A stretch of DNA of 64,000 nucleotides from Nitrospirota bacterium (GTDB taxonomy: Bacteria; Nitrospirota; UBA9217): contig CAVVUN010000001.1 of the NCBI GenBank assembly GCA_963751455.1, positions 608,001 to 672,000 of the forward strand, in the 5' to 3' direction. The notes below the pieces were generated by a model that saw only the letters and a list, made by a program, of their open reading frames with translations, was not told the origin of the DNA and did no database searches. This document shows positions 1 to 64,000 of this stretch, in pieces. Every line of letters begins with the position of its first letter. Within the stretch, counting starts at the first letter, position 1. The translations under genes and the position numbers were made by a program.

Positions 1-252
1 ACCGAGCAAGTCGAAACAAAAGTTTTCGAACTCAACGTCTTTTAAAATTTCAAAATGTATACTTTTCATTTTTACCTACTCTTGGATTGTATCAATTTAA
101 CAGCCATAACCGCCTATTGCCCCCATGCCCATTTGCCTTTCGTGCGAAGGCGATGAACCTTGCAAAAACAGTCAAGGGCTTGTTCGGGTCTATTATTTAA
201 TGACTCTCCCTCTCTGATATAATGATCATATAACAAGAAGGAGGTAAGAAAA

Positions 253-513
253 ATGACGAGTGATAAAGATAAAAAATTGGTGACTCCAGAGGATTTATTG
301 CACGTTTCTGATGTGGCAACTTCTGGAATACTTGCCGTTGCATCGATTTTATCCCATATTGTTTGCATCCTTGCTGATCAATTGAGCCTCGATCGAAAAC
401 TCCTGATTCAAGAAATTAATCGACTTTATGCGCCGACAGATAAATCCGAAGTTTATCAAACAGCTTATAATAACGCTCGTCGACTGCTCTTGGAAAGTCT
501 TCAACAAGAATAA
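253..513 (+). CDS. hypothetical protein (86 aa), opposite orientation to the integron cassettes
   Basis: ORF preceded by the SD-like GAGGT (241-245); no recognisable family. Confidence 0.5.
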   Translation: MTSDKDKKLVTPEDLLHVSDVATSGILAVASILSHIVCILADQLSLDRKLLIQEINRLYAPTDKSEVYQTAYNNARRLLLESLQQE

Positions 514-689
514 CGGAATCTGCTCATAGACTTTTTTGGGTAGTTCTCCCGATAACTTCTTTCTCTCCGTGCTTGCCGCCTGCATAGATCACTCGGACAA
601 CGGTCGGCGTCAGGATTGCTTGGAGCATCACGTCGATGTCTCCGCCTCGCCGGCTCCACCTGCCTCCACATGTTTTTGCGCGCATTAAA

Positions 690-741
690 ATATAACGCGA
701 AGATGAGCCCCGTCCCGTGGGGCTCGATCTTCTGGTTGGAA
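690..741 (-). other. integron attC site (52 bp) closing the DUF6680-like cassette
   Basis: Minus strand: R'' TTCCAAC, 5 nt, L'' GATCGAGC, loop, L' GCTCATC, 5 nt, R' GTTATAT. It starts a few bases after the stop at 747, and R'' is complementary to the GTTGGAA that opens this cassette. Confidence 0.85.
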
Positions 742-746
742 GCACA

Positions 747-1358
747 TCAAGATACAGGAGAATTTGGCGCGTCAGGTGTAGCGGGGCCGCCTACTTGTGG
801 CAGTGACGTGGCAGCGTCGGGCTTGGTTGCTTGCCGAGGTGGTAACGCGATAGTAGCGGTTGGCAGGAATCTTTTATTTTGCAAGATTTCAAGCCAAAGT
901 TTTCTCGTTTGGTAATTATCTTTATCTGAATCATCGTAAGCGGAGGGATAGTATGACCCGGCTTTTATTTGGACCTTATCAAAATTATATCCAAGATTTT
1001 TTGACATCTCATACAGGAGGTCAACAAGTAATTCGGCCTTCCGGGTGCCCCACATGTTTTTTGGGTATTGTTCGTCGGCCAAATGATTCGTATATAGACG
1101 AGCTGCGGCAACGACAGATGATGATGCATCGGGGGGAGCTTGGAACTCTAACTCCACAAGATTCAGAGCTTCAACGTGCATTGCTGCTAGGGGTGCAGAC
1201 CGAGTGGCCATTAGAGTTCTAAAAATATGCACCTTTCGATCACGAGAATCTTTTCTGTGTCTCAAGGCTTCGGTAATACGCACAGCGATAATTGGGCCTA
1301 CGACGACAGCGCCGATCATGATTATATCGGTAATTTTAATTGTCCAATCCCAAGACAT
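747..1358 (-). CDS. DUF6680-like membrane-anchored protein, integron cassette 2
   Basis: N-terminal TM segment GAVVVGPIIAV followed by IFRTLMATR...HVEALNLVELEF; SD AAGGAG; bounded by attC sites. Confidence 0.75.
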   Translation of the reverse strand: MSWDWTIKITDIIMIGAVVVGPIIAVRITEALRHRKDSRDRKVHIFRTLMATRSAPLAAMHVEALNLVELEFQAPPDASSSVVAAARLYTNHLADEQYPKNMWGTRKAELLVDLLYEMSKNLGYNFDKVQIKAGSYYPSAYDDSDKDNYQTRKLWLEILQNKRFLPTATIALPPRQATKPDAATSLPQVGGPATPDAPNSPVS

Positions 1359-1425
1359 ATGCGATTCTCCTTTTCTTTTGACTTTGTGGCCCGCTGACCC
1401 GGGAGTCGAGCGTGTGGTTGGAAAT

Positions 1426-1481
1426 TTCCAACGACGAGTTCACATGCCGCGAAGCGGTCGGCGTGGAACGACAAGTTAGAT
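1426..1481 (-). other. integron attC site (56 bp) closing the ATPase-TIR cassette
   Basis: Minus strand: R'' ATCTAAC, 5 nt, L'' GTTCCACG, loop with CCGC-TTC-GCGG hairpin, L' TGTGAAC, 5 nt, R' GTTGGAA. R'' is complementary to GTTAGAT at 4394-4400. Confidence 0.88.
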
Positions 1482-2739
1482 GTTTTATGGTACGTTAAAT
1501 ACTCTCGATTCGTGCAACAAGTTTGTAAATAATTTCTTCCGTTACTTTGTTTGACAATTCCGCTGGAGGTATACCAGCCTGAGAAAAGTGTATTCCTACG
1601 ATATCTTTGGGGATTCCCGGAAAAGATGTTTGATCAAGGTAAATAGGAATAACCGCCGCCTCGGGAACGCGAGGTATAAAACATTCGCGTTCAAATGTTG
1701 GCCATATTTTTTCAAGATGATGGATGTCAAGCAGGCAAGCTATAAATCTGGACTTGTCACCGAATATTTCCAGGAAGGTTTTGTGCCAAGCTTGGCCCAA
1801 GTAATTTGCTTCAAATAGCTCATCAAAGAAAACGGAGAAATCGAGTGTTTCCAATTGGTCTTTTATCAATTTTGCTAAATTTCTATTTTCTCCCGCAAAT
1901 GAAATGGCAAAATCGAAATCAAAATCACGCCCACCCGTACGGAACCCACACCGTTTTCTGAGATCCTCCCAATTCAGATGTTTGACATAATAAAATAAGG
2001 CCGGGTCTTCTATTGCAAAGTGCTTGGTGGCCGGGTTGTAATAAAAATAACGTTCGCAAATGGGCTTAGAATCAATAAGTATGGAAAGCCTTTTTTCCTT
2101 TACGTTATTGATGCTGCCGCGAACATTCGGATTAGCATTTGCAAGTTCCGTGAGATCAACTATAGAACTCTCTTGCTCGCTCACGCACTTCAACAATTTA
2201 AGGTAGGGATCATTTGTAGATCGAAATCTATTGCCGCGGCAGAATTCGGTGACAGGTTCATTGTATGCGTGATCTAACCGGTCAGTTACCTTGCGCCTCA
2301 GCGTTGGAATGTCATAATTGAGACCGACTTTCGTGTCGCAGGTTTTAGTTATGTTGTTAATAAGGCAGATCGCTTGGCAGACTAATTGGGTTAACCAATA
2401 GTCACCTTTTGTTTCTTCGTAGATTGAATCATGATTGCTGATCTTGATGTTTAGCTTATTCTCGCCCTTCAAGATTAGTTCTTTTGTGGTTTCGATTGGT
2501 GCGGGTTTTATACGGTGAATTCCACATCGTTTTGATATGTCGTGAACAAGGTGAATTAACTCGCTGCCAACTTTATTTATTCCAATAATCACAATCTTTA
2601 AACGAGAGCCCTCTTCGTAATCCTCGGCAGCGACCTTGATCAGATTCGCAATTTTTTCTTGACGGTCATTGTCGAGGCGGTGAAAGTCGTCTATCACATA
2701 GCGCCCCTGTTCTGTTCCAGCGGCAATAGATAATATTTT

Positions 2740-4128
2740 GGTAGTGTAGAAAAGGAGAGACTTTGGACATGAAGTAACAACAAATTGCCCTCCATTTTAT
2801 GGATAATAGTTTTGGACGAAACTAACCATAAAACAGGAGGGCAATATGGGTGTTACCCCACAAAGGAAAGGTATCACCATCAGTTTTGATTGTCAATTTG
2901 AAGTGCATTTGAAGGACAGCTCTCTTTCATCAATACTCGCCGCCTTTGCCGAGCTTTTGCCGCAGATTTTGACGGACTTCATTCAGAAAGTGCTTGTAGG
3001 CTTTGGCGAGCATGTGATGGCTCTTAAGAAAAAGCCTTTTGCCTGCGGGTGCGGCAATGATCGGGAATTCACATGGAAGACGCGGCACGGGAAAAAGACT
3101 AAGATTCATGCCTTTTACCAATGGGTCTGGTTACAGCAGCTCCAGGTTGTTTGCAAACGCTGTGGGAGTAAGCTCTACATCACCCGAAAGCTGCTCGGAA
3201 TGAAGCCGAAAAAGCGAATAGCGGCAGAAATTTATCGAAAGCTTGGGCTTCTGGGTTCCTTGACAACCTTTCGTGTGGCGGAGAAGATCGGCAAGATGTT
3301 CGGCTGGGCCGTGGACAAGATGACGGTCTGGAGCGCTGTCCAAAAGACGGGGTCGGAAATAGAGTTCAAGGTTGATGAAAAGGAGCTTCCCCAGGGCGAG
3401 GCTGACGGGACCGGGATCGGCATCAAGGGAATCAAGAAGCGCGGGAAGGAATTGAAGGCGTTCATACAGTACAAGAAGGGTGGCGGCGTGCGGGTGGCGG
3501 GCCTTGATATCGGGAATTATAACGGGTCCTGGGACAACCTTTTCAAGAAGAGTCTCAAGGCTCTGGGGAGCTTCACCCGTCCGTTTTCCTTAATCACCGA
3601 CGGCGACACCTCCATCCTGGATGCTCTTAAGGGGAAGGTGAAGATAATTGTTCAGCGCTGCTTGTGGCATATTCCCTATCAAGCGAAGTATGTGTTGTGG
3701 CAGGACAAAGTGAAGCGTAAGAGCGAGGACTGGTTGTATGTGATCGTGGAGCTGATGGAAATCTGCGCGATACGGCCGTTTGTAGACGACAAGCAGACGA
3801 TAGCCGCGATGATCGCTTCGAAGAAGGCCCGGCTGGATGAACTGATAAAGCGGTGCGCTGAGAGAGAATATACTCACACAGCCGCTTATCTTGAAAATGC
3901 CCGCCCGGATATGTTTACGGCGATCAAGAAGAGATTAGACGGTAAGACCACGAGCAAGGTGGAGCGACTCATGCGCACGGTCAATATGCGGGTAAACGTG
4001 AGCAAGTGGACCGAGGCCGGAGCGCTGAATGTCATGAAAGTCCGGCTGGCTTATTACTATAACGGATTTGATGCATAATGCGCGTAAAATGGGGGGCTTT
4101 TGTCAGGTCTCCACTTGACAACGCTACC
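2740..4128 (+). mobile_element. ISH6-like insertion sequence, 1389 bp
   Basis: Imperfect terminal inverted repeats GGTAGTGTAGAAAAGGAGAGAC / GGTAGCGTTGTCAAGTGGAGAC; 8-bp target duplication AATATTTT at 2732-2739 and 4129-4136. Confidence 0.9.
2846..4078 (+). CDS. DDE transposase (ISH6 / Mutator-like)
   Basis: GEADGTG, LITDGD, QRCLWH and TTSKVERLMR motifs; SD GGAGG; lies inside the TIRs. Confidence 0.88.
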   Translation: MGVTPQRKGITISFDCQFEVHLKDSSLSSILAAFAELLPQILTDFIQKVLVGFGEHVMALKKKPFACGCGNDREFTWKTRHGKKTKIHAFYQWVWLQQLQVVCKRCGSKLYITRKLLGMKPKKRIAAEIYRKLGLLGSLTTFRVAEKIGKMFGWAVDKMTVWSAVQKTGSEIEFKVDEKELPQGEADGTGIGIKGIKKRGKELKAFIQYKKGGGVRVAGLDIGNYNGSWDNLFKKSLKALGSFTRPFSLITDGDTSILDALKGKVKIIVQRCLWHIPYQAKYVLWQDKVKRKSEDWLYVIVELMEICAIRPFVDDKQTIAAMIASKKARLDELIKRCAEREYTHTAAYLENARPDMFTAIKKRLDGKTTSKVERLMRTVNMRVNVSKWTEAGALNVMKVRLAYYYNGFDA

Positions 4129-4393
4129 AATATTTTGGGAATGTCTTTGGCTTTTCTTGCACTTAGATATACAAATGGAGCTCCAGAAATGTTTTCCTCA
4201 ATAATTCGACGAACCGTGGTTGTTTTCCCTGTGCCGGACTGTCCCTCAATAATTACGGGTTTTCCAGGGTTACGTATATCAACAAGTAACTCATTAAAAT
4301 TTGGAGGATTGACAAAAGTAAATGCGGGCACTCCTTCTGTTCGAAAGATTTCCTCAACCGGGTATATCATATTGCCTCCAATATCAATTTAAA

Positions 4394-4400
4394 ATCTAAC
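4394..4400 (-). other. probable attI crossover point (G/TTAGAT)
   Basis: GTTRRRY match 24 nt upstream of the cassette-1 start codon, complementary to the R'' of that cassette's attC, with no attC hairpin upstream of it, and lying between intI and the array. Confidence 0.7.
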
Positions 4401-4575
4401 CAGTGTTTGAAGGGACGGAAACCGTCCCGTGATTTACGAAAAACCGGTATTAGTCTTCGAGAAAATGCACATTCGATCAATAATGCGCACTTTTTTGCTG
4501 CCGTGGATGCGCCCAGTCTAATACCGGAATTCCGGTATTAGTTTGATGCATTTCTGCAACTTTTCATTAATCGCG

Positions 4576-4604
4576 AGTATATTTTATGCTTTCCGGCATG
4601 TCAA
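4576..4604 (-). promoter_or_regulatory. cassette promoter (Pc equivalent), sigma70 type
   Basis: TTGACA-17 nt-TATACT pointing into the cassette array. Confidence 0.8.
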
Positions 4605-4667
4605 GATAAAGTGTTGACTATTCAGGTTGGAATACTCGCAGCGATAATTTTCTCGAATAAGAAATCT

Positions 4668-4700
4668 GGATTGCCGCGTCGCTTTGCTCCTCGCAATGAC
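4668..4700. repeat. half copy of the GTCATTGCGAG-type palindromic repeat
   Basis: GGATTGCCGCGTCGCTTTGCTCCTCGCAATGAC matches one arm of the elements at 14746-14822 and 54356-54467. Confidence 0.7.
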
Positions 4701-4745
4701 GGCATAAAAAACAGAAACATTTTTAAAATTATTTTTGTTCTGCAC

Positions 4746-4774
4746 TTGACAAGTGAACATTTGTTCACTATACT
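4746..4774 (+). promoter_or_regulatory. intI promoter with a palindromic operator (LexA-box-like) in its spacer
   Basis: TTGACA (4746-4751)-17 nt-TATACT (4769-4774); the spacer holds GTGAACATTTGTTCAC (GAAC-N4-GTTC). Confidence 0.8.
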
Positions 4775-4826
4775 TTTGTTACCTCGTAAGGTTGAGATTT
4801 CTTAACGTTATGGAGCGCCGGCGGCC

Positions 4827-5402
4827 ATGCAACCTGTACCTAAAGATATTTTGGCTAAATTTGACGGACTTCTGAAACAGCGGAATGTCCCGCTGTTCTC
4901 CCGAGCCGGTTACCGAAAGTGGATGCTATACTTTCTCGACTTTCGCGCCAAATATCCGCTTCCTGACGCCAAAACGGATCAAGTGAAGTTGTTCGCCGAC
5001 AAGTTGCGGTCAAAGAATCAAACCGCCGCGCAAGTTGAGCAGGCAGCGGATGCGATTTCCTTGTTTTTCGCTTTACATCGCTGGGAAAAGAATGTGTCTT
5101 CATCGGCCACCTGGCAGATTGTGTCCCCGGCAAATGTGCCTCGGATAAAATACGATCGAGCTCCGGAAGCGGAATTGAAAAAGGAATTCAGCATGGTGTG
5201 CGAACCCCCGGCCTCTTCCATGCCGTACGCACCGCGGCTCAGAAGCGGTAAGCAATACGACGAATGGCGCTGTCTTCGAAAGACCGCGTCTTCGGCATGG
5301 GACAAGGTAATAGCGCTGCTCGCTGACGAGATCAAGATTCGGAGTTCAAAGTTCTTGATTCAAGAGGAAACTTTGCATATCTCCTGCCGGCTCTTTCCCT
5401 AA
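4827..5402 (+). pseudogene. intI: integron integrase, N-terminal part only (catalytic domain deleted)
   Basis: SAM-like N-terminal domain (YRKWMLYFLDF...QVEQAADAISLFF), then WDKVIALLADEIKIR, where similarity stops; no RHRHY residues; divergent from the attI/attC array. Confidence 0.75.
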
Positions 5403-5480
5403 TAACAGAATGGTGCAGAAATAATCCTTGACTCTTTACTACTTTTTATATATATACTTTTATATATTTGGAGGGTATCT

Positions 5481-6023
5481 ATGTCTGTGAAGTACGCCAT
5501 GCTCGGCATCCTTGCGGAAAAGGACCTGCACGGGTATGAACTCAAAAGCAGCTTTGACGAAAAGGTCGGTGAGTTCTGGAGCCTGAACTACGGGCAGATA
5601 TACACTACCCTCGACCGGCTGGAGAAGGAAGATCTCGTCACCTATGACCGGCAGACACAGGACAGGCGGCCGGACAGAAAGATCTACAGCATCACCCGGA
5701 AAGGCAGGAAGGAGCTTGACGAATGGCTTGCCACACCGGTCAACCGCGTGCGCGCCCTGAGGGACGAATTCTTCATTAAACTCGTGTTCATGGACAAGAA
5801 CAATCCCGCGCCTGTCCTTGATCTGATCGAAAAGCAGAAGACCCTCTATCTCAAACAAATGAACCGGCTCACTCACCAGAAAGTCGAATTAAAGAAAAAA
5901 CCCAAAGCCCCTGATGCGCTTACCACTGAACTGCTGATGGATGCCGGACTCTTTCACGCGGAAGCAGACATCAAGTGGCTGACGTTGTGCGAAGCGAAGA
6001 TCAAAGCAGCGATCAAAAAATAA
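5481..6023 (+). CDS. PadR-family transcriptional regulator (long, AphA-like subtype)
   Basis: LHGYEL...WSLNYGQIYTTLDRLEKE...RKIYSITRKGRKEL..W plus helical C-terminal domain; SD GGAGG. Confidence 0.92.
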   Translation: MSVKYAMLGILAEKDLHGYELKSSFDEKVGEFWSLNYGQIYTTLDRLEKEDLVTYDRQTQDRRPDRKIYSITRKGRKELDEWLATPVNRVRALRDEFFIKLVFMDKNNPAPVLDLIEKQKTLYLKQMNRLTHQKVELKKKPKAPDALTTELLMDAGLFHAEADIKWLTLCEAKIKAAIKK

Positions 6024-6068
6024 AAACGGTTTAAGCCGCTTAAACGGTTTGAACAGTTTAAACTGTAA
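6024..6068. repeat. five degenerate 9-bp tandem units (AAACGGTTT type)
   Basis: AAACGGTTT AAGCCGCTT AAACGGTTT GAACAGTTT AAACTGTAA between padR and the ATPase gene. Confidence 0.7.
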
Positions 6069-6085
6069 AACCCACGAGGTGAATT

Positions 6086-6808
6086 ATGATTGAGTTGAAG
6101 AATGCCAGCAAAAAATACCAGCAGGGAGCACGGGAAGTTCATGCGTTACGGGATATATCTCTCTTTATCAAGAAAGGCGAGTTCCTCTCCATCATGGGGC
6201 CGAGCGGTTCAGGCAAGAGCACGCTCCTGAATTTGATCGGCGGCCTCGATCAGCCCACATCCGGCCAAATATTTATCGACGACAAGCCGCTCCACGGCAT
6301 TTCGGACAACGAGCTGACGCTGATCCGCCGGAAGCGCGTCGGGTTCATCTTCCAGTTCTTCAACCTTCTCCCGGTCCTGACCGCGATCGAAAACGTGAGC
6401 CTTCCCCTGCTGCTCGGAGGCATCTCCCTCTCTGAGATCAAACCGAAGGCGGTTGCCCTGCTGGAGCAAGTAGGACTTGGCGCCAGAGGAGAGCATCGCC
6501 CTGAACAGCTCTCCGGAGGTGAAATGCAACGGGTCGCCATTGCCCGCGCGCTTGTCACCAACCCGGCTGTTCTCCTTGCTGATGAGCCGACCGGAAACCT
6601 CGATTCCCATACCAGTGAGGAAATATTCATGCTCCTCAAGTCCCTGAACGAACAGGGACAGACTATTGTGATGGTAACGCACGATCCCAAGGCCGCTGCC
6701 TATGGTTCGCGTATCATTACACTGAAAGACGGCGCCCTTTCGGAAGATATATCCATCGGAGGATCCCAGCATGACTCTTGTCAATCTGCTCCGTTATATC
6801 AGTCTTAA
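6086..6808 (+). CDS. ABC transporter ATP-binding protein (LolD/MacB type)
   Basis: GPSGSGKS, LSGGEMQRVAIARAL, LADEPTGNLD, VTHD. Confidence 0.95.
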   Translation: MIELKNASKKYQQGAREVHALRDISLFIKKGEFLSIMGPSGSGKSTLLNLIGGLDQPTSGQIFIDDKPLHGISDNELTLIRRKRVGFIFQFFNLLPVLTAIENVSLPLLLGGISLSEIKPKAVALLEQVGLGARGEHRPEQLSGGEMQRVAIARALVTNPAVLLADEPTGNLDSHTSEEIFMLLKSLNEQGQTIVMVTHDPKAAAYGSRIITLKDGALSEDISIGGSQHDSCQSAPLYQS

Positions 6809-9368
6809 GCGCCTGAAACTGCACAAAGCCCAGACCTTCATGTCCGTGTGCGGCATCGCGCTCGGCGTTTCCACCATCGTGTCCATCGGGATCGTGAGCG
6901 AGAGTGTCGTCCGCTCCTTCGAGGAATCGATCACAAAAATCGGAGGAAAGGCTGCCCTGCAGGTCCTCGGCCCCGAGTCGGGTTTTCCCGAGGAGATGCT
7001 GGACCGCGTCCAAACGGTCGCCGGCGTGGAGCATGCCGTTCCTGTCATCGAAGCAGAAGCACCTTTCGCAAATGCGAAAGAGCGCGCCCTCACGGTCCTG
7101 GGTGTGGATGTGCTTCAGGACAGCCACATGCGGGAGTACAGCGTCTCCGATGAAAGTGCAGATATCCCCGATCCCCTTCTGTTCCTGGCAAGACCCGACT
7201 CTCTGCTCATCACCCGGGAAATAGCGAAGCGCGAAGGTTTCCACATCGACCAGACAATAACATTATCGACCGTGCAGGGTCCGCGAACCCTTCGGATACG
7301 CGGTCTGATGAACCCTGAAGGACCGGCAAAGGCCCTTGCCGGCAACATCGCGATCATGGACCTCTATGCAGCGCAGCTTGCCTTCGGCAAGGAGGGACGC
7401 ATCGACCGCATCGATGTCAGCCTTGTCCGGGGAGAACAGGTGGAAGCGGTCCGTCAGCGCATCATTGCCGCGCTTCCCGAGGGATATACTGTCGAAACAG
7501 CTGCAGGCCGGACCAGGCAGTTCGATGTCGTGGTATCCAATTTCAGCAAGTTCATCAGCACCCTCGGCCTCGCGGCCCTTGTGGCCGGCATGTATCTTAT
7601 TTTCAACGCGGTATCGATCGCCGTGGTGCAGCGGAGGAAAGAGATCGGCATTCTGCGCGCCATGGGCGCCGGCCGCGGACTGATCACGAAACTCTTCCTG
7701 TCCGAGACCATGGTGATCGCACTGGTCGGCTCTTTCCTCGGTGTCTGCGCGGGAATATTTTTCGCCTGGGCATCTCTGAAACCGTTCAGCCGGAGCATGG
7801 AGCAGCTGTACCAATATACCTATGCCGGGTCGACGACGCTCAGTTACTCATGGCGCTATCCGCTGGCCGGGATCGTTATCGGGTTTGTTTCCGCCCTTCT
7901 CGCCTCCTTTTTCCCGGCTCGTTCCGCGGCCCGGATCGCGCCGATCTCCGCAATCCGTTCCCTGCCGCAGTCTGATGACGACCGGTCCGCAAGTTCCAGG
8001 GCGCTCATCGTTTCATTGTGCTGTCTTGCTCTCGCCGGCGTCATGGTCATCCTGTTCACCGTTCTGCACGCCCCGGGCAGGAACATCATATTCACGATCG
8101 TTTTCTGCGCGGAGTTGCTGCTCCTGCTCGGCCTTTCCCTGGCAATGCCGTCCGTTCTGCGCGTCTTCATGAGAGTGTTCCATCGCTTCGCGTCTCCGCG
8201 TCTCGGCGCCACGACCCGTCTTGCCGGGCTGAACATCCGGAAGAACATCGGACGGAACGCCGTGGCATCGGGAGCGGTCCTTCTCGGGCTTTCGCTCTTC
8301 ATCGCCATATCGAACATCATAGTTTCCCTGGAGTATACCATCGTCAACTGGATAAACGTCCAGACGTCATGCGACCTTCTTGTGACCATGGGCCATTCGA
8401 TCACCGGTATGTCGATGCGAAGCAAACCCATGCCCTCGGAGGTGAGGAAGGATATCGACAGCATACCCGGCGTGGCGCTCACTGACGTGTACCGAAGGAT
8501 ATTCATTCCCTTCAGGGACTCGCGGATCTTGCTGGAAAGTGTGGATGTGAGGAAAAGATTGGAGTACGCTTCCTTCATCGTGCTCCAAGGAGATCAAAAG
8601 CGCATCACGGACCTGCTGCCCGGCCAAAACAATGTGATCGTGAGCGAATGTCTGGCCGCCCGCCATGGCATGAGGCCCGGCGATGTCATATCTCTGCTGA
8701 CACCGGCCGGACCGGTGTCCTTCGGAATTGCGGCCGTTATCGCCGACTACAGCTATGACCAGGGCTCCGTGCTTATGGACACCAACACGTATAAACGCCT
8801 CTGGAATGACCGTTTGTCGGACGGGATCGCCGTAAAGATATCCGATAAGGATCAACTCCAGTCGATCCGGGCGGCCATCGTTGCCAAGCTGCAAGCGAGA
8901 GGCGATGTCTACGTGATCACCCTGGACGAATGGAACCGTGAAGTTCGATCCAGCATGGACCGGATCTACTCAAGCTTTCATGCGCTGAACGTGATGACGC
9001 TGTCCATCGCCTGCATCGGCATCATCATTACGCTCGTTGCATCGGTGCTTGAACGGACCAGGGAGATCGGGATCCTGCGCTCTCTCGGAGCCGTGAAACG
9101 CCAAATAAGCCGGATCGTGGTCATGGAATCAATGATCCTGGGTCTTGTGGGAGGTTTCGTGGGCATCGCAGGAGGCGTACTCCTCGGCTGGATGGCGGTC
9201 TACGGCATGGTGCGCGGCGAATCAGGCATGACCGTGCAATACATGATCGATTACCGGGCATTCCTCTGGGCAATCGTATTGTCCGGCGGGCTTTCGGCCC
9301 TGGCCGGGTTCTATCCGGCCCGGCGCGCGGCCAAGACGAATATTGTCGAAGCGTTGGCGTATGAATAA
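6771..9368 (+). CDS. FtsX/MacB-type ABC permease, internally duplicated, copy 1
   Basis: Two periplasmic+FtsX halves; QRRKEIGILRAMGA and ERTREIGILRSLGA; ends PARRAAKTNIVEALAYE. Confidence 0.93.
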   Translation: MTLVNLLRYISLKRLKLHKAQTFMSVCGIALGVSTIVSIGIVSESVVRSFEESITKIGGKAALQVLGPESGFPEEMLDRVQTVAGVEHAVPVIEAEAPFANAKERALTVLGVDVLQDSHMREYSVSDESADIPDPLLFLARPDSLLITREIAKREGFHIDQTITLSTVQGPRTLRIRGLMNPEGPAKALAGNIAIMDLYAAQLAFGKEGRIDRIDVSLVRGEQVEAVRQRIIAALPEGYTVETAAGRTRQFDVVVSNFSKFISTLGLAALVAGMYLIFNAVSIAVVQRRKEIGILRAMGAGRGLITKLFLSETMVIALVGSFLGVCAGIFFAWASLKPFSRSMEQLYQYTYAGSTTLSYSWRYPLAGIVIGFVSALLASFFPARSAARIAPISAIRSLPQSDDDRSASSRALIVSLCCLALAGVMVILFTVLHAPGRNIIFTIVFCAELLLLLGLSLAMPSVLRVFMRVFHRFASPRLGATTRLAGLNIRKNIGRNAVASGAVLLGLSLFIAISNIIVSLEYTIVNWINVQTSCDLLVTMGHSITGMSMRSKPMPSEVRKDIDSIPGVALTDVYRRIFIPFRDSRILLESVDVRKRLEYASFIVLQGDQKRITDLLPGQNNVIVSECLAARHGMRPGDVISLLTPAGPVSFGIAAVIADYSYDQGSVLMDTNTYKRLWNDRLSDGIAVKISDKDQLQSIRAAIVAKLQARGDVYVITLDEWNREVRSSMDRIYSSFHALNVMTLSIACIGIIITLVASVLERTREIGILRSLGAVKRQISRIVVMESMILGLVGGFVGIAGGVLLGWMAVYGMVRGESGMTVQYMIDYRAFLWAIVLSGGLSALAGFYPARRAAKTNIVEALAYE

Positions 9369-9400
9369 ATTTACCAGCAGATTGGACGTACGAGGTTTAC

Positions 9401-11998
9401 ATGAATCTTATCAACCTGCTCCGCTATATCAGTCTTAAACGCCTGAAACTGCACAAAGCCCAGACCTTCATGGCGATCTGCGGCATTTCCCTCGGCGTAT
9501 CCGCAATCGTTTCCATCGGGATCGTGAGTACCAGCGTTGTCCGCTCTTTTGAGGATGCGATCACGTCGATTGCCGGAAGGGCAAGCCTCCAGATAACGGG
9601 GGGGCAGTCGGGGTTTCCGGAAGCAATGCTCGAACGTGTACAGGCAGTTCCGGGCGTGGAATACGCTGTTCCCGTGATCGAGACCACGGCCAACCTTATC
9701 GGCGGCAAGAACCGATCGATCATGATCATTGGCGTGGATATGCTGCAGGATCACCAGATCCGGGACTACCGCGTCACGGATGACAACACCGAGATCCCGG
9801 ATCCCCTGATGTTCCTCGCAAAGCCTGACTCCATTCTGGTCAGCCGCGGCATGGCGGGTTTGAACAATATCGGTATGGACAAAACCATGGAGATCGAGAC
9901 GGTTCACGGAATCCGCTCACTTACCGTGCGGGGCCTCCTTGAGCCTGTCGGCCCGGCAAAAACCATGTCAGACAGCCTCGCAGTCATGGACATTTTCGCG
10001 GCCCAGATGGCATTCGGCAAGGAAGGACGCATCGACCGGATCGATGTCAGCATTCTGCGCAACGAAGACACGAATGCGGTCCGGAAACGGATACAGGCCG
10101 TGCTTCCCGAAGGCTACACTGTCGAATCGCCCGCTGTCCGTTCCAGCCAGATCGAAGCAACCATTTCCAATCTCAAGAGAAATATCAGCAGCATGGGCTT
10201 CGTCGCCATGTGCATGGGCATGTATCTCATCTATAACGCAGTTTCTATAACGGTCGTGCACCGGAGAAAAGAAATCGGCATCCTGCGGGCACTGGGAGCG
10301 ACCCGTGGACGGATCGTGAATCTATTCCTGATAGAAACCCTTATCCTGTCCGTTATCGGATCCGCGCTCGGCATCGGGTTCGGCATCCTCCTCGCTCACG
10401 GGTCGATGGAAGCGTTCGGACAGAACATCGCGGTTGCATATCAACTGAACAATCCGACCTCTGCTCCGCTCATTATCACTCCGGAGCACATTGTTACCGG
10501 GTTCATACTCGGCATACTGACCGGTATCCTGGCCGCACTGTTCCCTGCGTTTGCGGGCGCCCGGGTAACGCCGGTATCGGCCATCCGCTCGCTGCCTTTT
10601 TCCGAGGAGGAATTCATTTCAAAAAGAAAACTCCTCTTCCTGTCCTTCCTGCTGCTGTCAATAACCGCGGTGATGCTGCTCCTCTATGGTGCAATCAAAT
10701 TGAAGTCACCTGGATCCATTGCACTTTTTATCATGACCTCTGAATTTACCCTGATCTTCGGAGTGACCTTTGCCATCCCCTCGGTGCTCCGGAATTTCAT
10801 TTCACTGTTTCAGCGATTCATTGCTCCGCGATTGGGGGCGGTGAGCAGTCTCGCGGGACTGAATATCCGCAAGAACGTCAACCGGAATGCCGTTGCCGCG
10901 GGCGCGGTGTTTCTCGCCATAGGGCTTTTTATCTCCGTTTCGAGCATCGTCTTCTCAGTGCGCTGCTCCGTGATGCACTGGCTCGAAACAACGGCGAACA
11001 GCGATCTATTCGTTACCTCGGGCCACGCCTTCTCGGGCAGCGCCGGAAAGCACGTCCCCATGCCGCTTACAATGAGGAACGAGTTCGAGCAGATAGAAGG
11101 AGTGCGGTTCACTGACATGTACCGGCAGGTATTCATCCCCTTCAAGGATTCCCGCATTCTTCTTGAAAGCGTTGACGTGCGGCGCAGGCTGCAATACAGC
11201 TCCTTTATGGCGACAAAAGGCGATGCCGCCGACATAGGCAGGCTTCTGCCGGGCCGGGATAATATCGTTGTGAGCGAAAACCTCGCAGTCCGCCTCCGTA
11301 TCAAACCCGGTGATTCACTTGTCCTTACCACTCCCCAGGGTCCCGTCAGTTTCGGCGTGACAGCGGTCGTCGTGGATTACGGCTATGAATTCGGCGCTGT
11401 GCTTATGGACAATCTGACATACCAGAAGCACTGGCACGACGGACTGGCCGACATCATCACCGTGCTCGTGAAAGAGAAGCGTGATATTGACCTGGTCCGT
11501 GACGCTATTCAAAAACAACAAGGGAAACAGAAGCGGTTGTTTATCTTTTCGATGGAAGAATACAAGAAAGAAGGCCAAAAGCTGCTGGATCAGATATACG
11601 GCATTTTCCACGCAATGGACATTCTCACCCTCTCCATCGCCTGTATCGGCATCATTATCACCCTGCTCGCGTCGATACTTGAGCGGAGGCGCGAAATCGG
11701 CATCATCCGCTCGATCGGTGCATATAAGGGGCAGGTCTCGAGGGTCGTCGTACTCGAATCCGTGCTGCTGGGCTTTACAGGATGCCTCCTCGGCATTATG
11801 TGCGGCAGTGTACTGGGCTGGATGGGCGTAGACGGTTTTATAAACGGCGAGGCCGGGATGACCGTGCCGTACCGCATCGACTACGCCGCGATTCTCAAGG
11901 CAAGCGTACTCACGCTCGTCTTTTCAACCCTGGCCGGGCTTTATCCAGCGAGACAGGCGGCAAAGACCAATATCGTCGAGGCCCTGGCATACGAATGA
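9401..11998 (+). CDS. FtsX/MacB-type ABC permease, copy 2
   Basis: Same architecture; first ~25 codons almost identical to copy 1. Confidence 0.93.
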   Translation: MNLINLLRYISLKRLKLHKAQTFMAICGISLGVSAIVSIGIVSTSVVRSFEDAITSIAGRASLQITGGQSGFPEAMLERVQAVPGVEYAVPVIETTANLIGGKNRSIMIIGVDMLQDHQIRDYRVTDDNTEIPDPLMFLAKPDSILVSRGMAGLNNIGMDKTMEIETVHGIRSLTVRGLLEPVGPAKTMSDSLAVMDIFAAQMAFGKEGRIDRIDVSILRNEDTNAVRKRIQAVLPEGYTVESPAVRSSQIEATISNLKRNISSMGFVAMCMGMYLIYNAVSITVVHRRKEIGILRALGATRGRIVNLFLIETLILSVIGSALGIGFGILLAHGSMEAFGQNIAVAYQLNNPTSAPLIITPEHIVTGFILGILTGILAALFPAFAGARVTPVSAIRSLPFSEEEFISKRKLLFLSFLLLSITAVMLLLYGAIKLKSPGSIALFIMTSEFTLIFGVTFAIPSVLRNFISLFQRFIAPRLGAVSSLAGLNIRKNVNRNAVAAGAVFLAIGLFISVSSIVFSVRCSVMHWLETTANSDLFVTSGHAFSGSAGKHVPMPLTMRNEFEQIEGVRFTDMYRQVFIPFKDSRILLESVDVRRRLQYSSFMATKGDAADIGRLLPGRDNIVVSENLAVRLRIKPGDSLVLTTPQGPVSFGVTAVVVDYGYEFGAVLMDNLTYQKHWHDGLADIITVLVKEKRDIDLVRDAIQKQQGKQKRLFIFSMEEYKKEGQKLLDQIYGIFHAMDILTLSIACIGIIITLLASILERRREIGIIRSIGAYKGQVSRVVVLESVLLGFTGCLLGIMCGSVLGWMGVDGFINGEAGMTVPYRIDYAAILKASVLTLVFSTLAGLYPARQAAKTNIVEALAYE

Positions 11999-12062
11999 CA
12001 AACTGAAATATGGTTATTGAACGAAGACGCTGTCAAACCTCTACCTGCGTGTAGGAGATCCT

Positions 12063-14654
12063 ATGACCCTCACCAACCTGCTTCGCCACATCAGCCTCAA
12101 GCACGTCAAGCACCAGAAGACCCGGACGTTCATGGGCATCCTCGGCATCACACTAGGTGTTGCGTCGATGGTCTCGATCGACATCGTCAACAATAGCGTG
12201 CTCTTTTCATTCGAGGATTCGATTAACCGCATAACAGGCCGTGCGGCCCTTGAAATTACAGGAGCGGAGACCGGATTCCCGGAACAGGTGCTCGATCGCG
12301 TTCAGAATATTGCGGGAGTCGAGTTTGCCGTGCCGGTTATAGAAACGACGGCCCGTCTCGCCGACGGAAAAGAACGCCCCCTCCTCATCCTGGGCGTCGA
12401 TGCTCTCCAGGACCACCAGGTTCGCAGTTACAGCCTTCGGGACGAAAGCGCCGATATCCCCGACCCCCTTCTCTTTCTGGCAAAACCGGATTCCATCCTT
12501 TTGACCTCGGCAATGGCGGAACAGGAAGGGGTGAAACTGGACCAGCAGATCCGCCTGCAAACTGTTCAGGGAATAAAAACGTTGACGGTCCGCGGCCTGC
12601 TGAATCCCGAAGGGCTTGCCAAGGCAGCGGGGGGCGATATCGCTGTTATGGACGTCTATGCCGCCCAGCTCGCCTTCGGCAAAAAAGGCAAGTTCGACAG
12701 GATCGACGTCAGCTTCCTTGCCGGCGAGACCTTCGATGTCATGAAGGAACGCATACAAGCCGTGCTAACTGAAGGCTACCGCGTTGACACGCCCGCAGTC
12801 CGGACAAAACAGGTAGAGATCATGACGGCCAGATTTAGAAAAAGCATAAGCCTGGTAAGTCTCCTCGCCGTCTTCGTCGGCATGTATCTCATTTATAATG
12901 CCGTATCCATTACCGTGGTCCAGCGGAGACGCGAGATAGGCATTCTCCGCGCCTTGGGCGCCACCCGCAGACAGATCATCGGTCTTTTTCTCGGAGAAGC
13001 GTTTGCCGTGTCCGCTGTCGGGTCCCTTTTGGGAATCGGACTCGGTTTCCTCTTCGCTAAATTGTCCGTGGGAGCGGTCGCCCAGAACATCAGCGATCTG
13101 TACATGCGGGCGTCGGTTACCGATCTGAACATGTCCTCAAGAGACTTGCTCGTCGATGCCGGAATCGGCATTCTTGCAAGCATGATTGCGGCTGTTTTTC
13201 CCTCGCGGACCGCCGCGCGGATCACGCCCATCTCGGCTATACGGACCTTGCCCTATAGCGGCGACGGAGCGTTTTTCGGCAAAACGATAAAGATCGTCTC
13301 GGGGCTCTGCGTTCTTCTATCGGCAATAGTCCTCGTGCTGTACTATGCGTCAGACCTTACCTCACCGATAAGGAATACCACGACGATGTTCCTATCGATG
13401 GTCCTGCTCCTGCTCGGAGTATCACTCGCAACTCCCCTGTTCCTTCGATATTTTCTCTCATTCGTTCATCGGTTTCTGACATCGATACCCGGCGGTGCGG
13501 GCAGACTTGCGGGTCTGAACCTTCAAAAAAACATCGTGAGAAATTCGGTGGCCGTAGCCGCTATCTTTTACAGCATCGCCCTGGCCATCAGCACCGCTAG
13601 CCTGGTCTACAGCACCCGCGCGTCGCTGATGGACTATGTTGATTCCATCATTCGCGCCGATCTTCTCGTGAGTTCCGGTCATCCTCTTGCCACGGGCGGG
13701 ATGCCGAACATTCCCATGCCGGGCGAAATGAAAAAAGATCTGGAAAAAGTCCCCGGCGTACGCTTCGTGGACACGTTTCGGAAAACATATCTGAATTACC
13801 AGGACCGCCAAATTCTTCTGGAGATCGTCGACTTTGCCCTCAGAATGGAATACTGCCCGTTGCTGATCGTCGAGGGCAACAGGGAGAAGATACGCCGTCT
13901 GTTGCCGAATCAGGATTACATCACGGTGAACGAACATTTTGCAAAACAGTTTCGGACGAAACCCGGCGATGTCATTGTACTCCCGACCCCGGATGGACCG
14001 AAGCGGTTCGGTGTTGCGGCGATCGTTGTCTCCTATTCCGGCGACGCAGGAATCGTATGGATTGACAATGCCACGTACCAGCGCCACTGGAAAGACAGCC
14101 TTATCGATACATTCGAGGTGGTTGTGAAACCTGGAACGGATATATCGGCGCTCCGACAGGCCATCCTGGACCGTTTTGGGAAGGAACGAAAGCTTTTTGT
14201 GCTGCCTGTTCCCGAAGCAAAAGCGGAAATCGAGAAAATGCTCGACCAGATGTTCGTCATGAACAACGCCGTGAATATTATCACGCTGATAATCGCCGGC
14301 ATCGGCGTTATCGTGACACTCCTGGCATCGGTCCTTGAACGAACGAGAGAGATCGGCATTCTTCGCTCCATCGGCATGAAAAAGAGCCAGGTCTCCGGCC
14401 TCGTGCTGCTCGAATCGATGATGCTCGGCGCTGCCGGTGGAGTTCTCGGCACCGCAACCGGCGCGCTGATCGGCTGGATCAGTCTTGAGGGTTTCATGCG
14501 CGTTGACTTCGGCGGGAACATACAATATCATATCCATTACCCATCAGTTGCATGGGCAATGGCGCTCGCAATCGGGCTAGCGGCGCTGGCCGGGCTCTAT
14601 CCGGCTTGGCGGGCGGCAAAAACCAATATCACGGAGGCGCTGTCGTATGAATAA
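12063..14654 (+). CDS. FtsX/MacB-type ABC permease, copy 3
   Basis: Same architecture; shared IPDPLLFLAKPDS and AAKTNITEALSYE motifs. Confidence 0.93.
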   Translation: MTLTNLLRHISLKHVKHQKTRTFMGILGITLGVASMVSIDIVNNSVLFSFEDSINRITGRAALEITGAETGFPEQVLDRVQNIAGVEFAVPVIETTARLADGKERPLLILGVDALQDHQVRSYSLRDESADIPDPLLFLAKPDSILLTSAMAEQEGVKLDQQIRLQTVQGIKTLTVRGLLNPEGLAKAAGGDIAVMDVYAAQLAFGKKGKFDRIDVSFLAGETFDVMKERIQAVLTEGYRVDTPAVRTKQVEIMTARFRKSISLVSLLAVFVGMYLIYNAVSITVVQRRREIGILRALGATRRQIIGLFLGEAFAVSAVGSLLGIGLGFLFAKLSVGAVAQNISDLYMRASVTDLNMSSRDLLVDAGIGILASMIAAVFPSRTAARITPISAIRTLPYSGDGAFFGKTIKIVSGLCVLLSAIVLVLYYASDLTSPIRNTTTMFLSMVLLLLGVSLATPLFLRYFLSFVHRFLTSIPGGAGRLAGLNLQKNIVRNSVAVAAIFYSIALAISTASLVYSTRASLMDYVDSIIRADLLVSSGHPLATGGMPNIPMPGEMKKDLEKVPGVRFVDTFRKTYLNYQDRQILLEIVDFALRMEYCPLLIVEGNREKIRRLLPNQDYITVNEHFAKQFRTKPGDVIVLPTPDGPKRFGVAAIVVSYSGDAGIVWIDNATYQRHWKDSLIDTFEVVVKPGTDISALRQAILDRFGKERKLFVLPVPEAKAEIEKMLDQMFVMNNAVNIITLIIAGIGVIVTLLASVLERTREIGILRSIGMKKSQVSGLVLLESMMLGAAGGVLGTATGALIGWISLEGFMRVDFGGNIQYHIHYPSVAWAMALAIGLAALAGLYPAWRAAKTNITEALSYE

Positions 14655-15579
14655 GGAAACTGTAGTGCGAAGTGCGACCCCACCCAGCCTCCCCTTGCTA
14701 AGGGGAGGTGTGGAGAGGCGCGGAGAGCGGACCAGGTATAGGCTCGTCATTGCGAGGAGCAGCGCGACGAAGCAATCTCATCGTTTTCTAAAAACAAGAT
14801 TCCTCGCTGCGCTCGGAATGACAGCTATTATGCTTTTCTTAAATTATGTTTTACCGTCTGCTGCTCACGCGATCTCGGGTCGTGAAGTCTATGAAAAAGT
14901 CCACGAGGTGAGCTTGAAGGCACTGGACCATAAGATCGAAATGACGATGGTCCTGTTCGACAAGGGCGGCGGCAAACGCAGCCGCTCGCTTACGTCCTAC
15001 AGCAAAAAAGCCGACCCCGAAGCGTATAAGGCGCTCGCTGTCTTCAAGAGCCCTCCGGACCTGAAAAACGTCGGGTTCCTGGTTCATGCGCACACGTTTT
15101 CCAATCGCGAGCTCTGGGCCTACTTTCCCGAATACAAACGTGTTCGGCGCATCGCAACGACTTCGCAGGACGATTCGTTCTTCGGGTCCGATCTTTCGTA
15201 CGATGATTTCACCGGCCCGCCGAATCTGGACGATTTCAAGTTCAGCATTCTTAGAGAAGAGGAGCTGGACGGAAAGCCGTGCTACGTCGTCGAAGTGACG
15301 CCCAAGGTTCGCAGGAAATATAGTAAATATATTGCGTGGGTGGCAAAGGACCTTTGGATTCAGCTCAAAATCGATTATTACCAGGACAAGGACATCTACC
15401 GCTCGGGTGTATTCAAGGATGTCAGAGTCATAGACCGGATCCCCACGCCGTTCCAGAGTGAAATGGAGAATAAAAAGACCGGACACAAGACGGAGCTTAC
15501 GCTCGAAAACGTACAGTACAATACACATTTTCCTGATGATCTGTTCACCCAGCGGTCGCTGGAGAGGGCAGGAAAGTAA
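14647..15579 (+). CDS. LolA-like periplasmic carrier (outer-membrane lipoprotein-sorting family); start may be 14647 or ~14818
   Basis: Signal-peptide-like segment ending SAAHA; F.SPPDLKNVGFL, WAYFPEYKRVRRI, FFGSDLSYDD, PDDLFTQRSLER. Confidence 0.85.
   Translation: MNKETVVRSATPPSLPLLRGGVERRGERTRYRLVIARSSATKQSHRFLKTRFLAALGMTAIMLFLNYVLPSAAHAISGREVYEKVHEVSLKALDHKIEMTMVLFDKGGGKRSRSLTSYSKKADPEAYKALAVFKSPPDLKNVGFLVHAHTFSNRELWAYFPEYKRVRRIATTSQDDSFFGSDLSYDDFTGPPNLDDFKFSILREEELDGKPCYVVEVTPKVRRKYSKYIAWVAKDLWIQLKIDYYQDKDIYRSGVFKDVRVIDRIPTPFQSEMENKKTGHKTELTLENVQYNTHFPDDLFTQRSLERAGK
14746..14822. repeat. palindromic repeat (GTCATTGCGAGGAGC...GCTCGGAATGAC), with a second hairpin repeat at 14688-14708
   Basis: Long imperfect inverted repeat with relatives at 4668-4700 and 54356-54467; CCTCCCCTT-GCT-AAGGGGAGG hairpin just upstream. 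Confidence 0.8.
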
Positions 15580-15582
15580 CCA

Positions 15583-17085
15583 ATGCGTATTTCGGAGCTT
15601 GCGGCCGGCGTTTATGAGGTCCTTGATTTCCGTCTCGCGATTCAGCGAGATGATACGACAATGAGTCTAAGCAGTGCAAAGCGCGAGTGCAGGCTGTGCG
15701 GAGTGCGGAGTGAAAAACACGTAAAAAGCGGATATATCACTTTTCTTCTGTTATGTCTCATGTATGCGCCATCCTCCTTCGCCGACGAACCTTTTTCCCT
15801 CTCCGGCAGGCTGGGCATGCGAGATATCCACGCAATCGAGAGCGACAGCATCAAGGAAGACCCGAGTCTCGAGGGCAGGGTAAAACTGGATGCGGAACAG
15901 GGCGCTTTTCGGTTTCACTCCTGGCTCGAAGGTGGATGGGATGGCAGTGTAAAGCGGCCTGCCAGAGATAATTCGTTGTTTAAAAGCTACGACGAGGTCT
16001 ATCAAAGTAATACGCCGTATCTTGAATTCAAGGAACTTTACGCTGCGTACTCCTCGGGCAACCTTGATGTGAGAGCCGGCATCCAGCGTTTTGCCTGGGG
16101 AAGGATCGATGAATACCCGTCGAACGATCTTTTGAATCCCTGGGACTACTCCAAATTTCCGCGAAAACCTCTGGAAGAGAGAAAGATCGGAGTACCTTCC
16201 GTCTCTGCAACTTTGAATCAGGGTGACTGGTCCGTTGAAACCGTCTGGGTCCCGGTTTTCGTTCCTTACCGATTATCTATGCCTGACGAACGCTGGGCAG
16301 GCATCTCAACCACTTCCGCACTCAGCCTCGTCCCTAACGCCGATGTCGTTCCGAAAGAACCTGCGCTTCCTGATCGCTCCCTGGACAACGGCAATTTCGG
16401 CATGCGCATGAAATATCTCGGGACCGTAGAATATACGCTCAACCTGTTTCACGGCTACGATCCAAGGCCTGTTTTCAAGACAACTGCGCTCTCGATCATA
16501 CCGGCAGGAGCGAAGATCATCATTGACCCCGGGTATGTGCCGGATTTTCACCGCATAACAACCGCGGGCATCGATGCAGCGGCAGTGAACGGCGACTTGA
16601 GTCTTCGGGCGGAAATAGCCTATGCCTTCAACCGTTATCTGAATATCAGGCGCGAGCATTGGGGATTTCCCGCAATTCCCGGGCCTGGCGTGTATGCGTT
16701 GAATTCTATCGAGCAGAAACACGATACGATAGATTATGGAGTCGGGGCGGATTACCGTATGTTCGAAGATGGATTATTAACCATGCAGGCCCAGCAAAGC
16801 GTGATCCTCGGCAAGGTCGACTTGTTATACGAAAGGAAAATCGAGACGATTCTTTGGGGCAATCTGAAGGCAAGTTTTATGAACCAGAAGATTGAAACGA
16901 ATATGAGCATTGCCTACAATCCCGAACACGGCGACCGCATGACGAAAGCGAATGCCTGGTATGTATTCTCGGATGCTTGGAAAGCCGGCGGAACCTATGT
17001 CGCCTTTATTGGACCCGCTGAATCGTTCTTCGGCAGATATTCCCGGAATGATCAGCTCGAAGCGGAACTCGCGTATTCATGGTAA
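15583..17085 (+). CDS. outer-membrane beta-barrel protein (DUF1302-like); true start probably downstream (~15661)
   Basis: Signal-like segment ending SSFA; ELY...DVRAGIQRFAWGRID....DLLNP.D; ends FGRYSRNDQLEAELAYSW (beta-signal). Confidence 0.8.
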   Translation: MRISELAAGVYEVLDFRLAIQRDDTTMSLSSAKRECRLCGVRSEKHVKSGYITFLLLCLMYAPSSFADEPFSLSGRLGMRDIHAIESDSIKEDPSLEGRVKLDAEQGAFRFHSWLEGGWDGSVKRPARDNSLFKSYDEVYQSNTPYLEFKELYAAYSSGNLDVRAGIQRFAWGRIDEYPSNDLLNPWDYSKFPRKPLEERKIGVPSVSATLNQGDWSVETVWVPVFVPYRLSMPDERWAGISTTSALSLVPNADVVPKEPALPDRSLDNGNFGMRMKYLGTVEYTLNLFHGYDPRPVFKTTALSIIPAGAKIIIDPGYVPDFHRITTAGIDAAAVNGDLSLRAEIAYAFNRYLNIRREHWGFPAIPGPGVYALNSIEQKHDTIDYGVGADYRMFEDGLLTMQAQQSVILGKVDLLYERKIETILWGNLKASFMNQKIETNMSIAYNPEHGDRMTKANAWYVFSDAWKAGGTYVAFIGPAESFFGRYSRNDQLEAELAYSW

Positions 17086-17098
17086 GAGAAATCCGGCT

Positions 17099-18271
17099 TC
17101 AATTCATCTGATACCGTATCAGCTTGAAGAAATGGTCTACCAGTTGAGGATTAAAGGATTTTCCCTTCCCGTTATTCAGAACATTCACGATCTTTTCAAG
17201 CGGCATGGCTCCCTGATATGACCTCTTGCTTCGCATTGCGTCGAAAACGTCCGCAATGCTTATCATCTGACTCGCAATATTCGGCTGCCATCCGCCTTTG
17301 ATTGAAGGATATCCGGTTCCGTCGAACTTCAAATGGTGCTCCATTGCCGCCAGCACCGCGACTTTCGGTATCCCCTCGGTCCCCATGAGAAACCTGGCGC
17401 CTTTGACCGTATGGGTCTCGATTATCTTTCGTTCGTCGTCGGTAAGCTTTCCCGGCTTTTGCAGCAATTCCTCCGGTACGAAAATCTTTCCGACATCATG
17501 AAGCAGGGAGGCAATACCGATCTGGTGCAGTTGTTCACCCTTGAAGCCGAGCGTCTCAGCCTGGCACATGCTCAGGATACACACGTTCGTAACATGGGTA
17601 AAGGTATACTCATGCGCGGACTTGATGGACGCCAGCAGGCTGAGCGGATTGAGCTCCTGCCGGAAGCCTTTGATGAATCCCTTCACGAGTTCGTCCACAC
17701 CCCGGACGTCTATCTTCCGGTATTTCTTGATCCGGAGGTAAATGTCCTTGAGTTCGTCCATTTCAGATGCGCTAAGCGCAAGCAGCTCTTCCACAACCTC
17801 TTTCGAAACTTCGCCTGCCGGGATCACCGCTGCCGTATCTCCTGCCTGTCCGTCGTATTTCCTGACTTTGATCTCGACTTTGCCGAGTTTTATGAAAGCG
17901 GTCGACCGTATCGAGGCGCTATCGCTTGCGGCAAGATCCACGATCAAAGCATGCAGTTCCGATTTGGGCATGCCCTCCATAAAGCTGAGCCGCTCGACCG
18001 CTTTTTTGTTCAGTATCCGGATAAAATTGGAGACATAGGATGCCGCCCCTGTTGAAACGATCTCTTTGTTGTCGGCAACAAGATCGTTTCCGATAACCAG
18101 AATGGTTATTTCGGGCTTTTGCATGAGCATACCAGTTAGCGCGCTGTAGGCCTTTTCGATATACTGCCCCACTTGGGGGTGGTCCGGCGAATACAGGCTG
18201 GCATTGGCGATCGCGGCCGTGACCTGCGAGATCACCCTGGAAAGTTCCTGTTGAAAATCCTGTTCAGCCAT
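17099..18271 (-). CDS. HD-GYP phosphodiesterase with an uncharacterised N-terminal domain
   Basis: YTFTH, LLHDVGK, HHLKFDGTGYP, IADVFDAMRSKRSY. Confidence 0.92.
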   Translation of the reverse strand: MAEQDFQQELSRVISQVTAAIANASLYSPDHPQVGQYIEKAYSALTGMLMQKPEITILVIGNDLVADNKEIVSTGAASYVSNFIRILNKKAVERLSFMEGMPKSELHALIVDLAASDSASIRSTAFIKLGKVEIKVRKYDGQAGDTAAVIPAGEVSKEVVEELLALSASEMDELKDIYLRIKKYRKIDVRGVDELVKGFIKGFRQELNPLSLLASIKSAHEYTFTHVTNVCILSMCQAETLGFKGEQLHQIGIASLLHDVGKIFVPEELLQKPGKLTDDERKIIETHTVKGARFLMGTEGIPKVAVLAAMEHHLKFDGTGYPSIKGGWQPNIASQMISIADVFDAMRSKRSYQGAMPLEKIVNVLNNGKGKSFNPQLVDHFFKLIRYQMN

Positions 18272-18291
18272 TGTTTCTCTTTTCTCTTGAT

Positions 18292-20547
18292 TTATTGCCG
18301 CTCCATAAGCTTTTTGCAGAATCGTTTGATCTTGTCGCTGTTCATCCGCTCTCCGATCTTTAAGAGGGGGACAATGCTCTCACGCGGGTAACGCTCAAGG
18401 GACGAGAAAATGATTTCCTTCATCCACAGAAGGCTTTGCGGATAGAGTGACCAGCTGGCCCTCACAAGTTTCTCGAGGTCCGGGATTGCCTTTGGGTCGC
18501 CGATTTCGCCGAGCGCCTTCACGATCTCGACGTTCACAGTGTAATCCGTGTCAAAGAGAATGACCCGTTTCAGGCGCGTAAGGATGTCCTCCGTAACTTC
18601 CCGGACGCGGTATTGAGCGGCAAGCGTGACCGCCTGGGAGGAAATATCGGGGTCTTCCGACAAAATTGCTTCACGGAGCAATTTAACGGATGCCTGGTCC
18701 TTGAATTTAAGCAGAGTGTTGAGCGCTTCCATTCTGACGCGGCCATGGGCATGCTGAAGCAGCGGTTTTACATACGCGACCGACGAAGTCGTCCCCGCCC
18801 GTCTTATTAAAATAAGAAGATTCCTGACAAAGTACTCCCTCGGGTCACGCAGTCTTTTGTGCGCTTCCCGTACTGCAGCGTCGCCGAAGAGGCAGAGCAG
18901 ATTAAAGAGAACACGCCTCCCTCCCAGCGACTCATCCCTGCTGAATATGTCCATAAGGCCGGGGACAACGTCCGGTCCCAGCGACTGGATCAGGCTGGCG
19001 GCTTCCGGTCCTTTGTCTCGCATCCATAGTTCGAATGCTTCAATGGCCTTTTTGATGAATTCCGGGTCCGAAAATATTTTTCGGGAACTCTCAGCAACAG
19101 CCCTCATGGCGCCCGTCGGTTTTTCCAATGCGTGTCTCTTCAAGGTCTCGGAAATGTCGAAGAGAAGTTCAAAATTGCCGGTTTGAAGAAAACCGGGGAT
19201 GATGGTGAAGAGTTTCAGGGCAAATGCTTCATAATCCTCCGCATCAATGTTTTCCTCCATAAAGGCGATGAGCGCCCGGCCGATCTGGAAATCCAGATGC
19301 CCGTCCTCGAGCGTCTTTTCGTACTCCTGGACCGGAAATTGTCCGATCTCGATGACGGGAGCCTCCGTCATCTGCTGGAGCATAGCAGCGTAGTCCGCGT
19401 CTACGTGGTCCTCGTATTTTTCCCGTTCAAACAGTTTTTGCATCTGTTCAGACGTCATATCCGGCACCGTCATTCCATCTTGACGTTTGCGGCTCAAGTC
19501 AGGAACGGTTCCCGGACTCTGGCTTTGATCACGGACCTTTGCAAGCTTTCCCACAAGTCCGGTCAGCGTAGGTGATATTTCCCTTCCCTCGGTATTTGCC
19601 TGCGCAAGCATCTCAATAACCATGTCATCAGTAAATCCTCCGACGATTTCTTCAACGCCAGTCGGCGGACCGCTTGACACACGATGTGCCGCAACGGACA
19701 GGAACTGTTTGCGAAGCTCGGGATTAAGGTCCTTTAACAGGGCGTTCAGGTTTGTCAGGGTCCGTGACTCCTCGGACGTAGGCTGCCTTTTCTCTGCAGC
19801 GCCTCGTATATAATTGGATACGATCCGGTCATAGCTTTGGACCGCAATGTTCGCGTCCAGCTTGCGCTCGTTCAGCAGGCGTGCAAGTTCCGCCGGGTCG
19901 ATTTGTTCGGCATCTTTAAGGGAAATTCCCTCACCGGCGCCTGCAAGCGTTCCTGCTGCGAGGTGCGATACGAAATCATGCCATACCCCTGCATCCGTTT
20001 TTGTATTCGTCTTGGCCTGCGACCTGACAATTTCCTTTTCTTCAGTAACGTGAAATTTGCTGTAATCGATCGCAATAATCCTGATATGCTGAATGGCTGA
20101 ATCGGCCATTACCTTTTCTATGCCGCCGGCCGCCGTAATTTCAGTCGGCTTAGTGGTGAGTATCCGGTGAAACAACACGAGTTCGTCACTAGCCATGTCC
20201 CGGATAAACGTGACTGCTGCAATTCCCTGGCTGTTCAGCGAAAGCGCGAAGTCGCGGTAGACCGGGTTTTTCGGATCGAGATAATCATTTCCCACGAGCA
20301 GCATGTTTTTGGCCACACCCAGTGTCATTTCCGACCTGACTTCGAACAGGCGCTGCAGGACCTGGAAGGCGCGATCTATACTCTTTGCGATCTGCATATG
20401 ACCCGGCGGGTAAATACCCACATTTTTCCGCGAAATATTGAGCTCAATGACGGCTTCCGAGAGAAGACGGGTATCGAGGGGCAGTTCTTTTGCGGCTTCG
20501 GTATTCTGAGCCGGCGCTATTTCCTTTGCATCATCATTTTGCAGCAT
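18292..20547 (-). CDS. HEAT-repeat protein
   Basis: C-terminal repeats DPREYFVRNLLIL, RVRMEALNTL, VKALGEIGDPKAIPDL. Confidence 0.88.
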   Translation of the reverse strand: MLQNDDAKEIAPAQNTEAAKELPLDTRLLSEAVIELNISRKNVGIYPPGHMQIAKSIDRAFQVLQRLFEVRSEMTLGVAKNMLLVGNDYLDPKNPVYRDFALSLNSQGIAAVTFIRDMASDELVLFHRILTTKPTEITAAGGIEKVMADSAIQHIRIIAIDYSKFHVTEEKEIVRSQAKTNTKTDAGVWHDFVSHLAAGTLAGAGEGISLKDAEQIDPAELARLLNERKLDANIAVQSYDRIVSNYIRGAAEKRQPTSEESRTLTNLNALLKDLNPELRKQFLSVAAHRVSSGPPTGVEEIVGGFTDDMVIEMLAQANTEGREISPTLTGLVGKLAKVRDQSQSPGTVPDLSRKRQDGMTVPDMTSEQMQKLFEREKYEDHVDADYAAMLQQMTEAPVIEIGQFPVQEYEKTLEDGHLDFQIGRALIAFMEENIDAEDYEAFALKLFTIIPGFLQTGNFELLFDISETLKRHALEKPTGAMRAVAESSRKIFSDPEFIKKAIEAFELWMRDKGPEAASLIQSLGPDVVPGLMDIFSRDESLGGRRVLFNLLCLFGDAAVREAHKRLRDPREYFVRNLLILIRRAGTTSSVAYVKPLLQHAHGRVRMEALNTLLKFKDQASVKLLREAILSEDPDISSQAVTLAAQYRVREVTEDILTRLKRVILFDTDYTVNVEIVKALGEIGDPKAIPDLEKLVRASWSLYPQSLLWMKEIIFSSLERYPRESIVPLLKIGERMNSDKIKRFCKKLMERQ

Positions 20548-20604
20548 AGTGTTATTATATCCTAAATGAGCTGCTTTTAAAATAAATTTGGGATGCTGGC
20601 TGTC

Positions 20605-21009
20605 TTAGTTTTTCTTATTATTGATTCGGAGGATTAACAGTAAAAGGAGGAGTACGAGTGCAACCCAGATCAGCGGATTTAATGAGAAAATGTTTTCCTC
20701 GTACACATGCGTGACAGAGCGGTTCACAGTAGCAGTTTGTATGGTGGTCGCCGGCTCCGTTTGTATGGCAGGATAAGTGTCAGTCGGAGAACTGATCGGC
20801 TTTACAGGGACACGGTTTTTTTTCGTTTTTGCTATACGTATCGGTTTCCCATCTTTGTCATGGAGGTGGTATTCTTTGTAGAACAGCTTCCACTCTTCGC
20901 ATCCCTTGATACACTGGTGTCCTCCGTATTTGTCGGTTTTTCCGGGATGAGAATGGGCAGCCGTAACGGCGAAAATGCACAAATAAAGCGCGATAATTAC
21001 CTTTTTCAT
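20605..21009 (-). CDS. YHYH-like exported protein with C-terminal membrane anchor
   Basis: Signal peptide, HPGKTDKYGGH...EYHLH, C-terminal TM helix. Confidence 0.75.
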   Translation of the reverse strand: MKKVIIALYLCIFAVTAAHSHPGKTDKYGGHQCIKGCEEWKLFYKEYHLHDKDGKPIRIAKTKKNRVPVKPISSPTDTYPAIQTEPATTIQTATVNRSVTHVYEENIFSLNPLIWVALVLLLLLLILRINNKKN

Positions 21010-21015
21010 GCGACG

Positions 21016-21044
21016 AGTTTATCCCATCTCGTGATACGTGTCAA
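21016..21044 (-). promoter_or_regulatory. sigma70 promoter, probably giving a leaderless mRNA
   Basis: TTGACA-17-TAAACT-6 nt-ATG (21009). Confidence 0.65.
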
Positions 21045-21074
21045 CAGAACAAGGGACCCAAAAGGTGTTTTTTC

Positions 21075-21103
21075 TTGACAACAATAGGTAGCGATGTTAC
21101 ATT
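21075..21103 (+). promoter_or_regulatory. tRNA promoter
   Basis: TTGACA-17-TACATT, ~30 nt upstream of the tRNA. Confidence 0.65.
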
Positions 21104-21132
21104 ACTGTTCTTATTGCAAGGATGCTTTTTGT

Positions 21133-21208
21133 GGGGCTGTAGCTCAGCTGGGAGAGCACAAGGCTGGCAGTCTTGGGGTCAGGGGTTCGATCCCCCTCAG
21201 CTCCACCA
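21133..21208 (+). tRNA. tRNA-Ala (anticodon GGC)
   Basis: 76-nt cloverleaf: acceptor stem GGGGCTG/CAGCTCC with G3:U70, anticodon arm CAAGG-CTGGCAG-TCTTG, T-loop TTCGATC, encoded CCA. Confidence 0.97.
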
Positions 21209-21219
21209 AAAAATAAAAG

Positions 21220-21250
21220 AAGGGTTGACCGAAAGGTCAGCCCTTTTGTT
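21220..21250 (+). terminator. rho-independent terminator after the tRNA
   Basis: AAGGGTTGACC-GAAA-GGTCAGCCCTT followed by a T-rich tract. Confidence 0.75.
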
Positions 21251-21357
21251 TTTGGTAGAGGGGGATCGAACGAAGGGGTATGGGGAAGAGACTTCCCCCA
21301 TGCTTCGGGGGAGCACACGAGGGGGCAGGCCCCCTTGTGAAGCGAAGCGCGTAAGAT

Positions 21358-21379
21358 TCCCCCTCAGCTCCACCAAAAA
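21358..21379 (+). repeat. direct repeat of the tRNA-Ala 3' end (att-like copy 1)
   Basis: TCCCCCTCAGCTCCACCAAAAA, identical to 21191-21212. Confidence 0.9.
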
Positions 21380-21381
21380 GT

Positions 21382-21926
21382 AAAGAACCCCGCAGCAGAG
21401 CTGCGAGGCATTTTTAGCTAGAATCTAAAACCTATTTGCTCATCATGCTGATACCGAATGTAGTTTCTGATAACTTCTGCCGTTACTTTGTCGCCAACCG
21501 AACGAACAAAGTAACCATCATTCCAGAGTTCCCCTCCCCAGAGCTTTTTCTTGATCTCGGGAAACTCTCGGAACATCATCTTGGCAGATATACTTTTGAT
21601 CCTTTGCACAACTACTGCGGGAGCAAACTTCGGAGGCACGACCAAAAACAAGTGTACATGATCTTCCATTACTTCCATCGTGTCTATTTCCAAATCGTAC
21701 TGTTCGGCTATCTCCCGAAAAATCTCTTTCAATCGTTTTGACATCCGGTCATCGAACAGCTTTTTACGATATTTTGGAATCCATACAAAATGGTACTTGA
21801 GATCATAGACACAGTGTCTGCTTCTTTTCAGTGGGTTCATGGCCCGTATTGTATCAGAATCTTATCCTGACTTCGTCAGGATAGTTCTTTTCATCCCAGC
21901 AGTAGAACTGCTGGGTATTCAAGAAC
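21382..21926 (-). mobile_element. IS200-type element (tnpA only); ends approximate
   Basis: Subterminal hairpins CCCCGCAGCAGAGCTGCGAGG (~21388) and CCCAGCAGTAGAACTGCTGGG (~21895) flanking tnpA. Confidence 0.75.
21418..21840 (-). CDS. tnpA: IS200/IS605-family HUH (Y1) transposase
   Basis: YHFVWIPKYRKK, DHVH, LWNDGYFVRSVG, YIRYQ. Confidence 0.95.
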   Translation of the reverse strand: MNPLKRSRHCVYDLKYHFVWIPKYRKKLFDDRMSKRLKEIFREIAEQYDLEIDTMEVMEDHVHLFLVVPPKFAPAVVVQRIKSISAKMMFREFPEIKKKLWGGELWNDGYFVRSVGDKVTAEVIRNYIRYQHDEQIGFRF

Positions 21927-22703
21927 TGTTTTTTATAATGGTGATCTTTATCGTGGCATTGTTTGTATCTATCTCTCCAGCAGTCGCAGATTCAGTCAGC
22001 ATCGGTCAATATGATTATTCACTTACCACTGCAATAACGAACATCGGCTCAGCTAAAAAAAAACTATATATTGATGGCGATCCTACCCTTCCGGCAATCA
22101 TTTCAGGGTCGACTGCTACGGTTCCGTCGAATATTTCGATAATTATAGAATACCCTGGCTCTATTGATGTAAACGGGAAATCTCTTACCATCAACGGCCC
22201 CTTCTCCGCAGGACTTCATACAGTTTTTACAGGAACGACTGGGACGGTGAGGTTCGGGACTGCGGGGGTAAAAATTCAAGCAGTATGGTTTAAAGATTAC
22301 ACGACTGATGCAGGTTTAAGCTTAAACGCGGCCATTGCCTCATTAAAAAATGGCGGGGAAATAGAACTACCTGCGTGGGATGTTACATACGAAACTGCTA
22401 TTAACCTTACGGGGAGCAGTCTTCCCCCTATTAAAATTGTGGGGCAAGGGAAAGCAACTACTCTTCGTGCAGCGGTATCAACGGTTGGGATAGACACTAC
22501 TGGGGCTTCAGATTGGGTACTCCGTGATTTTCAGTTAGTCGGAGATACCCCCGCGCCGGAAATAGGGATATTGATGGCAAAAGACAACTCTGCCGGACAG
22601 GGCGGGTTGAGAGGCCGTCTTTATAATATCATTACAGACGGCAGCTTTAATAAAGCAGCTATATTCAATTATGCTTCTGAGGAAAATCGGTTTTATGACT
22701 TAT

Positions 22704-24090
22704 GCCGCTTCAGACTTTAGTGTGGGTACACCCAAGATGTTGTGGTCCGAGGATAACCCGTTTCATGCGGTTTCTGCCCTGGGATAAAGATCAAGGCCTC
22801 CGCAGTGAAAGTAAATTGCCGCTTTGTAGTGCTCCCGATTGCGATAACCGCATGCCATGAGTTTGATCATCTGAATCTTGCTGTTAATCCCCTCCGACGT
22901 AGCATTCGTAATTCGATGCTTGAAGTAAGTCAGCAGATTAGCAAGATGTCGCTTCAACGTCTTTGCGGCCTCAATCATTGGAGCCAGCCTGGAGCGGGTC
23001 GCCCAAAAATACCATGCCTTGAAGTATTTCTCCGCGCATTTCCTATACGCGTATGACCAGAAGGCACGGAGTGATTCTTTGATGGCCCATGCGCGGCCCG
23101 TCTTAAGATCAGCGTTCTTTACCTTGTCGAACTCCTCGCGCCGCCAATCCGGAACATTCTCCTCGTTCCACAGCCACAGATGCCTTGTCCCCTTGAGCCG
23201 AAAATCATCGCGCGCGGCCAGCACTTTGTGTTCGCCTCGCCGTACCTTGTCCACAGCTTTCGTTACATGCGTCGTTGCATGATACCGGTCAAAGACAATC
23301 TTCTCATCTGCATCGGGGACATATGCCTTCGTCGCTGCGATATACGGGTCCCACATATCCATGGCAATCCCCTCAATCCGCGACAGCTCTTCTTTGGCGA
23401 ACTGCTTGAAGTAGGCTTCCAGACTCTTTTGCTCCCGGTCGTCCACAACATACTCGACCGTTCTCCCATCAAGATCGCACACAATTGTCTCGTAATTCTG
23501 GCCTTTCCCAACTGACTTCTCGTCAATCCCGATATAGCTCGGCACCCGTTTCTTCTTTCTCCCAAGCCCGCGTGTAACCGCCCGAAGCATCACTCCCCAC
23601 GTCTCATCCCAACTCGTTTCCCAAAGCCGCGTCACTCCCGTTACATCGCATTCCTTGAGAGTATCGATCAGTCGTGACTCAAACAGCCTGGTGAACTGTG
23701 AACGCGGTTCCGCCCACGGCGATAGAATCTGCTTCACTCCATCCTTCGGGCACTTCGTTCGAGGCAGCCGGGCATGCAAGAATGTTTGCAACTGGCAGGT
23801 GTCGAGGTGTCGCCACACTTGCTCCTCCATATGGTCGTGCACCGGCGCTTCTTGTTTGCATGCTGCACAGGAGAATTTCGCCCCCTGTGCTTCTTCTACC
23901 CACACGTCGACGCGATTGCGCGCCATGTCTACCTGAACCTTCGTTACCCTCCATGGAAACTTTATCCCAAGCAACATCGTGTAGAGTTGAGTGTCTTCCA
24001 TACCAAGCCTCCGTTTTTGGAATGGAAGATAATATCACAAATTCTCAACCACTACATCTTGTGTCTACCCACACTCGTTCCAGAAGAACC
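22704..24090 (-). mobile_element. ISL3-family insertion sequence, 1387 bp
   Basis: ~43-bp imperfect TIRs sharing AGTGTGGGTA.AC.CAAGATGT.GTGGT; 8-bp TSD TGACTTAT at 22696-22703 and 24091-24098. Confidence 0.92.
22763..24001 (-). CDS. ISL3-family transposase
   Basis: WRHLDTCQ, IGIDEKS, AMDMWDPY, VFDRYH, TNATSEGINSKIQ. Confidence 0.95.
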   Translation of the reverse strand: MEDTQLYTMLLGIKFPWRVTKVQVDMARNRVDVWVEEAQGAKFSCAACKQEAPVHDHMEEQVWRHLDTCQLQTFLHARLPRTKCPKDGVKQILSPWAEPRSQFTRLFESRLIDTLKECDVTGVTRLWETSWDETWGVMLRAVTRGLGRKKKRVPSYIGIDEKSVGKGQNYETIVCDLDGRTVEYVVDDREQKSLEAYFKQFAKEELSRIEGIAMDMWDPYIAATKAYVPDADEKIVFDRYHATTHVTKAVDKVRRGEHKVLAARDDFRLKGTRHLWLWNEENVPDWRREEFDKVKNADLKTGRAWAIKESLRAFWSYAYRKCAEKYFKAWYFWATRSRLAPMIEAAKTLKRHLANLLTYFKHRITNATSEGINSKIQMIKLMACGYRNREHYKAAIYFHCGGLDLYPRAETA

Positions 24091-24497
24091 TGACTTATAT
24101 CTTGTAAATAGAAAAGTAGGAGCAGCAGCATATTGGACAACTGGAGACAATGCAGGCACAGGAGAAAGTGTGTCAAGTGTGTACGCTACTATTGCAAGCG
24201 GAGAGCAGTCAAACACTGACAACCGATTTTATGGTTGTGCTTTCTTTACTATAGGTGCTTCGTCTGACGGCATCAGAATGCGCGGGGCAAATGACTCTAG
24301 TTGGGATGGTGCATTTTTTATTAATTTAACCGGCAGTGGTAGATCACATGTATATGTGGATGCCGATGGTATTGCTTCCAGCAGAAATACGTTTTCTCAC
24401 TTCCGGGGCGAGTTGGGCGCTACAGTCCAGCCCGTAAGCGGATTTCATTTTGCAGGTACTACAAATTGCGGCCTGTGGGAAATATCAAACGGATAAT

Positions 24498-26121
24498 CCT
24501 TAAAAGAGCAGTTGGTCCTTGTCAAACGAAGTTAATTGATGGATATTGCAGCAATTAACCCGAAGAGGAGGACTCGCCCAATGGGTGAACCAAATAGATC
24601 GTTGTCTGCACGGAAACCAGAGGGAGTTGCGGTCGATACGTTCAGCGGTCGTATCCACGTAGAATGGGATCCGACTGCAGCCGTTACGCCACTGGGACAG
24701 ATGGCATTTTTCATCGATTTTCTGAAGACCGGCGGTCTCTACGATCCCTGGGTTGCTGATTGTCCGCTTCACTACACAAGCCCCAATGCACCGGAAAAGC
24801 GAGATGTGCTGGGCACGGTGTTATTGTCTGTTCTGGCCGGCCACCATCGCTACTCGCATATTACGAACGTTCGGTGCGACAACGTCAATCCCGGCCTGCT
24901 CGGCATGACCGCCGTCGTGAGTGAGGACTCGGTGCGAAAAGCCCTGCGCCAGATAGATGAAACTCAGGGGGTGCATTGGCTCAAGGAACATGTCAGGCGT
25001 TGTTATGACGCGCTGCTTTCTGTGTCCTGGATCATGGATGGCGACACCACGGTAAAACCGCTGTACGGGAAACAGGAAGGCGCAGTGGTCGGCTATAATC
25101 CTCACAAGCCTGGCAGGCCGTCTCATACCTACCACAGCTATCTGATGGCCAACACCCGGCTCGTGCTGGATGTCGAGGTACAGGCGGGCAACAAAACCGC
25201 AACCTGCTATAGCACGCCGGGCTTGTGGGAGTTGCTGGGCTCCATTCCAAAACGTCACTGGCCCGCGTTTTTTCGGGGCGATTCAGGCTGGGGAAATGAC
25301 GTCTTCATGTCCCAGGCGGAAACAAAAGGCCTGCCCTATCTGGTCAAGCTCCGCCTCACCAAAAACGTGCGGAAGCTCATCGAAAAGACATTTCAGCGGA
25401 ATGGTTGGCAGCAAGCCGGTCAGGGATGGGAAGGTGTGGAAGAAGAACTTCAGCTTATGGGGTGGAAGATAAAGCGGCGCGTCATCGTACTTCGACGGGC
25501 GCTCAAGGGCGATGTCGTCATCAGTGAGAAAGACAAGGATCAGATGGAGCTTGGTTTCGTCGAGACGAATGGAACCGCAAAGCGGTATGAATACGCAGTG
25601 CTGGCCACAACCATTCCGGGCGAAGTCCTTACCATCGCGCAGCACTACCGGGATCGGGCCGATGCTGAGAACAATTTCGATGAACTGAAAAATCAGTGGG
25701 GGTGGGGAGGCTATACGACCAAAGATCTGAAACGCTGTGGCTATATGGCCCGGATCGTGGCGTTGATCTACAACTGGTGGTCCCTCTTTGTGCGGCTCGC
25801 CCGACCGGACAAGCATCTGGAGGCTGTTACGAGCCGGCCGTTGCTTCTTCATGCGGTCGCCAAACAAACATATCACCAGAGCCAGACTACCGTGACCATT
25901 ACAAGCGCTCACGCAAAGACGGAGAAAATACAGGGCACGCTCAATGAGATCGCCCTGTTTCTGAGAAGACTCCGGGAAACTGCGGAGCAGTTGACGCAGG
26001 CGGAACGTTGGAGGTTGATCTTAAGCCGTGCATTCAACAAAATCCTGAAGGGGAAACCCCTCTCGACGCCAGCTTTGCTGCCTCAGCCAGTGTGAAAATA
26101 GACTCAACTGCCGTTTTTAGG
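24498..26121 (+). mobile_element. IS1380-like insertion sequence, ~1.6 kb, no target duplication visible
   Basis: TIRs CCTTAAAAGAGCAGTTGGTC / CCTAAAAACGGCAGTTGAGTC; the two flanks belong to unrelated genes. Confidence 0.8.
24536..26095 (+). CDS. DDE transposase (IS1380-like)
   Basis: MDGDTTVKPLYGKQEGAVVGYNPHKPGRPS, FRGDSGW, YRDRADAENNFDELKNQWGWGG. Confidence 0.9.
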   Translation: MMDIAAINPKRRTRPMGEPNRSLSARKPEGVAVDTFSGRIHVEWDPTAAVTPLGQMAFFIDFLKTGGLYDPWVADCPLHYTSPNAPEKRDVLGTVLLSVLAGHHRYSHITNVRCDNVNPGLLGMTAVVSEDSVRKALRQIDETQGVHWLKEHVRRCYDALLSVSWIMDGDTTVKPLYGKQEGAVVGYNPHKPGRPSHTYHSYLMANTRLVLDVEVQAGNKTATCYSTPGLWELLGSIPKRHWPAFFRGDSGWGNDVFMSQAETKGLPYLVKLRLTKNVRKLIEKTFQRNGWQQAGQGWEGVEEELQLMGWKIKRRVIVLRRALKGDVVISEKDKDQMELGFVETNGTAKRYEYAVLATTIPGEVLTIAQHYRDRADAENNFDELKNQWGWGGYTTKDLKRCGYMARIVALIYNWWSLFVRLARPDKHLEAVTSRPLLLHAVAKQTYHQSQTTVTITSAHAKTEKIQGTLNEIALFLRRLRETAEQLTQAERWRLILSRAFNKILKGKPLSTPALLPQPV

Positions 26122-26240
26122 TTCATCGGACCAAGGAGGTTCGTGGCAAGCGAACGCTCGATCTGCTCAGGCGTCAGCTCCTCGAAGTAACCGGCATAGA
26201 AGTTGCCCGCGCTATTGAGCAACACATCAATGCGCCCGGC
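26122..26240 (-). pseudogene. internal fragment of a short-chain dehydrogenase gene
   Basis: GRIDVLLNSAGNFYAGYFEELTPEQIERSLATNLLGPMN (NNAG region), cut by the IS end. Confidence 0.7.
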
Positions 26241-26252
26241 CAGAACGTCCGG

Positions 26253-26996
26253 GTGGAAGACATGATGAAAACAAGCGGTCTTCTGGGAATCCGGGAACGG
26301 TTTCTGTACGCGGTCGGGCTGTCCGCCGCCGCGGTCATTACGGGCGACGTGGGCAGCGGCAAATCATCAGGCCTCCGGTTTGCTCAGGCGGAGCTGCACC
26401 CCTCGGAATATAAGGTACTCCATGTCACGGCAACATCAGGGACGATTGCGGAGCTGTACAAGCAGATATGCCATGCCTTGGACATCGAAACCAGAGGCTC
26501 CTCAAAGGCACTCCTGACCAGGACCATACGCGCTACGCTGCTGGACCTTGTAGGGAAGAAACAGAAGCCCGTGCTCGTAATCGACGAGGCATCGCTTCTG
26601 CGGCTCGATGTCTTCGCCGAACTTCATACCATCACCCAGTTCGAGGCAGACTCAAAACCGGTCCTGCCGATGATCCTGGCAGGCCAGAACAACCTTATCG
26701 ATAACCTGCTGTTCCGCCAGTCGCGAGCACTGGCTTCGCGCGTTGTGGCGAGGGGGCACTTGGAAGCGATAACACTGAGCGAGATGGCCGGGTACCTGAC
26801 GCACCACGTGGAAATAGCGGGAGTGCGGCAGAACCTCTTCTCCGAACAGGCTGTGACCGCAATCCACCAGGGCTCGGGCGGGCTCCTCCGGAGAGCGAAT
26901 AACCTGGCGAGGGGCAGCCTGATCGCTGCGTCAGCAGAGAAGTGCAACGTCGTTTCGGCGGAACATGTACGGGTCGCTTCAACCGAAATAATCTGA
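26253..26996 (+). pseudogene. ExeA-like AAA ATPase (transposon helper), probably 5'-truncated; partner transposase missing
   Basis: GDVGSGKS, VIDEA, ILAGQ, SGGLLRRAN; followed by a hairpin and a repeat-rich transposon end. Confidence 0.8.
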
Positions 26997-27037
26997 ATCA
27001 TCGGGGGGCTGTGCCCCCCGTTTTTTACAAGACGAAG

Positions 27038-27129
27038 GGCTGGAATAATGTGAGCGGCGATTGGCCGGACGAATGTGAACTAGCTGGTTTAATCAGAGAA
27101 CGTTGGCTGGAATAATGTGGGAATCAACA
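27038..27129 (+). mobile_element. right end of the ExeA-associated transposon
   Basis: GGCTGGAATAATGTG twice plus a degenerate copy, ending ...AATCAACA (TG...CA-type end). Confidence 0.6.
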
Positions 27130-27481
27130 CCGGCCCACTCGTGAAGCAAAGCGCGTGAGATTTCCCCCTCAGCTCCACCAAATTTTCAAAGGGTTGACTT
27201 TCATCGGTCAGCCCTTTTTCATTTGACTGTGCCAGTTTTGTGTCAGTTGACACGCGGTACACGTCGTCCATTACAAAAACTGCTTTCTGTAAGTGTGCCG
27301 GTGCAAGGTGGGCATACTTCATCGTCTGCTTCAGGCTCTTATGTCCAAACAGTTTTGAGAGTGTGGCAATGTCGATCTTGCCGGACATCATAGGAAGGCT
27401 CGCGTAAGTGTGGCGCAGGTCGTGAAAGTGGAAGTCGTTTATCTTCGCATTCTTTACCGCTGTATTGAAACTCCGCTTCAC
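27089..27481 (-). pseudogene. C-terminal fragment of a tyrosine recombinase (phage/island integrase)
   Basis: FHDLRHTYAS, FGHKSLKQTMKYAHL; reads toward the att-like copy. Confidence 0.85.
27163..27182 (+). repeat. direct repeat of the tRNA-Ala 3' end (att-like copy 2), followed by a terminator-like hairpin
   Basis: TCCCCCTCAGCTCCACCAAA, preceded by the same GTGAAGC.AAGCGCGT.AGATT as copy 1. Confidence 0.9.
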
Positions 27482-27597
27482 ATTCCCGTTAGACTTTAAG
27501 GTCAGTGGATCTTGAAGAATAACTTGCCGTCAGAAGAAAGCTAACGATAAAAGCAAAGATGCGTCCCTGCTTTATCATAAAAGTCCTCCTTCTCACC

Positions 27598-27888
27598 TTA
27601 ACTCGCCTTTCTAAGTGCTGTAACAGGCTTGTGCTTTTTCATGGCATGCCACAGGTCCCAATCCCGCTGAAGGTTCAACCAGAATTCCGGCCCAGTGCCG
27701 AACGTCTCGCCAAACGCGAGGGCTGACGAGGCAGTCACACCGCGCCGGCCGTTCACGATCTCGTTCAACCTGGCCCAGGTCCAGCCCAGGTGCTTGGCAA
27801 GCTCTACCTGCTTCATTCCCATAGGCTCCAGAAATTCTTTGAGCAGCATCTCCCCCGGATGCGTGGGCGGTCTTTTTTTCGGCAGCAT
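27598..27888 (-). CDS. higA: HigA antitoxin (HTH-XRE)
   Basis: PTHPGEMLLKEFLEP, LNEIVNGRRGVT, PEFWLNLQ..WDL. Confidence 0.93.
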   Translation of the reverse strand: MLPKKRPPTHPGEMLLKEFLEPMGMKQVELAKHLGWTWARLNEIVNGRRGVTASSALAFGETFGTGPEFWLNLQRDWDLWHAMKKHKPVTALRKAS

Positions 27889-27902
27889 AATTTAAAACCT
27901 CC

Positions 27903-28193
27903 TCAATGGTAATCGACTATATCCACGTCCAGGGCGTCGCCTTCCTCCCAACGGAAGATGATCCGCCACTGGTCGTTAATTCTCACGCTCCAGAACCCTT
28001 CGAGCTCGCCCTTGAGCTTTTCCAGCCTGTTCCCCGGCGGCGCCTTCAAGGTCTCTACCATGACGGCCGCATTGATCTGATCAAGAAGCCGCTGCGCTTT
28101 CGTATGCAGCTCTACAGGTATCTTCCGGGCGCTCCGGCTCTTGATCCCGTCATAGATATCCTGCGCTGTCTTGCTCGAGATGTTCCGTATCAT
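27903..28193 (-). CDS. higB: HigB toxin (RelE/ParE superfamily)
   Basis: PPGNRLEKLKG, WSVRINDQWRIIFRW, IVDYH; toxin-first gene order; promoter TTGCAA-17-TATACT at 28202-28230. Confidence 0.93.
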   Translation of the reverse strand: MIRNISSKTAQDIYDGIKSRSARKIPVELHTKAQRLLDQINAAVMVETLKAPPGNRLEKLKGELEGFWSVRINDQWRIIFRWEEGDALDVDIVDYH

Positions 28194-28468
28194 CGATCGT
28201 AAGTATATACCGGCTTCCGATATATTGCAAGCCAAAAGAAAAGCCCCTGAGTTGTTCCCCAAGGTCACAGTGTCGACCGGTGTGAAGCCATTATGACGGA
28301 GTTGACCGAAAGGTCAGTCCTATTGTTTTTGGTGGAGGGGATTCGAACTGCAAGACCTGCTACTTTATCAGAATAGCCAATATCACAACGATCTGTTATG
28401 CTATCGAAAGAAACTCTATCTTATCCTTCTCAGCTCATGCATGATAAGCTCTTACGTTTCATAAAGCC

Positions 28469-29779
28469 ATGGTGAAAGGAAAAAACATACAAAAAGGGAA
28501 CCGGTCTTCTGGAATACTGCTTACAGTACTGTTAGTATTCCTGTCCTCGCTGACAGCACCGGGTTGCAATTCATCAAAACCGCCGCCCGAACGAGCAACA
28601 TCGGATACAGCTCCGTCTGATACTTCCCCCCCTTCTACTGCTCCGACTGATACTGTCCCCACTTCTGATACGATTCCACCCGTCCAGGTACCCGCCAAAC
28701 ATATTCTCTGGGTCAGCGCTTATTATGCGGGATGGATGCAGAAATGCGACGGCGCCGCATATCTGAGAGCACAGCAGATCGATTTCAGCGCCGTTACTCA
28801 TATAATCCACTTTTCCCTTATGCCGAATCCCGACGGTTCAATCGACGATAGCATGAACTGCCTCACCCCCGAGAATTCCCAGGAACTTCTGACGGCTGCA
28901 CATGCCGCGGGAAAAAAAGTGCTCATTTCTGTCGGCAGTTGGGATACAGAGACCGATTTTCTGGGAGCGACCAGTGAAAGAAACAGGGCGGCATTTATCA
29001 GCAATCTCGTTACCATCATGACCACGAGAGGATATGACGGCATTGACGTCGACTGGGAGCCTGTTTCTTCAAAATCAAGCGCACAGTTCATCAGTTTTAT
29101 TAATGAACTCAGAAACGCGCTGGACGGTTTGAAGCCACGCCCTCTTTTGACCGCTCCTGCCATGTGGGAACCTTCAGTATACGCTCAACTACAGGAAAAG
29201 CTCGATCAGATCAATATCATGACCTATGAATTATCGGGCCCATGGCCGGGATGGCAAGTATGGCATAATGCCCCTCTTTATGACGGCAGCCATCGGTTTA
29301 TGAGCACAGGTGCATCGCTTCCCTCTGTAAATTCCCTGATCGAGGCCTTTCTCGCTGCAGGCGTACAACCTCAAAAGCTTGGCCTGGGGCTCGAGTTTTA
29401 CGGAGCCCTATGGCGCAGCGGGTCCGGGACATCGACAGGGGGGGCTACACAGCCGCTTCAAACCTGGCAATCTGCGCCCTCGATGGTGATGATCCCGTAT
29501 TCTCTGATCATGGACTCTAATTACCAGTCTCAGTATTACTGGGATTCCGCGGCAGTGTCTCCGTACTTAAGCCTTGATAAGGACGGAGCGACTGAGGACA
29601 CATTCATTTCGTACGACGACGAGAAATCATTGATGGAGAAAGTGGCCTATGCGAAAAAGAAAGGACTCGGCGGCATCATGGTGTTCGAGCTGGGCGGTGG
29701 ATGGAGACCGTCAGCGGCTACCCCGGATTATTTGCTGCAGACAATAAAAAACAGTGTCTCAGCCGGCAACGACGGATAA
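28469..29779 (+). CDS. GH18 chitinase-like glycoside hydrolase, probable lipoprotein with a Pro/Thr linker
   Basis: Lipobox-like APGC, KVLISVG, intact DGIDVDWE, INIMTYE, FISYDD, KGLGGIMVFEL. Confidence 0.92.
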   Translation: MVKGKNIQKGNRSSGILLTVLLVFLSSLTAPGCNSSKPPPERATSDTAPSDTSPPSTAPTDTVPTSDTIPPVQVPAKHILWVSAYYAGWMQKCDGAAYLRAQQIDFSAVTHIIHFSLMPNPDGSIDDSMNCLTPENSQELLTAAHAAGKKVLISVGSWDTETDFLGATSERNRAAFISNLVTIMTTRGYDGIDVDWEPVSSKSSAQFISFINELRNALDGLKPRPLLTAPAMWEPSVYAQLQEKLDQINIMTYELSGPWPGWQVWHNAPLYDGSHRFMSTGASLPSVNSLIEAFLAAGVQPQKLGLGLEFYGALWRSGSGTSTGGATQPLQTWQSAPSMVMIPYSLIMDSNYQSQYYWDSAAVSPYLSLDKDGATEDTFISYDDEKSLMEKVAYAKKKGLGGIMVFELGGGWRPSAATPDYLLQTIKNSVSAGNDG

Positions 29780-29826
29780 GTTGCGGAATCTTTACAATGC
29801 CGTTAGCCGGCGCTATATACATATAT

Positions 29827-30852
29827 ATGGTGCGGAAAATATTAATTCTCGTTGTTATTGTTGTCGTATCCATTCTCAGTGTCAATCCTGCTGATCCAGC
29901 CGGGAAGCGCGGAGCCTTGGTCCTTTGTTTCGATGATGGAGATAAAAGCTGGACAGAAACCATAGCCGGAGAGCTCGCCCGTGTTGGGGGGAAGGCAACG
30001 GCTTTTGTCAATAATTACCGTATCCATTCCGGTTTGATCACTGTCCGTGAATTGACTGCTCTGCAGGACCGCTTCCACTGGGAAATCGGCACTCACGGCT
30101 ATCATCATTTCGATCCGAAACCTTACGTCGAATTGTACGGCCCGTCTCAGTACGTTGATAAGGAGATCAGGGCCTCGATAGACGAGTTGCGGTCATACGG
30201 CATTGCCATACAATCGCTCGCGCTTCCGTTCAACAGCATTACTGAAGACGTGAACAGAAAAGCGTGCGAATATGTCAAATACACACGAAGAGATGATGAC
30301 AATCCGCTTGCGTTGATCGGAAACAACGACAACTCTTTTCCGGGAGTTATCATTGATATCGGTCACTATGTTCCCCTGTCCCAGATGCTTGCCTGGATCG
30401 ATACCGCACACGGTAAAGCTCAGTTGCTGTTTCTTGTCAGCCACCAGGTGCTGCAGGATAATAAATTTGTTACCGGCGAGGTCCTGTCTGTTACAGAGCG
30501 AACGTTGATGGCAAAAGAGGCCATAAGCCGGACGGAAGTTTCTTATATGTGCCTGGTGCCTGACACGGCAAAGGCGCTGGAATTCGGCATTGAGATCAAA
30601 AGCATTGAAGGCAATGTAGTGCGTGTGGGCAACGGAGATTTGACCCGCCTTTCGAAATCCGGGGCAAAATTCCTTATCGGTCCGTGCATGAGCATCAGGC
30701 TTTCCGATTTCAGGGAGTTAATCAAATATGCCGCTGAAAGAGTCGACTTTTTGACCGTAACAGAAGCGATGGGGCAACAAAGATCCGATTTCCGAACAAA
30801 TCATTCTAAAAAGAACATTTGGGACGCAGAAAAATCGCATAAACGCAGATAA
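29827..30852 (+). CDS. exported polysaccharide deacetylase (CE4/NodB family) with an inserted domain
   Basis: Signal peptide, LCFDDG, WEIGTHGYHH, LALPFN, LVSHQV. Confidence 0.85.
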   Translation: MVRKILILVVIVVVSILSVNPADPAGKRGALVLCFDDGDKSWTETIAGELARVGGKATAFVNNYRIHSGLITVRELTALQDRFHWEIGTHGYHHFDPKPYVELYGPSQYVDKEIRASIDELRSYGIAIQSLALPFNSITEDVNRKACEYVKYTRRDDDNPLALIGNNDNSFPGVIIDIGHYVPLSQMLAWIDTAHGKAQLLFLVSHQVLQDNKFVTGEVLSVTERTLMAKEAISRTEVSYMCLVPDTAKALEFGIEIKSIEGNVVRVGNGDLTRLSKSGAKFLIGPCMSIRLSDFRELIKYAAERVDFLTVTEAMGQQRSDFRTNHSKKNIWDAEKSHKRR

Positions 30853-31102
30853 AGTCGGATTATTCAGCTTCTTTTCAGAACAGCATTAAGACAAATCTAA
30901 GAAAAAGCCCTTCTATCCGCAGATTTCGCAGATTGACGCAGATTCTAAAACCGGAATTCTGGTTTTGTTTTTATCTGCGAAATCTGCGTAATCTGCGGAA
31001 AAAAAATGACCTGAGTAGTTACATATTTTCTTTTGTTTGATCTGCGGTTATCGTTCGACTGAGCTCACGCCGAAGTCTGCGTCCAGCTGCCGTTTTCAGG
31101 AT
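30801..31102. repeat. nested palindromic repeat / MITE cluster between convergent genes
   Basis: CGCAGATTT-type 9-mer triplet with its inverted ATCTGCG triplet (30915-30999), CTGAGTAGTTAC end, GTTCGACTGAGCTCACGCCGAAG, and CAGCTGCCGTTTTCAGG resembling the IS1380-like right end. Confidence 0.7.
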
Positions 31103-31105
31103 CAT

Positions 31106-33025
31106 TCAAAAGCGCCGGGTAAGTGAGGCCCCTGCCGTAACCGCCCTGAATGATCCAGTCTCCTGCCTGAAATTGTTCATGATGCCGCTCCTTATTTTCG
31201 CCATCCAATCACGGTATATGCCGAACGAGCCTTCCAGGTCAGCGGCATAACTCAGACGGAAATCCTTCATGGTATTGTCCTTGTGCTCTCCAACGGAAGC
31301 GATGAAATTGACAGCGTTGTCATCAGTGATCTTCCAGGATGTGTATCCGGCGACAGCGTAACGCTGATAAAATTCAGGATCATAATAGCCGTTCTCGAGA
31401 TCCATGTCGAAACCCTGCCATGACAGCAGCGGGCCGGCTTCGAAATCGACTTTTGTGCCTCTGACGATAAACCTTCGCACTCCGATGACCGATTCCCATG
31501 ACCTGTTGTTATCCGAATAGGTGTCATAGTTCGAATTTAACTCGGCTTTATAATTGATGTCCGGCTCCCAATAAAGGTAAATATGGTTGGAGGCGCGTTT
31601 GATCCCGAGGGATACGGTGCGCGGCGAAACGATGTAATAGCCGTACTCCCGTCCAGCCGTCATGAGGAAATTATCCTTGACACGGAAGTCCGCAGAGAGA
31701 TTGTGCGTCGTTATGGTGCTTTGTCCCTCAGCAGAGGCGCCTCCTGCCGATACCACCGCTGCAATAGCAGGTGAAAATACATGGGTGATCCCAAGCCTGC
31801 CCTCCCGAACATCAGTGGAAGTGTCCCCCGCAATTGCCTCCAAACCGCTTTCTGCCCTGGCTTTCAGGATATTGTTCTCTATGCCTGCCTCGAGCCGGGT
31901 GTCCGGAGATAAAGAATAGCCGCCTTTAAAAGAATATCGCGAGATATCGAGACCATCCGAGTCATGATAAAAACCCCAGTCAATTTCGAGGAACGGCCGT
32001 ATAGGAATCGTTATCAAACGGCGCACATCGTATGTTTCCTTGGCTGAAGGATTCAGCTTCTCAAGGATCTCCAGGCTGTTCAACGCCTCTCTCCGGCGGT
32101 TCCCATAATGTAAAGCTATTGTGCGTGAATAAAGGACATTATAGTCATCCGGGGCGCCTTTGAGGAGCTCATCGGTCAACTCCAAAGCCTCTGTAGAACG
32201 GCCTGCCCAGGCAAGAATACCTGCTTTCACCTTCCGGAACTCCGCGGTCTCTCCGAAATGCTTTCTGTATTCTTCCAAAAGATCGAGCGCTGCCGGATAG
32301 GCGCCCCTCCATCCCTCCACCCTGATAAAATCGAGCATTGCTTCGCCGTCATCGGGATGATGATCGCAGTATTTTTTATAATGAATGACCGCATCGTCAA
32401 GCTCTCCTGCCCAGCCCTGCGTTCTCGCCAGATCCAAAAGCGCCTTTTCATTGTCCGGCGCACGTGCGAGAATTCTTTTATAACTGTCCCTCGCGACATG
32501 ATACTTGCCGAGTTCATTCGCGAGGGACCCGCGCGCCTGCAAATACTCTATGTTGCGAGGAGCAAATGTTACTGCCTTCTCTATAGCCTGAAAAGCCTGC
32601 TGTTTCTTGTCCATGATAGAATACGCCTGGCAGAGCCTGTAGTAGAGAGAAGCATTTTTCGGAGACAGATCAAGCGCCCTTTGGAGCGCCTCGGCGCTTT
32701 CTACCGCATTTCCCCGGGCCCACTCGATATCGACAATGCGCAGCCAAAGATCGAGCTGCTCCGGCTCCTTTTTTAGAATCGCTTTATAGATTTCAAGCGC
32801 CTTTTCAGTTTCTCCCCTCATCTCTGCCTGAAGCCCGCTCGCTTTTGATAAAGACTGTTTTGACGTGCGGATCGAAGATACGGTGGACGCCGGGAAGACC
32901 GGCTGATCTTCTGCAAAAACAGGCACGTATGCGAAAGAGAGAACCGCGCAGAGAAGCAGCCTTCTTATTACGCAGTTTCCCGGCGCTTCTCCGCATTCCG
33001 GCGATAGTCTTGTTGGCATAGTCAT
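31106..33025 (-). CDS. TPR-repeat plus C-terminal outer-membrane beta-barrel protein (PgaA/BcsC-like exporter)
   Basis: Signal-like N terminus, many TPRs, barrel with GYYDP motif, C-terminal ASLTRRF; ATG overlaps the GT2 stop (ATGA). Confidence 0.82.
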   Translation of the reverse strand: MTMPTRLSPECGEAPGNCVIRRLLLCAVLSFAYVPVFAEDQPVFPASTVSSIRTSKQSLSKASGLQAEMRGETEKALEIYKAILKKEPEQLDLWLRIVDIEWARGNAVESAEALQRALDLSPKNASLYYRLCQAYSIMDKKQQAFQAIEKAVTFAPRNIEYLQARGSLANELGKYHVARDSYKRILARAPDNEKALLDLARTQGWAGELDDAVIHYKKYCDHHPDDGEAMLDFIRVEGWRGAYPAALDLLEEYRKHFGETAEFRKVKAGILAWAGRSTEALELTDELLKGAPDDYNVLYSRTIALHYGNRRREALNSLEILEKLNPSAKETYDVRRLITIPIRPFLEIDWGFYHDSDGLDISRYSFKGGYSLSPDTRLEAGIENNILKARAESGLEAIAGDTSTDVREGRLGITHVFSPAIAAVVSAGGASAEGQSTITTHNLSADFRVKDNFLMTAGREYGYYIVSPRTVSLGIKRASNHIYLYWEPDINYKAELNSNYDTYSDNNRSWESVIGVRRFIVRGTKVDFEAGPLLSWQGFDMDLENGYYDPEFYQRYAVAGYTSWKITDDNAVNFIASVGEHKDNTMKDFRLSYAADLEGSFGIYRDWMAKIRSGIMNNFRQETGSFRAVTAGASLTRRF

Positions 33026-34359
33026 TTTCGCCATTTTCTGTTTTCCGAAACCCACAGGTCTTTTCCGAAACGAAAGAAGGTCACTATGTCGTAAAAAACA
33101 GCTGCATACCGGATCGGCGAAGATAATAATCCAAGGACGACGGCATTGATACGATCCCCGCGTGATATAACAGCAAGAATGACCGCAGTAACTGTGATTT
33201 CCGCAAAAACCGTCACGATGAGCGGCTCCCACAACTGCAGCAGAATCATGAGCGAGAGCACAAGCGGAAAGAAGCCTTTCTCAAATGCGGCTGTAAAAAC
33301 CAGCCAGCCTACGGGCCGGTCACAGGCGGCCTCAGATGCTCCTGCAGAGACAGGCTGACTCAATTGATCTTTTATACTGCTTCTTTTCTTCATGCTGAAG
33401 AGGCTCCTCAGCAGCGGATCAAAATAGTAGCAGCTCTGTAAAAACGCTGAAGACCACAGGTAGAACTGACGCGGCAACCTTGTTACTTCCGGCTCTTCCG
33501 ACCGCGCGTAAACGTCTCTTACCTGAACATTGCTGTACCCCGCATTGAGGAGCGCAAACCCGATGAAGATATCTTCTGAATTGGTCAGGTTGTCGCCGAA
33601 AACGGGCTGATAGGCGTCGAACAGTTGTTTAAGATAGGAACGCCGGTATGCGACGGCGCATCCTACCGGGTTGATTATGGACCCGAACAACGCAATCTGT
33701 CCCGGGTAAATGAATTGCTGCAAAAATCTGTAGAGCGTGGCGCGAAAAATATTTGTCAACCCTCTTTTGAACCGTTTCAGCGCACTCCCCGGCAAAGAGA
33801 TCGGCGCATCCGGAACTTCTCTGACGAATTGCTGTACTGATTCAGCATGAAGCACCGCACTGCGGTCTCGTTCCCGCAAAGGAGCAACAGCGCCGCAAAC
33901 ACTCGCAATTCCCGGGTGCCGGTACAGCTCCTGAACCACCCGTTCCAGGTAATTTTCCGATTCAAGCACGGTGTCCGCATCAAGAACGAATTCCACGTCA
34001 GAGTCTAATTCATTTGCCTGCCGTCTTAACGTAGGCGTCTTTCCCTGCGGTTTCCGGCGTTTTATCGCTATGAGCTTCATGCTGTTGAGTTCGCAGAACT
34101 TCTTTGCAAATTCGGTGGTCCGATCCGTACTGCCGTCGTCAACGAGGATAATAAACCGGGGCTGCAGCGTCTGCCGGGCAATGGAAGAGAGGCACAGGAC
34201 GATATTGCGTTCCTCGTTCAGGGCAGGGATAACGATATCAACGACAGCCTCCCGCCCTTCAGGGGATGAGATGAGATCCCGCTTTCTTCTTCCGGTCATC
34301 AGCCCTATGATGCCGATGATGGAACTGGGGCTGAAAACGAACCAGGGGATGACTGCCAT
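33022..34359 (-). CDS. membrane GT2 glycosyltransferase, processive-synthase-like
   Basis: IPALNEE, VDDGSTD, GKT, LDAD, GCAVAYRR, NSED, RQFYLW, C-terminal TM helices; SD GGAG before 34359. Confidence 0.88.
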   Translation of the reverse strand: MAVIPWFVFSPSSIIGIIGLMTGRRKRDLISSPEGREAVVDIVIPALNEERNIVLCLSSIARQTLQPRFIILVDDGSTDRTTEFAKKFCELNSMKLIAIKRRKPQGKTPTLRRQANELDSDVEFVLDADTVLESENYLERVVQELYRHPGIASVCGAVAPLRERDRSAVLHAESVQQFVREVPDAPISLPGSALKRFKRGLTNIFRATLYRFLQQFIYPGQIALFGSIINPVGCAVAYRRSYLKQLFDAYQPVFGDNLTNSEDIFIGFALLNAGYSNVQVRDVYARSEEPEVTRLPRQFYLWSSAFLQSCYYFDPLLRSLFSMKKRSSIKDQLSQPVSAGASEAACDRPVGWLVFTAAFEKGFFPLVLSLMILLQLWEPLIVTVFAEITVTAVILAVISRGDRINAVVLGLLSSPIRYAAVFYDIVTFFRFGKDLWVSENRKWRK

Positions 34360-34360
34360 G

Positions 34361-35422
34361 TCAAACTCCTTGAAACAGTAATTTCCGGGCGCTCTCAATC
34401 AAGTCATCCACGGTGTCTTCGAGCCGCCAAGCGTGTACATACTTGGTAAGACTGTAGAACTTCTCCAGTGAGGGCGTTCGCCGGTAAACCTCCTCAAACT
34501 CCTCTCCATAAGCCTCTTTATAGGGAATGTGCTCGATAGGCGATTTGCTGCCCGCCCGCTCGCGTATCAATTCAGCCAGCTTACGAACCGAGATCGGTCT
34601 TTGATGGCCGACATTGACTATCTGTCCCTTGCTGGCAGGGTTATTGGCAAGCAGGTCCAGGCCGGCGACAGTATCACGAACATCGCAAAAACAACGTTGT
34701 TGCGTGCCGTCGCCAAAGACTGTGATAGTTTCTCCATTGACCGCCTGCTCAACGAATCTCGGTACGACCATACCGTAGCGGCCTGTTTGGCGCGGACCGA
34801 TCGTATTAAAAAACCGGACAATCATTACGTGGATATCGGATTTGTGCGCATAGGCAATGCAGAATGCTTCATCCGCAAGCTTGCTGACTGCATAACCCCA
34901 GCGCAGCACCTTCGTCGATTCAACAGTGAGTTTCAAATCTTCGTGAAATTGGCAAGCCTGCGCTGTGAGACCCCCTTCGTGGGGCTCTTCCAGGCTGCCT
35001 GGCTCGGCAGCGCCGGGCAAAACCGTGGGCTTATTGCCGCAGCCGTACACTTCCGAGGTCGAGGCGACGATGAGCTGCTGTCGCCAGCTGTTCGCGCGAA
35101 CCGCTCGAAGCAGCCGCTCGCATCCTGCAATGTTGACCGCCAAGGTGTTGATCGGATCGGCAATGACCCTGAACACTCCTACGACAGCCGCCATATGATA
35201 GATGCGGTCGGCCCACGTTACCGCTTTCTCCAGACCGTTCCACGTAAGAATATCAGCTTCATCGAATTGAAAATCAGGCTTATCCTTAAACGGCTCGATA
35301 TTATCGAAAGAACCTGTGCTGAGATCGTCTACAACGTGTACCTTGTCTCCCTTTCTCATATGGTATTCAACCAGGTGAGAGCCTATGAAACCCGCGCCTC
35401 CAGTGATAAGTATATGCACCAC
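34361..35422 (-). CDS. NAD-dependent nucleotide-sugar epimerase/dehydratase (extended SDR)
   Basis: TGGAGFIGSH, STSEVYG, YAVSK, RFFNTIGPRQ. Confidence 0.93.
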   Translation of the reverse strand: MVHILITGGAGFIGSHLVEYHMRKGDKVHVVDDLSTGSFDNIEPFKDKPDFQFDEADILTWNGLEKAVTWADRIYHMAAVVGVFRVIADPINTLAVNIAGCERLLRAVRANSWRQQLIVASTSEVYGCGNKPTVLPGAAEPGSLEEPHEGGLTAQACQFHEDLKLTVESTKVLRWGYAVSKLADEAFCIAYAHKSDIHVMIVRFFNTIGPRQTGRYGMVVPRFVEQAVNGETITVFGDGTQQRCFCDVRDTVAGLDLLANNPASKGQIVNVGHQRPISVRKLAELIRERAGSKSPIEHIPYKEAYGEEFEEVYRRTPSLEKFYSLTKYVHAWRLEDTVDDLIESARKLLFQGV

Positions 35423-35867
35423 TATCTCCTTTTCTACACCTTACTTGTGGTGTTTGCTTCGCACTATATAGTTCTGCTGTGAAGGTGAGCAGTGCCCGGT
35501 AGTGAACGCAGACATTAATACTTTGTTGGAACAATTAGAATCAAGCTGCTGTTTTAATGTTAAGGAGCCAAGCATATGCTGTCAAGTGAAGCACTTTTTT
35601 CAAGCCATAAGTCGTAAGCTCAATTTTGTTTGCACATTCTTTTTCCTCATATTTGCCCGGAAATACCAGACGAAAAGTCAAACTGTACTAAAGTCCAATT
35701 GACTGCATATGAATATAACGGTTAGCATAAGTATGTACAGATGAAATCTCGCGCGAGTCCTCGAGCGGATCAAGCAAGCTGGACTATCATGTTGCCTGCT
35801 AAAGGGATCTAATGAATCACCACAAGATCAACTCGCGCTGACAAGAACAGAAAGGAGAGTCTCTCAA

Positions 35868-36719
35868 ATGCCTTATATAACTATTGACAAGGAAAACTCC
35901 GGCAACATTGATCTCTATTATGAGGACCATGGCGCAGGCAAGCCCGTTGTATTGATCCACGGCTGGCCGTTGAGCGGCGCCTCATGGGAAAAACAGGTCC
36001 CTGTCCTGCTCGATGCGGGTTACCGGGTCATCGCATATGACCGCCGCGGATTCGGCCACTCCGGTAAGCCGATATTCGGATACGACTTCGACACACTCGC
36101 CGCGGACCTGCACAAGCTCATCACGAAGCTCCACCTGCGTGACATTACCCTGGTCGGCTTCTCCATGGGCGGAGGCGAGGTAGCCCGCTATCTTGTTCAC
36201 GGATCCGAACGCGTAAGCAGGGCGGTCTTCATATCTGCCATTCCACCCTTCCTGCTCAAAACGCCCGATAATCCGGACGGCGTAGACGGCAGTGTGTTCG
36301 AGGGAATCAAGCAAGGCATAATTGCAGACAGACCGGCGTTCCTTTCCCGGTTTCTTTCCGATTTCTACAACGTCGACGTCCTGGCGGGCAAGAAGGTAAG
36401 CGATGAAGTCGTCCGGCTCAGTTGGAACATCGCGGCCGGAGCCTCTCCCAGGGGCACGCTCGATTGCGTTTCGGCCTGGTTGACCGACTTCCGAAGCGAT
36501 CTCAAGCGAATCGACATGCCGACTCTGGTGATTCACGGTGATGCCGACCGGATAGTACCCATCTCCAGCGGGAAGCGCATACCTGAGTTTATAAAGGAAA
36601 GCAAGCTTGTGGTCGTGCAAGGCGGGCCGCATGGTCTGAACTGGACCCATGCAGAGGAAGTCAACCGTGAGCTTGTGGAGTTCCTGGGGCAGGCGATCAC
36701 GAAGAAAGCAGCAGCCTGA
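35868..36719 (+). CDS. non-haem haloperoxidase/arylesterase-type alpha/beta hydrolase
   Basis: HGWPLS, YDRRGFG, GFSMGG, IHGDADRIVP, GGPHG. Confidence 0.92.
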   Translation: MPYITIDKENSGNIDLYYEDHGAGKPVVLIHGWPLSGASWEKQVPVLLDAGYRVIAYDRRGFGHSGKPIFGYDFDTLAADLHKLITKLHLRDITLVGFSMGGGEVARYLVHGSERVSRAVFISAIPPFLLKTPDNPDGVDGSVFEGIKQGIIADRPAFLSRFLSDFYNVDVLAGKKVSDEVVRLSWNIAAGASPRGTLDCVSAWLTDFRSDLKRIDMPTLVIHGDADRIVPISSGKRIPEFIKESKLVVVQGGPHGLNWTHAEEVNRELVEFLGQAITKKAAA

Positions 36720-36763
36720 ATGTACTCTTTTATCGATCGGTGCGGAGTGGACCGGCGCGGTCC

Positions 36764-37846
36764 TCAGGTGGCAGGAGCAGACTGGGCTTGTTTGTAGTGT
36801 GCACCGATCCATTGTACGATTTCAGGCCATATTCGCCGGTGGGCCGTTCTTCCGACCAGCAAACCTGCATGCCTCAACGCTACTCCGGTTTCACCCGTGT
36901 ACCAGAGCAGCAGCTTGTCGGTTGAGCGCACTGCTTCGTGAAACGGCAGAATCGACCGGGGCGGAACAACCGCGCATTCCGAATCAGCTACGGTCAGGAT
37001 TGGGGCATTTTCGTTCTCGGGTACGGCGCGTTTGCCGTTGATCTCAAGAGTGCCTTTCATAAAACGATCGTCGCGATACAGCAATTCGACGATATCTTCG
37101 AACAAATGCCGCGCAAGCGGCATCTCATCCAGCGACCATCGCTCGACGCAGAAGTGGATCCTCAGGGCTTCACTGTCGCCGAGACTCAGGAACAAGTCCA
37201 TCAGCCTCGACCATCCGAACACAACCGGCGCGGCAAGATAACTTATCGTATCCAGAAATGTCCCGGGTACATTGCCTGAAGGAAGCGGTACAGCGCGCGA
37301 AGATGGTGCCCGTGCAACCATCGGCGCAAAGATCCCGGTATCAGGGCCAAAGTGCATCGGTGCGCCGAGCGTAATAAGTCCCTGCACCAGGCCGGGATGG
37401 AGGGTTGAAAATATTGCAGCCAAGGTTCCCCCGAGAGAATGGCCTGCCAAAAATACCTTCTGTGTTCCGGTTTCCTTCTTGATCGTGTCAATGCTTTCAA
37501 GGATAAATGTATCGGAATATTCGGATAGCCCGATGTCCTGCGCGGAAGCACCCGGGGTTTTCCATTGGATCACATAAGGCCTGATTCCGCTCGATAGGCA
37601 CTTTCGGACAACACTGACCTGTGGAAGCAAATCCCATAGGTAAGCTTGTTTAATCGGGGCGGGAATAAGGAGGAGTACGGGGCAGTCTTTGCCGTTTTCA
37701 TAAGCCCTGACATTGAACAACGGCTTTGAGAGAACAATGCGGGACGGTGTTTCCACAGGACAGAGTCCCAGAGTATCGAGAGAAATACCGAACTGCCGCC
37801 GGTATATATCCATGAAATGGTATAGGCTGGGACGTGCATACTGCAT
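36764..37846 (-). CDS. PhaC (class III)-like alpha/beta-hydrolase-fold protein with Ser at the nucleophile position
   Basis: PVLLLIPAPIKQAYLWDLLPQVSVV, GHSLGG, C-terminal RHAGLLVG...IWPEIVQW. Confidence 0.75.
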   Translation of the reverse strand: MQYARPSLYHFMDIYRRQFGISLDTLGLCPVETPSRIVLSKPLFNVRAYENGKDCPVLLLIPAPIKQAYLWDLLPQVSVVRKCLSSGIRPYVIQWKTPGASAQDIGLSEYSDTFILESIDTIKKETGTQKVFLAGHSLGGTLAAIFSTLHPGLVQGLITLGAPMHFGPDTGIFAPMVARAPSSRAVPLPSGNVPGTFLDTISYLAAPVVFGWSRLMDLFLSLGDSEALRIHFCVERWSLDEMPLARHLFEDIVELLYRDDRFMKGTLEINGKRAVPENENAPILTVADSECAVVPPRSILPFHEAVRSTDKLLLWYTGETGVALRHAGLLVGRTAHRRIWPEIVQWIGAHYKQAQSAPAT

Positions 37847-37857
37847 CAGAAACTCCG

Positions 37858-38655
37858 TCAGACACTTGCATCTGCTTTTTCTTGAGCGCGGTCCAGGACC
37901 CCCTGTTCGCTCAAATAATCCAGCAGGGCCAGATAGCGCGGAGTCATGTCTTCCGGGACATAACCTGAAAAATAGTTTTGGGGCCAATTGACCAATTCCA
38001 GGTGATCGGCCGGCCAGGCGCCGAGGAACTCTCCCCATTGCGCGCTCGCAACCGATATGTGCCCGTCATTTTCGCCCTCCGCTTCCTCGATGATCTTGTA
38101 TGATAACCATAACGCCGGTGGGATACGCTCTTCCGGACATATTCCGGCTATCGAGAAATAGCGGATTCCGGGCATATCCGGCAACTCAGCATTGAGGGTA
38201 CGACACCGCGACGGCGTTGCATCCCAGATCGCTTCCACATCCACGATCATTTCAGTAAATATGCGGAGTGGTCCGAGGCTGTCGAAGTTCCGGACGAGCC
38301 ACTCACAATACGAACTACCCCGGTGTCCTGTGCCTACAGTAATGAGTGCAGCTACCCGCCCGGCCATATCAAGACGGCTGATCATATAGCGGGCATCCAC
38401 TCCGCCCATTGAATGAGCAATGATAATCACCGGTTCGTTCCTGTTGCCGATTTTTTCAAGCCTGGAGAGAATGTGGGACTTGAGCTCCTTTGCCCTGCGC
38501 TCGACGCCCGCAGTCGGGTGAACCTGCGTCGTTATCACCGGATACCCGCGTTGAGCGATTGCATGATCGATCCCGTTCCAGTAGTGAATGCGAAGCAAGC
38601 CAATCTGCACAACATCGAATCCCCACATGCCGTGGTGTAATACAATGGGCGTCAT
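37858..38655 (-). CDS. triacylglycerol lipase-like alpha/beta hydrolase
   Basis: PIVLHHGMWG, AHSMGG, ENDGHIS..SAQWG, DHLELVNW. Confidence 0.88.
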   Translation of the reverse strand: MTPIVLHHGMWGFDVVQIGLLRIHYWNGIDHAIAQRGYPVITTQVHPTAGVERRAKELKSHILSRLEKIGNRNEPVIIIAHSMGGVDARYMISRLDMAGRVAALITVGTGHRGSSYCEWLVRNFDSLGPLRIFTEMIVDVEAIWDATPSRCRTLNAELPDMPGIRYFSIAGICPEERIPPALWLSYKIIEEAEGENDGHISVASAQWGEFLGAWPADHLELVNWPQNYFSGYVPEDMTPRYLALLDYLSEQGVLDRAQEKADASV

Positions 38656-38781
38656 CCTAACCTCCAAGCGTCGATGTTTGCAACAATTCCCACTGCGATA
38701 TTTTTTAATATAGCATAGCCCCAAGTAAAACCGGCCCTCTGGTCCGCATATTTTCTCTGCTCGAAGACTCTCGGCCTCTCT

Positions 38782-39276
38782 CTACGCCGCAACAGGCATG
38801 CTTTTTTCCTCGACCTCCTGACGTTCGAGTTCCTCGATAAGTTCCTGCAGGAAATTGATCTGGCGGTTTCTCTGTGCGCGATCGCCGGCGCTCCACTTTT
38901 CGCTATCTGCCCGTTTATGGGCAATCTTGAATTTAATACCGCTCATTAAAGTGGTGTAGTCATTCGCATTCAGTTTTTTAACGTTTTGATGCGCTGCAAT
39001 AAACCAATGATACTCCGTCCCGACGGGAACCCCGGAACCTTCCGGAGCTTTTCCAATCCTCCGTTTTTTCACCGCGTAGTTGAATTCCCACTTATCCGGC
39101 GTCACCTTCGTCTCCTTCCATTCGCCTGGATCGTACTGCCACTTATGGCTCCTGCCGATCTTCATGCCTGTGTACCGCTTCCCCTCGAATTCCTTGAATT
39201 CGTTGTACGTTGAAGCGAGCCCTTTCTCGATCTCTTCGTTCTTTTGTTTTTTCCCTATGCGCGTCACGGTCTTCAT
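38782..39276 (-). CDS. conserved-looking basic hypothetical protein
   Basis: SD GGGAGGG; dense W/Y/H/K motifs (YTGMKIGRSHKWQYD, APEGSGVPVGTEYHW). Confidence 0.8.
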   Translation of the reverse strand: MKTVTRIGKKQKNEEIEKGLASTYNEFKEFEGKRYTGMKIGRSHKWQYDPGEWKETKVTPDKWEFNYAVKKRRIGKAPEGSGVPVGTEYHWFIAAHQNVKKLNANDYTTLMSGIKFKIAHKRADSEKWSAGDRAQRNRQINFLQELIEELERQEVEEKSMPVAA

Positions 39277-39391
39277 AGAGTCCCCTCCCTTTTACTGAAT
39301 TAGCTGATCACGTTGAACTTCGTGAACGGCAGTAGAAGGGCTCCCGCGAATCTGAGCCAGATCTCCCCTCGAGCCAGCCAACCGAATTACT

Positions 39392-40381
39392 TTATGCTGC
39401 TTTTTTCAGTTCGTATTTCCTAAGAAGTTCGGCGAGACGATCCATGGTCTCTGCCGCCCCTTCTTCCATCCCGGATTTGACCATCTCGTCCCGGTCCTGG
39501 ACTGACTGGAACACCGATTTGGTCACGAGCTTGGTTTTGCCTCCATGCTCTTCGAGCGTCATAGTTTCCATCGAGACATGGCCAGGCGTACCTTCGAATT
39601 CAAAGGTGTCCACGATTCGCTCCGGCGAGCGGATCTCGTGATATACGCCGTGAAACGCGTATTCATTGCCCTCAGCATCACGGTTGATAAAGCGCCACAT
39701 GCCTCCCGGTCGAACGTCCATCTTGTCAACAATGGTCGTAAACCGTCTCGGGCCCCACCACTCCGATATAAGGTCCGGGTTGGTGCACGCCTCGAACACA
39801 CGATTGCGGGGTGCATCAAAGAGCCGCGTGAGCACAATCTCCTGTTTTCCCGGTTCAGCTATCAGCGTAAAATCCTTCTTTATTATGATGCTTTGGGCAA
39901 GTTTGTCGAAAGACTCGTTCCAGCCTGCCCGGGTGTCGTCGCTCATTTTCCCTGACGGGATGCCGGCATGCTGCAGAGTCATTCTTGTCCTTCCTTCAAT
40001 CTCTTCGAACGTCACCGTGACCAGCAATTCCAGCGGCCATTCTCCGGGCATTCCATAGTGAGATGCTGGAACAATGTTCCCTTTCTCATCGGCAAAACTG
40101 TCGGTTACAACAAGCCGCTCCATCGGAACGATTTCGCGATAGACGCCTGTGCTCCAAAACTCCTGTCCTTCGGCCGAACGCATGCAATTGAGGTACTTGC
40201 CTCCCTCCCGAAGATCGATCCTGACTACCGGAGCGGTGAAGTTTTTCGGCCCCCACCAGCGCATGAATAGATCGGGAACGGTCCAAGCCTTCCAGATGAG
40301 TTCGCGCGGAGCATCGAAGACACGCGTGATTATAAGTCCTCTCTCTGTTTGCTTTTTTATCGGTTCTTTTTTTGTCGCCAT
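39392..40381 (-). CDS. tandem SRPBCC (AHSA1-like) domain protein
   Basis: Two domains beginning TRVFDAPRELIWKAWT and TRLFDAPRNRVFEACT, each with WWGP. Confidence 0.92.
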   Translation of the reverse strand: MATKKEPIKKQTERGLIITRVFDAPRELIWKAWTVPDLFMRWWGPKNFTAPVVRIDLREGGKYLNCMRSAEGQEFWSTGVYREIVPMERLVVTDSFADEKGNIVPASHYGMPGEWPLELLVTVTFEEIEGRTRMTLQHAGIPSGKMSDDTRAGWNESFDKLAQSIIIKKDFTLIAEPGKQEIVLTRLFDAPRNRVFEACTNPDLISEWWGPRRFTTIVDKMDVRPGGMWRFINRDAEGNEYAFHGVYHEIRSPERIVDTFEFEGTPGHVSMETMTLEEHGGKTKLVTKSVFQSVQDRDEMVKSGMEEGAAETMDRLAELLRKYELKKAA

Positions 40382-40572
40382 GGTTTTTCTCCTTTTTAAA
40401 GGCAAAAGGGACTAATTGTATCCTTTTTTAAAGGATAGCACCGGCCCTTGCAGGCGTCAACGGAAGCCTGTTTTTATGATAAGAAAGGGATAATGAATCC
40501 GTAGATACTGATGAGGGAGTTGGGGTGTCGGAAGGAAAGCAGAAATCAGGGATAATACTTACCCGCCGTGCT

Positions 40573-40956
40573 TCAGCCTATTTCGCTTTCTTTTGGCGGA
40601 ATAATGCAGAGAAAACCTAATGGTTCGTCACCGAGAGTATGCAGCTGATGCTCTTCGTTCGGGCTTATATAAACCACATCTCGGGGACCGACCTCGACTT
40701 CCTTATCCCCAAGCCGTACACGCGCCCTGCCGTGGAGAATCAGTACACCGTGGTCATGGGGGTGTTTCTCATGCGCGGTCCAGCCGCCCGGCTCGACTCG
40801 GAAATAACGCATAATGAACTGCCTGGCTCCGTCGGCCTTGCCGATCAGCACTTTGCCGTCAGCGCCCCTGGTATTCGATTTGATATACCCCCGCGGGATT
40901 GCCCCTTCCCAGTTGAAATTTCCCTCTTCCCCGGTAAAGCGATGCACTACACTCAT
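40573..40956 (-). CDS. cupin domain protein
   Basis: MRYFRVEPGG..AHEKHPHDH, PNEEHQL, LGFLCIIP. Confidence 0.9.
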   Translation of the reverse strand: MSVVHRFTGEEGNFNWEGAIPRGYIKSNTRGADGKVLIGKADGARQFIMRYFRVEPGGWTAHEKHPHDHGVLILHGRARVRLGDKEVEVGPRDVVYISPNEEHQLHTLGDEPLGFLCIIPPKESEIG

Positions 40957-41078
40957 TACGCAACCTCCGAAATTTGAATAATATACATCGTATTTTGATT
41001 TTTTACCTCTCTTTTTGAAGGAGAAGGGTTCGGACAGGAAAGCTGAATAAAACAGAGCTTATCAGGCCATCCAAGAAA

Positions 41079-41211
41079 GATGATCTCGTAAAAAGTCGTC
41101 TCCCCGGTGAAAACCGGGATCCAGTGGTTATCGAACTTATTGAAAAGACTGGATACCGGCGTTCGCCGGCATGACGAAATTGGGTGTTTTCTGACTTCTT
41201 ACGAATGCATC
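41079..41211. mobile_element. MITE (133 bp) carrying an internal REP-like palindrome
   Basis: TIRs GATGATCTCGTAAAAAGTC / GACTTCTTACGAATGCATC; AAGAAA duplicated at 41073-41078 and 41212-41217. Confidence 0.75.
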
Positions 41212-41245
41212 AAGAAAGCTGAAGACAATAATAATTGCTTTGCAG

Positions 41246-43579
41246 CTATCTTTTATCCACCAATTCCCTGAGTTTATCGGCCGGTAAAGGTTCACTGAAG
41301 AGAAAGCCCTGCATCTCGTCGCAGCCCGTCTTGCTCAGGAATTCAAGTTGCTCCTCCGTCTCCACACCCTCGGCCACGACCTTCATCTTCATGCTATGGG
41401 CCATTGCGGTTACTGTCTGGACGATCGTTCTGTCATCGGCGTCGGTAGTGATATCCCGAACAAAGGACTTGTCGATCTTGAGGCGCTCTATCGGCAGCCG
41501 CTTAAGATAATTCAGGGATGAGTAGCCTGTGCCGAAATCATCTATCGAGATATGAATCCCCATTTTCGTCAGCTCTTTCAGCCGTGCTACTGACCGCTCG
41601 ACGTCACTCATTGCGGTCGTTTCCGTGATTTCAAGGTCCAGGTAGGCTGGAGGCATCCCGGTCTCCTCAAGGACCTTTGTTATGTTACTGACGAACTCCG
41701 GGCTCTGGAACTGACGGGCTGAGAGGTTAACCGTGAGGCAGAGAGGAGGCAATCCGGCATCGATCCATGACTTGAATTGGGTACAGACAGTCCGCAAGAC
41801 CCACTTGTCTATGGCGGTAATGAATCCTGTCTCCTCGGCTATAGGAATAAAGCTGGCTGGTTCCAGAAGTCCCCTTTCGGGGTGCCGCCACCTGACCAGT
41901 GCTTCAGCGCAAACGATACGCCTGGTACTGATATTCACCTGCGGCTGGTAGTCCACGGAGAGTTCATTGCGCTCGACTGACTGGCGCAGCCAGCTTTCCA
42001 TCAGCATGCGCTCAAGGGAGCGTACATTGATGGCCGTATTGTAGAACTGGAAATTGTTCCTGCCCAGCTCTTTGGCGTAATACATGGCAATATCGGCATA
42101 CCGGAAGAGCGTGTCCATATCTTCGCTGTCATCCGGATAAACGCTGATGCCGATGCTCGTCGTCATGTGGAGCTCATGGCCCGCAAGCAAAAAAGGTTTC
42201 CTGAACGACTCGATGATCTTTCGGGTAATATCCCCAATGACCTCCGCCTTGGTGATATCGGCAAGGATGATATTGAATTCATCGCCTCCGGTGCGCGCAA
42301 CGGTATCCGATTCCCTGACAGTGGCTTTAAGCCGGGTGGTAACCTCTTTCAGGAGCATGTCCCCTACTTCATGGCCGAGAGTATCGTTGATCTCCTTGAA
42401 ACGGTCGAGGTCCATAAAAAGAAGGGCCATGCTTGTCCGGTGCCTTCGGGCTTGAGCGGATTCAATACGGATGATATCGATAAAAAGACGCCGGTTCGGC
42501 AGATCGGTCAACGCATCGTGATGCGCCATATGCCGCATCTCTTCTTCTATCAGCATGCGGTCATTGTAGAGTCGGGCATTTGCGAGAGCAAGCGAAAGAG
42601 AGGCGGAAAGCTTTCTGGCAAAATCAACGTAGTCGTCATTAAAATAGAATGGAAATGCGCTATAGAAGTTTATAACGCCCAGCACATCTCCCCTGCTGAT
42701 CAAGGGAGCAGCCAGTAGAGACCGGATGCCGAATTTTCTTATGTCCTCCTGACTCAGGCGATCGTCATTATAGGCGTCATTAAAGACAATGATATCCCTG
42801 CCGGAAACCGCATAGTGTGAACTCTTAAAGCGTTCGGCGCTGATATGAGCGCCGATAAATTCTTCAGGGATATTATAGCCGTACTTGACGACAAAAGAGC
42901 CGTCTTGCAGCAGTGAGATCGTGATTGCATCCGCTTTTAATATAGCTCCCGACTCATGCACAGCTCTTTGCATGATTTCATCGTAGTCGAAGGTTGAGTG
43001 GATGGTCTCGTTGATTTTATTGAGGGCATCACTAAGTTCCTTTGATTCTATTAATTTCTCCTCGGCCCGCTTGCGGTCGGTGATCTCATCCTGAAGAGAG
43101 GCGGTAAGCCTGGATAATTCCGCCGTCCTTATTTCAACACGGCGCTCCAGGTCGGCATGGGCCTTCAACAATTCATGCTCGGCTTTCCTGCGTTCGGCCC
43201 TCTCGGTGGCTTCAAGAATTGCCCGCCGTACAGCCGGCCCAAGTCTCCGGAGCCGATTTTTGAGCACATAATCCGTTGCCCCTTTTTTCAACGCCTCTAT
43301 CGCAAGGTCTTCTCCAATTACCCCGGATACAAAAAGGAAGGGAGTCCCCGGGCTCTTTTCAACAGCCAATTCTAAAGCCGAGAGACCATCGAATTCGGGA
43401 AGAGAGTAATCCCCGAGAATGAGATCGAACATACCCTCCTCCAGGGCGTGGACATATTCTTCTTTTGTGTCAACGCGCACGACCTCGCATTGAATACCGT
43501 CCTCATGAAGGCGTGCCTGAATGAGCTCGGCATCGTAGGCATTGTCTTCCAAATTCAATATGCGCAGCTTATTGTCCAT
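41246..43579 (-). CDS. REC-GAF-GGDEF-EAL diguanylate cyclase/phosphodiesterase
   Basis: Receiver (LEDN, LGDYSLP), GAF, intact GGDEF, EALVRW, DDFGTGYSS. Confidence 0.94.
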   Translation of the reverse strand: MDNKLRILNLEDNAYDAELIQARLHEDGIQCEVVRVDTKEEYVHALEEGMFDLILGDYSLPEFDGLSALELAVEKSPGTPFLFVSGVIGEDLAIEALKKGATDYVLKNRLRRLGPAVRRAILEATERAERRKAEHELLKAHADLERRVEIRTAELSRLTASLQDEITDRKRAEEKLIESKELSDALNKINETIHSTFDYDEIMQRAVHESGAILKADAITISLLQDGSFVVKYGYNIPEEFIGAHISAERFKSSHYAVSGRDIIVFNDAYNDDRLSQEDIRKFGIRSLLAAPLISRGDVLGVINFYSAFPFYFNDDYVDFARKLSASLSLALANARLYNDRMLIEEEMRHMAHHDALTDLPNRRLFIDIIRIESAQARRHRTSMALLFMDLDRFKEINDTLGHEVGDMLLKEVTTRLKATVRESDTVARTGGDEFNIILADITKAEVIGDITRKIIESFRKPFLLAGHELHMTTSIGISVYPDDSEDMDTLFRYADIAMYYAKELGRNNFQFYNTAINVRSLERMLMESWLRQSVERNELSVDYQPQVNISTRRIVCAEALVRWRHPERGLLEPASFIPIAEETGFITAIDKWVLRTVCTQFKSWIDAGLPPLCLTVNLSARQFQSPEFVSNITKVLEETGMPPAYLDLEITETTAMSDVERSVARLKELTKMGIHISIDDFGTGYSSLNYLKRLPIERLKIDKSFVRDITTDADDRTIVQTVTAMAHSMKMKVVAEGVETEEQLEFLSKTGCDEMQGFLFSEPLPADKLRELVDKR

Positions 43580-43656
43580 ACCGGTTATTGCTTCCGGCAT
43601 CGTGGCTATGTCCGGAATCCAATTCAGCATTTAGTTTGGTTGCGCTATGTGCGTGG

Positions 43657-44106
43657 TCACTCAGGGGTCCTGCCGGGCGGTGGTTCATTGATAATGGCCC
43701 AGAATACCCCGAGTCCTTTCACCGCACTGGCAAACTCATGAATGGCTATGGGCTTTACCACGTAGGCGTTTACGCCGAGCCGATAGCTCTCGACAAGATC
43801 CCGCTCCTCGCGTGACGAAGTAAGCACCACGACCGGAATTATTTTGAGTTTTTCATCGGATTTTACGGTCCTGAGCACTTCAATCCCGTCTATTTTAGGC
43901 AGCTTAAGGTCTAAAAGAATGACCGCCGGATTTTCCTCGCGCCGCTTTGCGAATGTTTCGCGCCGATACAGATAATCGAGGGCTTCGGCGCCATCACCCG
44001 CCACCACCACCTCATTGGCAATGTTGTATTCGGCAAGCGCTTTGAGTGTCAGTTCTACGTCATAGCGGTTGTCCTCAACCAGCAGAATCCGTCTTAGCTC
44101 CATCAT
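43657..44106 (-). CDS. single-domain response regulator (Rcp1-like)
   Basis: LLVEDN, LLDLKLPKIDG, LTSS, NAYVVKP. Confidence 0.94.
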   Translation of the reverse strand: MMELRRILLVEDNRYDVELTLKALAEYNIANEVVVAGDGAEALDYLYRRETFAKRREENPAVILLDLKLPKIDGIEVLRTVKSDEKLKIIPVVVLTSSREERDLVESYRLGVNAYVVKPIAIHEFASAVKGLGVFWAIINEPPPGRTPE

Positions 44107-44110
44107 GTCT

Positions 44111-45539
44111 CACGCCTCCTTCGCGGATTAGAGAGAAATAGAACGTCGTTCCTTCCCCAATGACGCTTTCGGCCCATACACTGCCTCCGTGGCGGTGGAT
44201 AATACGCTGCACATTCGCGAGCCCCACGCCTGTGCCTTCGAACTCCTCGGACTTATGCAGGCGCTGGAAGAGGCTAAAAAGCTTATTTTTGTATCTCATA
44301 TCAAACCCCACCCCATTGTCCTTCACAAAAAATACTAGTCTGTTTTCTTCATCCCTGCTCCCTATCTCTATTATCGCATGTTTACGGGGACGCGTAAACT
44401 TAAGAGCATTTGAAATCAGGTTGGCCCATACCTGCCTGAGGAGCGTAGGATCTCCGAAGACCACGGGCAAGCTCTGTATCTTCCACTCCACCTCTCTTCC
44501 TTGCGCTTCCACGCTGAAATCACGAACAACCTCACTCACAAGGGCGTTAAAATCAACAGGCTGCCTTTTCATTTCGACGCGGCCTGCCCGTGAAAAGGCC
44601 AGGAGATCATCAATCAGATTGCCCATCTTGCCGGCTGAATCCGTAATCACCTCGAGGTAGTGCCTGCCTTCTTCGTCCAGGCCCTCTCCGGATCCTTTGG
44701 TTATCAGATCAACGAACCCCGTAATGTGCCGGAGCGGAGCGCGTAAGTCATGCGAAACCGAATAGGAAAAAGCCTCAAAGTTCCCTGTTTGCAGCCTGAA
44801 GCCGGCCGATGGTGCGCTGCAATTCGGCATAAGAATGCGCCAGTTCTGCGGTCATGTGATTGAGCGCCTTCGCAAGCTGCCCGATCTCATCACCCGAATA
44901 CTCCGGTGCGCTCACTTTAAGATCCCCGCCGGCGATGCGCCGCGCCATATATGAAAGCCTTAGCAGCGGCTCGGAAATCAACCGTCGCAACGATATCTGA
45001 AGCAGAAACGCGCCTCCCGCAAGTGCAAGCGCCACCACGAGCATTATGCCGGCATAGCCCCTCAGCCGTGAATAAACGCCAACCATATCGGCGCGCAGAT
45101 AAAGTGTGCCCAGGGGGAGTCCCTTTTCCTTAATGGCTCGGACCAACTCAACATGCCGGCCCGTGGTTCGCAGGCCTTCGGGCCCGGGCTTTGGCGGCGA
45201 GATCAATGCCTGACCTGCTCGTACATAAGAGGCAAACACACGGCCGTGAGTGGTGTACACGGCAGCGAAAGAGACGGCGGGCGAGGCCTTCAGGGTATTC
45301 AATATTTCCTGCGCGGTCTTCGCATCATCAAACGCCAGTGCAGGCGCAGTGTTATCGGCGAGAAACATGCCTCCCTCATTCACTTCCTTGATCAGGCGGC
45401 TGCGATACGTGGCGATTTCATAAGATGCAATGCCGGCCATAACCAGTAACAGCGACGAAAAAACGGTTGCCAGGATGATCAGAAGCAGCTTGCGCTGAAT
45501 AGGCCAATTGCGAAGATGAGAAGTGCGAAATATCCTCAT
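44111..45539 (-). pseudogene. membrane sensor histidine kinase (periplasmic sensor-HAMP-HisKA-HATPase) with a frameshift near 44777; 3' end approximate
   Basis: ...AANREL continues as EAFSYSVSHDLRAPLR if one T is removed from GAACTTTGAG; N, G1, F and G2 boxes are in ORF 44075-44830. Confidence 0.85.
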
Positions 45540-45540
45540 A

Positions 45541-46086
45541 CTATAATACCGCCCCGCATTCCGCGGATCTCGCTATCCGCTTCAGTCTGGAGTCGATCTT
45601 CAGTCCCACCTGCGCTGTGGCCTTCGAATTCAACTCAAAACCCACTTTACCGCCTTCCATTACCAAACCGACCATACCACCTTGCCGGCAGAATTCACCG
45701 ATGTCGAGCACATCGCTCACGATCAACATGCTGATGTTTCTGATCGGGGCCAGTACCTGCTGCATCCGCGGCTGCTCCGAACTGCTTACGAACAGCATGT
45801 GGCACTCCCGGCCGGCTTCCGCATTTTCCGGATGGCGAATTTCTACGGGATGAGCGCCTACGCTTGTTTCGCCCATTTCCCGCTGCAGCCACGGTCCGAA
45901 CGGGTCTTTGCCCAACACGCAGACGACGAACGGGCTGGTGTCCGCGGAGAATGCATCGACGGGCCACTCCACGAAAAGAGCGAATTTGTACAGCATTGCC
46001 GCCTTGACCTGGTATTCGGGGGCCTGAGCGTACACCAACGTGAATCGCACCAGAAGGATGAGACCCAAAGAAATATTTTTGATCAC
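45541..46086 (-). CDS. YfiR/DUF4154-family periplasmic protein
   Basis: EYQVKAAMLYKFALFVEWP, CVLGKDPFG, FELN...GLKIDSRL. Confidence 0.9.
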   Translation of the reverse strand: MIKNISLGLILLVRFTLVYAQAPEYQVKAAMLYKFALFVEWPVDAFSADTSPFVVCVLGKDPFGPWLQREMGETSVGAHPVEIRHPENAEAGRECHMLFVSSSEQPRMQQVLAPIRNISMLIVSDVLDIGEFCRQGGMVGLVMEGGKVGFELNSKATAQVGLKIDSRLKRIARSAECGAVL

Positions 46087-46118
46087 GGAAGCACCTAAGA
46101 CCAAGACAAAATCAATTT

Positions 46119-46267
46119 TCGCGCAAAGCCGCAAAGTCGCAAAGAAAAGCTAACTTTTTTATGTTTTATAAAATCAAGATCAAGACTTAAATATTTCTTT
46201 GCGCCTTGGCGGCTTTGCTTGCACCCCAGTCGTTTGCGAGTGTTCCGCGAGCACAGGGCGCGCGAGA
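46119..46267. repeat. palindromic repeat built of CGCAAAG 8-mer triplets with a nested insert
   Basis: TCGCGCAAAGCCGCAAAGTCGCAAAG ... CTTTGCGCCTTGGCGGCTTTGC[insert]GCGCGAGA. Confidence 0.75.
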
Positions 46268-46354
46268 CACTTTTGTTTTATGGTTTATCCGTCGGAATCC
46301 TGTCTCATTAAGATTTAACCTGAAACATTAAACCGGAGTCTCGAAACTGCAGTT

Positions 46355-48495
46355 TCAAAACAGCCACGTAACTTTTCCGTAAACGTCGCGCTCGATCTCG
46401 GCCGGTTCACTTCTGAAAAACGGGTTCGTTCCGAATTCAGGGTGATGATCATCGAGCAGGTTCCTGCCGACGATTTCCAGGGTCAGGTTTTTCCGAAGCT
46501 TTCGTGCCAAACGCGCGTCGAGAGCTATATATGAATCAACCATGTTCCCTACTCCGGGCGCATTGCCGGGAATGAGTGCCTTGATCCGGTCTACGTACCG
46601 GCCGCTGAGATCGAATTCCACATTACCCGTCAGGTTCCAGGAGGATTGCAGGTATACCTGGTTTTGAGGGCTTTGCCCCTCGGCAGCTTCGGCATCAGGC
46701 GGCAGCCCCGGCTCTTTCCGCTCCAACTGCATCTTAAGATAAGTATAAGCCGCATAAAGCCGCATCCTTGTGTCACTTGCCATGTGGCGGCCAGTTCTGC
46801 GCCATATGTCCTGGCATCCAGGCCGTTAATCGACATCAGCGGGAGCGAAAGTGTCCCATCCGGTCCCGGCTGAATAGCGCCGGGCTGAACAGTAGTAATA
46901 TCGTGATAACGATTGTAAAAAAATGCGCTGTCCACCGAGAAATCCGGCTTTGCCTGGACCCGATAGCCGAGCTCGTAGGCCCACAGTTTTTCCGAATCGA
47001 GGTCGGGATTTCCTACGACGACCGGAAAAACCGGCGGGACAATCGAGACCGGAAGGGAACTGGCCCTCATTACGCCGGATTCGGCCTCGTGCGGCGTGCG
47101 CACAGCCCGCGACACTGCGGTCCATACGGTTTGGCGTTTACTGGGCGTCCAGAGCAGGCGAAGGGTAGGCTGCGCCTCGAAGTCCGTTTTATCGTTATGC
47201 TCAAATTTGGAGCCGAGTATGACGCTCACTTTGTTCTCGACCAGCGCGATTTCGTCATGCACAAACGCGCTGCCTACATGGGAATACCGCTGATTCCGGT
47301 CCCAGCTCAGGAAAAATCCGTTGTCTCTTTCGCTGTTGCTCGCAAACATGTCGGTCAGGCGATAACCCACCCCGTAAACGATTTTGTGCCGGTCTCCCCA
47401 TTTCAACTGATGCTGGAAATCCAGGTCATAGATGTCCCATTCCAGTTTTATCTGCATGCTTTCCAGCTCCCGATCGAACCGCTCCCAATAAAAATGCACG
47501 ATCCAACCGGAATCACTGTCCACCTGATGCGTCCAGCGGCCCAGGAGATTTACATCAGTCGTGGGTTCCGAATCAGCGCTCGTGAATGCATACGGCGGCG
47601 CGGTTTGAGGAAGGAGGCTCTTGCTGCCGGGCTCGCTCCGGAGGTAGTCGCCTTGGAAGGTCACCAGGTCCTGTTTGGTCTTTTGCCAGTCAGACCGGAA
47701 TCCGCCGCTTCTGCCCTTCCAATCGTCACTGGTATTGCCCACGCCCGAAAACTGTTCATCCCGGTCAAAGCCCTTTCCATACGCGCGGAAGAAGCGGTCT
47801 TCGCCGATTTTGCCGCCGTAGCGGAGCGTGCCGAAGCCTTTCTCCTCGGTTCCGCCACCGATGCTCAGCATACCGCCCTGGGTGTCCTTCGCCGGCTTGG
47901 TGATGATATTGATGATACCATTGACTGCGTTGGCTCCCCACAGGCTCGCGCCCGGTCCGCGAATAACCTCAATGCGTTCGATGTCCTCGAGCGGATAATC
48001 CACCGAGTCCCAGAAGACGCCGGAGAACAGCGGGTTGTACAGAACGCGCCCATCTATCTGTACCAGCAGTTTGTTAGCCAAGCGGTCATTGAATCCCCGC
48101 GAGCTAATTGCCCATTTGTTGTTGTCCATGCGCGCGACGTTCATCCCCGGAACCCTTCGGAACAGCTCAGGGATTGTCGTGGCGCCTGAGCGCCGGATAT
48201 CCTCCTGAGTGATAACGTAAACTGCAGCGGCCGACTCACCGACCGTGCTTTCCCTGCGTGTAACGGTGGTAACCTCAATGTTCATCAACTGTTCCAGCTC
48301 CAGCTCCCTCAGGCGCGTCGGCAGCTGCGATTCTTTTCCCGTATTCTGAGTCGTCTGTTGTTCTGGAAAACCGGCGGTGGTTTCGGCAGCCTCCGCGTTT
48401 ATGGCAATCTTTAATATCAGCAGCAAGATGATACTGCACTTCCAGTCTCTCCATAGGGGTGTGTTCCGCTTCAAGACAGGTATTCGGTTCATCAC
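46355..48495 (-). pseudogene. TonB-dependent receptor with a frameshift near 46765
   Basis: Plug motifs (LEQLMNIEVTTV, IERIEVIRGPGASLWGANAVNGIINIITK); WQVTQG joins RLYAAYTYL if one base is added; ends YGKVTWLF. Confidence 0.85.
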
Positions 48496-49015
48496 TCCTC
48501 CATTCTTCTTATGCAGATCATGAAATACTCTTCTTCATCTTTTAGTTGCCATAATGAACCCTACATAGCTGTATATAAGAATAGTACCGATTTGCGGATA
48601 GCACAACTTAGCGGCTAGCACAGGGAGCATCGGCCTGGTCGATCCGTGGTGGTTCGACGCCAAATGATTCGTTTATCTGCAGCTATTGCACCGGCAGCCG
48701 CTTCAGATTCGATATAGAGGGCTGGATGCAATCTGTAAAGAAAGCTTGTCAAAGGGAGATTATGAAACCGACCGGGTCACTGAGAGGTGAAGGGAGAGAG
48801 GAGAGTGTGAACAGTCAGGGCGATCGAGAGGCATGGTAACGGTTCCAGGAAACGTTCCTCTTATAAGGAAGGCTGTATCTCTTGCGGGAAAGCGCGACCA
48901 AAGTGGGAACAGAGATAGTTAAGGTGGGGTCTATCGGAGATGTATGGATGTATGGATGAAGTCAGGATAAATTACAGGAAGAGGCCCGGACCTGCTCCCG
49001 GGCCACTTCAAGGCC

Positions 49016-49393
49016 TCACGCCGCTTTCTTCAACGCATATTCAACCATGCCCTGAAAATCCACTACCACGGCCGGTTCATCCCCGACCACCCAGGCGTCA
49101 TGTCCTGTCGGCAACAGGGACACATCACCGGCCTTGCATTCGATCTGCGTCCCGTCATCCATCTGCACCATGATCGTTCCCGACACATGATACTGGAAAT
49201 GTGGCGCTTCACAGCTCTTTGTCTTTGCCAAAGGCTGCACGGACGTCGACCATTTCCAGCCAGGGTCGAACGTAGCGCGGCCGATCATGGCCCCTCCTAT
49301 ATTTACGAGCTCCAATTTTCCTTTTGGAAAAGTTCTCACTTCGTCGGGTTTTGTAAAATGCTTGAGTTCCGCATTGGCTGCCTTTACCGGCAT
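49016..49393 (-). CDS. cupin domain protein
   Basis: PGWKWS..VQP.AKT.SCEAPH, GHDAWVVGDEP; SD AAGGAG. Confidence 0.9.
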   Translation of the reverse strand: MPVKAANAELKHFTKPDEVRTFPKGKLELVNIGGAMIGRATFDPGWKWSTSVQPLAKTKSCEAPHFQYHVSGTIMVQMDDGTQIECKAGDVSLLPTGHDAWVVGDEPAVVVDFQGMVEYALKKAA

Positions 49394-49559
49394 TGAACTC
49401 ATCTCCTTATCAGTAAAGCGGCGAAACTTCATAATCTCCGCCTCCTTCAAGCATACCCGAATAATACCGCATCCGTCTCTAACCTCTAACAAGGACATGG
49501 TGCGGTTTTTACCATAACGGTTTATAATGAACAGTAAAAAGACTATTTGAAGGAGCAAC

Positions 49560-50078
49560 ATGGCTTATATAATGGTCGATATAGAAGCAGATGGACCGAT
49601 TCCCGGAGATTATTCGATGATATCTTTTGGCGCGGTCCTCGTTGAACCGGGTCTAAACCATGTTTTTTATGGGCGATTGAAACCGATTTCTGACAAGTGG
49701 GCCCCCCCTTCTCTTGCGATAGCAGGTTTTTCCCGAGAGGAAACGCTGAAATTCGATGAACCGAAGACGGTGATGGAAAATTTTACTATCTGGATCAAGA
49801 ACGAAGTGAAAGCCGAACCGATGTTCATTTCAGATAACACAGGGTTTGATTGGCAGTTCATGAGCTGGTACTTTCACCATTTTATGGGATCAAATCCGTT
49901 CGGATTCAGATCCACTGATCTTGGATCACTTTACAAGGGCCTGCTCAAAGACACCCGTGCGAATTTTAACCATTTAAGAAAAACGAAACACACGCATCAT
50001 CCGGTGGACGATGCCAGGGGCAATGCCGAAGCACTGCTGCATATGAGAGACGAGCTGGGTCTTAAGATCATGCTGTAA
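49560..50078 (+). CDS. DEDDh 3'-5' exo(ribo)nuclease domain protein
   Basis: VDIEADGP, FDWQF, HTHHPVDDA. Confidence 0.88.
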   Translation: MAYIMVDIEADGPIPGDYSMISFGAVLVEPGLNHVFYGRLKPISDKWAPPSLAIAGFSREETLKFDEPKTVMENFTIWIKNEVKAEPMFISDNTGFDWQFMSWYFHHFMGSNPFGFRSTDLGSLYKGLLKDTRANFNHLRKTKHTHHPVDDARGNAEALLHMRDELGLKIML

Positions 50079-50188
50079 GTGGATCCCCTCCCTGGAGCCG
50101 GAGGCTCCTTTTCACGTCGCATTACCCCGGCAGGAGTCGGGGATTGCAAGTCGCGGGATTCTGCTATTGAACAGTGTAAACCTTGCCC

Positions 50189-50385
50189 CTATTTCCCGCT
50201 CTCGATAATTTCCCGGAACTCGTCAGCAGGAAGCGGCTTGCTGAAGAGAAATCCCTGAATCTCGTCGCACCCGGCGGTCTTGAGGAATGAAAGCTGCTCG
50301 ACCGTTTCAACCCCTTCGGCGATAACGTCCAATCGGAGTTTGTGCCCCATCGCGACCATGGCGTTCACAATCGCCTGGCGGCACA
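50189..50385 (-). pseudogene. C-terminal fragment of an EAL domain
   Basis: AIVNAMVAMGHKLRLDVIAEGVETVEQL...DEIQGFLFSKP; the rest of the domain is absent. Confidence 0.8.
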
Positions 50386-50579
50386 AGCTATTCTCCGCCT
50401 TTTGTAACATCGAGAGCTCTATCCTGGAATCTTGTGCTAATATATTTTCCTGATCCTTCGATCGCTTTTTTAAAGACATTTCGCAATTACATTTAAACGG
50501 TTTATAATTATATTGATAAACTTACAGATGAGGACTCGTTTTATCCGGCAATTCATTTTCTTCTCAAAAAGGATAATTT

Positions 50580-51056
50580 ATGGATCACGAAAACAATATC
50601 AACAGTATCAATGAACGGCACCGCGAATTTCGGAGAAGAAGCGATATCGATAAAAACAATGCAAGCGCTCTGACGAGCGATGACGAATTCAGGACCGCGA
50701 TCGAAGCGACCGGCCTCGGCATCATGGACTATTATCCGTTGACCGGAGAACTGTACTGGAACAGTTCAGCTAAGGAACACTTCGGACTTGCTCCGGATGC
50801 ACAGGTAAACTACAACGTGTTTCTTGTCGGTCTGCACCCAGAGGACCGGGAGCGTATCGAGCTGCTATTTCAGAACGCGCTTGAGCCCATAACCGAAGGC
50901 AACTTCAGGGCGGAGTATCGGACGATCGGCATTGAGGACGGGAAGGAACGCAGGATTGCGATGCGCGGCAAAGCGTTTTTTAATCGTCACGGAGAAGCTG
51001 TCCGATTCATAGGGACGACTCAGGATTTAACCGAGTTTAGACCGGAAGGACGATGA
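50580..51056 (+). CDS. stand-alone PAS domain protein
   Basis: LHPEDRE, FRAEYR, RGKAFF...AVRFIGTTQDLTE. Confidence 0.8.
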   Translation: MDHENNINSINERHREFRRRSDIDKNNASALTSDDEFRTAIEATGLGIMDYYPLTGELYWNSSAKEHFGLAPDAQVNYNVFLVGLHPEDRERIELLFQNALEPITEGNFRAEYRTIGIEDGKERRIAMRGKAFFNRHGEAVRFIGTTQDLTEFRPEGR

Positions 51057-51250
51057 CGGCGAGCGTGATCATGATTGATGTAAAAGAAGAAACGAGAACG
51101 GCAGAAATACTTCTCGTAGAAGACAATCCAGCTGACGTCGTCCTGATGAAGGAGGCGCTCAAGCGGGGTAACATCTCGAATAATATTTCAGTAGCCGTCA
51201 CGGGTGATGAGGCCTTCGATTTCCTGCATAAGAGAGGCAAGTATGATGGC
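51053..51250 (+). pseudogene. N-terminal fragment of an Rcp1-like response regulator
   Basis: ILLVEDNPADV...[14 protein letters not shown], then runs into an inverted kinase fragment before the phospho-Asp. Confidence 0.75.
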
Positions 51251-51360
51251 AAGGCCGACCCCGGCGCCGGAATACTCCTCACGCGTATGCAGCCTCTGGA
51301 AGATGGAGAAAATACGGTCGTAATAATCCGGATCTATCCCGATCCCGTTGTCGTGCACGC
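51243..51360 (-). pseudogene. HATPase fragment of a histidine kinase
   Basis: [39 protein letters not shown]. Confidence 0.8.
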
Positions 51361-51392
51361 GGTGGCCAAATAAGAATTCTGCAGTCCCGGCG

Positions 51393-51782
51393 CTACGCCG
51401 CTTTTCCTGTCCGCATAAAAAGGTTCCGTATTTCTTTGGGAAGCTGTTCAAACGTATCGACCAATTCGTCTTTCGGCGCATTATCAGCGAGCGTCGACAG
51501 TACTGCACGTGCATGTTCTTCTGCCGTCGCCGGGTCAACACCCTCCCTATCCGCGATCTGGGCAAGAAATTCATCGATCCCGAACGGTTGCGCCAGCGGG
51601 GATTGCTTGAGAAACCGCTTGAAGTCTGCAGGTAGCGCGGCAGCCAGGTCATCGGCCTGGCCGAATGTGATCCGTTGTCCGAGAACTTCAAGAGCTGCTC
51701 GTATCGCCTTCACTACATCGATATCGGATGTGAACCGGGCCCGGTCGCGCACTGACTTTATATAGTTATTATAATAATCCAT
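51393..51782 (-). CDS. DUF2267-family protein
   Basis: Internally repeated [11 protein letters not shown]...DLAAALP / ARAVLSTL...[10 protein letters not shown]. Confidence 0.85.
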
Positions 51783-51816
51783 CGCTGTTCTCCTGCGCGG
51801 TCAACCTGAAATCGGG

Positions 51817-52302
51817 TCATGCGGCCCTTCTCCGTTCTGCCTGGACCGAGAAGTCCATGATAGTCGGATTCACCATTCTCATGTAGTCGTCAAAGGAAAG
51901 CCTTACCAGTTCCGAAAAGGAGCATGCATTAAAGGCTATTTCCTTGTCTTGCGTCAGCGCCCGTGAAACAATAACATCCATGCCATACAGGTTTCCGAAA
52001 GGAGGCTGCGATCCAGGCTGGCAATCAGGAAACATATCTTTATATTCGTCCTCCGGCATCAGCACCGCCTCGCGGGCGCCTGAATTGTCTTTCAAGAGGG
52101 CGAAATCAATATAGTGAAATGCGGGCAGGATGCACATGACTATCTTCCCGTCAAGTTTGACAATCACCGTTTTTGCCAGATCCTGCCCTTTTACGTGGGC
52201 CGATGCAGCGATCTCCTGGGCAGTGTACGCGGGAGAATGAGCAATACTTACATACTTCACGTTCTGACCGTTCAAGTAATCCTTTATTTTAATTGAAGGC
52301 AT
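51817..52302 (-). CDS. YbaK/EbsC aminoacyl-tRNA editing-fold protein
   Basis: HSPAYTAQEIA, LAKTVIVK, FPDCQPGSQPPFGNLYG. Confidence 0.9.
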   Translation of the reverse strand: MPSIKIKDYLNGQNVKYVSIAHSPAYTAQEIAASAHVKGQDLAKTVIVKLDGKIVMCILPAFHYIDFALLKDNSGAREAVLMPEDEYKDMFPDCQPGSQPPFGNLYGMDVIVSRALTQDKEIAFNACSFSELVRLSFDDYMRMVNPTIMDFSVQAERRRAA

Positions 52303-52426
52303 GACACACCTCCTTATGTTCCTTGGCGTTCGTCGCCCTCATGTTGCTTTAAATCAGGAGGCTCAATCCGGATGCGGTAAATAATTCAAATCCGGCAAAC
52401 CGTCTAGGTTGAAGACGGGAAGAACA

Positions 52427-52948
52427 CTATGCAGCTTTCTTCTTTACGGCTTTCTCGCCTTCCGGAAGACTCGGCGTCTCGATCTCGATCTTTTTAGGCT
52501 TCACCTCTACCGCCGAAGGAACGGTGATCTCAAGCATGCCGTTGACGTATGTTGCCTTCATCTGATCGATCTTGGCGCCCGTCGGCAGCGTGAACCGCCG
52601 CTCGAACTTGCCATAGGAGAGTTCCCGGCTGATATAGTCCTCAGTCTTGGTTTCTTTATCCTGTTTCCTCTCCCCCTTGATGATGAGCTGACGCGAGTCT
52701 TCATCGAAGGAGACGTCGACGTCCTTGGGATCGATGCCGGGCAATTCGCATTTCATAATCAGGTTGTCGCCTTTAATGTACGTCTCGGCCAGCGGCGTCC
52801 GTGCTCCTGTGACTTCCGGGGCTGGTATATTTGCGCCAAGGAACTGGCTGAACATTCTCGCCATATCGCGCTGCATTTGCTGTAGCTCGCTCAACGGGTT
52901 TCCTCCTCTTAAAATATTGAAAGGATCAAAAAGGCTCAGGTTTGCCAT
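52427..52948 (-). CDS. Hsp20/alpha-crystallin small heat-shock protein
   Basis: ELPGIDPKDVDV, YGKFERRFTLP, ATYVNGMLEITVP, KKIEI. Confidence 0.93.
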   Translation of the reverse strand: MANLSLFDPFNILRGGNPLSELQQMQRDMARMFSQFLGANIPAPEVTGARTPLAETYIKGDNLIMKCELPGIDPKDVDVSFDEDSRQLIIKGERKQDKETKTEDYISRELSYGKFERRFTLPTGAKIDQMKATYVNGMLEITVPSAVEVKPKKIEIETPSLPEGEKAVKKKAA

Positions 52949-53167
52949 GTTATTCACTCCTTTCGATCAGCTATCTGGATTGAAGCACCCCACCCGATGG
53001 AGCAAATAACTTTAACAATTATATTGTCCATCCATGAGAAACTACACCTTTCGCTGAACAATCTCATTCTTGTATTCTAATTCAACTTTATCGCCCTCTT
53101 CCGGGAATGGTCAAGCGGTCTTTAGTATCCGGCTGCGACTATATTTTCGGGCGTGCGGGGAACCTCA

Positions 53168-53292
53168 TCAGCTGTATATTCCCTGGATATCCGCCCTTCG
53201 CAGCCTGAGAGCATTTCCTATAACGGACACCGAACTAAAGCTCATTGCGGCAGCGGCGAAGACAGGGCTCAGCAAGATGCCCAGAAACGGAA
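53168..53292 (-). pseudogene. C-terminal fragment of a P1B (CopA-like) ATPase, not in the ORF track
   Basis: Minus strand reads [32 protein letters not shown]. Confidence 0.8.
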
Positions 53293-53498
53293 CTCAGGGG
53301 TTACTTTATTAAAGCATAATATCCCTACAGAAGCTGTCAACCTGCTCTACACCTAAGGTTTTCTGCTTCTTGAAAAATAAGACAATGTGTTTCGAATCTA
53401 TGTGAGAATTCCAGGAATTAGTTACGATTTTCATACTTTGTTTCAAAACTCTTTTCTTCATTCCTTGACTGCTTTTGCTCTTATGGTAGGTTTTACCT

Positions 53499-53882
53499 AT
53501 GAAGATAATCAGCACTGTATTTTTTTTCTTTTTGGTTTTATCTTCGTCCGTTCTGGCCGACGACAGACATACATGGACAACCGGCGATTCGCTTCTGCAG
53601 TCGGCCCTGATCGGCCTGATAGTCGTCGACTGGCACCAAACCAGGGAGTTTACAAGTAAGCGGCAAAAATATCCGACCAAATATGAAAGCAATCCGCTGC
53701 TGAAGGCGCATCCCTCCGCTCGCGAAGTTAACAGTGTAATAGTCGGGTGCATACTAGTGCATACCGGCATAGCATACCTGCTGCCGAAACCCTACCGGAC
53801 AATATGGCAGAGTTTATGGCTCGGCGTCGAAGTGGACGCGGTCTATGCCAATTACAGGGCCGGAATCACTTTCAGCTTTTAA
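53499..53882 (+). CDS. exported/membrane hypothetical protein, paralog 1
   Basis: Signal peptide; DWHQTREF...ESNPLL..HP...LPKPYRTIWQ. Confidence 0.8.
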   Translation: MKIISTVFFFFLVLSSSVLADDRHTWTTGDSLLQSALIGLIVVDWHQTREFTSKRQKYPTKYESNPLLKAHPSAREVNSVIVGCILVHTGIAYLLPKPYRTIWQSLWLGVEVDAVYANYRAGITFSF

Positions 53883-53913
53883 CAGTGCGACTTCAACGAG
53901 GGGACCGGAAACA

Positions 53914-54312
53914 ATGAACATCAAGCAGCGAGCTGCCAGCGTCCCGTTATTGTTACTTTGTTTATTGCTTGCTGCGCCGGTCTCTGCCGCTGATAACCAT
54001 GCGTGGTCGGCATCCGACACTGCGCTGCAAGCTACATTCATTCTGCTCACGGCCATGGAATGGCGGCAAACAAGGGAATTTACAAATCATCGAAGCAGAT
54101 ATTCCGAAACGTACACCGTCAGCCCGTTCTTAAGCGAGCATCCCACAGCCCACGATGCTAACAGGCTGGCTGCGGCTTCAATAATTGTTCATACAGGCCT
54201 GGCCTACGCGCTTCCCAGGCCGTACCGTACGATCTGGCAAAGCTTCTGGATCGGCGTCCAGGGAGGCTCGGTTCTTTCAAATTACGTGGCCTGCATCAGT
54301 GTCAGATTTTAA
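53914..54312 (+). CDS. exported/membrane hypothetical protein, paralog 2
   Basis: Collinear similarity to paralog 1 (EWRQTREF...LPRPYRTIWQSFW). Confidence 0.8.
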   Translation: MNIKQRAASVPLLLLCLLLAAPVSAADNHAWSASDTALQATFILLTAMEWRQTREFTNHRSRYSETYTVSPFLSEHPTAHDANRLAAASIIVHTGLAYALPRPYRTIWQSFWIGVQGGSVLSNYVACISVRF

Positions 54313-54355
54313 ATCACTCAATTTATTGTTCAGATAGATGCGAAATCTCTCGAAC

Positions 54356-54467
54356 GTCATTGCGAGAAGCGCTTTTTACGATGTGGCATTCTCGAAGTTT
54401 TGATTGAACCCGGGTTCGAGAGTTATCGAGATCGACCAGTCCAGCTCGCTTCGCTGCGCGCAATGAC
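54356..54467. repeat. degenerate, expanded GTCATTGCGAG-type palindromic repeat
   Basis: GTCATTGCGAG ... GCTTCGCTGCGCGCAATGAC ends. Confidence 0.7.
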
Positions 54468-54568
54468 GGCGAGGGGCCTGATCGCAAGAAAGGATTTTTT
54501 CAACGTTGACAATGAATATTAAATGCATACAATGAGAGTATTTCGTTCCTGATATGCGGAGGCACTTG

Positions 54569-55963
54569 ATGAATAATAACCTCACTGAAGCCCTTGATCA
54601 TTTCGCGCAACACCAGACCAGGCATTTAGACGACCTCAAGGAACTGGTCCGAATCCCGAGCATCAGTTTCCCAGGCTTTGATCCGGAGGCGGTCAGGAGG
54701 AGCGCGGAAGCCGTACAAAGGCTTCTCTCCCGAAGCGGCCTGAAAGATGTCCGCCTCCTGGAAACAGGAGCCGGCCACCCCTCCGTATTCGGAGAATGGA
54801 CGGACGCTCCCGGTAAACCCACGATCCTTCTGTATGCTCATCATGATGTCCAGCCTGCCGGCAGAGAATCGGTCTGGACAACGCCTCCTTTTGAACCAGT
54901 CGAACGAAACGGGAGACTTTTTGCGCGGGGCGTATCGGACGACAAGGCAGGAGCTGTCATGCATGCTGCCGCAGTAGAATCGTATCTTGCATCAGGGAAA
55001 CGGCTGCCGATAAATGTAAAAGTGCTGATCGAAGGCGAGGAAGAAGTGGGATCCACGAACCTCAATAAACTGCTGGATACGAATCATGAGCTTTTCTCAG
55101 CGGACCTCGTCCTGATTGCTGATAGTGAAAACTTCGACAGCGGTGTTCCGTCGCTCACCGCCTCTCTTCGCGGCATTGTAACCGTGAATCTGGAAGTACG
55201 CTCTCTGTCGTCCAGCGTCCATTCCGGCACATGGGGCGGCCCGTTGCCCGATCCTGTGATCGCCCTTTCTAAAATCCTAGCGACCCTTCTTGATGACGAG
55301 GGCCGGCCTGCCATTCCTGGTCTATTAACTAAGGTCAGGAAATTGTCCCCCGCTGAAAAGGCGGAGCTTGAAGCATTGCCCTTTAATGAGCAGCTTTACA
55401 GGAATCAATCCACGCTTCTGGATGGTGTTACTATTACAGGAGGTGAAAGCGGGGTCTATGAAAAGATGTGGTATGAGCCGTCGATCGCGGTCAACGTTAT
55501 CGAGGCAAGCAGCAGAAAGCAGGCTTCGAACATCATCAATGATTCGGCATATGCCCGTATAGGCATCAGGATCGTTCCCGATATGGACCCTTTTGAAACG
55601 CTGGAACTCCTGAAGAAGCATCTGATAAAGAATGCTCCCTGGGGCGTACACGTAAACATAGAGCCTGAAACACCGTCACGCTGGTGGCGTACCGATACGA
55701 AGGGCCCCGTGTTCGAAGCAGCGAGAGCAGCACTCGAGAAAGGCTACGGCACGAAACCGGCCGTTGTCGGCGCAGGCGGGTCGATACCGTTTGTCCAGAC
55801 CATCACGGATGCGCTCGGCGGCGCCCCTGCCCTGCTCTTCGGCGTGGGAGACCGGTATTCAGCTGCTCATTCCGAGAATGAAAGCCTTTTGCTTTCCGAC
55901 TGGGAAAAGGCCTGTAGGAGCCTTATCTACTTGCTTGCAAAACTCGCAGATCTGAAGATTTGA
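54569..55963 (+). CDS. M20/M25/M40 metallo-dipeptidase
   Basis: YAHHDVQP, RGVSDDKAG, EGEEEVGS, HSG..GG, GGSIP, AHSENE. Confidence 0.93.
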   Translation: MNNNLTEALDHFAQHQTRHLDDLKELVRIPSISFPGFDPEAVRRSAEAVQRLLSRSGLKDVRLLETGAGHPSVFGEWTDAPGKPTILLYAHHDVQPAGRESVWTTPPFEPVERNGRLFARGVSDDKAGAVMHAAAVESYLASGKRLPINVKVLIEGEEEVGSTNLNKLLDTNHELFSADLVLIADSENFDSGVPSLTASLRGIVTVNLEVRSLSSSVHSGTWGGPLPDPVIALSKILATLLDDEGRPAIPGLLTKVRKLSPAEKAELEALPFNEQLYRNQSTLLDGVTITGGESGVYEKMWYEPSIAVNVIEASSRKQASNIINDSAYARIGIRIVPDMDPFETLELLKKHLIKNAPWGVHVNIEPETPSRWWRTDTKGPVFEAARAALEKGYGTKPAVVGAGGSIPFVQTITDALGGAPALLFGVGDRYSAAHSENESLLLSDWEKACRSLIYLLAKLADLKI

Positions 55964-55997
55964 TTGTCTAGACATATAAAAGATGCAAACAAAAAAC

Positions 55998-56032
55998 TAG
56001 GGAGGCTTCAGAATAATTCTAAAGCCTCCCTA
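55998..56032. terminator. hairpin terminator between convergent genes
   Basis: TAGGGAGGCTT-CAGAATAATTCTA-AAGCCTCCCTA with an A6 tract on the left. Confidence 0.75.
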
Positions 56033-56045
56033 TCAACGTACATTG

Positions 56046-59000
56046 CTACCTCAACCTGATTCCGGTATTCCCGCCTGACACCTTCACCCCATACTTCAAA
56101 CTATCAGGATACGCAATCAGGTTTCTTATTTCCGTCCCATCAGCCTTGAATATCTTCACTGTCGGATCGTTCTGCGGACAGGGTCCCGCGCCGGCAATGA
56201 CTTCATCCACTCCATCGCCGTCAAGATCAGCGCTCGATACGTTCACGCCATACTTCAAGCTCGATTCATACGCTGCAAATTCCCGGACCAGGGTCCCATC
56301 GGCTTTATATATCCTGATCGCTGATGAATTCTTTGGGTCAGATCCGGCGCCGGCGATAATCTCTGATTTCCCGTCTCCATCCATGTCTCCAGACGTAATA
56401 TTTACTCCATAAGTTCCTTCAAATGCGGTGAAGGTGGTTAGCGGAGTAAGGTCGCTAGACTCATATTTCCATATAGTAACGGATGCGTCGTTATTCGGTC
56501 CGGGTCCGGGCGCTGTAATGATCTCAGGTATGTTGTCTCCATCGATGTCTCCGGCTGTTATATTCAGCCCGTAAGAACTCTGGCTATTCACAGTGTGGGC
56601 TATTATCTGAGTGAATCCGGCGCTCGTATATTTAAGCACTTTCAGGATGCCAGGATTCTTCGGGTCAGGGCCGGCGCCCACGATCAATTCATCGACCCAG
56701 TCCCCGTCCAGATCGCCGGACGCAAGCGTCAACCCGTATTTCGTGTCAAACGCCGCGTATTCAGCAAGGAGCGAACCGTCTCTCTTGAAAGCCCTGAACG
56801 TCGCGCCGTTCTTCGGGTCCGGTCCCTGTGCGACGATTATTTCGTCATAACCGTCGCCGTCGATATCAGCCGAAATTGCATTTGCGCCGTACTTCGTATC
56901 GAACGCCTTGAATTCCTTAATAAGCTCCGCGTTGCCGTCATAGAGCCGTACCAGCGCCTCATTCTGCGGACCCGGCCCGGCTGAAGCGATAATGCCAGGA
57001 GCGATATCCGGGTTCTGCTGGATAACCAGATTCAGGTTCAAGTCATGGCGGACTAGTCCATCGTCTCCAGTCACCGTGAGGGCATACGTGCCCGGCTTAA
57101 CGTATTTCGATGTCAAAACAGTCAAAGCAGCCTGTCCAGGGACTGAGGTTTGAGCACTATCCAGGGACGCTCTTACACCATACGGCAATCCTGTAACTGT
57201 CAAACCCACAACGCCTTCGTAACCATTGAGCGCCGAAATGCTTATCGGCAGAGCCGAGGATTCGAGTTGCTTTATTGTCCGGCTCAACTCCGCTGCTTCC
57301 ATTCCGAAACCGGACACATCGAGGGTAAGCGGTACTGTATGCGTCACGATTTCGCCCTCATCCGTCCCCTGCGCAGTCAGGTACAAGGTATGCGTTCCTG
57401 TAACCGTCTTGTCCGTTGCAATCACTAAAGTCTCTGACTGGCCGGGTAGCATTAATCTATCCGGGTTGAACGTTACAGTCGCGCCGGCCGGTAAACCATC
57501 AATGTTCATCGACGTTTCATTGTTCCATCCATTCAAAGGTGTCAAAGTTGCGATGAATGAGGCTGTTTCCCCCTGTTTAATCCTTGCACTGGTTTCGTCG
57601 AGGATAATGGTAAAATCTGGCGCTTTGTTAAGAGCTATGAGCTTCGTGCTCGAAATTGAACTTTCGATCATGGTATCGGCTATAGTGTATGCGCCGTCCA
57701 CTGCCAGCCCTGCTGTGTTCCACACTTGTGAGAAGGTGGTCCTCATTGATGGCGGCAGCGCGCCTAGATTCGTAATGTTCGTATATGCCGCATTGCCTGA
57801 GGAGTCCTTAGCAGTCGTCATTATGGCAGCTCCATTATAGGTGGTTGATGCCGTCAGGTTCATGATGGTGGAGGTGATGTATACCTTCTGCCTGATCTTA
57901 TAGGTATCTTTGTCTGTTTCGGTAAGAATCGCAAGCTCAGGTATTTTAACAGCCATGCTTCCGCTGTTATTATTTTCATTGAACTCTGTAACTGTATTCC
58001 CTTCATTTACTTTTACCGTGATCGAATGATCTCCAGCCTTGCCGAGGATATTCCAAGAAACCGCAACAGTTTCATATTCTCCCAAATTCAGCGCTCTAAC
58101 CGATTTAGTGTCAATCAGAGTTTCACCATCATGGAAAGCTACGATCGCATCACCGGAGGCAGTCCTGCCCTGATTCATGATAGTTGCTGTAATTTGGATG
58201 GTGCTATCCGGTTTGATATCAGTCACCCCTACGCTGGTAATTTTCAAATCCGGCAAATCGCTTCCGTAAATAAAACTTGTCTCTTTTGTGCTGGTGAGAC
58301 CGTCAGCGGTCAAAACCGCTTTAAGAATATGAGAACCGGGTGATACGTCTGACAAATCATAGCTCACAGTTGCGAAACCATCGAGCGGGGCCGTTTCTGT
58401 GCGAACTAAAGCGCCGTCTACCAGCAGTTCGAGTGCAGCGTCAGCGGTACCGAACATATTCGCCTTTACGACAACCGGCTCCGATGTGAGGTTGTAAACC
58501 GTCTTATCTGTGCCAATCCCCAGAAGCACCGCGTCACCTACATCGAACGCCTCTGACCCGGATGACAGAAGCAGATCACCCGAATAGAGACCGTACACCA
58601 GGCGATGGATTCCGCTTAATGCAGTTCGGAGTTGTGAGTTCACAGTTGTGAGTAAGGGTTCAGACGGAGAAAGTATAATCGCGCTCTCCCCTGCAGGTGT
58701 ATACTTTTCCATTGGATCTACAACCCAGCTCTTAAGGATCACCGGAAGATCGATATTGCTCGTTAGAGTAAGGTTAGCGGTGATGGCGTCTGTTTTTGTG
58801 TATTTGCCCTTATCCAGTTTTGCTTCAATTATCTTGACTTGAATGCCGCTTACGTCAATAGGATGTGAAACAGTAATGGATTCAGAGTTTTGAGTTTTAA
58901 GTTGAACGTTTATGTTATACGTTCCAGCCGTCATTGTTGACGGAAGAGGAATGTGCTTCGATGCCGATCCGGTAAACCCAACAGTCTCAGAATATCCGCC

Positions 59001-62000
59001 AGGTCCTGTTAAAATCATCTGCCCGCTCACACCCATCCGCACGCTGCTTACTGTGACGTTTACTGTATCGCCGGGATTATACACCTGTTTGTCCGCAGTG
59101 ATCGTCAGTACATCTCCGGCTTTATAGAGATAGATGGAATTCAAATGTATTGACCGGCCTCCAGCGTGATAGACGCCGTAGAAAAGCTTCTCTCCGGTGA
59201 TCTGATCGAGTGGAATGTCAAACGTGAGCGACTGATTGCCGTTTAAGGTCAAGGATTTTTGTTCTTCATGACCTGAATAATTGACTCTTGCAAACAGATC
59301 GAAGCTGGTCAGCTGCTCTCCATTGTCCTCAATCCGGAGAGTTAATCTCGCCGTATCTCCGACTGAATAGATCTGCTTATCCAGCGAAGCGGTAACGGCG
59401 ATGTTGATTCCCTCGAGATGGTACTTCACTTGACCTTTTGCTACGCCTGCGTCCGCAGTGGAGAGAGCCGGGGTGAGGGTATACTGGGCAAAGTAATCAT
59501 TTTCCTCCAAGTCTTCGGGTAAGAGAATCCCGAACGTCACCGTCGTCTCTTCTCCGGGCTTAAGCCAAACCGGTTGAGTTGAGTCGATGAGGTCGTATGC
59601 ATTGAAAGTAAAATCGAAGCTCCCTTCCTGATTGCCGGTGTTCCTGACCCTGAAGTCAAACGTTCCTTCCTCTCCTGCCCTAAAGGTCTGATATGGCGGC
59701 AGCTGAGTAATCTTCAAGTGTTGCGCCTTGAATTACAAGCGATGAGTTTCGTGCCGTTAACTGGGTGCCGCTTTTGTTCAGGAGTGACATCTTTACCGTA
59801 AACGCACCCGGCATCATGGCTGCTGGATTAACGTTAAAAGACATAGTTAGTGAGGTGCCCGTTGTGAGTTGACTTATAGTTTGTTCAGCATTCCAAACAA
59901 CATCGCCATTCTCATTTGTAATTTCGCATCTAGCGTTTCCTTCGATCGTGTTGTATCCGTTGTTCAAAAAATTGACGGAGACAGGGATCAACTCACCATT
60001 CTGCGACCCGACAGTTAATGCCATGTCAACCACATTCTCTTTGCGGACAGAGAAATTGACATTCGTTGTCGCTGTTGGAGATGAGCTTAGAGCCATGAGT
60101 TGATAATCGCCTTCGGTAAGATCGTAATACAGCATGTCGGAAATACTCGCGCCTAGCTGTAAATAGTAAGATTTTGAAGTTACATTCGGCATATCTCCAT
60201 TTTTACGTAATTCGTAGCTGACGTCGAGCGACGCATCCAACTGTCCTGTATTTACAATCGTTACAGGGACGATGATCTTGCCTTCAGGATATACTGTTTG
60301 AGAACTGACGGTCATCATCGAAGCAAGACCGTAGGCAACGGTCTTCGTCACTGTCTGGTTTAAATCGCCGCTGAAAGTAAACGTGTATTCTGTATTACTT
60401 GCTATCTGCTGCGAATATTGCAATTGCTTCGTTTCACCGGGCTGCAGCCGAATCTGCTGCACGTCTTCAAATCCAGCACTTTGAACGCCACATCCTACAG
60501 ATGCCGCGATCTTTCCCTCGTTCTGGAGTTCAACGTTTATGTCAAACGGCTCGTTTCCCGTCACTTCAGGCATTGAAATGGCTGTTGAAATGTTGGGGCT
60601 AGCCACTTCAAACTGGTCAGCAATCTCCACAAGAGTGGAATTATTTTGCGTCACCCTGCCGGTCAGAACGACCGTTCCATCCGTCACTGCTATTGTTGTT
60701 GCGGAGAATGGATAATTTCCTCCTGCTGCAACGCTGAACGTTTCGGCGTAGATCGTTTCTGTGGTTCCATCTGGCCTCTGTTGGCCAAGCTCTGTCGTCT
60801 GATTCACCGCGTCGACACTCGCCAAATTCCGCACTTCTCCGGTTATGGTCACCGCCTCACCCGGTCTATAAACTTTTTTATCCGTAGCGACCGACAGGAT
60901 CGTATTTCCGGAGACAATGTAAAATGGATATTCCACATTGGCTAAGGTCTGACCAAGGCTGTTTTTGAGTTCCGCTTGGAGGTAAAGCTTTCCTGTAGTA
61001 TTCACGGCCCCGATATCCGTTAAATAGTCCTGCGTCATATCGCCTTCTTGATTGATCGGTAAGCTTGCTGCAAAGAGCGTTTCAATTCCTCCTGGTTGTG
61101 AAAGAGCCATATTCTGGACACGATTGTTCCCGTTATCCACAGCGTAAATTGAACCATCGGATCCGGCAGCCAGACCTCCTGGATAAACAAATTGTCCATT
61201 GTCACTGCCGTATTCGCCCCATTTGGCTAAAAAAGTGCCATTACTGTCAAATTTCTGGATTCGATAGTTTCCAGTGTCTCCAACATAAACCGAGCCATCG
61301 GAATCTATGGCGACCCCTTCCGGCCAGGAAAATTGACCATCACAAGGCTGGTCGGCCACTCCATCACCATCAGAATCAGTACTGCAATAATTACCCAATT
61401 TGCTGATGAAGTTGCCGTCGCTGTCAAATTTCTGAATACGGTTATTTCCATCCGATACATAGATGTAACCTTCAGGACTGATCGCTAAACCCGAAGGATA
61501 ATAAAAATTGCCATCACATTCCTTGTCGGGTATGCCATCCCAATTCGAGTCGGCAATACAACGGGTTCCCCATTTTGATATAAAATTTCCATTCCCATCA
61601 AATTTCTGAATTTGGTGATTAATGTAATCAGCAACATATAAAAACCCTCTCTGATCTGCTCCTATGCCGTATGGGCCAAGGAACCCCCCCTTGCATTCCC
61701 TGTCAGGTATGCCGTCCCAATTCGTGTCCACAATACAACGGGTCCCCCATTTTGATATAAAGTTTCCATTCGCATCTAATTTCTGGATAAGATTATTATC
61801 ATAATCGGTAACATACACGGACCCGTCTGTGCTTACAGCAATACCCATAGGCCATGAAAATTTTCCGTCACATTCTTTGTCAGAAATCCCATCCCAGTTA
61901 CTGTCTGTACGGCAATAATTACCCGTTTGACTTACAAAATTGCCGCTGGCATCATATTTCTGAATACGACTGTTATAACTGTCAGTCACGTAGAGGGAGC

Positions 62001-64000
62001 CATCTGGCGCTGCTGCTACCCCATATGGCGAATATAACAGACCTTCACATAGATGTTCAGGATTGCCGTCATAGTTGCTGTCCGTCTGGCAGTAGCTCTC
62101 CCATGTAGTAACTAAATTTCCATTATTGTCAAATTTAAGAATATTATCTATCCCCTCAACAGTAGCTTCAGCATATATTGATCCATCACGAGTAATAGCA
62201 ATGCCATAAGGCGAACCATCCAAATCCCACGAAGTGACATAGTTTCCATTTTCATCAAATTTCAGGATACGTTTAGCACCGTAATCAGTTGAATATACAG
62301 AACCGTCAGGACCTACACCAAGCCCAAATATCCAAGAGAGCCCTCCGTAAGCAGTGTTATCGTCTCCCCAACTCATTATAAAATTCCCACTGCTGTCAAA
62401 CTTCTGAATCCGATGATTACCTGCGTCCGCTACATACAAAGAACCATCAACTCCTACACATAAACCTTCAGGGGTCATAAACTGCCCATCAAGCCATCCC
62501 CAATCGCCGATTATCGCAATAAAATTCCCATTGCTGTCGAATTTTTGAACGCGATCATGGCCGGTATCCGACACATAAACAAAACCGTCAACGCTTACGG
62601 CTACACTCTTAGGAGTGTCGAATTGTCCGTTCAGCCATCCTGAAGTGCCCCAGGCAGCGATAAAATTTCCGAACGCGTCAAACTTCTGAATACGGTTGTT
62701 GCCGGTATCCGCTACATATACAGATCCATCTGGTCCCACAGCAATACCCATTGGGTAATTGAATTGCCCGTAATTTTCTCCACTGCGACCCCAAACAGAG
62801 ACCAATTTTCCGGTTTTATCAAGCCTTAAGATGCGGTCGTAAGCGGAATCAGTTACGTAAAGAGAACCATCAGAACCAGCGGCTATACCATATGAACCGA
62901 AAGGAGGAAACCAGTTTTCATTGGGTAGAAAATGAACAAATCCTCTCGACGATTCCCCGCTTTTTTGCATTCTCTTCACGGCGAGTTCTAAACTGCCGCC
63001 GTTTATGCCGAATTTCCCATTAGCAATATTCGACAATGCAGTCAGTGATTCATTTTTTAAATAGACACCTTTATTCGTACTCGACTGTAATTGAGCCGTC
63101 GGCCCTTCGATGTCAAGTTGCCTATAATAAGTGGAATGATTTCCTGTTCTCACATCCTTCACTTGAACGTCCAACTGAGCAGGTCCGTTTAAAGTCTGTG
63201 CTGGCATTTGAACATCGAGCATCTGAGCTGATCCAGCCAGGATCTCACCGCTGGCATTGCCGGAAAAAACAACTATTCCTTTATTGTCATAGACAGCAAT
63301 TTTTTCCGCTAGATACGTTGTATCCACTCCACCTGTATTTTTTATGCTTAGGTTAATGGAATCACCGGCGATGATTGAATCGGAACCAGTGTAGTCTATA
63401 CCTAACAGCGATTCGGGTACTGTGAACACGACATTTTTTGCGATCTCACTTCCGGTCGGAAGTGTCAAAGCTATAGCGACTGCATGCTGGCCCGGTAAGA
63501 TAGAAGCAGGGATAGGAATGGCTAGTTTGACTGTTGAAGTTTGGGCAGTGGCGACAGTTTCTATCTCACTATGGCTATAGTTTATATCTGGGGCTGCTAC
63601 TGACACTGAAAGATTGTCAAGATTAAACTTCCCTCCATTGATAATGGCAATGGTGAGATACGATGTTTCTCTTACACTATAAGATGACTTGTCAAAAGAA
63701 GCCATAACTGTAGGAGTATTTGGGATAATAATTCCACCGCTTTGTGTTTTTCCTTGATTGTTCAAAGAATAGATTAGGCTATAATCCCCGAAGCGAGGGT
63801 TTTCGATTGGTATCGAAACATTAATTGTCGCCGTTTGGCCTGCCTGTAGAGACTGAAGCTGCTCATGGCTATCCCATATCACGGCCCCATCTGGATCTTT
63901 GAGAGATAGTGAAAGGGTAGCACAAGAAACTGGTAAAAGACCATTGTTTTTGATAGCAAAAGTTATATAGCTATTCGATCCAAACACGGGAGGGGTAATT
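56046..64000 (-). CDS. giant surface protein (Ig-like/CARDB domains, NHL propellers, C-terminal FG-GAP repeats); 5' end outside the window, frameshift near 59715
   Basis: NHL repeats (F..P.GIAV..DGSVYVADTGN.RIQKFD), CARDB (LPDLKI...EFNENNN), FG-GAP repeats (GD.DGDG..EII.GAGP); VIQGAT joins LKITQLPPYQ by a one-base shift; no signal peptide or stop between 63987 and the window edge. Confidence 0.8.

What the first reader, a model, noticed from the sequence alone, without database searches (positions are those of the whole stretch)
690..5402. Unannotated integron: truncated intI, attI, strong cassette promoter and at least two attC-bounded cassettes
Seen: two canonical attC sites (1426-1481, 690-741) whose R'' boxes are exactly complementary to the GTT core opening each cassette (GTTAGAT/ATCTAAC, GTTGGAA/TTCCAAC). 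Also seen: a TTGACA-17-TATACT promoter firing into the array and a divergent intI lacking its catalytic domain. Known: this complementarity is the signature of integrase-mediated cassette capture. Inferred: the array is frozen but probably still transcribed, and continues left of 690. The 52-bp attC is at the short extreme for these sites.
Basis: partly seen in the sequence, partly recalled or inferred. Interest (0 to 1): 0.7.

Follow-up and report, generated by a model that had tools for sequence, protein, structure and literature searches.

The report
Integron with a different SOS switch
This is a real but broken gene-capture element (an integron) whose integrase promoter carries a palindrome also found on the host's DNA-damage genes, so it is likely switched by a LexA repressor of a type that a published survey never found on integron integrases.

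Summary
The integron is real. The array runs 9.2 kb with 7 attC sites.

Corrections: the 191-aa ORF is only the extra N-terminal domain of a long (about 475 aa) IntI type and stops where the ordinary integrase begins. Cassette 1 is a 492-aa NTPase-TIR gene split by an ISH6-like IS. All five intI copies in this assembly are broken.

That site has six exact copies in the genome, all inside promoters: three intI, dinB-lexA, a second lexA, one unknown. It is conserved in 52 of 63 family genomes and precedes 17 of 60 intI copies, six of them intact. It is likely a Gram-positive-like LexA box. Cambray 2011 found only E. coli-type boxes on 1,103 intI promoters, so this looks like independent SOS recruitment. 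Binding is untested.

The scan noted a related case on other DNA (e1-2467351, an integron with its own lexA); no lexA lies beside intI here.

The parts
690..741 (-). attC2 (52 bp), ends cassette 2; R' GTTATAT opens cassette 3
   Evidence: z -4.8; E 0.04, independent model
747..1358 (-). cassette 2 gene, DUF6680 family, 203 aa
   Evidence: PF20385, E 1e-48
1426..1481 (-). attC1 (56 bp), ends cassette 1
   Evidence: E 0.011; fold weak
1495..2731 (-). 3' part of the cassette 1 gene (rest of NTPase plus TIR domain); called as a 400-aa ORF from GTG at 2697
   Evidence: (TIR_2)
2732..4136 (+). ISH6-like insertion sequence (2740-4128, 1389 bp, transposase 2846-4078) with 8-bp target duplication at 2732-2739 and 4129-4136
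   Evidence: (7 other copies, 99.6-100% identical)
4129..4370 (-). 5' part of the cassette 1 gene (Walker A P-loop), about 80 codons
4394..4412 (-). attI simple site: L box CTTCAAA, 5-bp spacer, R box G|TTAGAT (crossover at 4400)
   Evidence: homology with the other intI platforms in the genome stops exactly at the AAC of this core; L/R naming by analogy to attI1 is recalled
4576..4604 (-). cassette promoter Pc, TTGACA-17-TATACT
   Evidence: both hexamers near-invariant across 6 aligned platforms; activity untested
4746..4774 (+). integrase promoter Pint, TTGACA-17-TATACT
4753..4768 (.). palindrome GTGAAC-N4-GTTCAC filling the Pint spacer; likely LexA operator
4827..5402 (+). intI remnant: extra N-terminal SAM-like domain plus linker; homology to intI ends at about 5342, and the last 19 or so codons are foreign
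253..513 (+). 86-aa ORF inside cassette 3, opposite to the array, no family match
   Evidence: strong RBS visible
1..69 (-). start of an Mrr-like restriction nuclease gene (247 aa) that continues left of the window

Best explanation
This is a decayed chromosomal integron, with seven attC sites, attI and both promoters intact but its integrase cut back to an N-terminal accessory domain, whose integrase promoter is likely repressed by the host's LexA through a GTGAAC-N4-GTTCAC operator rather than the E. coli-type box. Shown: the cassettes, attI, the truncation, the IS in cassette 1 and the distribution of the palindrome. Inferred: cassettes were inserted at G|TT by a long-form IntI (second SAM-like domain, disordered linker, normal IntI). 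In part of this family of likely Nitrospirota, intI came under the host SOS regulon (dinB-lexA operon, lexA2/umuD-like gene, a second Y-family polymerase). The operator fills the -35/-10 spacer, so bound LexA would block RNA polymerase until RecA-driven self-cleavage. The likelier binder is the canonical LexA of the dinB operon, because the lexA2 homologue has lost its DNA-binding domain in several genomes with boxed intI. In this genome the switch would now drive only a non-catalytic fragment, and the array is likely static unless an IntI arrives or lies in an assembly gap.
For: Exact palindrome: 6 copies in 5.7 Mb against 0.3 expected; spacer-length controls 0-2 each. All 6 sit between a -35 and a -10 hexamer: 3 intI, dinB-lexA1, lexA2, one unknown. 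In relatives, 20 of 24 same-family genomes have it, with 1 site for the reversed-pattern control. With the -35 attached it is in 52 of 63, control 0. Of the 42 exact sites in G000 and those 20 genomes, 37 precede intI (8), lexA2/umuD-like genes (15) or dinB-type operons (14; two of these placed by position upstream of lexA1). 18 of 19 lexA2-like loci have it within 1 kb upstream. 17 of 60 intI N-terminal matches, in 11 genomes, have it 36-79 bp upstream. Six boxed genes are full length with all catalytic motifs, three with attC sites beside them. The core GAAC-N4-GTTC equals the Cheo box (PMC2248561, passages). Both LexA proteins pass the TIGR00498 cut-off and show the Ala-Gly site and Ser/Lys dyad. 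The family is IntI: TIGR02249 372 bits against a cut-off of 265, best structure 2A3V.
Against: No binding or induction data. No site with 2 or fewer mismatches within 1.4 kb upstream of recA in the 18 of 24 recA loci examined, so the regulon lacks a usual core member (M. xanthus recA1 also lacks a box, PMC9705874 passages). 5 of 42 exact sites are unexplained. Most intI copies in the family (43 of 60) lack the strict site. The box does not track integrase integrity: 6 of 17 boxed genes are intact, against 16 of 38 unboxed genes with long open frames. A single origin is not shown: the N-domain tree gives one clade with two losses, the longer alignment two groups. Kin genomes are not independent. 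The phylum is inferred from the labels of neighbouring sequences.
Confidence: 0.8

Rival explanations
1. The integron is real, but the palindrome is bound by another repressor that happens to control dinB, lexA and intI (for example a TetR- or phage-type regulator).
For: recA has no box; 5 of 42 sites precede other or no genes; no binding test.
Against: The site is in the promoters of both lexA-type genes (autoregulation pattern), of two Y-family polymerases and of umuD-like genes across the family; its core matches the known Gram-positive LexA box.
Confidence: 0.1
2. The box is a LexA site but reached intI by copying of a whole promoter block (-35, box, -10) from an SOS gene, as a passenger with no selected regulatory role.
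For: The whole TTGACA-box-TATA block is near-identical between dinB and intI promoters; boxed genes are no more often intact than unboxed ones; the C2 copy lost the block by a 55-bp deletion.
Against: The half-sites are kept while the 4-bp centre and the flanks vary among boxed intI genes of 50-70% protein identity in 7 genera, which points to selection on the operator.
Confidence: 0.1
3. The array is not frozen: an intact IntI elsewhere in the chromosome acts on it in trans.
For: The assembly has gaps (recA lies beyond the end of C15); attI and attC sites are intact; the genome has 62 attC-like hits in 20 clusters; the first two cassettes have perfect cores.
Against: All five copies with the N-terminal domain and one C-terminal fragment are broken by truncation, insertion or deletion, not by homopolymer errors.
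Confidence: 0.15
4. The truncated ORF is kept as a functional SOS-induced DNA-binding protein (a free SAM domain that binds attI repeats and modulates Pc or incoming integrases).
For: The break spares the folded N-domain (pLDDT about 90 in the full-length model) and its promoter; several relatives are also broken near the same domain border.
Against: The breaks differ in kind (a 140-bp repeat with 7 full copies in the genome, a deletion, frameshifts), most keep the downstream gene remains, and the end point is not conserved.
Confidence: 0.05

Closest known systems
LexA control of integron integrase promoters (class 1 PintI1, Vibrio PintIA; Cambray et al. 2011, PMC3108266, passages read)
   Same: Palindromic operator overlapping the integrase promoter of an integron with divergent Pc/Pint; the host has lexA.
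   Different: The operator is GTGAAC-N4-GTTCAC, not CTGT-N8-ACAG (no E. coli-type site at 4677-4880). Cambray searched 15 motifs, Firmicutes included, in 1,103 promoters and found only the E. coli type. It lies in the spacer between -35 and -10. It is untested experimentally.
Long deltaproteobacterial IntI group, 'clade 15' of Nemergut et al. 2008 (PMC2426708, passages read)
   Same: IntI proteins about 120 aa longer through a shared fusion; the relatives here are 417-508 aa and come from Desulfobacterota, Nitrospirota, Brocadiia and others.
   Different: I did not place these sequences in Nemergut's tree, so identity with clade 15 is likely, not shown. The passages read do not say what the extra part is; here it is a second SAM-like core-binding domain (hhalign probability 77%, control 1%) plus a disordered linker.
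CALIN / decayed integrons (Cury et al. 2016, PMC4889954; Nemergut 2008; passages read)
   Same: Two or more attC sites with no detectable integrase next to them; IS inside the array; intI pseudogenes are common (about a third).
   Different: attI, Pc and Pint are all retained, and the intI remnant has no region that the IntI C-terminal or catalytic profiles would detect.
Gram-positive Cheo box GAAC-N4-GTTC and M. xanthus box CTRHAMRYBYGTTCAGS (PMC2248561, PMC9705874, passages read)
   Same: Same GAAC-N4-GTTC core and palindrome geometry; the right half GTTCA is shared with M. xanthus.
   Different: Outer bases are GT/AC instead of C/Y; the strict M. xanthus pattern does not match; here it is not upstream of recA.
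STAND-like NTPase-TIR single-gene proteins (PADLOC candidate PDC-S59, partial match)
   Same: P-loop NTPase fused to a C-terminal TIR_2; widespread 492-aa family (889 hits; Atlas cluster 'nSTAND3').
   Different: Only residues 89-268 match PDC-S59 and there is no NCBIfam family match; anti-phage function is inferred, and this copy is broken by an IS.

Membership tests
Integron (complete) | IntI tyrosine recombinase with the IntI-specific additional domain beside the array | tested here: not met
   The window ORF has no TIGR02249 or PDB match; it is the N-terminal remnant of a family that does meet the test.
Integron (complete) | attI with a G|TTRRRY crossover point at the platform edge | tested here: met
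   Platform homology among five copies ends at the core AAC.
Integron (complete) | attC sites: R''-L''-L'-R' inverted repeats, extrahelical base, one orientation | tested here: met
   7 sites on one strand; the independent class 1 model finds 5 of 7, including both window sites.
Integron (complete) | Pc promoter facing the array | tested here: met
   11 of 12 consensus match, conserved across platforms; sequence only, activity not measured.
Integron (complete) | IntI-mediated recombination at attI/attC | not testable with these tools
   Needs a recombination assay.
CALIN (IntegronFinder definition) | Two or more attC sites and no detectable intI nearby | tested here: met
   IntegronFinder itself was not run.
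LexA (SOS) regulon | Palindromic operator overlapping the promoter, shared with the lexA promoter | tested here: met
   18 of 19 lexA2-like loci; dinB-lexA1 operons.
LexA (SOS) regulon | Site upstream of other SOS genes (dinB, umuD) | tested here: met
LexA (SOS) regulon | Site upstream of recA | tested here: not met
   Best match has 3-5 mismatches in 18 of 24 recA loci examined; usual, but not universal in LexA regulons.
LexA (SOS) regulon | Host LexA with cleavage site and Ser/Lys dyad, and RecA | tested here: met
   recA is in 24 of 24 relatives, and G000's assembly ends at the gene before it.
LexA (SOS) regulon | Direct LexA binding and damage induction | not testable with these tools
   Needs EMSA or a reporter.
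E. coli-type LexA control of PintI (Guerin/Cambray) | CTGT-N8-ACAG within -100/+50 of intI | tested here: not met
ISH6 family IS | Transposase profile, terminal inverted repeats, target duplication | tested here: inconclusive
   NF041731 191 bits, under its 240 cut-off; imperfect inverted ends and 8-bp duplications in 8 copies.
PADLOC PDC-S59 candidate defence system | Full-length profile match | tested here: inconclusive
   Partial match only, E 9e-13.

The most novel reading that the evidence does not exclude
A family of likely Nitrospirota wired its long, two-SAM-domain integron integrases into the host SOS regulon independently of the Proteobacteria, through a Gram-positive-like LexA box. 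SOS control of cassette shuffling would then have evolved at least twice, and the published rule that integrons in hosts with divergent LexA motifs lack LexA control is broken. Complete boxed integrons in G053, G016 and G005 are ready test cases.
Probability: 0.65. Interest if true: 0.68.

Novelty: new variant of a known kind. Interest (0 to 1): 0.55.

Why it matters
As an integron remnant this locus is ordinary. Its integrase promoter is not. The reference survey (PMC3108266) concluded that LexA control of intI is confined to hosts with the E. coli-type box and is lost elsewhere. A conserved non-E. coli operator on 17 intI promoters in 11 genomes would show that coupling cassette shuffling to DNA damage is selected repeatedly, not only inherited. 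It also gives a candidate LexA motif and minimal regulon for an uncultured family, and names intact long-form integrases on which the role of the extra SAM domain can be tested. The array itself holds three defence-like genes (NTPase-TIR, Mrr-like, HEPN AbiV).

Tried and rejected
Intact intI in the genome: none found with TIGR02249 or the window protein. C1:553975 stops right after the RHS motif, C2:447005 has a 108-bp in-frame insertion with a stop and has lost Pint, C3:358105 has a 140-bp insertion and a frameshift, C12 is a deleted relic.

Real loss of recA: rejected, the contig ends at the gene before it.

An extra attC near window 100-200: no support from folding (z +0.8) or either model.

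Model R1 on the window's own sites is circular, so it was not used as proof; R2 was built for that.

Integron-borne lexA as in e1-2467351: no LexA or DinB match in 114 intI loci (overlapping, flanks of 1.5-6 kb or less).

Link between box and intact integrase: not seen.

One alignment used wrong C3 coordinates and was redone.

Sequencing runs: no RNA holder listed, only small shares; none were laid.

Literature: searches showed no paper on a non-E. coli LexA box at intI or on a Nitrospirota LexA motif. The Verrucomicrobia LexA paper is not held, the Patescibacteria one was not seen, most subscription papers are outside the library, and Cambray's and Nemergut's supplements were not read; any of these could bear on novelty.
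Full report
1. The observation. The window is G000:C1:608001-672000. Both attC sites are present on the minus strand as described, with canonical spacing. Their R'' boxes are perfectly complementary to the cores that open cassettes 1 and 2. A covariance model built only from 6 class 1 attC sites of two annotated plasmid integrons gave 8 rows in 84 kb. Seven rows are array sites (5 distinct, two counted twice because window and L001 overlap), with attC1 at E 0.011 and attC2 at E 0.04; the eighth is E 1.7. E-values of these models are rough. The model built from this array gives 7 hits in the two class 1 integrons, all between cassette genes. attC2 folds far better than shuffles; attC1 does not on its own.

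2. The array. It has 7 attC sites over 9.2 kb, from attI at 4400 to G000:C1:603180. In order: NTPase-TIR (broken); DUF6680; a unit with an inverted 86-aa ORF and an Mrr-like nuclease; a unit with a HEPN AbiV gene and a 139-aa ORF; then 331-, 265- and 219-aa ORFs with no Pfam match. The 331-aa protein has a weak partial CARF match. Cores of the last five units match their R'' in only 5-6 of 7 positions. The genome has 62 attC-like hits in 20 clusters (only 150 of 1722 candidates were scored). Several are 51-53 bp like attC2. The usual 57-141 bp range is recalled, not checked.

3. Cassette 1 is broken. An ISH6-like element (2740-4128) with an 8-bp target duplication splits a P-loop NTPase-TIR gene. 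Seven other copies at 99.6-100% identity show recent activity. Without the element the frame is 492 codons and 82% identical over its length to P0002, a member of a widespread family (889 hits among 3453 candidates). Anti-phage function is an inference from the domains and a partial PDC-S59 match.

4. The platform. Homology between this locus and the other intI platforms in the genome ends exactly at the AAC of the core, which fixes attI at 4394-4412. Pc (4604-4576) is near-invariant across six aligned platforms. The 4827 ORF matches residues 1-173 of paralogues elsewhere in the genome, whereas similarity to Vibrio IntI (2A3V) starts at residue 175 of such a paralogue. So the ORF is only the extension that precedes the ordinary integrase. 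Full-length relatives pass TIGR02249 and fold as a four-helix N-domain, a disordered linker and a normal IntI. The N-domain aligns with the protein's own core-binding domain (probability 77%, control 1%), so it is likely a duplicated SAM-like domain. Long IntI proteins were noted as a fusion in deltaproteobacterial clade 15 (PMC2426708, passages). All five copies in G000 are broken, so 'frozen' holds for the assembly, with the caveat of gaps. The nearest named relatives are Nitrospirota records, and they group with the family's sequences, so the host is likely Nitrospirota.

5. The operator. The spacer of Pint is filled by GTGAAC-ATTT-GTTCAC (4753-4768). The pattern has 6 exact copies in the genome against 0.3 expected, all between -35 and -10 hexamers. 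They precede three intI copies, the dinB-lexA1 operon, lexA2 and one unassigned region. It is in 20 of 24 same-family genomes and 4 of 16 other-family genomes sampled, and with the -35 in 52 of 63 family genomes, control 0. Of 42 exact sites in G000 and those 20 genomes, 37 precede intI, lexA2/umuD-like genes or dinB-type operons, and 5 are unexplained. 17 of 60 intI N-terminal matches carry it 36-79 bp upstream (the script was given the rows that lie on contigs with an intI match). Two more in G007 have 1-2 mismatches. None of the 35 loci whose upstream DNA was examined had it; five of these have under 170 bp upstream. Six boxed genes are intact, and G053, G016 and G005 have attC sites next to them (13 loci searched). 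lexA2 lacks its DNA-binding domain in G005, G007, G016 and G018, which all have boxed intI, so LexA1 is the likelier repressor.

6. Results against. recA has no box in the 18 of 24 loci examined. Boxed genes are not more often intact than unboxed ones (6 of 17, against 16 of 38 with long open frames). The N-domain tree (47 rows, 90 columns) puts all 11 boxed rows in one supported clade with two unboxed rows. The longer alignment (36 rows; linker removed; 11 distant rows left out) splits them into two groups, so one or two gains are both possible. Nothing here shows binding, induction or transcription.

7. Comparison with what is known. Cambray et al. searched 15 LexA motifs in 1,103 intI promoters and found only the E. 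coli type, concluding that control is lost where LexA recognises another motif (PMC3108266, passages). Passages of three later reviews (PMC8876359, PMC8946536, PMC10500605) mention no other motif. The core equals the Gram-positive Cheo box and resembles the M. xanthus box (PMC2248561, PMC9705874, passages). Also seen as passages only: PMC4889954, PMC8565304 and bioRxiv 10.1101/2022.02.06.479319. Ten searches found no report of a non-E. coli box on intI, within a library that lacks most subscription papers; supplements were not read. An earlier scan note describes sulfate-reducer integrons carrying their own lexA (e1-2467351). That is a different arrangement: no lexA was found in 114 intI loci here.

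8. Verdict. The locus works like a CALIN-type remnant of a sedentary chromosomal integron and is not a complete integron. That part is ordinary. The likely LexA operator of non-E. coli type on a subclade of long-form intI genes is a new variant of a known regulatory link, well supported by comparative sequence evidence and directly testable.

Noticed in passing
G000 whole assembly: 62 attC-like hits in 20 clusters and several extra attI-like platforms without intI (C1:397384, C15:273860, C15:1070389), yet every intI copy is broken.
   Followed up: partly
G000:C3:357438-357577; G000:C2:448265-448372; G000:C1:555271-555420: Three intI paralogues are hit by small repeated elements: a 140-bp element with 7 near-identical full copies, a 108-bp REP-like repeat inserted in frame with one TGA, and a tandem-repeat end of another multi-copy element.
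   Followed up: partly
G000:C2 platform (L015:1115-1510): A clean 55-bp deletion removes the -35, operator and -10 of Pint, leaving Pc and attI intact.
   Followed up: yes
window 4398-4542: Repeats resembling the attI core lie between attI and Pc (CCGGTATTAGT at 4444 and 4532, plus an inverted copy); they may be accessory integrase sites, possibly for the extra SAM domain.
   Followed up: no
window 4615-4626: A TTGACT hexamer right behind Pc matches the position of the Pint -35 in unboxed relatives such as L121, suggesting an older promoter left behind.
   Followed up: partly
L037, L045, L049, L052, L056 upstream of intI: Unboxed long-form intI genes of other phyla share a different motif (CTAAC-N-G-N-ATA, often repeated) just downstream of the -10; possibly integrase autoregulation or another repressor.
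   Followed up: no
L218, L219, L223, L225, L228, L233: A conserved ORF of about 80 aa is the first gene of the boxed dinB-lexA1 operon in many relatives, but G000's dinB follows the promoter directly.
   Followed up: no
L169-L174: The lexA2 gene has lost its N-terminal DNA-binding domain in several genera and become UmuD-like while keeping the operator.
   Followed up: partly
G000:C2:525827: The sixth exact operator sits in a perfect promoter with no identifiable gene behind it.
   Followed up: partly
window 2781-2848: An inverted repeat at the IS left end pairs with the transposase ribosome-binding site.
   Followed up: no
window 27293-27484 (-): Fragment of another tyrosine recombinase (weak TIGR02249 match).
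   Followed up: no
window 5481-12000 and L001:2089-8921: The integron is flanked on both sides by paralogous ABC (FtsX-like permease) operons with PadR, TetR-like and AraC regulators.
   Followed up: no
L055: A long-form IntI relative (residues 211-435, 62% identity) lies in a record labelled as an archaeon.
   Followed up: no

What the first reader, a model, noticed from the sequence alone, without database searches (positions are those of the whole stretch)
1495..4370. ATPase-TIR cassette: candidate single-gene anti-phage system switched off by an IS
Seen: removing the IS restores a 492-aa protein with an N-terminal P-loop ATPase (GQSGTGKT, YVIDD), a helical middle region and a C-terminal TIR domain retaining Glu at the catalytic position (WPTFE). 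Known: TIR domains act as NAD+-cleaving effectors or signal makers in Thoeris, CBASS, Pycsar, short argonaute and Avs/NLR-like systems, and integron cassettes are a known source of defence genes. STAND-type defence proteins usually carry the effector N-terminally with a C-terminal repeat sensor; this one has the reverse order and no repeat sensor. Inferred: a compact, possibly undescribed defence protein in the most highly expressed cassette position, whose cost may have favoured its inactivation.
Basis: partly seen in the sequence, partly recalled or inferred. Interest (0 to 1): 0.8.

Follow-up and report, generated by a model that had tools for sequence, protein, structure and literature searches.

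The report
IS-broken sensorless STAND-TIR integron cassette
An insertion sequence has split the first gene of an integron; intact relatives encode a compact ATPase switch with a TIR enzyme where a repeat sensor usually sits, an unnamed family that likely fights phages by destroying NAD+.

Summary
A 1,389-bp ISH6-like element with an 8-bp target duplication, one of 8 identical copies in the genome, splits a 492-codon frame; intact relatives are also 492 aa. The gene is the first cassette of an integron whose integrase is truncated. The predicted fold is a minimal STAND core (ATPase, helical lid, winged-helix-like domain) followed directly by TIR; Walker A/B and the TIR glutamate are invariant in 112 of 112 close relatives. 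No PADLOC or NCBIfam family names it and ten paper searches found no description. Neighbours are moderately enriched in defence genes (27 of 256 versus 4 of 144), Thoeris genes lie within 3 kb in 8 of 69 loci, and there is no fixed partner. The ATPase-then-TIR order is not unique (AAA_35-TIR proteins; TIR-core-TIR relatives). An Aquabacterium copy is broken by a different IS, which mildly favours a cost, but neutral insertion into AT-rich DNA is not excluded. Verdict: new variant of a known kind, probably a one-gene NAD+-depleting defence; trigger unknown, nothing tested at the bench.

The parts
4129..4370 (-). 5' piece of the ATPase-TIR gene (codons 1-81), Walker A at 4221-4244
1495..2731 (-). 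3' piece of the gene (codons 82-492 and stop): Walker B, lid, winged-helix-like domain, TIR; holds a 400-aa open frame from GTG 2697
2686..2700 (-). Walker B (YVIDD, residues 92-96)
1930..2316 (-). End of helical lid, conserved basic linker (R246, R249, R251) and predicted winged-helix-like domain (residues 220-348)
1504..1926 (-). TIR_2 domain (residues 350-490); WxxxE glutamate E428 at 1690-1692
2740..4128 (+). ISH6-like insertion sequence, 1,389 bp, 8 identical copies in the genome; transposase ORF 2846-4078 (410 aa)
   Evidence: NF041731, 191 bits, below the 240 cut-off
2732..2739 (.). Left copy of the 8-bp target duplication AATATTTT
4129..4136 (.). Right copy of the target duplication
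1426..1481 (-). attC site of this cassette (56 bp; R'' ATCTAAC, R' GTTGGAA)
4394..4400 (-). Core recombination site GTTAGAT at the cassette start; attI inferred because no attC lies between it and the integrase gene
4576..4604 (-). Pc-like promoter pointing into the array (TTGACA-17-TATACT, 11 of 12; consensus match only)
4746..4774 (+). Divergent promoter-like site for the integrase gene, overlapping the palindrome AGTGAACATTTGTTCACT (present before 3 of 5 integrase copies; resembles a LexA box, label recalled)
4827..5402 (+). Truncated integron-type integrase (191 aa, N-terminal SAM-like part only)
747..1358 (-). Next cassette gene, DUF6680, with attC at 741-690

Best explanation
The locus is an IS-split integron cassette whose intact form is a 492-aa protein with a predicted minimal STAND core and a C-terminal TIR domain, and it likely works alone as an anti-phage switch that would oligomerise on infection and drain NAD+. 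Shown: the IS, the cassette borders, the 492-aa family, the invariant ATPase and TIR residues, the lack of a fixed partner. Predicted: the three-part core (ATPase, lid, winged-helix-like domain). Inferred: an ADP-bound off state; a trigger read by the core itself, since there is no repeat sensor, with the invariant basic linker and winged helix as the best candidate surface (for a phage protein, nucleic acid or a neighbouring subunit); ATP-driven assembly that brings the TIR domains together; NAD+ loss and abortive infection. In this genome the gene is inferred to be dead because Walker A is separated from the rest.
For: Frame and family length. Walker A K49/T50, Walker B D95/D96, N133, R149, W424 and E428 each in 112 of 112 close relatives; E428 invariant in 26 of 26 distant ones. 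Model of intact relative P0006: pLDDT 82.5; best matches over residues 1-345 are archaeal Walker-type ATPases and Cdc6/Orc1 (2qen Z 15.7, rmsd 5.5, 282 aligned; 2qby Z 14.1; 2fna Z 14.1; Avs5 9nc9 Z 11.7) and TIR domains over 350-491 (4w8h Z 12.5). The same core is fused in relatives to a second TIR, calcineurin-like phosphoesterase, PNP, SIR2, caspase, EAD1, DUF4062 and HD-CE domains, a conflict-system repertoire. No neighbour family recurs in more than 7 of 79 independent loci. Specific PADLOC hits in 27 of 256 near neighbours versus 4 of 144 control ORFs, p = 0.006. The host array also carries Mrr-type nuclease and HEPN_AbiV cassettes. No full-length type I ThsA in the 8 host genomes searched. 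Precedent: Avs5 filaments form through NBD-WHD contacts and switch on an NADase (PMC11897194, passages).
Against: No experiment. The enrichment is modest: 32 of 256 versus 8 of 144 with all hits (p = 0.036), and 17 of 69 loci versus 2 of 20 regions at locus level (p = 0.22); I removed generic hits by judgement after seeing them, neighbours within a locus are not independent, and the control genomes come from the host's phylum, not from the homologs' hosts. 52 of 69 loci show no specific defence neighbour within 3 kb, though many contigs are short. The winged-helix call is weak on its own (best Z 5.8, no Foldseek hit at E <= 0.001), and the domain is not net basic (14 K+R, 13 D+E). The TIR is the least confident part of the model (pLDDT under 50 at 425-434). 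In one survey 12 of 32 tested E. coli TIR systems protected (PMC11350192). Repeated adjacency to Thoeris genes fits the signalling rival too.
Confidence: 0.55

Rival explanations
1. The protein is a STAND-gated signalling TIR: on sensing phage it would make a cADPR-type or ADPR-derived signal that activates a Thoeris effector, serving as an extra sensor for Thoeris operons, much as plant TIR-NLRs signal to helper proteins.
For: Thoeris-type genes within 3 kb in 8 of 69 loci (L021, L055, L061, L068, L074, L090, L093, L096), 6 of them on the same strand and one overlapping the stop by 4 nt (L068); 0 of 20 control regions. These loci are scattered over a quick tree. The Aquabacterium copy also has ThsB about 290 bp upstream.
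Against: 61 of 69 loci show no Thoeris gene within 3 kb. The neighbouring effectors differ (SIR2-SLOG, SLOG-patatin, caspase, PDC-M50A) and are reported or expected to read different signals. No full ThsA in 8 host genomes, and ThsB in only 1 of 8 (several genomes may be incomplete, and only type I ThsA was searched). By sequence the TIR is nearest to the NAD-hydrolases AbTIR and TcpB.
Confidence: 0.2
2. It is a conflict gene aimed at something other than lytic phage (plasmids, other mobile elements, or a stress cue), or a stand-alone toxic/addiction-like cassette that stabilises the array.
For: Very patchy: no full-length match in 60 relatives of the host (one partial, E 4.7e-17) and none in 400 genomes drawn from the order of Aquabacterium. 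Found on plasmids (9 of 72,556 records cover at least 80%) and near integrases. The fold resembles DNA-binding Cdc6/Orc1 and TnsC.
Against: The neighbours are anti-phage systems (Thoeris, DRT, SIR2-HerA, Uzume, RM). No antitoxin-like partner recurs.
Confidence: 0.15
3. It is a housekeeping or regulatory ATPase with a TIR used as an interaction domain, and its place in defence islands is passive.
For: Locus-level enrichment is not significant. Defence and non-defence STAND clades are interspersed (PMC13581612).
Against: Invariant TIR glutamate, cross-phylum patchiness, swapping of effector-type domains on the same core, cassette location.
Confidence: 0.1

Closest known systems
Avs / AVAST antiviral STANDs, especially Avs5 (SIR2-nSTAND3-sensor; PMC12931631, PMC11897194, PMC13581612)
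   Same: Predicted NBD-helical domain-WHD core (Avs5 9nc9 Z 11.7 over residues 2-336; Avs5 and Avs3 head the weak list for the WH domain), weak nSTAND3 Pfam similarity below cut-off, an NAD-consuming enzyme domain, single gene.
   Different: No N-terminal effector, no C-terminal repeat sensor; the TIR follows the WHD. 492 aa in all. The 90 Avs families were defined on C-terminal regions of 400 aa or more, which excludes this protein.
Archaeal Walker-type ATPases PAB2304 (2qen) and SSO1545 (2fna), and Cdc6/Orc1
   Same: Best structural matches over residues 1-345: N-terminal ATPase, lid, winged helix, no repeats.
   Different: 13-15% identity; the matched chains (350-366 aa) cover no TIR. Their placement in the MNS clade of STANDs is recalled, not tested.
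AAA_35 (PF14516)-TIR proteins
   Same: ATPase domain with TIR_2 in proteins of about 500-690 aa; feature score 0.90-0.91 in the ESM Atlas.
   Different: This family has no AAA_35 Pfam match and forms its own cluster (878 members); domain order in those clusters is read from their automatic names only.
Thoeris (ThsB sensor TIR plus effector; types I-XI, bioRxiv 10.64898/2025.12.03.692087)
   Same: TIR with catalytic glutamate; repeated physical adjacency (8 of 69 loci).
   Different: TIR_2 rather than ThsB_TIR profile, fused to an ATPase core, no obligate effector gene.
E. coli TIR-I to TIR-IX systems (Wang et al. 2024, PMC11350192)
   Same: TIR-dependent anti-phage genes, some single-gene; one system contains an AAA domain; IS insertions were seen to abolish TIR-V.
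   Different: By the text, the single-gene systems are TIR-TPR (II) or short TIR-only (V, VI, IX) and the rest are two-gene; no DNA match to this gene in 5,426 E. coli genomes. The domain figures were not visible.
PADLOC candidate PDC-S59
   Same: Weak match over the ATPase-lid region (E about 1e-9 to 1e-11, 33-41 bits).
   Different: Partial, low score, does not cover the TIR; a distant relative of the core, not the same family.

Membership tests
STAND NTPase superfamily | P-loop NTPase with Walker A and B followed by a helical domain and a winged-helix domain | tested here: met
   Motifs in 112 of 112; model matches STAND/Cdc6-like chains over residues 1-345. The WH alone gives only Z 5.8, but the list is dominated by winged helices.
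STAND NTPase superfamily | GxP motif in the helical domain after the NTPase (motif recalled) | tested here: inconclusive
   G190 is invariant but the motif reads GDY in 112 of 112 close relatives and GSF/GSL in distant ones; a proline appears in 1 of 26.
STAND NTPase superfamily | Placement in a named clade (nSTAND3, nSTAND5, MNS) | tested here: inconclusive
   nSTAND3 19.7 bits for the window piece against a 27.2 cut-off; over the cut-off in a few relatives; nSTAND5 always below. No tree against reference STANDs was built.
Avs / bacterial NLR-like receptors | N-terminal effector domain | tested here: not met
   The close family starts directly with the ATPase core.
Avs / bacterial NLR-like receptors | C-terminal repeat sensor | tested here: not met
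   Residues 350-490 are TIR and the protein ends there.
Avs / bacterial NLR-like receptors | Ligand-induced oligomerisation | not testable with these tools
TIR NADase | TIR fold with WxxxE glutamate | tested here: met
   PF13676 at the cut-off (28 bits); alignment with AbTIR and TcpB; W424 and E428 in 112 of 112.
TIR NADase | NAD+ cleavage and its product | not testable with these tools
   Needs an assay.
Thoeris | TIR gene in an operon with a signal-activated effector | tested here: not met
   Not met as a rule: Thoeris genes within 3 kb in 8 of 69 loci, none in the window's locus.
Integron gene cassette | Gene between a GTT core site and an attC whose R'' box complements it | tested here: met
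   GTTAGAT at 4400-4394 and ATCTAAC at 1481-1475; hairpin with paired L boxes.
Functional integron | Intact adjacent integrase | tested here: not met
   191-aa N-terminal fragment only.
ISH6 family IS | ISH6 transposase above the curated cut-off | tested here: inconclusive
   NF041731 full-length match, E 2e-56, 191 bits against 240; 8-bp duplications in 8 of 8 copies.
Named defence system in PADLOC 2.0 or NCBIfam 20 | Full-length match to a system model | tested here: not met
   Only weak partial hits for 4 intact homologs in PADLOC and 2 in NCBIfam. DefenseFinder was not available.

The most novel reading that the evidence does not exclude
A sensorless STAND receptor: the bare ATPase-lid-winged-helix core detects infection itself and gates a C-terminal TIR that makes a signal for Thoeris effectors, a bacterial counterpart of plant TIR-NLR signalling, costly enough when placed in the expressed cassette slot that hosts repeatedly lose it to IS insertion.
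Probability: 0.15. Interest if true: 0.85.

Novelty: new variant of a known kind. Interest (0 to 1): 0.52.

Why it matters
Immune STANDs are described as effector-NTPase-sensor, and the largest survey set aside proteins whose C-terminal part is under 400 aa. A conserved 492-aa family with no repeat sensor and the enzyme in the sensor slot makes two questions directly testable with one short gene: how a STAND stays off and senses infection without a sensor, and whether a STAND-gated TIR can feed Thoeris. Two independent IS breaks in cassette copies also give a handle on the cost of expressing defence cassettes. The parts (STAND core, TIR NADase, defence cassettes in integrons) are all known, which limits the surprise.

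Tried and rejected
Named system: PADLOC and NCBIfam gave only weak partial hits. Ten paper searches (one search timed out) found no description of the family; 'ATPase-TIR' and four similar phrases gave 0 papers; most subscription journals are not searched. Supplements of PMC13581612: four motifs, two accessions and even the word TIR gave 0 hits in 7 files, so that search is uninformative, and its two large files (MOESM3, MOESM4) could not be read; the core may be one of its 589 clades. The main supplement and figures of PMC11350192 were not readable. One integron-defence paper was not held. Obligate partner: rejected. Integron-specific family: rejected; an exact core/R'' test was not above control (2 of 59 versus 5 of 354). 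My first attC scans missed the known sites and were replaced; the final rule found 5 of the host's sites behind 8 genes tested and missed the Aquabacterium and Leptospira sites, so 4 of 69 is a lower bound. Phage-borne: 1 relative in IMG/VR, only a TIR-only hit in 50,697 phage records. Rfam: nothing in 1-6000. L004 looked like a second break but is an inverted duplicate, probably misassembly. Decay after insertion: not seen, 2 of 212 conserved columns differ, against a median of 1 in intact members. No integrase found within 8 kb upstream of the Aquabacterium piece. The tree is the quick version only, 78 of 79 loci. Earlier-findings look-ups by sequence and place returned nothing.

Full report
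Observation. The element at window 2740-4128 is 1,389 bp long, has terminal inverted repeats and is flanked by an 8-bp duplication (AATATTTT). It has 8 identical copies in the 5.7-Mb genome, each with its own AT-rich 8-bp duplication. Its 410-aa transposase matches the ISH6 model over its full length but below the cut-off. Without it, 4370-1495 (-) reads 492 codons with no stop. The larger piece finds 873 relatives; the best 120 listed are mostly 492 aa and 63-82% identical, apart from the window's own fragment. The two pieces depart from only 2 of 212 highly conserved columns (median 1 in intact members), so the break is recent and is the only lesion seen.

Integron. The gene starts 24 nt after GTTAGAT (4400-4394) and is followed by a 56-bp attC (1481-1426) whose R'' box is the exact complement; the next cassette (DUF6680) obeys the same rule. 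More attC sites follow in the contig beyond the window start, and two of those genes match Mrr_cat and HEPN_AbiV. A TTGACA-17-TATACT site points into the array about 200 nt before the start codon, and a second one points to the integrase gene (6 promoter-like sites against 2.7 in shuffles, so these are consensus matches only). The integrase is a 191-aa fragment. First position is therefore supported, and first-position cassettes are the expressed ones in V. cholerae (10.1101/2024.07.02.601686, passages), but expression here was not measured.

Protein. An AlphaFold2 model of intact relative P0006 (pLDDT 82.5) matches AAA+ clamp loaders and RuvB by Foldseek and, in the wide search, archaeal Walker-type ATPases, Cdc6/Orc1, TnsC and Avs5 over residues 1-345 and TIR domains over 350-491. 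Residues 220-348 folded alone (pLDDT 94.5) give only weak matches (best Z 5.8, rmsd 3.4, 87 aligned, to Avs5), but most are winged helices of STANDs, ORC and MarR-type proteins. In 112 full-length close relatives G43, K49, T50, D95, D96, N133, R149 (candidate arginine finger, inferred), R246, R249, R251, K292, S358, W424 and E428 are invariant; the linker (0.90) and winged-helix region (0.87) are more conserved than the ATPase core (0.82) or TIR (0.77). The basic linker persists in most distant ATPase-TIR forms and is lost in the forms with a second TIR type. A profile search found 264 proteins at E <= 1e-30 among 1.84 billion representatives. Pfam on 65 of the 150 listed shows the same core with TIR at both ends, with a C-terminal calcineurin-like phosphoesterase, or behind PNP, SIR2, caspase, EAD1, DUF4062, HD-CE, HTH or receiver domains. 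The ESM Atlas puts the family in an 878-member cluster with an automatic nSTAND3 name and lists AAA_35-TIR clusters as look-alikes, so the domain order is uncommon but not unique.

Context. 92 loci collapsed to 79 independent ones; 69 had an ORF of 90 aa or more within 3 kb. No partner is fixed: the commonest neighbour family, ThsB-like TIR, is in 7. PADLOC at E <= 1e-10 hit 32 of 256 near ORFs against 8 of 144 control ORFs from 20 arbitrary 8-kb regions of four genomes (p = 0.036). After dropping generic hits by judgement (5 and 4), 27 of 256 against 4 of 144 (p = 0.006); by locus, 17 of 69 against 2 of 20 (p = 0.22). Neighbours include Thoeris, SIR2-HerA, DRT, type I RM and Uzume; 31 hand-picked further ORFs added type IIG RM, Druantia-like and AbiU hits and are not in the counts. 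Thoeris-type genes lie within 3 kb in 8 of 69 loci, scattered over a quick tree. Against an obligate link, 8 host genomes had no full-length type I ThsA and 1 had ThsB. The family is rare and patchy: no full-length match in 60 relatives of the host or in 400 genomes from the order of Aquabacterium, yet the window's piece is 82% identical to the Aquabacterium copy. attC-like sites follow the gene in 4 of 69 loci (7 of 372 other ORFs, 1 of 345 shuffles), and by eye in Aquabacterium and Leptospira.

Why broken. In Aquabacterium commune the same cassette is split at about codon 100 across two contig ends by a different element: ends 16 of 20 identical, 4-bp CTAG duplication, 6 copies of one end in that genome, IS5-like by recall. 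Two independent breaks among 8 genomes with a close copy (the host and the 7) hint at a cost. But the host's IS prefers AT-rich targets, the gene is 41% GC in a 51% genome, and 2 of the other 7 copies also sit in long frames. Cost is possible, not shown.

Literature seen. PMC11350192: parts 1-2 of 7, passages, primer file, first part of an accession file, no figures. 10.64898/2025.12.03.692087: one section and passages; it discarded stand-alone TIR proteins. PMC13581612: part 1 of 13, one methods section, passages and an uninformative supplement search; sensors under 400 aa were excluded. Passages only: PMC8195603, PMC12931631, PMC11897194, PMC12839542, 10.64898/2026.03.17.712381, 10.64898/2026.08.25.746987, 10.1101/2024.07.02.601686. 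None described this family. The unread clade tables of PMC13581612 and DefenseFinder models may hold it.

Mechanism and verdict. The most likely reading (0.55) is a one-gene switch: an off state held within the core, a trigger read by the core, ATP-driven assembly, TIR clustering and NAD+ loss. All steps after the anatomy are inferred from Avs5 and TIR NADases. Signalling to Thoeris effectors (0.2) is the main rival and the more exciting one. It works like an Avs protein but is not a member, lacking both the N-terminal effector and the repeat sensor. New variant of a known kind; interest 0.52.

Noticed in passing
L001:15475-20000 (contig just before window position 1) and window 1-1425: The array continues with at least five more attC-like sites; cassettes include an Mrr_cat nuclease, a HEPN_AbiV gene and four unknown ORFs; two attC sites are near-identical 59-mers.
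   Followed up: partly
window 1385-1425: A second R''-like box (TTCCAAC) follows the attC after one base, with a GC-rich stretch but no R' box: possibly a decayed attC or empty cassette.
   Followed up: no
G000 C1:553975, C2:447005, C3:358105, C12:96810 and window 4827: Five integron-type integrase copies translate to 437, 451, 195, 61 and 191 aa; none seems to reach a normal C-terminus (judged by recalled motifs). Three share the palindrome AGTGAACATTTGTTCACT between -35 and -10.
   Followed up: partly
window 4669-4701 and 14745-14777: 33-bp REP-like repeat between the integrase and the array; 5 copies found in the genome.
   Followed up: partly
window 1495-2697 (-): The 3' remnant is still a 400-aa open frame from GTG with an AGGGG stretch 6 nt upstream and an intact TIR; whether it is made is unknown.
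   Followed up: no
window 6771-14654; L001:9505-12096: Three tandem paralogous 863-865-aa ABC permease genes behind a PadR-like regulator and an ABC ATPase (labels from recall), with a fourth paralog 10 kb before the window.
   Followed up: no
L095:114-4660 (Gloeothece plasmid pP742404): Operon of patatin phospholipase, HMUDK_hel, MazG, ThsB-like TIR and Nmad2 about 3 kb from a distant homolog: a nucleotide-modification-linked candidate defence system.
   Followed up: partly
L093:11820-17912 (Pantoea plasmid): TIR-dense island after the homolog: ThsB, a SLOG-patatin fusion, three more TIR ORFs and a macro-domain fragment.
   Followed up: partly
P0179-P0266: An unnamed larger family with the same core: TIR-core-TIR, TIR-core-calcineurin-like phosphoesterase, and fusions to PNP, SIR2, caspase, EAD1, a type I methyltransferase or a second STAND.
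   Followed up: partly
L092 (IMG/VR contig): The only viral-collection homolog lies next to an ArdA anti-restriction gene and a DNA ligase gene.
   Followed up: no

Follow-up and report, generated by a model that had tools for sequence, protein, structure and literature searches.

A conserved SDR–GT2–β-barrel locus predicted to secrete a polysaccharide containing N-acetylxylosamine

The window analysed here, a 64,000-nucleotide stretch of a contig from a Nitrospirota bacterium, harbours five genes arranged in two converging halves. On the reverse strand lie, in the order of transcription, an extended SDR that we predict to be a UXNAcS-like UDP-GlcNAcA decarboxylase (positions 34361-35422; PF01370), a membrane GT2 of 445 aa that is the predicted synthase (33022-34359; PF00535/PF13641), and a TPR scaffold joined to a 16-stranded outer-membrane β-barrel, the predicted export porin (31106-33034). 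We refer to these three genes as the core. The forward strand carries two accessory genes, a GH18 hydrolase with an intact DGIDVDWE motif (28469-29779; PF00704, 178 bits vs 29.6) and a CE4 deacetylase with a hydrophobic N-terminus (29827-30852; PF01522, 36.5 bits vs 23.1), which converges on the core. A preliminary description had listed the same five ORFs, and all of them are indeed open and intact. Its claim of translational coupling also stands: between the SDR stop and the GT2 ATG lies a single base, and the GT2 stop is overlapped by the start codon of the barrel gene, at 33034 or 33025. The two halves lie on opposite strands, as it described; the export signals of the barrel protein and of CE4 and the lipoprotein-like N-terminus of GH18 were read by eye. 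Between the halves sits a repeat of about 170 bp (30861-31033, unstranded), with at least four other copies at 97-99% in its own genome and matches in relatives too; it probably has no role in the pathway. Near the cluster there are also IS elements and the remnant of an integrase. Placement of the operon inside a tRNA-Ala island was considered and dropped, since the att-like repeats stop at 27180, before the cluster.

The core is a unit of adjoining genes in many unrelated bacteria. Where related loci leave room to see it, the SDR gene lies beside GT2 in 83/87 and the barrel gene in 59/62, and the three-gene core is also complete in 3/3 further genomes. The loci stem in part from a contig scan with one query protein, which gave 21 loci and is a biased sample, and from a metagenome scan of which the best 80 of 320 matches were taken. 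Among 1.84 billion representatives the GT2 family gives way to fragments and to GT-A domains of a generic kind, and a search for full-length relatives on plasmids found none. We found no paper on an SDR–GT2–barrel locus in a literature search whose coverage lay outside subscription papers.

The linkage of the GH18/CE4 half with the core, which might at first have been put down to chance, is more than that. The 5.7 Mb genome contains this single GH18 and only two CE4 genes; L023, L035 and L037 have CE4 homologues of 47-52% identity that converge on the core, L122 has another such gene, and GH18s of 61-67% identity flank the core in L037, L046 and L054. CE4 belongs to the locus, as the preliminary description had proposed, and is a recurrent accessory of the core, present in 18/46 well-covered loci, but 28/46 have none. 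The CE4s at core loci belong to several unrelated lineages, and in five loci (L074, L076, L087, L100, L088) CE4 is fused into the barrel protein. GH18 likewise belongs to the locus, but not to the core: it occurs in 4/102 loci, which represent one lineage at 80% GT2 identity. Four other loci carry GH10, and neither GH18 nor GH10 is found in 38/46 well-covered loci.

These GH10s differ from ordinary members of their family at one position. The linked enzymes read WDV[AGV][AS]E, and in 120/120 of their nearest relatives Ala replaces the Asn that precedes the catalytic Glu, whereas two GH10s from a GT2-free genome keep WDVVNE. The Asn is described as binding the C2-OH of the -1 sugar, and its loss as opening space there (PMC8056907). 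The linkage of GH10 to the core rests on four loci (three groups at 95%), because a search of 401 Gammaproteobacteria genomes did not turn up the Ala-type clade.

The barrel protein matches TPR models and, weakly, PgaA_barrel in Pfam. Its structural model (pLDDT 94) has 16 strands and resembles PgaA (4y25; Z 28.5, rmsd 2.2 over 278 residues), BcsC (Z 28.3) and PelB (Z 25.2), with the next match at 17.9, and the protein is thus likely to be an export porin of the PgaA/BcsC/PelB class. The loci counts and this fold bear out the idea of a new exopolysaccharide locus of the synthase type, conserved and equipped with a porin of the PgaA/BcsC class. From an architectural perspective, the locus shares GT2, CE4 and a TPR/16-strand porin with PgaABCD, the PNAG system, and the pairing of GT2 with an outer-membrane barrel with Bcs cellulose and with E. 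coli NfrB/NfrA and YaiP/YaiO. It departs from PgaABCD in having a dedicated decarboxylase-type SDR, GH18 or GH10 accessories and no PgaD that we could see; no PgaD- or BcsB-like ORF was seen in the cluster and no PilZ or other extra domain was found on GT2 by Pfam, in agreement with the partners that had been reported missing. PilZ is not the only route to c-di-GMP, as PgaCD is described as binding it PilZ-free, between arginines of both partners (PMC8892547). A simple GGDEF/EAL pattern matches the window and four other loci, with no clear link to the core.

The GT2 carries DDGS, GKTPT, DAD, PVGCAVAY, SED and QFYLW, and the previously noted NSED (260-263) and QFYLW (298-302) are both there. 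Among 99 full-length loci, SEDIFIG (98/99) and QxYxWS (93/99) are family traits and QxxRW appears in 0/99; the conserved residues D74/D75, D127/D129, E262/D263 and W302 represent the catalytic D, DxD, ED and the acceptor Trp. Family members score above 500 bits on the family profile. By profile scores, the protein is not PgaC, NodC, BcsA, NfrB or YaiP. It reaches 57 bits against the TIGR03937 cut-off of 422 for PgaC/IcaA, where PgaC has TED and QRLRW in place of SED and QxYxW, and 50.5 bits against the TIGR04242 cut-off of 550 for NodC, which has EDR and QQLRW in place of EDI and QxYxW. Conversely, the family profile gives NfrB, YaiP and BcsA 3, 36 and 8.5 bits, and BcsA differs further in its PilZ domain and its QxxRW. 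By profile and motif, the GT2s form a distinct family of their own. The window copy lies on a long branch, with at most 56% identity to the other loci in the tree, and is without the basic cytosolic loop motif Y[RK]QxFG that is present in 113/119 homologues; its loop has 34 aa (homologues: median 50, minimum 47). A frameshift behind this odd loop was rejected, as the loop remnant is in frame.

The SDR looks like a UDP-uronate decarboxylase. The window protein, which has an insertion of about 26 aa, reads STSEVYG and RWGYAVSK, and S[TS]SE[VI]YG and RWxYxxxK are each found in 73/77 core SDRs. Of 11 named references, a UXNAcS orthologue is the best match for 77/77, with median bits of 196 for UXNAcS, 159 for UXS, 120 for ArnA, 97 for the WbgU/TviC type and 68 for GalE. 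In the tree, core SDRs and UXNAcS form a clade (98/90) within a UDP-uronate decarboxylase superclade of UXS, ArnA and UXNAcS (97/93); the branch uniting core and UXNAcS falls to 79/83 in one tree and is unresolved in another. In Bacillus, UDP-GlcNAc dehydrogenase and UXNAcS are described as supplying UDP-XylNAc (PMC5078965, PMC8861577), and a GlcNAcA-XylNAc exopolysaccharide is reported. The precursor route predicted here would be the same, and the SDR is 34-38% identical to the Bacillus UXNAcS orthologues, but the Bacillus locus has tandem-domain GT2s that score 27-39 bits on our family profile, and no porin in the stretch examined. A trio of dehydrogenase, XylNAc synthase and deacetylase like the one predicted here is also known from the incednine xylosamine pathway, IdnS1-S3 (PMC11284099), whose product is a monosaccharide donor used in an antibiotic; that pathway has neither polymerase nor porin.

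The dehydrogenases point the same way. To judge by their signature, those linked to the core are HexNAc-type: 10/10 share GYVG(L/I)P with TviB and with the Bacillus orthologue of UDP-GlcNAc dehydrogenase, 0/10 show GYVGLV, the form in the Ugd that the window genome itself encodes, and models of the HexNAc type outscore those of the Ugd type for 6/6 of the proteins scanned. A dehydrogenase is present in only 10/102 loci, and HexNAc-type enzymes are common regardless (20/22 genomes). The window genome has one outside the locus, and elsewhere a separate Ugd and UXS pair.

How might such a locus build its product? XylNAc alone is compatible with GH18, the Asn-less GH10, CE4, the dehydrogenase and the SDR all at once. 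From the gene linkage, folds and motifs, the decarboxylase placement, the HexNAc-type dehydrogenase signature and the GH10 substitution, we envision a synthase-dependent secretion system for a β-linked, partly de-N-acetylated polymer containing XylNAc, a reading to which we would give an even chance. A UDP-GlcNAc 6-dehydrogenase, borne by the locus in some genomes and encoded elsewhere in the window genome, would yield UDP-GlcNAcA, which the SDR would decarboxylate to UDP-XylNAc. The inverting GT2 might then build a chain of XylNAc only, or of XylNAc in alternation with GlcNAc or GlcNAcA, the linkages being most likely β-1,4, and pass it through the inner membrane; alternation of two sugars has a precedent in HAS (10.1101/2024.10.24.620076). 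Periplasmic CE4 would strip part of the N-acetyl groups, the TPR/16-strand porin would export the chain, and GH18 in the window, or the altered GH10 in other lineages, may trim or clear it. Substrate, linkage, processivity and export are predictions. GH18 catalysis requires a 2-acetamido group; a literature search did not find cleavage of XylNAc linkages by GH18.

Judged against the named systems rather than epsSMASH's list of 14, this is likely a new variant of synthase-dependent secretion. A bolder and tentative proposal, which we hold to be somewhat less probable than its being wrong, is that of an undescribed cross-phylum pathway secreting poly-β-1,4-XylNAc/xylosamine, a chitin/chitosan without C6, with its own GT2 family, a decarboxylase drawn from two lineages, CE4s that were recruited several times and even became fused to the porin, and GH10s of one clade that changed from xylanases into enzymes for cutting amino-xylan. 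The products of the named synthase-dependent systems in the literature cited are built from hexoses, hexosamines or uronic acids. If our reading is true, a three-gene pathway would provide a new natural polysaccharide backbone, and bacteria would have a surface polysaccharide of a new kind that contains the rare sugar N-acetylxylosamine and resembles chitin in part and xylan in part; the synthase would represent a new GT2 family whose acceptor motif is altered and whose membrane domain is minimal, and the 'xylanases', so named, of sulfur-oxidising Thiobacillus would be accounted for.

Alternatively, the same secretion system might handle plain xylose: the SDR would make UDP-xylose and the product would be a bacterial xylan, O-acetylated in some lineages, with CE4 as acetylxylan esterase and GH10 as xylanase. 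The top PDB match of the SDR is UDP-glucuronic acid decarboxylase 1, a UXS; the tree test does not reject a grouping with UXS (p-AU 0.086); and a UXNAcS orthologue is matched as well by the ordinary UXS of the genome as by the SDR (184 vs 182 bits). The linked GH10s are canonical xylanases by sequence, and their loss of Asn could equally suit a 2-O-acetyl group. Furthermore, the sole PDB match of the window CE4 is a domain of a xylanase. Locus L019 has an AT3-SGNH acyltransferase after the core, and a homologue that clusters with it is found in L095. A xylan nevertheless leaves GH18 unexplained, the linked dehydrogenases are HexNAc-type throughout, all 77 SDRs score higher on UXNAcS orthologues than on UXS, and the window genome has a UXS of its own. 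We consider a xylan unlikely; a bacterial xylan secreted via one GT2 would still be notable.

Likewise improbable is a non-processive GT2, akin to PcManGT or NodC, that builds a lipid-linked or short XylNAc-bearing glycan, exported by the porin or decorating another surface molecule. PcManGT from Pyrobaculum is the best structural match of the GT2 model (pLDDT 71; VIA Z 25.0, rmsd 3.3, 319 residues), although it is an archaeal mannosyltransferase of 16% identity, and we know of no porin partner for it. It has three membrane helices (PMC10569066), and the GT2 has few hydrophobic segments, about three C-terminal helices and a weak N-terminal one. No named profile outscores NodC, which ties for first place at 58 bits. 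Like the system predicted here, class I HAS is a processive GT2 with a single site that depends on a nucleotide-sugar dehydrogenase for its supply. The model matches viral HAS (VIA Z 22.6, rmsd 3.6, 355 residues), but at 16% identity, over HAS residues ~45-452 only and with fewer membrane helices, and HAS is supplied with UDP-GlcA, whereas an outer-membrane porin, SDR and CE4 and HexNAc-type rather than Ugd dehydrogenases are found here. The HAS-like fold, SED and the retained acceptor Trp thus count for a processive synthase, and the missing Arg of QxxRW, the few helices and the three-helix PcManGT match count against it; a homodimer prediction score of 0.00 carries no verdict for or against a dimer. 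Against a non-processive enzyme stand the porin that nearly always adjoins GT2 and the endo-type GH10/GH18 and CE4 partners, which imply a chain. No flippase, Wzy, ligase or ABC exporter was recurrent among 79 of 198 neighbours scanned, nor Wzx/Wzy or an ABC exporter in the clustered neighbour families examined.

The preliminary description had favoured a chitin/chitosan-like or mixed HexNAc polymer and an epimerase. Such a version, in which the SDR would work as a C4-epimerase toward a chitin/chitosan-like product or one of GlcNAc/GalNAc(A), we regard as quite doubtful. It would suit the intact GH18, whose motif aligns with chitinases and which has chitinase matches, the intact CE4 with its metal motifs FDDG and THGYHH, and the TviB-like linked dehydrogenases, as TviB works together with a C4-epimerase in pathways of the Vi type. 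However, a GalE or WbgU/TviC-type SDR was rejected by family scores (GalE, 90 vs 262 bits; TviC, 88 vs 760) and by the tree, in which grouping with C4-epimerases has a p-AU of 0.0026, and the STSE motif matched decarboxylase-side references only. Plain chitin/chitosan is unlikely because it would not need a decarboxylase-type SDR, yet this gene is nearly constant beside GT2, and the GH10 partners would be unexplained. That the family is as described but the window copy is decaying or deregulated seems very improbable, as the long GT2 branch, the shortened loop without its motif, the SDR insertion and the nearby mobile elements are met by five open frames, coupled and with catalytic motifs kept.

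The predicted secretion of a XylNAc polymer is open to direct experiment: the Asn-to-Ala GH10 clade and the SDR could each be tested with one purified enzyme, and the core, if correctly read, is a small kit expressible in E. coli. The locus itself is testable because it is present in named cultured species, Lysobacter sp. M2-1 and Rhodanobacter panaciterrae.

All five genes of the cluster proposed in the preliminary description are open reading frames, and Pfam supports a family for each: GH18 (28469-29779) and CE4 (29827-30852) on the plus strand, and an extended SDR (35422-34361), a GT2 (34359-33022) and a TPR/barrel porin (33034-31106; PgaA-barrel match weak) on the minus strand. The last three genes abut or overlap one another, in keeping with the translationally coupled operon envisaged there. 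None of the five proteins reaches an NCBIfam equivalog cut-off among the families listed. We sampled 21 genome loci (from a scan with one protein), the best 80 of 320 metagenome loci and one same-phylum locus, assigned neighbouring genes by profiles built from these loci and verified the identities of representatives by Pfam. Of the 87 loci whose upstream sequence spans 600 bp or more, 83 have the SDR next to the GT2, and of the 62 that reach 2 kb or further downstream, 59 have the barrel gene next to it; three further genomes carry the same core. Among its hosts with a name are Gammaproteobacteria, Acidobacteriota, Gemmatimonadota, Poribacteria, Desulfobulbaceae and Helicobacteraceae. It occurs sporadically, in 2 of 301 genomes from the window's phylum (own genome counted) and in 4 of 251 from one gammaproteobacterial order (centre genome counted). 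Very probably, the locus represents a genuine, undescribed glycan secretion system of the synthase type; the accessible portions of PMC8892547, PMC5607165, PMC10569066 and the SeHAS and epsSMASH preprints contain no description of it. In Acidobacteriota (L009, L010, L015-L018, L021) the gene order is GT2, porin, SDR, with an SDR of a separate sub-lineage, and the core lies divergent from a conserved cluster whose translations would resemble a tad/Flp pilus locus.

Of 8000 candidates scored, 1602 were relatives of the GT2; the top 120 are 50-58% identical and mostly ~460 aa long. Searching 1.84 billion representatives with a profile returned 141 matches at <=1e-30 and, beyond these, just fragments and generic GT-A domains; the family is therefore isolated. 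It keeps the catalytic aspartates, the ED and the acceptor Trp, the Arg position of QxxRW is Leu or Met, and its finger-helix motif carries a two-residue insert relative to PgaC. Low family-profile scores rule out that the GT2 is NodC (58 bits), PgaC (57), YaiP (36), BcsA (8.5) or NfrB (3). Its structure model (pLDDT 71) aligns with PcManGT at Z 25.0, with viral and Xenopus hyaluronan synthases (HAS) at Z 20-22.6, with chitin synthase at Z 18.6 and with BcsA at Z 18.2, at identities of 13-17%. About three C-terminal and one weak N-terminal membrane helices are found, fewer than in HAS, and the window GT2 lacks a basic cytosolic loop motif kept in 113 of 119 homologues, the loop measuring 34 aa against their median of 50. 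The C-terminal 352 residues of the porin, modelled at pLDDT 94 as TPR helices and a 16-stranded barrel, match PgaA (Z 28.5, rmsd 2.2 over 278 residues), BcsC (Z 28.3) and PelB (Z 25.2), with the next structural class far lower at Z 17.9.

What does the SDR contribute? Among solved structures, UDP-glucuronic acid decarboxylase 1 is its best relative. For the characterised UDP-N-acetylxylosamine synthase (UXNAcS) of Bacillus, the supplement of PMC5078965 prints the first ~400 bases, which match, compared by eye, the SDRs of two loci (L105 and L106) that each adjoin a dehydrogenase; these SDRs were taken as its orthologues and served as UXNAcS references. Of 90 clustered core SDRs, 77 were near full length and kept, and for all 77 these orthologues were the highest-scoring of 11 named references, whose labels are NCBI annotations and not assays; 73 of the 77 contain STSE, and likewise 73 RWxYxxxK. 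From context, we take reference L112 to be of the WbgU/TviC type and L116 to be a UDP-GlcA-epimerase. A mixture-model tree with 25 of the 77 joined core and UXNAcS at 98/90 and placed both inside the decarboxylase group (97/93); the core-UXNAcS node was unresolved in a quick tree and reached 79/83 in a third. The AU test rejected grouping with C4-epimerases (p 0.0026) and retained grouping with UDP-xylose-forming UDP-GlcA decarboxylases (UXS; p 0.086), and on UXNAcS the UXS of the own genome matches the window SDR in score. A predicted decarboxylase, in place of the epimerase initially assumed, is thus well supported, and the choice between UDP-GlcNAcA and UDP-GlcA is left to gene context. A related SDR occurs in a different candidate secretion locus of Legionella adelaidensis (L104:6768-13155), with a HexNAc-type dehydrogenase, a YaiO-family barrel, a HEAT protein, a second SDR and a GT2 that has QRDRW and lies outside the window's family.

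Gene context points to UDP-GlcNAcA as the substrate, and we rate a polymer containing N-acetylxylosamine (XylNAc) as an even prospect. All ten core-linked dehydrogenases carry GYVG(L/I)P, as do TviB and the orthologue of the Bacillus UDP-GlcNAc dehydrogenase, and a UDP-GlcA-forming (Ugd-type) gene was found in none of the sampled loci; the six linked dehydrogenases scanned all favour HexNAc-type models, with scores under the TviB cut-off. The own genome holds a HexNAc-type dehydrogenase outside the cluster and a separate Ugd and UXS pair; HexNAc-type dehydrogenases occur in 20 of 22 GT2-bearing genomes, which is weak evidence because such enzymes are common anyway. The GH10 enzymes encoded downstream of the core in L031, L032, L047 and L061 are canonical xylanases by sequence, apart from the Asn before the acid/base Glu, which is Ala or Ser in all four; all 120 of the nearest relatives (the named ones mostly Thiobacillus) have Ala at this position, and Asn is kept in two GH10s of a genome without the GT2. 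According to the available text of PMC8056907, this Asn serves to bind the C2 hydroxyl in subsite -1, where its mutation frees space. The Ala/Ser-type clade is a candidate for a new GH10 specificity. GH18 requires a 2-acetamido group, and CE4 enzymes remove acetyl groups. A beta-linked pentosamine would satisfy GH18, CE4, Asn-less GH10, HexNAc-type dehydrogenase and SDR all together; GH10 and GH18 specificity suggests a beta-1,4 linkage, and inversion by the GT2 a beta configuration. An alternating copolymer like that of HAS would be an equally open reading. As for precedents of XylNAc, the accessible parts of the respective papers give the route from UDP-GlcNAc via UDP-GlcNAcA to UDP-XylNAc as known in Bacillus (PMC5078965) and proposed for incednine (PMC11284099), and cite a GlcNAcA/XylNAc exopolysaccharide for the B. 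cereus group (PMC8861577); the GT2s of the Bacillus locus fall outside the window's family.

Of the 46 loci that extend 3.3 kb or more downstream, 18 have CE4, 9 a dehydrogenase, 4 GH18 and 4 GH10; after grouping at 80% GT2 identity (30 groups), the counts are 12, 8, 1 and 2. Loci L023, L035, L037 and L122 share the convergent layout seen in the window, and homologues of its GH18 (61-67% identity) adjoin the core in L037, L046 and L054, so both plus-strand genes belong to the system, as had been suspected; GH18 itself is a marker of essentially one lineage, and most loci lack a linked hydrolase. The window GH18 is the sole one of its genome and was not found among 60 relatives. Linked CE4s align as several unrelated lineages, their presence on the GT2 tree requires 10 gains or losses, and in L074, L076, L087, L088 and L100 the domain lies inside a porin polypeptide of 1011-1157 aa (TPR-CE4-TPR-barrel), a predicted deacetylase built into the export porin. 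Locus L037 has two different GH18 genes, a CE4 and a porin with an N-terminal AMIN domain (6294-8669). An AT3-SGNH O-acyltransferase gene immediately follows the porin gene in two loci (L019:10467-12440 and L095:6321-8300), which suggests O-acetylation in some lineages.

Ahead of the cluster lie tRNA-Ala(GGC) (21133-21208), three copies of its 3' end, IS elements, an integrase remnant and higBA. The 3' 17 bases of the tRNA are repeated at 21359 and 27164, enclosing genes presumably of the IS200, ISL3, IS1380 and IS21 types; an integrase C-terminal remnant (27089-27481) follows, and a HigB-like toxin with an HTH antitoxin (27598-28196) stands immediately before GH18. The region 21133-27481 is an integration hotspot. 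Among the DNA matches listed in 30 relatives, the left flank, IS elements and an intergenic repeat are covered, and the five genes almost not at all; the cluster was likely gained horizontally, despite a GC content like that of the genome. Two ORF pieces without Pfam match (21839-22720 and ~24090-24496) flank a transposase (22763-24001), with copies of an 8-bp repeat at 22696 and 24091; both pieces may stem from a single beta-helix-like gene that the IS interrupted. The intergenic repeat (30861-31033, ~170 bp, with internal inverted symmetry) has at least four near-identical copies in its own genome and also matches in relatives.

Follow-up and report, generated by a model that had tools for sequence, protein, structure and literature searches.

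Seven genes within the window, by which we mean the whole stretch of 64,000 nucleotides analysed, encode unrelated proteins that end in Ala-Ala (AA). Judging from the sequences, these probably exposed and mostly basic tails have been kept by selection, and it is likely that they form a built-in, ssrA-like degron read by ClpXP. They appear best read as native degrons of the ssrA type (C-motif 1), in a KKAA flavour, on accessory proteins in a patchwork island. A first-pass annotation of this DNA had proposed a clustered regulon of stress or stationary-phase proteins removed together through such a degron. The degron half of this proposal is well, though indirectly, supported by selection at the exact C-terminus, by the near-absence of the ending from predicted exported proteins, by its conservation in orthologs despite diverging tails and by the ssrA-binding residues of the host ClpX, whereas the regulon half is unsupported.

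Table 1 Genes of the interval whose products end in Ala-Ala (positions are those of the window).
Product	Length	Position	Strand	C-terminus
Non-haem haloperoxidase-like alpha/beta hydrolase	283 aa	35868..36719	+	...TKKAAA
Member of a large family without a name (4,805 matches)	164 aa	38782..39276	-	...SMPVAA
Double-domain SRPBCC/AHSA1 protein	329 aa	39392..40381	-	...ELKKAA
Cupin-like protein	about 125 aa	49016..49393	-	...ALKKAA
DUF2267 protein	129 aa	51393..51782	-	...RTGKAA
YbaK/tRNA-edit family protein	161 aa	51817..52302	-	...ERRRAA
Hsp20	173 aa	52427..52948	-	...VKKKAA

The seven C-termini and their places were confirmed in the ORF sequences, and in all seven ORFs the stop codon follows immediately after Ala-Ala, leaving the carboxylate free. 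All seven proteins are soluble according to a hydropathy heuristic, consistent with a cytoplasmic location. Lys or Arg is found at position -3 or -4 in six of the seven tails, and five fit a strict [KR]AA. The family labels also stand (DUF2267, tRNA_edit/YbaK, HSP20, two AHSA1/SRPBCC domains and a bromo/chloroperoxidase-like hydrolase, the nearest solved structures of which are non-haem bromo/chloroperoxidases), the cupin label being weak with a match under the Pfam cut-off; for the 164-aa protein, we found no match in Pfam or NCBIfam and no usable match in the ESM Atlas. HigA (27598-27888, ...RKAS), which had been listed beside the seven, was rejected as a member of the cluster: the gene is not part of the interval, and AS endings show no enrichment in the genome (30 vs 25.9 expected). 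The tails had been described as extending beyond the conserved folds, and they do so by 6-17 residues in the SRPBCC protein (6 residues; match end 323/329), the haloperoxidase-like protein (10; 273/283), the YbaK protein (12; 149/161) and Hsp20 (17; Pfam end 156/173). In a model of the DUF2267 protein, the last helix reaches residue 122 and residues 126-129 have a pLDDT below 50; the tail is predicted to be unstructured. The cupin-like protein extends just 3-5 residues past the ends of its homologs.

Across the genome, AA is in excess by about 3.5-fold at the exact C-terminus: it occupies this place in 2.9% of the proteins, compared to 1.1% at offset 1 and 0.7-1.2% over offsets 1-11. About 48 of the 137 AA endings correspond to the chance expectation, which leaves an excess of about 90 proteins. 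The ending was found in 116 of 3,074 soluble proteins vs 1 of 622 proteins predicted to carry a signal peptide only, both classes being assigned heuristically. The AA ending is selected at the protein level. With regard to density, 7 of the 20 called genes of the interval carry it (35%; 0.57-0.83 expected) vs 137 of 4,791 genome-wide (2.9%), so the genome-wide frequency is not equally high, and the interval is the densest AA stretch of the genome. A variable-width genome scan with 3,000 permutations for each version gave p = 0.0057 in its plain form and p = 0.0077 when stratified by length and predicted location. None of the remaining 26 called genes of the window has the ending; the claim that transport and signalling proteins do not end in this way holds within the window, but not genome-wide, where signalling proteins carry AA. 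AA-rich stretches also exist elsewhere in the genome, with 25 AA gene pairs outside the interval vs 10.4 expected.

As far as homologs tell, the AA ending is a property of families and not of the locus. It is present in 29/29 examined orthologs of Hsp20, through 14 different codon pairs, in 18/18 full-length orthologs of the SRPBCC protein (single-domain SRPBCC variants also end in AA), in 15/17 homologs of the DUF2267 protein, and in 4/4 close orthologs (75-78%) and 6/9 family matches of the haloperoxidase-like protein. Homologs of the 164-aa protein, which was not found among 63 same-family genomes, end in AA in 38 cases among the 119 listed, including 13 of the best 15. The YbaK protein shares the ending with 4/7 homologs from named genomes and 0/6 shorter homologs (38-41%) in relatives. 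For the cupin, the paralog in this genome ends in AA, as do 2/8 same-family orthologs and 4/150 distant representatives. Orthologs elsewhere keep the tails of Hsp20, SRPBCC, DUF2267 and, mostly, the haloperoxidase, but not that of the cupin. The ending also recurs in 31/113 paralogs that are not linked to the AA proteins they resemble.

The genome-wide AA set further contains EAL proteins, response regulators, antitoxin-like proteins, a multicopy transposase (...LQRAA) and ribosomal proteins (S3 and S20) as well as IF-1, PyrF and aspartokinase. Many of its members belong to families that we take to be general-stress proteins. The description of the carriers as stress proteins is borne out for Hsp20, Ku, PfpI, OsmC and hemerythrin; it fits neither the EAL, response-regulator, transposase and ribosomal carriers nor the lack of the ending in Usp (0/17) and ferritins (0/4) of this genome, where no CsbD turned up. 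Core, membrane and transport families predominated when Pfam was run on 74 non-AA proteins, a small and clumped sample taken from five regions regardless of tails (one long protein of 75 was left out).

A C-terminal Ala-Ala is the ClpX recognition element of ssrA tags, and Caulobacter CtrA carries a native terminal AA that is kept in orthologs and whose exchange to DD stabilises the protein. The host clpX gene scored over the cut-off and is located after a clpP-like gene, and its product keeps all six residues known to contact the ssrA tag (Y153, V154, T199, V202, R228 and H230; PMC7652416). The host tmRNA tag, ANNELAYAA, contains no basic residue, unlike most of the tails. In an E. coli screen, terminal AA was necessary but insufficient, with 39% of AA-ending 5-mers under a weak benchmark; upstream Leu or aromatic residues (and Arg) were favoured and Gly or Pro near the end disfavoured (PMC10862746). 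Set against this screen of another species, the tails are Lys-rich, LKKAA and RRRAA fit partly, and TGKAA and MPVAA contain disfavoured residues. This comparison weighs against a ClpXP degron, as do the AA endings of S3, S20, IF-1, PyrF and aspartokinase, the share of endings expected by chance, the lack of the tail in 6/8 cupin orthologs and the other host proteases, which could be the readers.

In common with the ssrA tag and C-motif 1, including the cleaved RseA ending in ...GVAA (Flynn 2001/2003, as cited in PMC7652416 and PMC8138137), the tails end in Ala-Ala with a free carboxylate, preceded by a short and probably unstructured stretch, and the host tag likewise ends in YAA. In contrast to them, the tails are gene-encoded instead of tmRNA-added or exposed by cleavage, they are Lys-rich upstream where ssrA-type tags have Leu, Tyr or Asn-Asp-Glu, and no SspB was found in the host. 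Closer precedents are CdnL of Caulobacter, with AA or VA in >80% of orthologs (PMC5324124), and sigma-AntA of Streptomyces, with AA in 67/71 (PMC7142297), both native proteins stabilised by an AA-to-DD exchange. These two and CtrA are single regulators with measured turnover, whereas the excess of about 90 proteins here spans many folds and is known from sequence. In the MuA tail RRKKAI (C-motif 2; PMC8138137), a basic run is likewise closed by two small or non-polar residues, albeit with a final Ile instead of Ala; this genome shows no enrichment of terminal IA, VA, AV or LA. ClpX also reads this MuA tail, so that both the basic residues and the final AA of the tails here would suit it. The passages covered of PMC12974527 contain nothing on native AA tails.

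The clustered regulon is not supported: the cluster is not conserved in 20 regions of relatives, no shared upstream motif was found, and the ending is carried by families genome- and lineage-wide. A metagenome scan for the cluster yielded two 1-kb contigs and nothing more. No word or gapped word stood out upstream of those six of the seven genes that could be tested (67% of random sets performed equally well, at low power), of 22 hand-picked stress-type AA genes (87%) or of all AA genes (106 regions vs 3,231), where the best p of 5e-6 was within the range of 20 random sets. TTGA-N16-TGCT occurred upstream of 8/46 genes of the [KR]AA subset vs 44/3,231 and exceeded 30/30 random sets. It is no more than a hint, however, being the housekeeping-type promoter that also precedes many core genes; among the seven it is located upstream of SRPBCC alone, and it was not repeated in other AA genes (2/60, p 0.2). 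Scans for promoters and terminators stayed at shuffle level (20 vs 15.0 and 21 vs 19.3, respectively). The genes for Hsp20, YbaK and DUF2267, separated by 124 and 34 bases, are probably on one common transcript. The Hsp20 of the window is a second copy (57%); the other copy adjoins hrcA elsewhere in the genome, and the relatives' Hsp20 genes lie beside hrcA with CIRCE sites. The step from AA tails to an accessory island is backed only weakly across the genome: with proximity to IS-like repeats as a proxy for islands, AA genes did not differ from the rest (p = 0.54), and small genes are only slightly more frequent around them.

Four other explanations were weighed against a ClpXP degron. Mutational or termination bias, or a DNA or RNA element overlapping the stop, with the cluster as a chance extreme, is hardly credible, and the tests of codon use and protein location refute it for the most part. 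In its favour, Lys-rich C-termini are general in bacteria (PMC7246954), terminal KK is enriched in this genome (107 vs 21.8), and the interval was chosen post hoc. Against this, each of the 16 Ala-Ala codon pairs and each of the three stop codons occurs among the 137 AA genes, the DNA downstream varies, shadow ORFs show no excess (305/36,976, or 0.8%), and AA-stop is absent from the enriched pairs named in the section covered of PMC7246954. Residue order matters as well, with 30 KKAA-stop but 4 KAKA-stop and 4 AKKA-stop endings in this genome, and 245 KKAA-stop vs 79 KAKA-stop in 40 relatives; AA tracks protein location, and KK shows no split between exported and soluble proteins. Separate structural roles in each family, such as a soluble flexible extension in Hsp20 or helix capping in SRPBCC and DUF2267, with mere resemblance between the tails, are quite improbable. 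They would agree with the uneven conservation between families, from 29/29 to 2/8, and with the differences between families of similar jobs (hemerythrin 3/5, SnoaL_2 4/4, Usp 0/17), but unrelated folds converge on the same final two residues at varying distance from the fold, the excess is restricted to the exact terminus, and structure would not lead one to expect the depletion among exported proteins.

That the interval forms a stress or stationary-phase unit under common regulation, with its products cleared jointly by way of one degron, is in our view very improbable. The density, significant also after stratification (p about 0.006-0.008), the adjacent and co-directional Hsp20-YbaK-DUF2267 genes and the many presumed general-stress families speak for such a unit; against it stand the missing upstream motif, the fact that none of 20 relatives' regions unites more than two of these seven families, the distribution over both strands with an interruption by 8 kb of tail-less signalling and receptor genes, the lack of CIRCE at the Hsp20 of the window and the lack of AA in Usp and ferritin. 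Recognition of the tails, as a degradation or binding signal, by another factor, be it Lon, FtsH, HslUV, a ClpA/ClpC-type chaperone or a lineage-specific adaptor needing basic residues besides the alanines, is unlikely. Lys at -3 and -4 is enriched 3.6- and 2.6-fold in AA proteins (48/137 and 37/137) and hardly varies among the orthologs of Hsp20 and SRPBCC, the tmRNA tag being free of basic residues; SspB was not found, Lon and Prc as well as HslU-like and FtsH-like proteases occur in the host, and in E. coli the ssrA tag can be recognised by four proteases (PMC10862746). Yet the invariant part is precisely the Ala-Ala-COO- bound by ClpX, the six contact residues are present, and many orthologs have traded Lys for Ile, Val, Phe, Glu or Pro while holding AA.

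As the ending is present in about 3% of the proteome and in most relatives of the seven proteins elsewhere, a ClpXP signal built into families is likely, rather than a special gene cluster. In such a scheme, the axial pore of ClpX would bind the terminal Ala-Ala-COO-, pull on the 5-17 free residues and pass the protein to ClpP, with SspB not being required. Chaperone, detoxifying and ligand-binding proteins made in bursts, antitoxins, c-di-GMP enzymes and the transposase could in this way be cleared when their synthesis stops or when they are left unassembled. The local pile-up would reflect sporadic accessory genes, many of them of tail-bearing families, gathered here as in several other stretches, and any coordination would run through the common protease rather than the locus. 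A bolder version is doubtful: the lineage would run a gene-encoded degradation programme on the scale of the proteome, with a distinct basic (K/R)(K/R)AA degron, an SspB-free ssrA/MuA hybrid unlike the cell's own tmRNA tag, on about 90 proteins (2% of the proteome). Newly acquired accessory genes would receive the tail only once in the genome, as the cupin seems to have done in 2/8 orthologs and in both copies here, and the post-translational 'regulon' so defined would be cleared together upon a growth-phase switch.

A new system would not follow even from true degrons, and the clustering adds little meaning. Native Ala-Ala degrons have so far been known protein by protein; if those described here are real, sequence alone singles out about 90 probable substrates of ClpXP in a lineage that is unstudied and reveals a Lys-rich form of the motif distinct from the tmRNA tag, and the unnamed families DUF2267, that of the 164-aa protein, DUF1579, DUF2795 and DUF3175 would be likely short-lived proteins.

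The seven Ala-Ala (AA) C termini between window positions 35868 and 52948, which the first-pass annotation had proposed as a possible degron-defined regulon of clustered stress or stationary-phase proteins, agreed exactly between the ORF list and independent calls made with a hexamer-model caller (5,357 genes in the host genome, 4,845 at a score of at least 10). Pfam, NCBIfam and PDB searches supported the labels haloperoxidase-like hydrolase, SRPBCC/AHSA1, DUF2267, YbaK and Hsp20; the cupin-like protein scored under the Pfam cut-off, and a 164-aa protein has no family name in Pfam, NCBIfam or Atlas despite 4,805 homologs. This last family is very large and highly conserved, and many of its members have a long tail, rich in Lys and Arg, whose end is AA or some other small residue. 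AA ends were found in 7 of 20 called genes at 35.8-53.0 kb and in 0 of the remaining 26 called genes of the window, the 20 being approximate, as two frameshifted genes were called only in their first halves (neither missed half is AA-ending) and one 49-aa call is doubtful. Genome-wide, 147 of 4,845 called proteins end in AA, or 137 of 4,791 once identical ends, including ten copies of one transposase, were collapsed; about 48 of the 137 would be expected by chance. Even against this rate the interval is the densest AA stretch, and the suspected enrichment held up: seven or more per 20-gene window arose in 6 of 5,000 permutations, and a variable-width genome scan gave p = 0.0057 (0.0077 when permuted within length and location classes). 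AA genes are also clustered outside the interval, where three other 20-gene windows hold five of them (one includes a transposase copy) and close AA-gene pairs number 25 compared to 10.4 expected and a maximum of 22 in 2,000 permutations.

The signal resides in the protein, and the AA ending is real and selected. AA, KAA and KKAA are the commonest terminal dipeptide, tripeptide and tetrapeptide of the genome, and among AA-ending genes each of the 16 codon pairs and each of the three stop codons is in use. AA ends 305 of 36,976 uncalled shadow ORFs (0.8%) and occurs at 0.7-1.2% when sought 1-11 residues before the C terminus; K-K-A-A-stop occurs 30 times in the host, two reorderings four times each. 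Proteins were sorted into classes with a hydropathy heuristic: AA ends 116 of the 3,074 classed as soluble but 1 of 622 with a signal peptide only, with 9/468 and 11/627 in the two membrane classes, and terminal KK frequency is independent of class. Across 40 relatives, which as kin are not independent, KKAA-stop (a pattern that also admits a Trp codon) outnumbers KAKA-stop by 245 to 79 in total, so the habit is lineage-wide; the excess is stronger in the host (30 versus 4).

Judged from homologs, the tail follows the family, not the locus. AA was present in 29/29 Hsp20 orthologs examined (97 other genomes gave a match, and their 29 best loci were taken), encoded by 14 different codon pairs and preceded by residues variable from -5 backward; most of the nine loci with inspected neighbours adjoin hrcA, and neither YbaK nor DUF2267 lay within the 1.5 kb flanks of any of the 29. 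It also ended 18/18 full-length SRPBCC orthologs plus several single-domain forms, 4/4 close haloperoxidase-like orthologs (6/9 overall), 15/17 database homologs of DUF2267 (2/4 scored copies within the host's family), 38/119 homologs of the 164-aa protein (13 of the best 15), and 4/7 YbaK homologs from named genomes, with 0/6 in shorter forms of relatives. The cupin runs contrary to this pattern (2/8 family orthologs; 4/150 distant representatives, many of them fragments), and its tail may have been gained recently. Of 113 unlinked paralogs of AA-ending proteins, 31 also end in AA.

The cluster has a patchwork make-up. Of 63 genomes from the host's family, many of them incomplete, 8 had the cupin, 9 the haloperoxidase-like protein and 2 DUF2267, the 164-aa protein being found in none, and 20 regions of 6-20 kb around family matches held at most two of the seven families together. 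The seven occupy both strands, only Hsp20-YbaK-DUF2267 and SRPBCC-164-aa being adjacent and co-directional, and between them lie genes for signalling proteins and receptors, some of which carry frameshifts. The split kinase, the split receptor (both pieces match NF053590) and the nearby fragments (see table) are either pseudogene debris or assembly errors. No upstream motif was found to be shared by the seven (six regions, a weak test), by a hand-picked stress subset or by all AA genes. The one word over-represented before [KR]AA genes (8/46 vs 44/3,231), TTGAC-N16/17-TGCTA, is no more than a hint, being a housekeeping-type promoter and not repeated in other AA genes; this promoter-like word lies upstream of many core genes genome-wide. 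A regulon defined by locus is therefore unsupported, as the cluster is not conserved in the 20 regions, no common motif was found and the AA tail is, by these comparisons, a family-level, lineage-wide trait. Four CIRCE-like sites were found in the genome, two of them at hrcA and at the Hsp20 copy on contig C12, and none at the window Hsp20, a second copy that seems to have left HrcA control yet retained its tail. A PhaC-like hydrolase inside the interval (class III model, below cut-off) has no such tail; a PhaE subunit elsewhere ends in AA.

Coordinates of features in the window and in the host genome (G000; C, contig)
Feature	Position	Strand	Remark
Three tandem genes	window 6771-14654	+	863-865 aa
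HigA	window 27598-27888		ends ...RKAS
PhaC-like hydrolase	window 36764-38038	-	
164-aa protein	window 38782-39276	-	
TTGAC-N16/17-TGCTA word	window 40460-40432	-	upstream of SRPBCC gene
Split sensor kinase	window 44075-45539	-	across two frames
Split TonB-dependent receptor	window 46355-48495	-	across two frames
Short EAL, PAS and receiver-like fragments	window 50189-51373		
Hsp20	window 52427-52948		
Hsp20 copy and hrcA, each with a CIRCE-like site	G000:C12:495037 and 495832		
DDE transposase	G000:C1:120942-122318		ends ...LQRAA; nine other copies
Two HTH proteins resembling HigA	G000:C11:26408-26722, C12:228713-229027		end ...KRAA and ...KKAA
PhaE subunit	G000:C15:970602-971639		
Example of duplicated genes	G000:C10:32999 and C15:1602556		

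A Pfam search of the 130 other non-redundant AA proteins returned Ku, three hemerythrins, PfpI, OsmC, Hsp20 and a ribosome-hibernation/cold-shock fusion; SnoaL, AHSA1, 3-dmu-9, NmrA and aldo-keto reductase proteins; HTH and CopG antitoxin-like proteins; two transposases; four EAL proteins (of 27 EAL matches); response regulators, kinases, AcrB-type pumps and FtsH; and the core proteins S3, S20, IF-1, PyrF and aspartokinase. Many of these we take to be 'stress' families. That stress proteins carry the tail holds for families drawn from the list itself (hemerythrin 3/5, SnoaL_2 4/4), but not for families chosen blind (Usp 0/17, ferritin 0/4). The end of the DDE transposase is reminiscent of the C-terminal ClpX signal of MuA, and an IS110 transposase is also AA-ending. 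The HigA end is perhaps a weakened form of those of its two HTH look-alikes. Contigs C10 and C15 hold identical or near-identical genes, and with a listed contamination of 5.37% the assembly itself may account for part of the duplication.

A single tmRNA was identified in the host, with a tag that likewise ends in AA (LAYAA). Its clpX scores above the curated cut-off and follows two genes that we presume to be trigger-factor-like and clpP-like. SspB was not found in the genome, which also encodes Lon, HslU-like, FtsH-like and Prc proteases. Host ClpX has Y153, V154, T199, V202, R228 and H230, the residues that bind Ala-Ala-COO- according to PMC7652416. The AA tails are probably ClpXP degrons, and this part of the original proposal is well supported by indirect evidence. 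Direct recognition of the free terminal Ala-Ala by ClpX would be the likeliest working, and the basic residues may aid or tune it, as in the similarly basic MuA tail RRKKAI (PMC8138137). Since AA alone is not enough and upstream residues matter (PMC10862746), degron strength may vary widely among the seven. Native degrons that end in AA and are kept across orthologs have been established for CdnL (PMC5324124) and sigma-AntA (PMC7142297). AA-stop is not listed among the enriched pairs named in the passages covered of PMC7246954, a survey of C-terminal bias across 1,582 genomes, and no published KKAA-type degron or proteome-wide survey of native AA tails was found in the mainly open-access literature covered, judged for the most part from listings and abstract openings. 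The boldest reading, in which about 2% of the proteome falls under a distinct basic-AA degradation programme that incoming genes acquire, seems unlikely. Elsewhere in the window, three tandem genes, presumably ABC-permease-like, all end in ...AL(A/S)YE.
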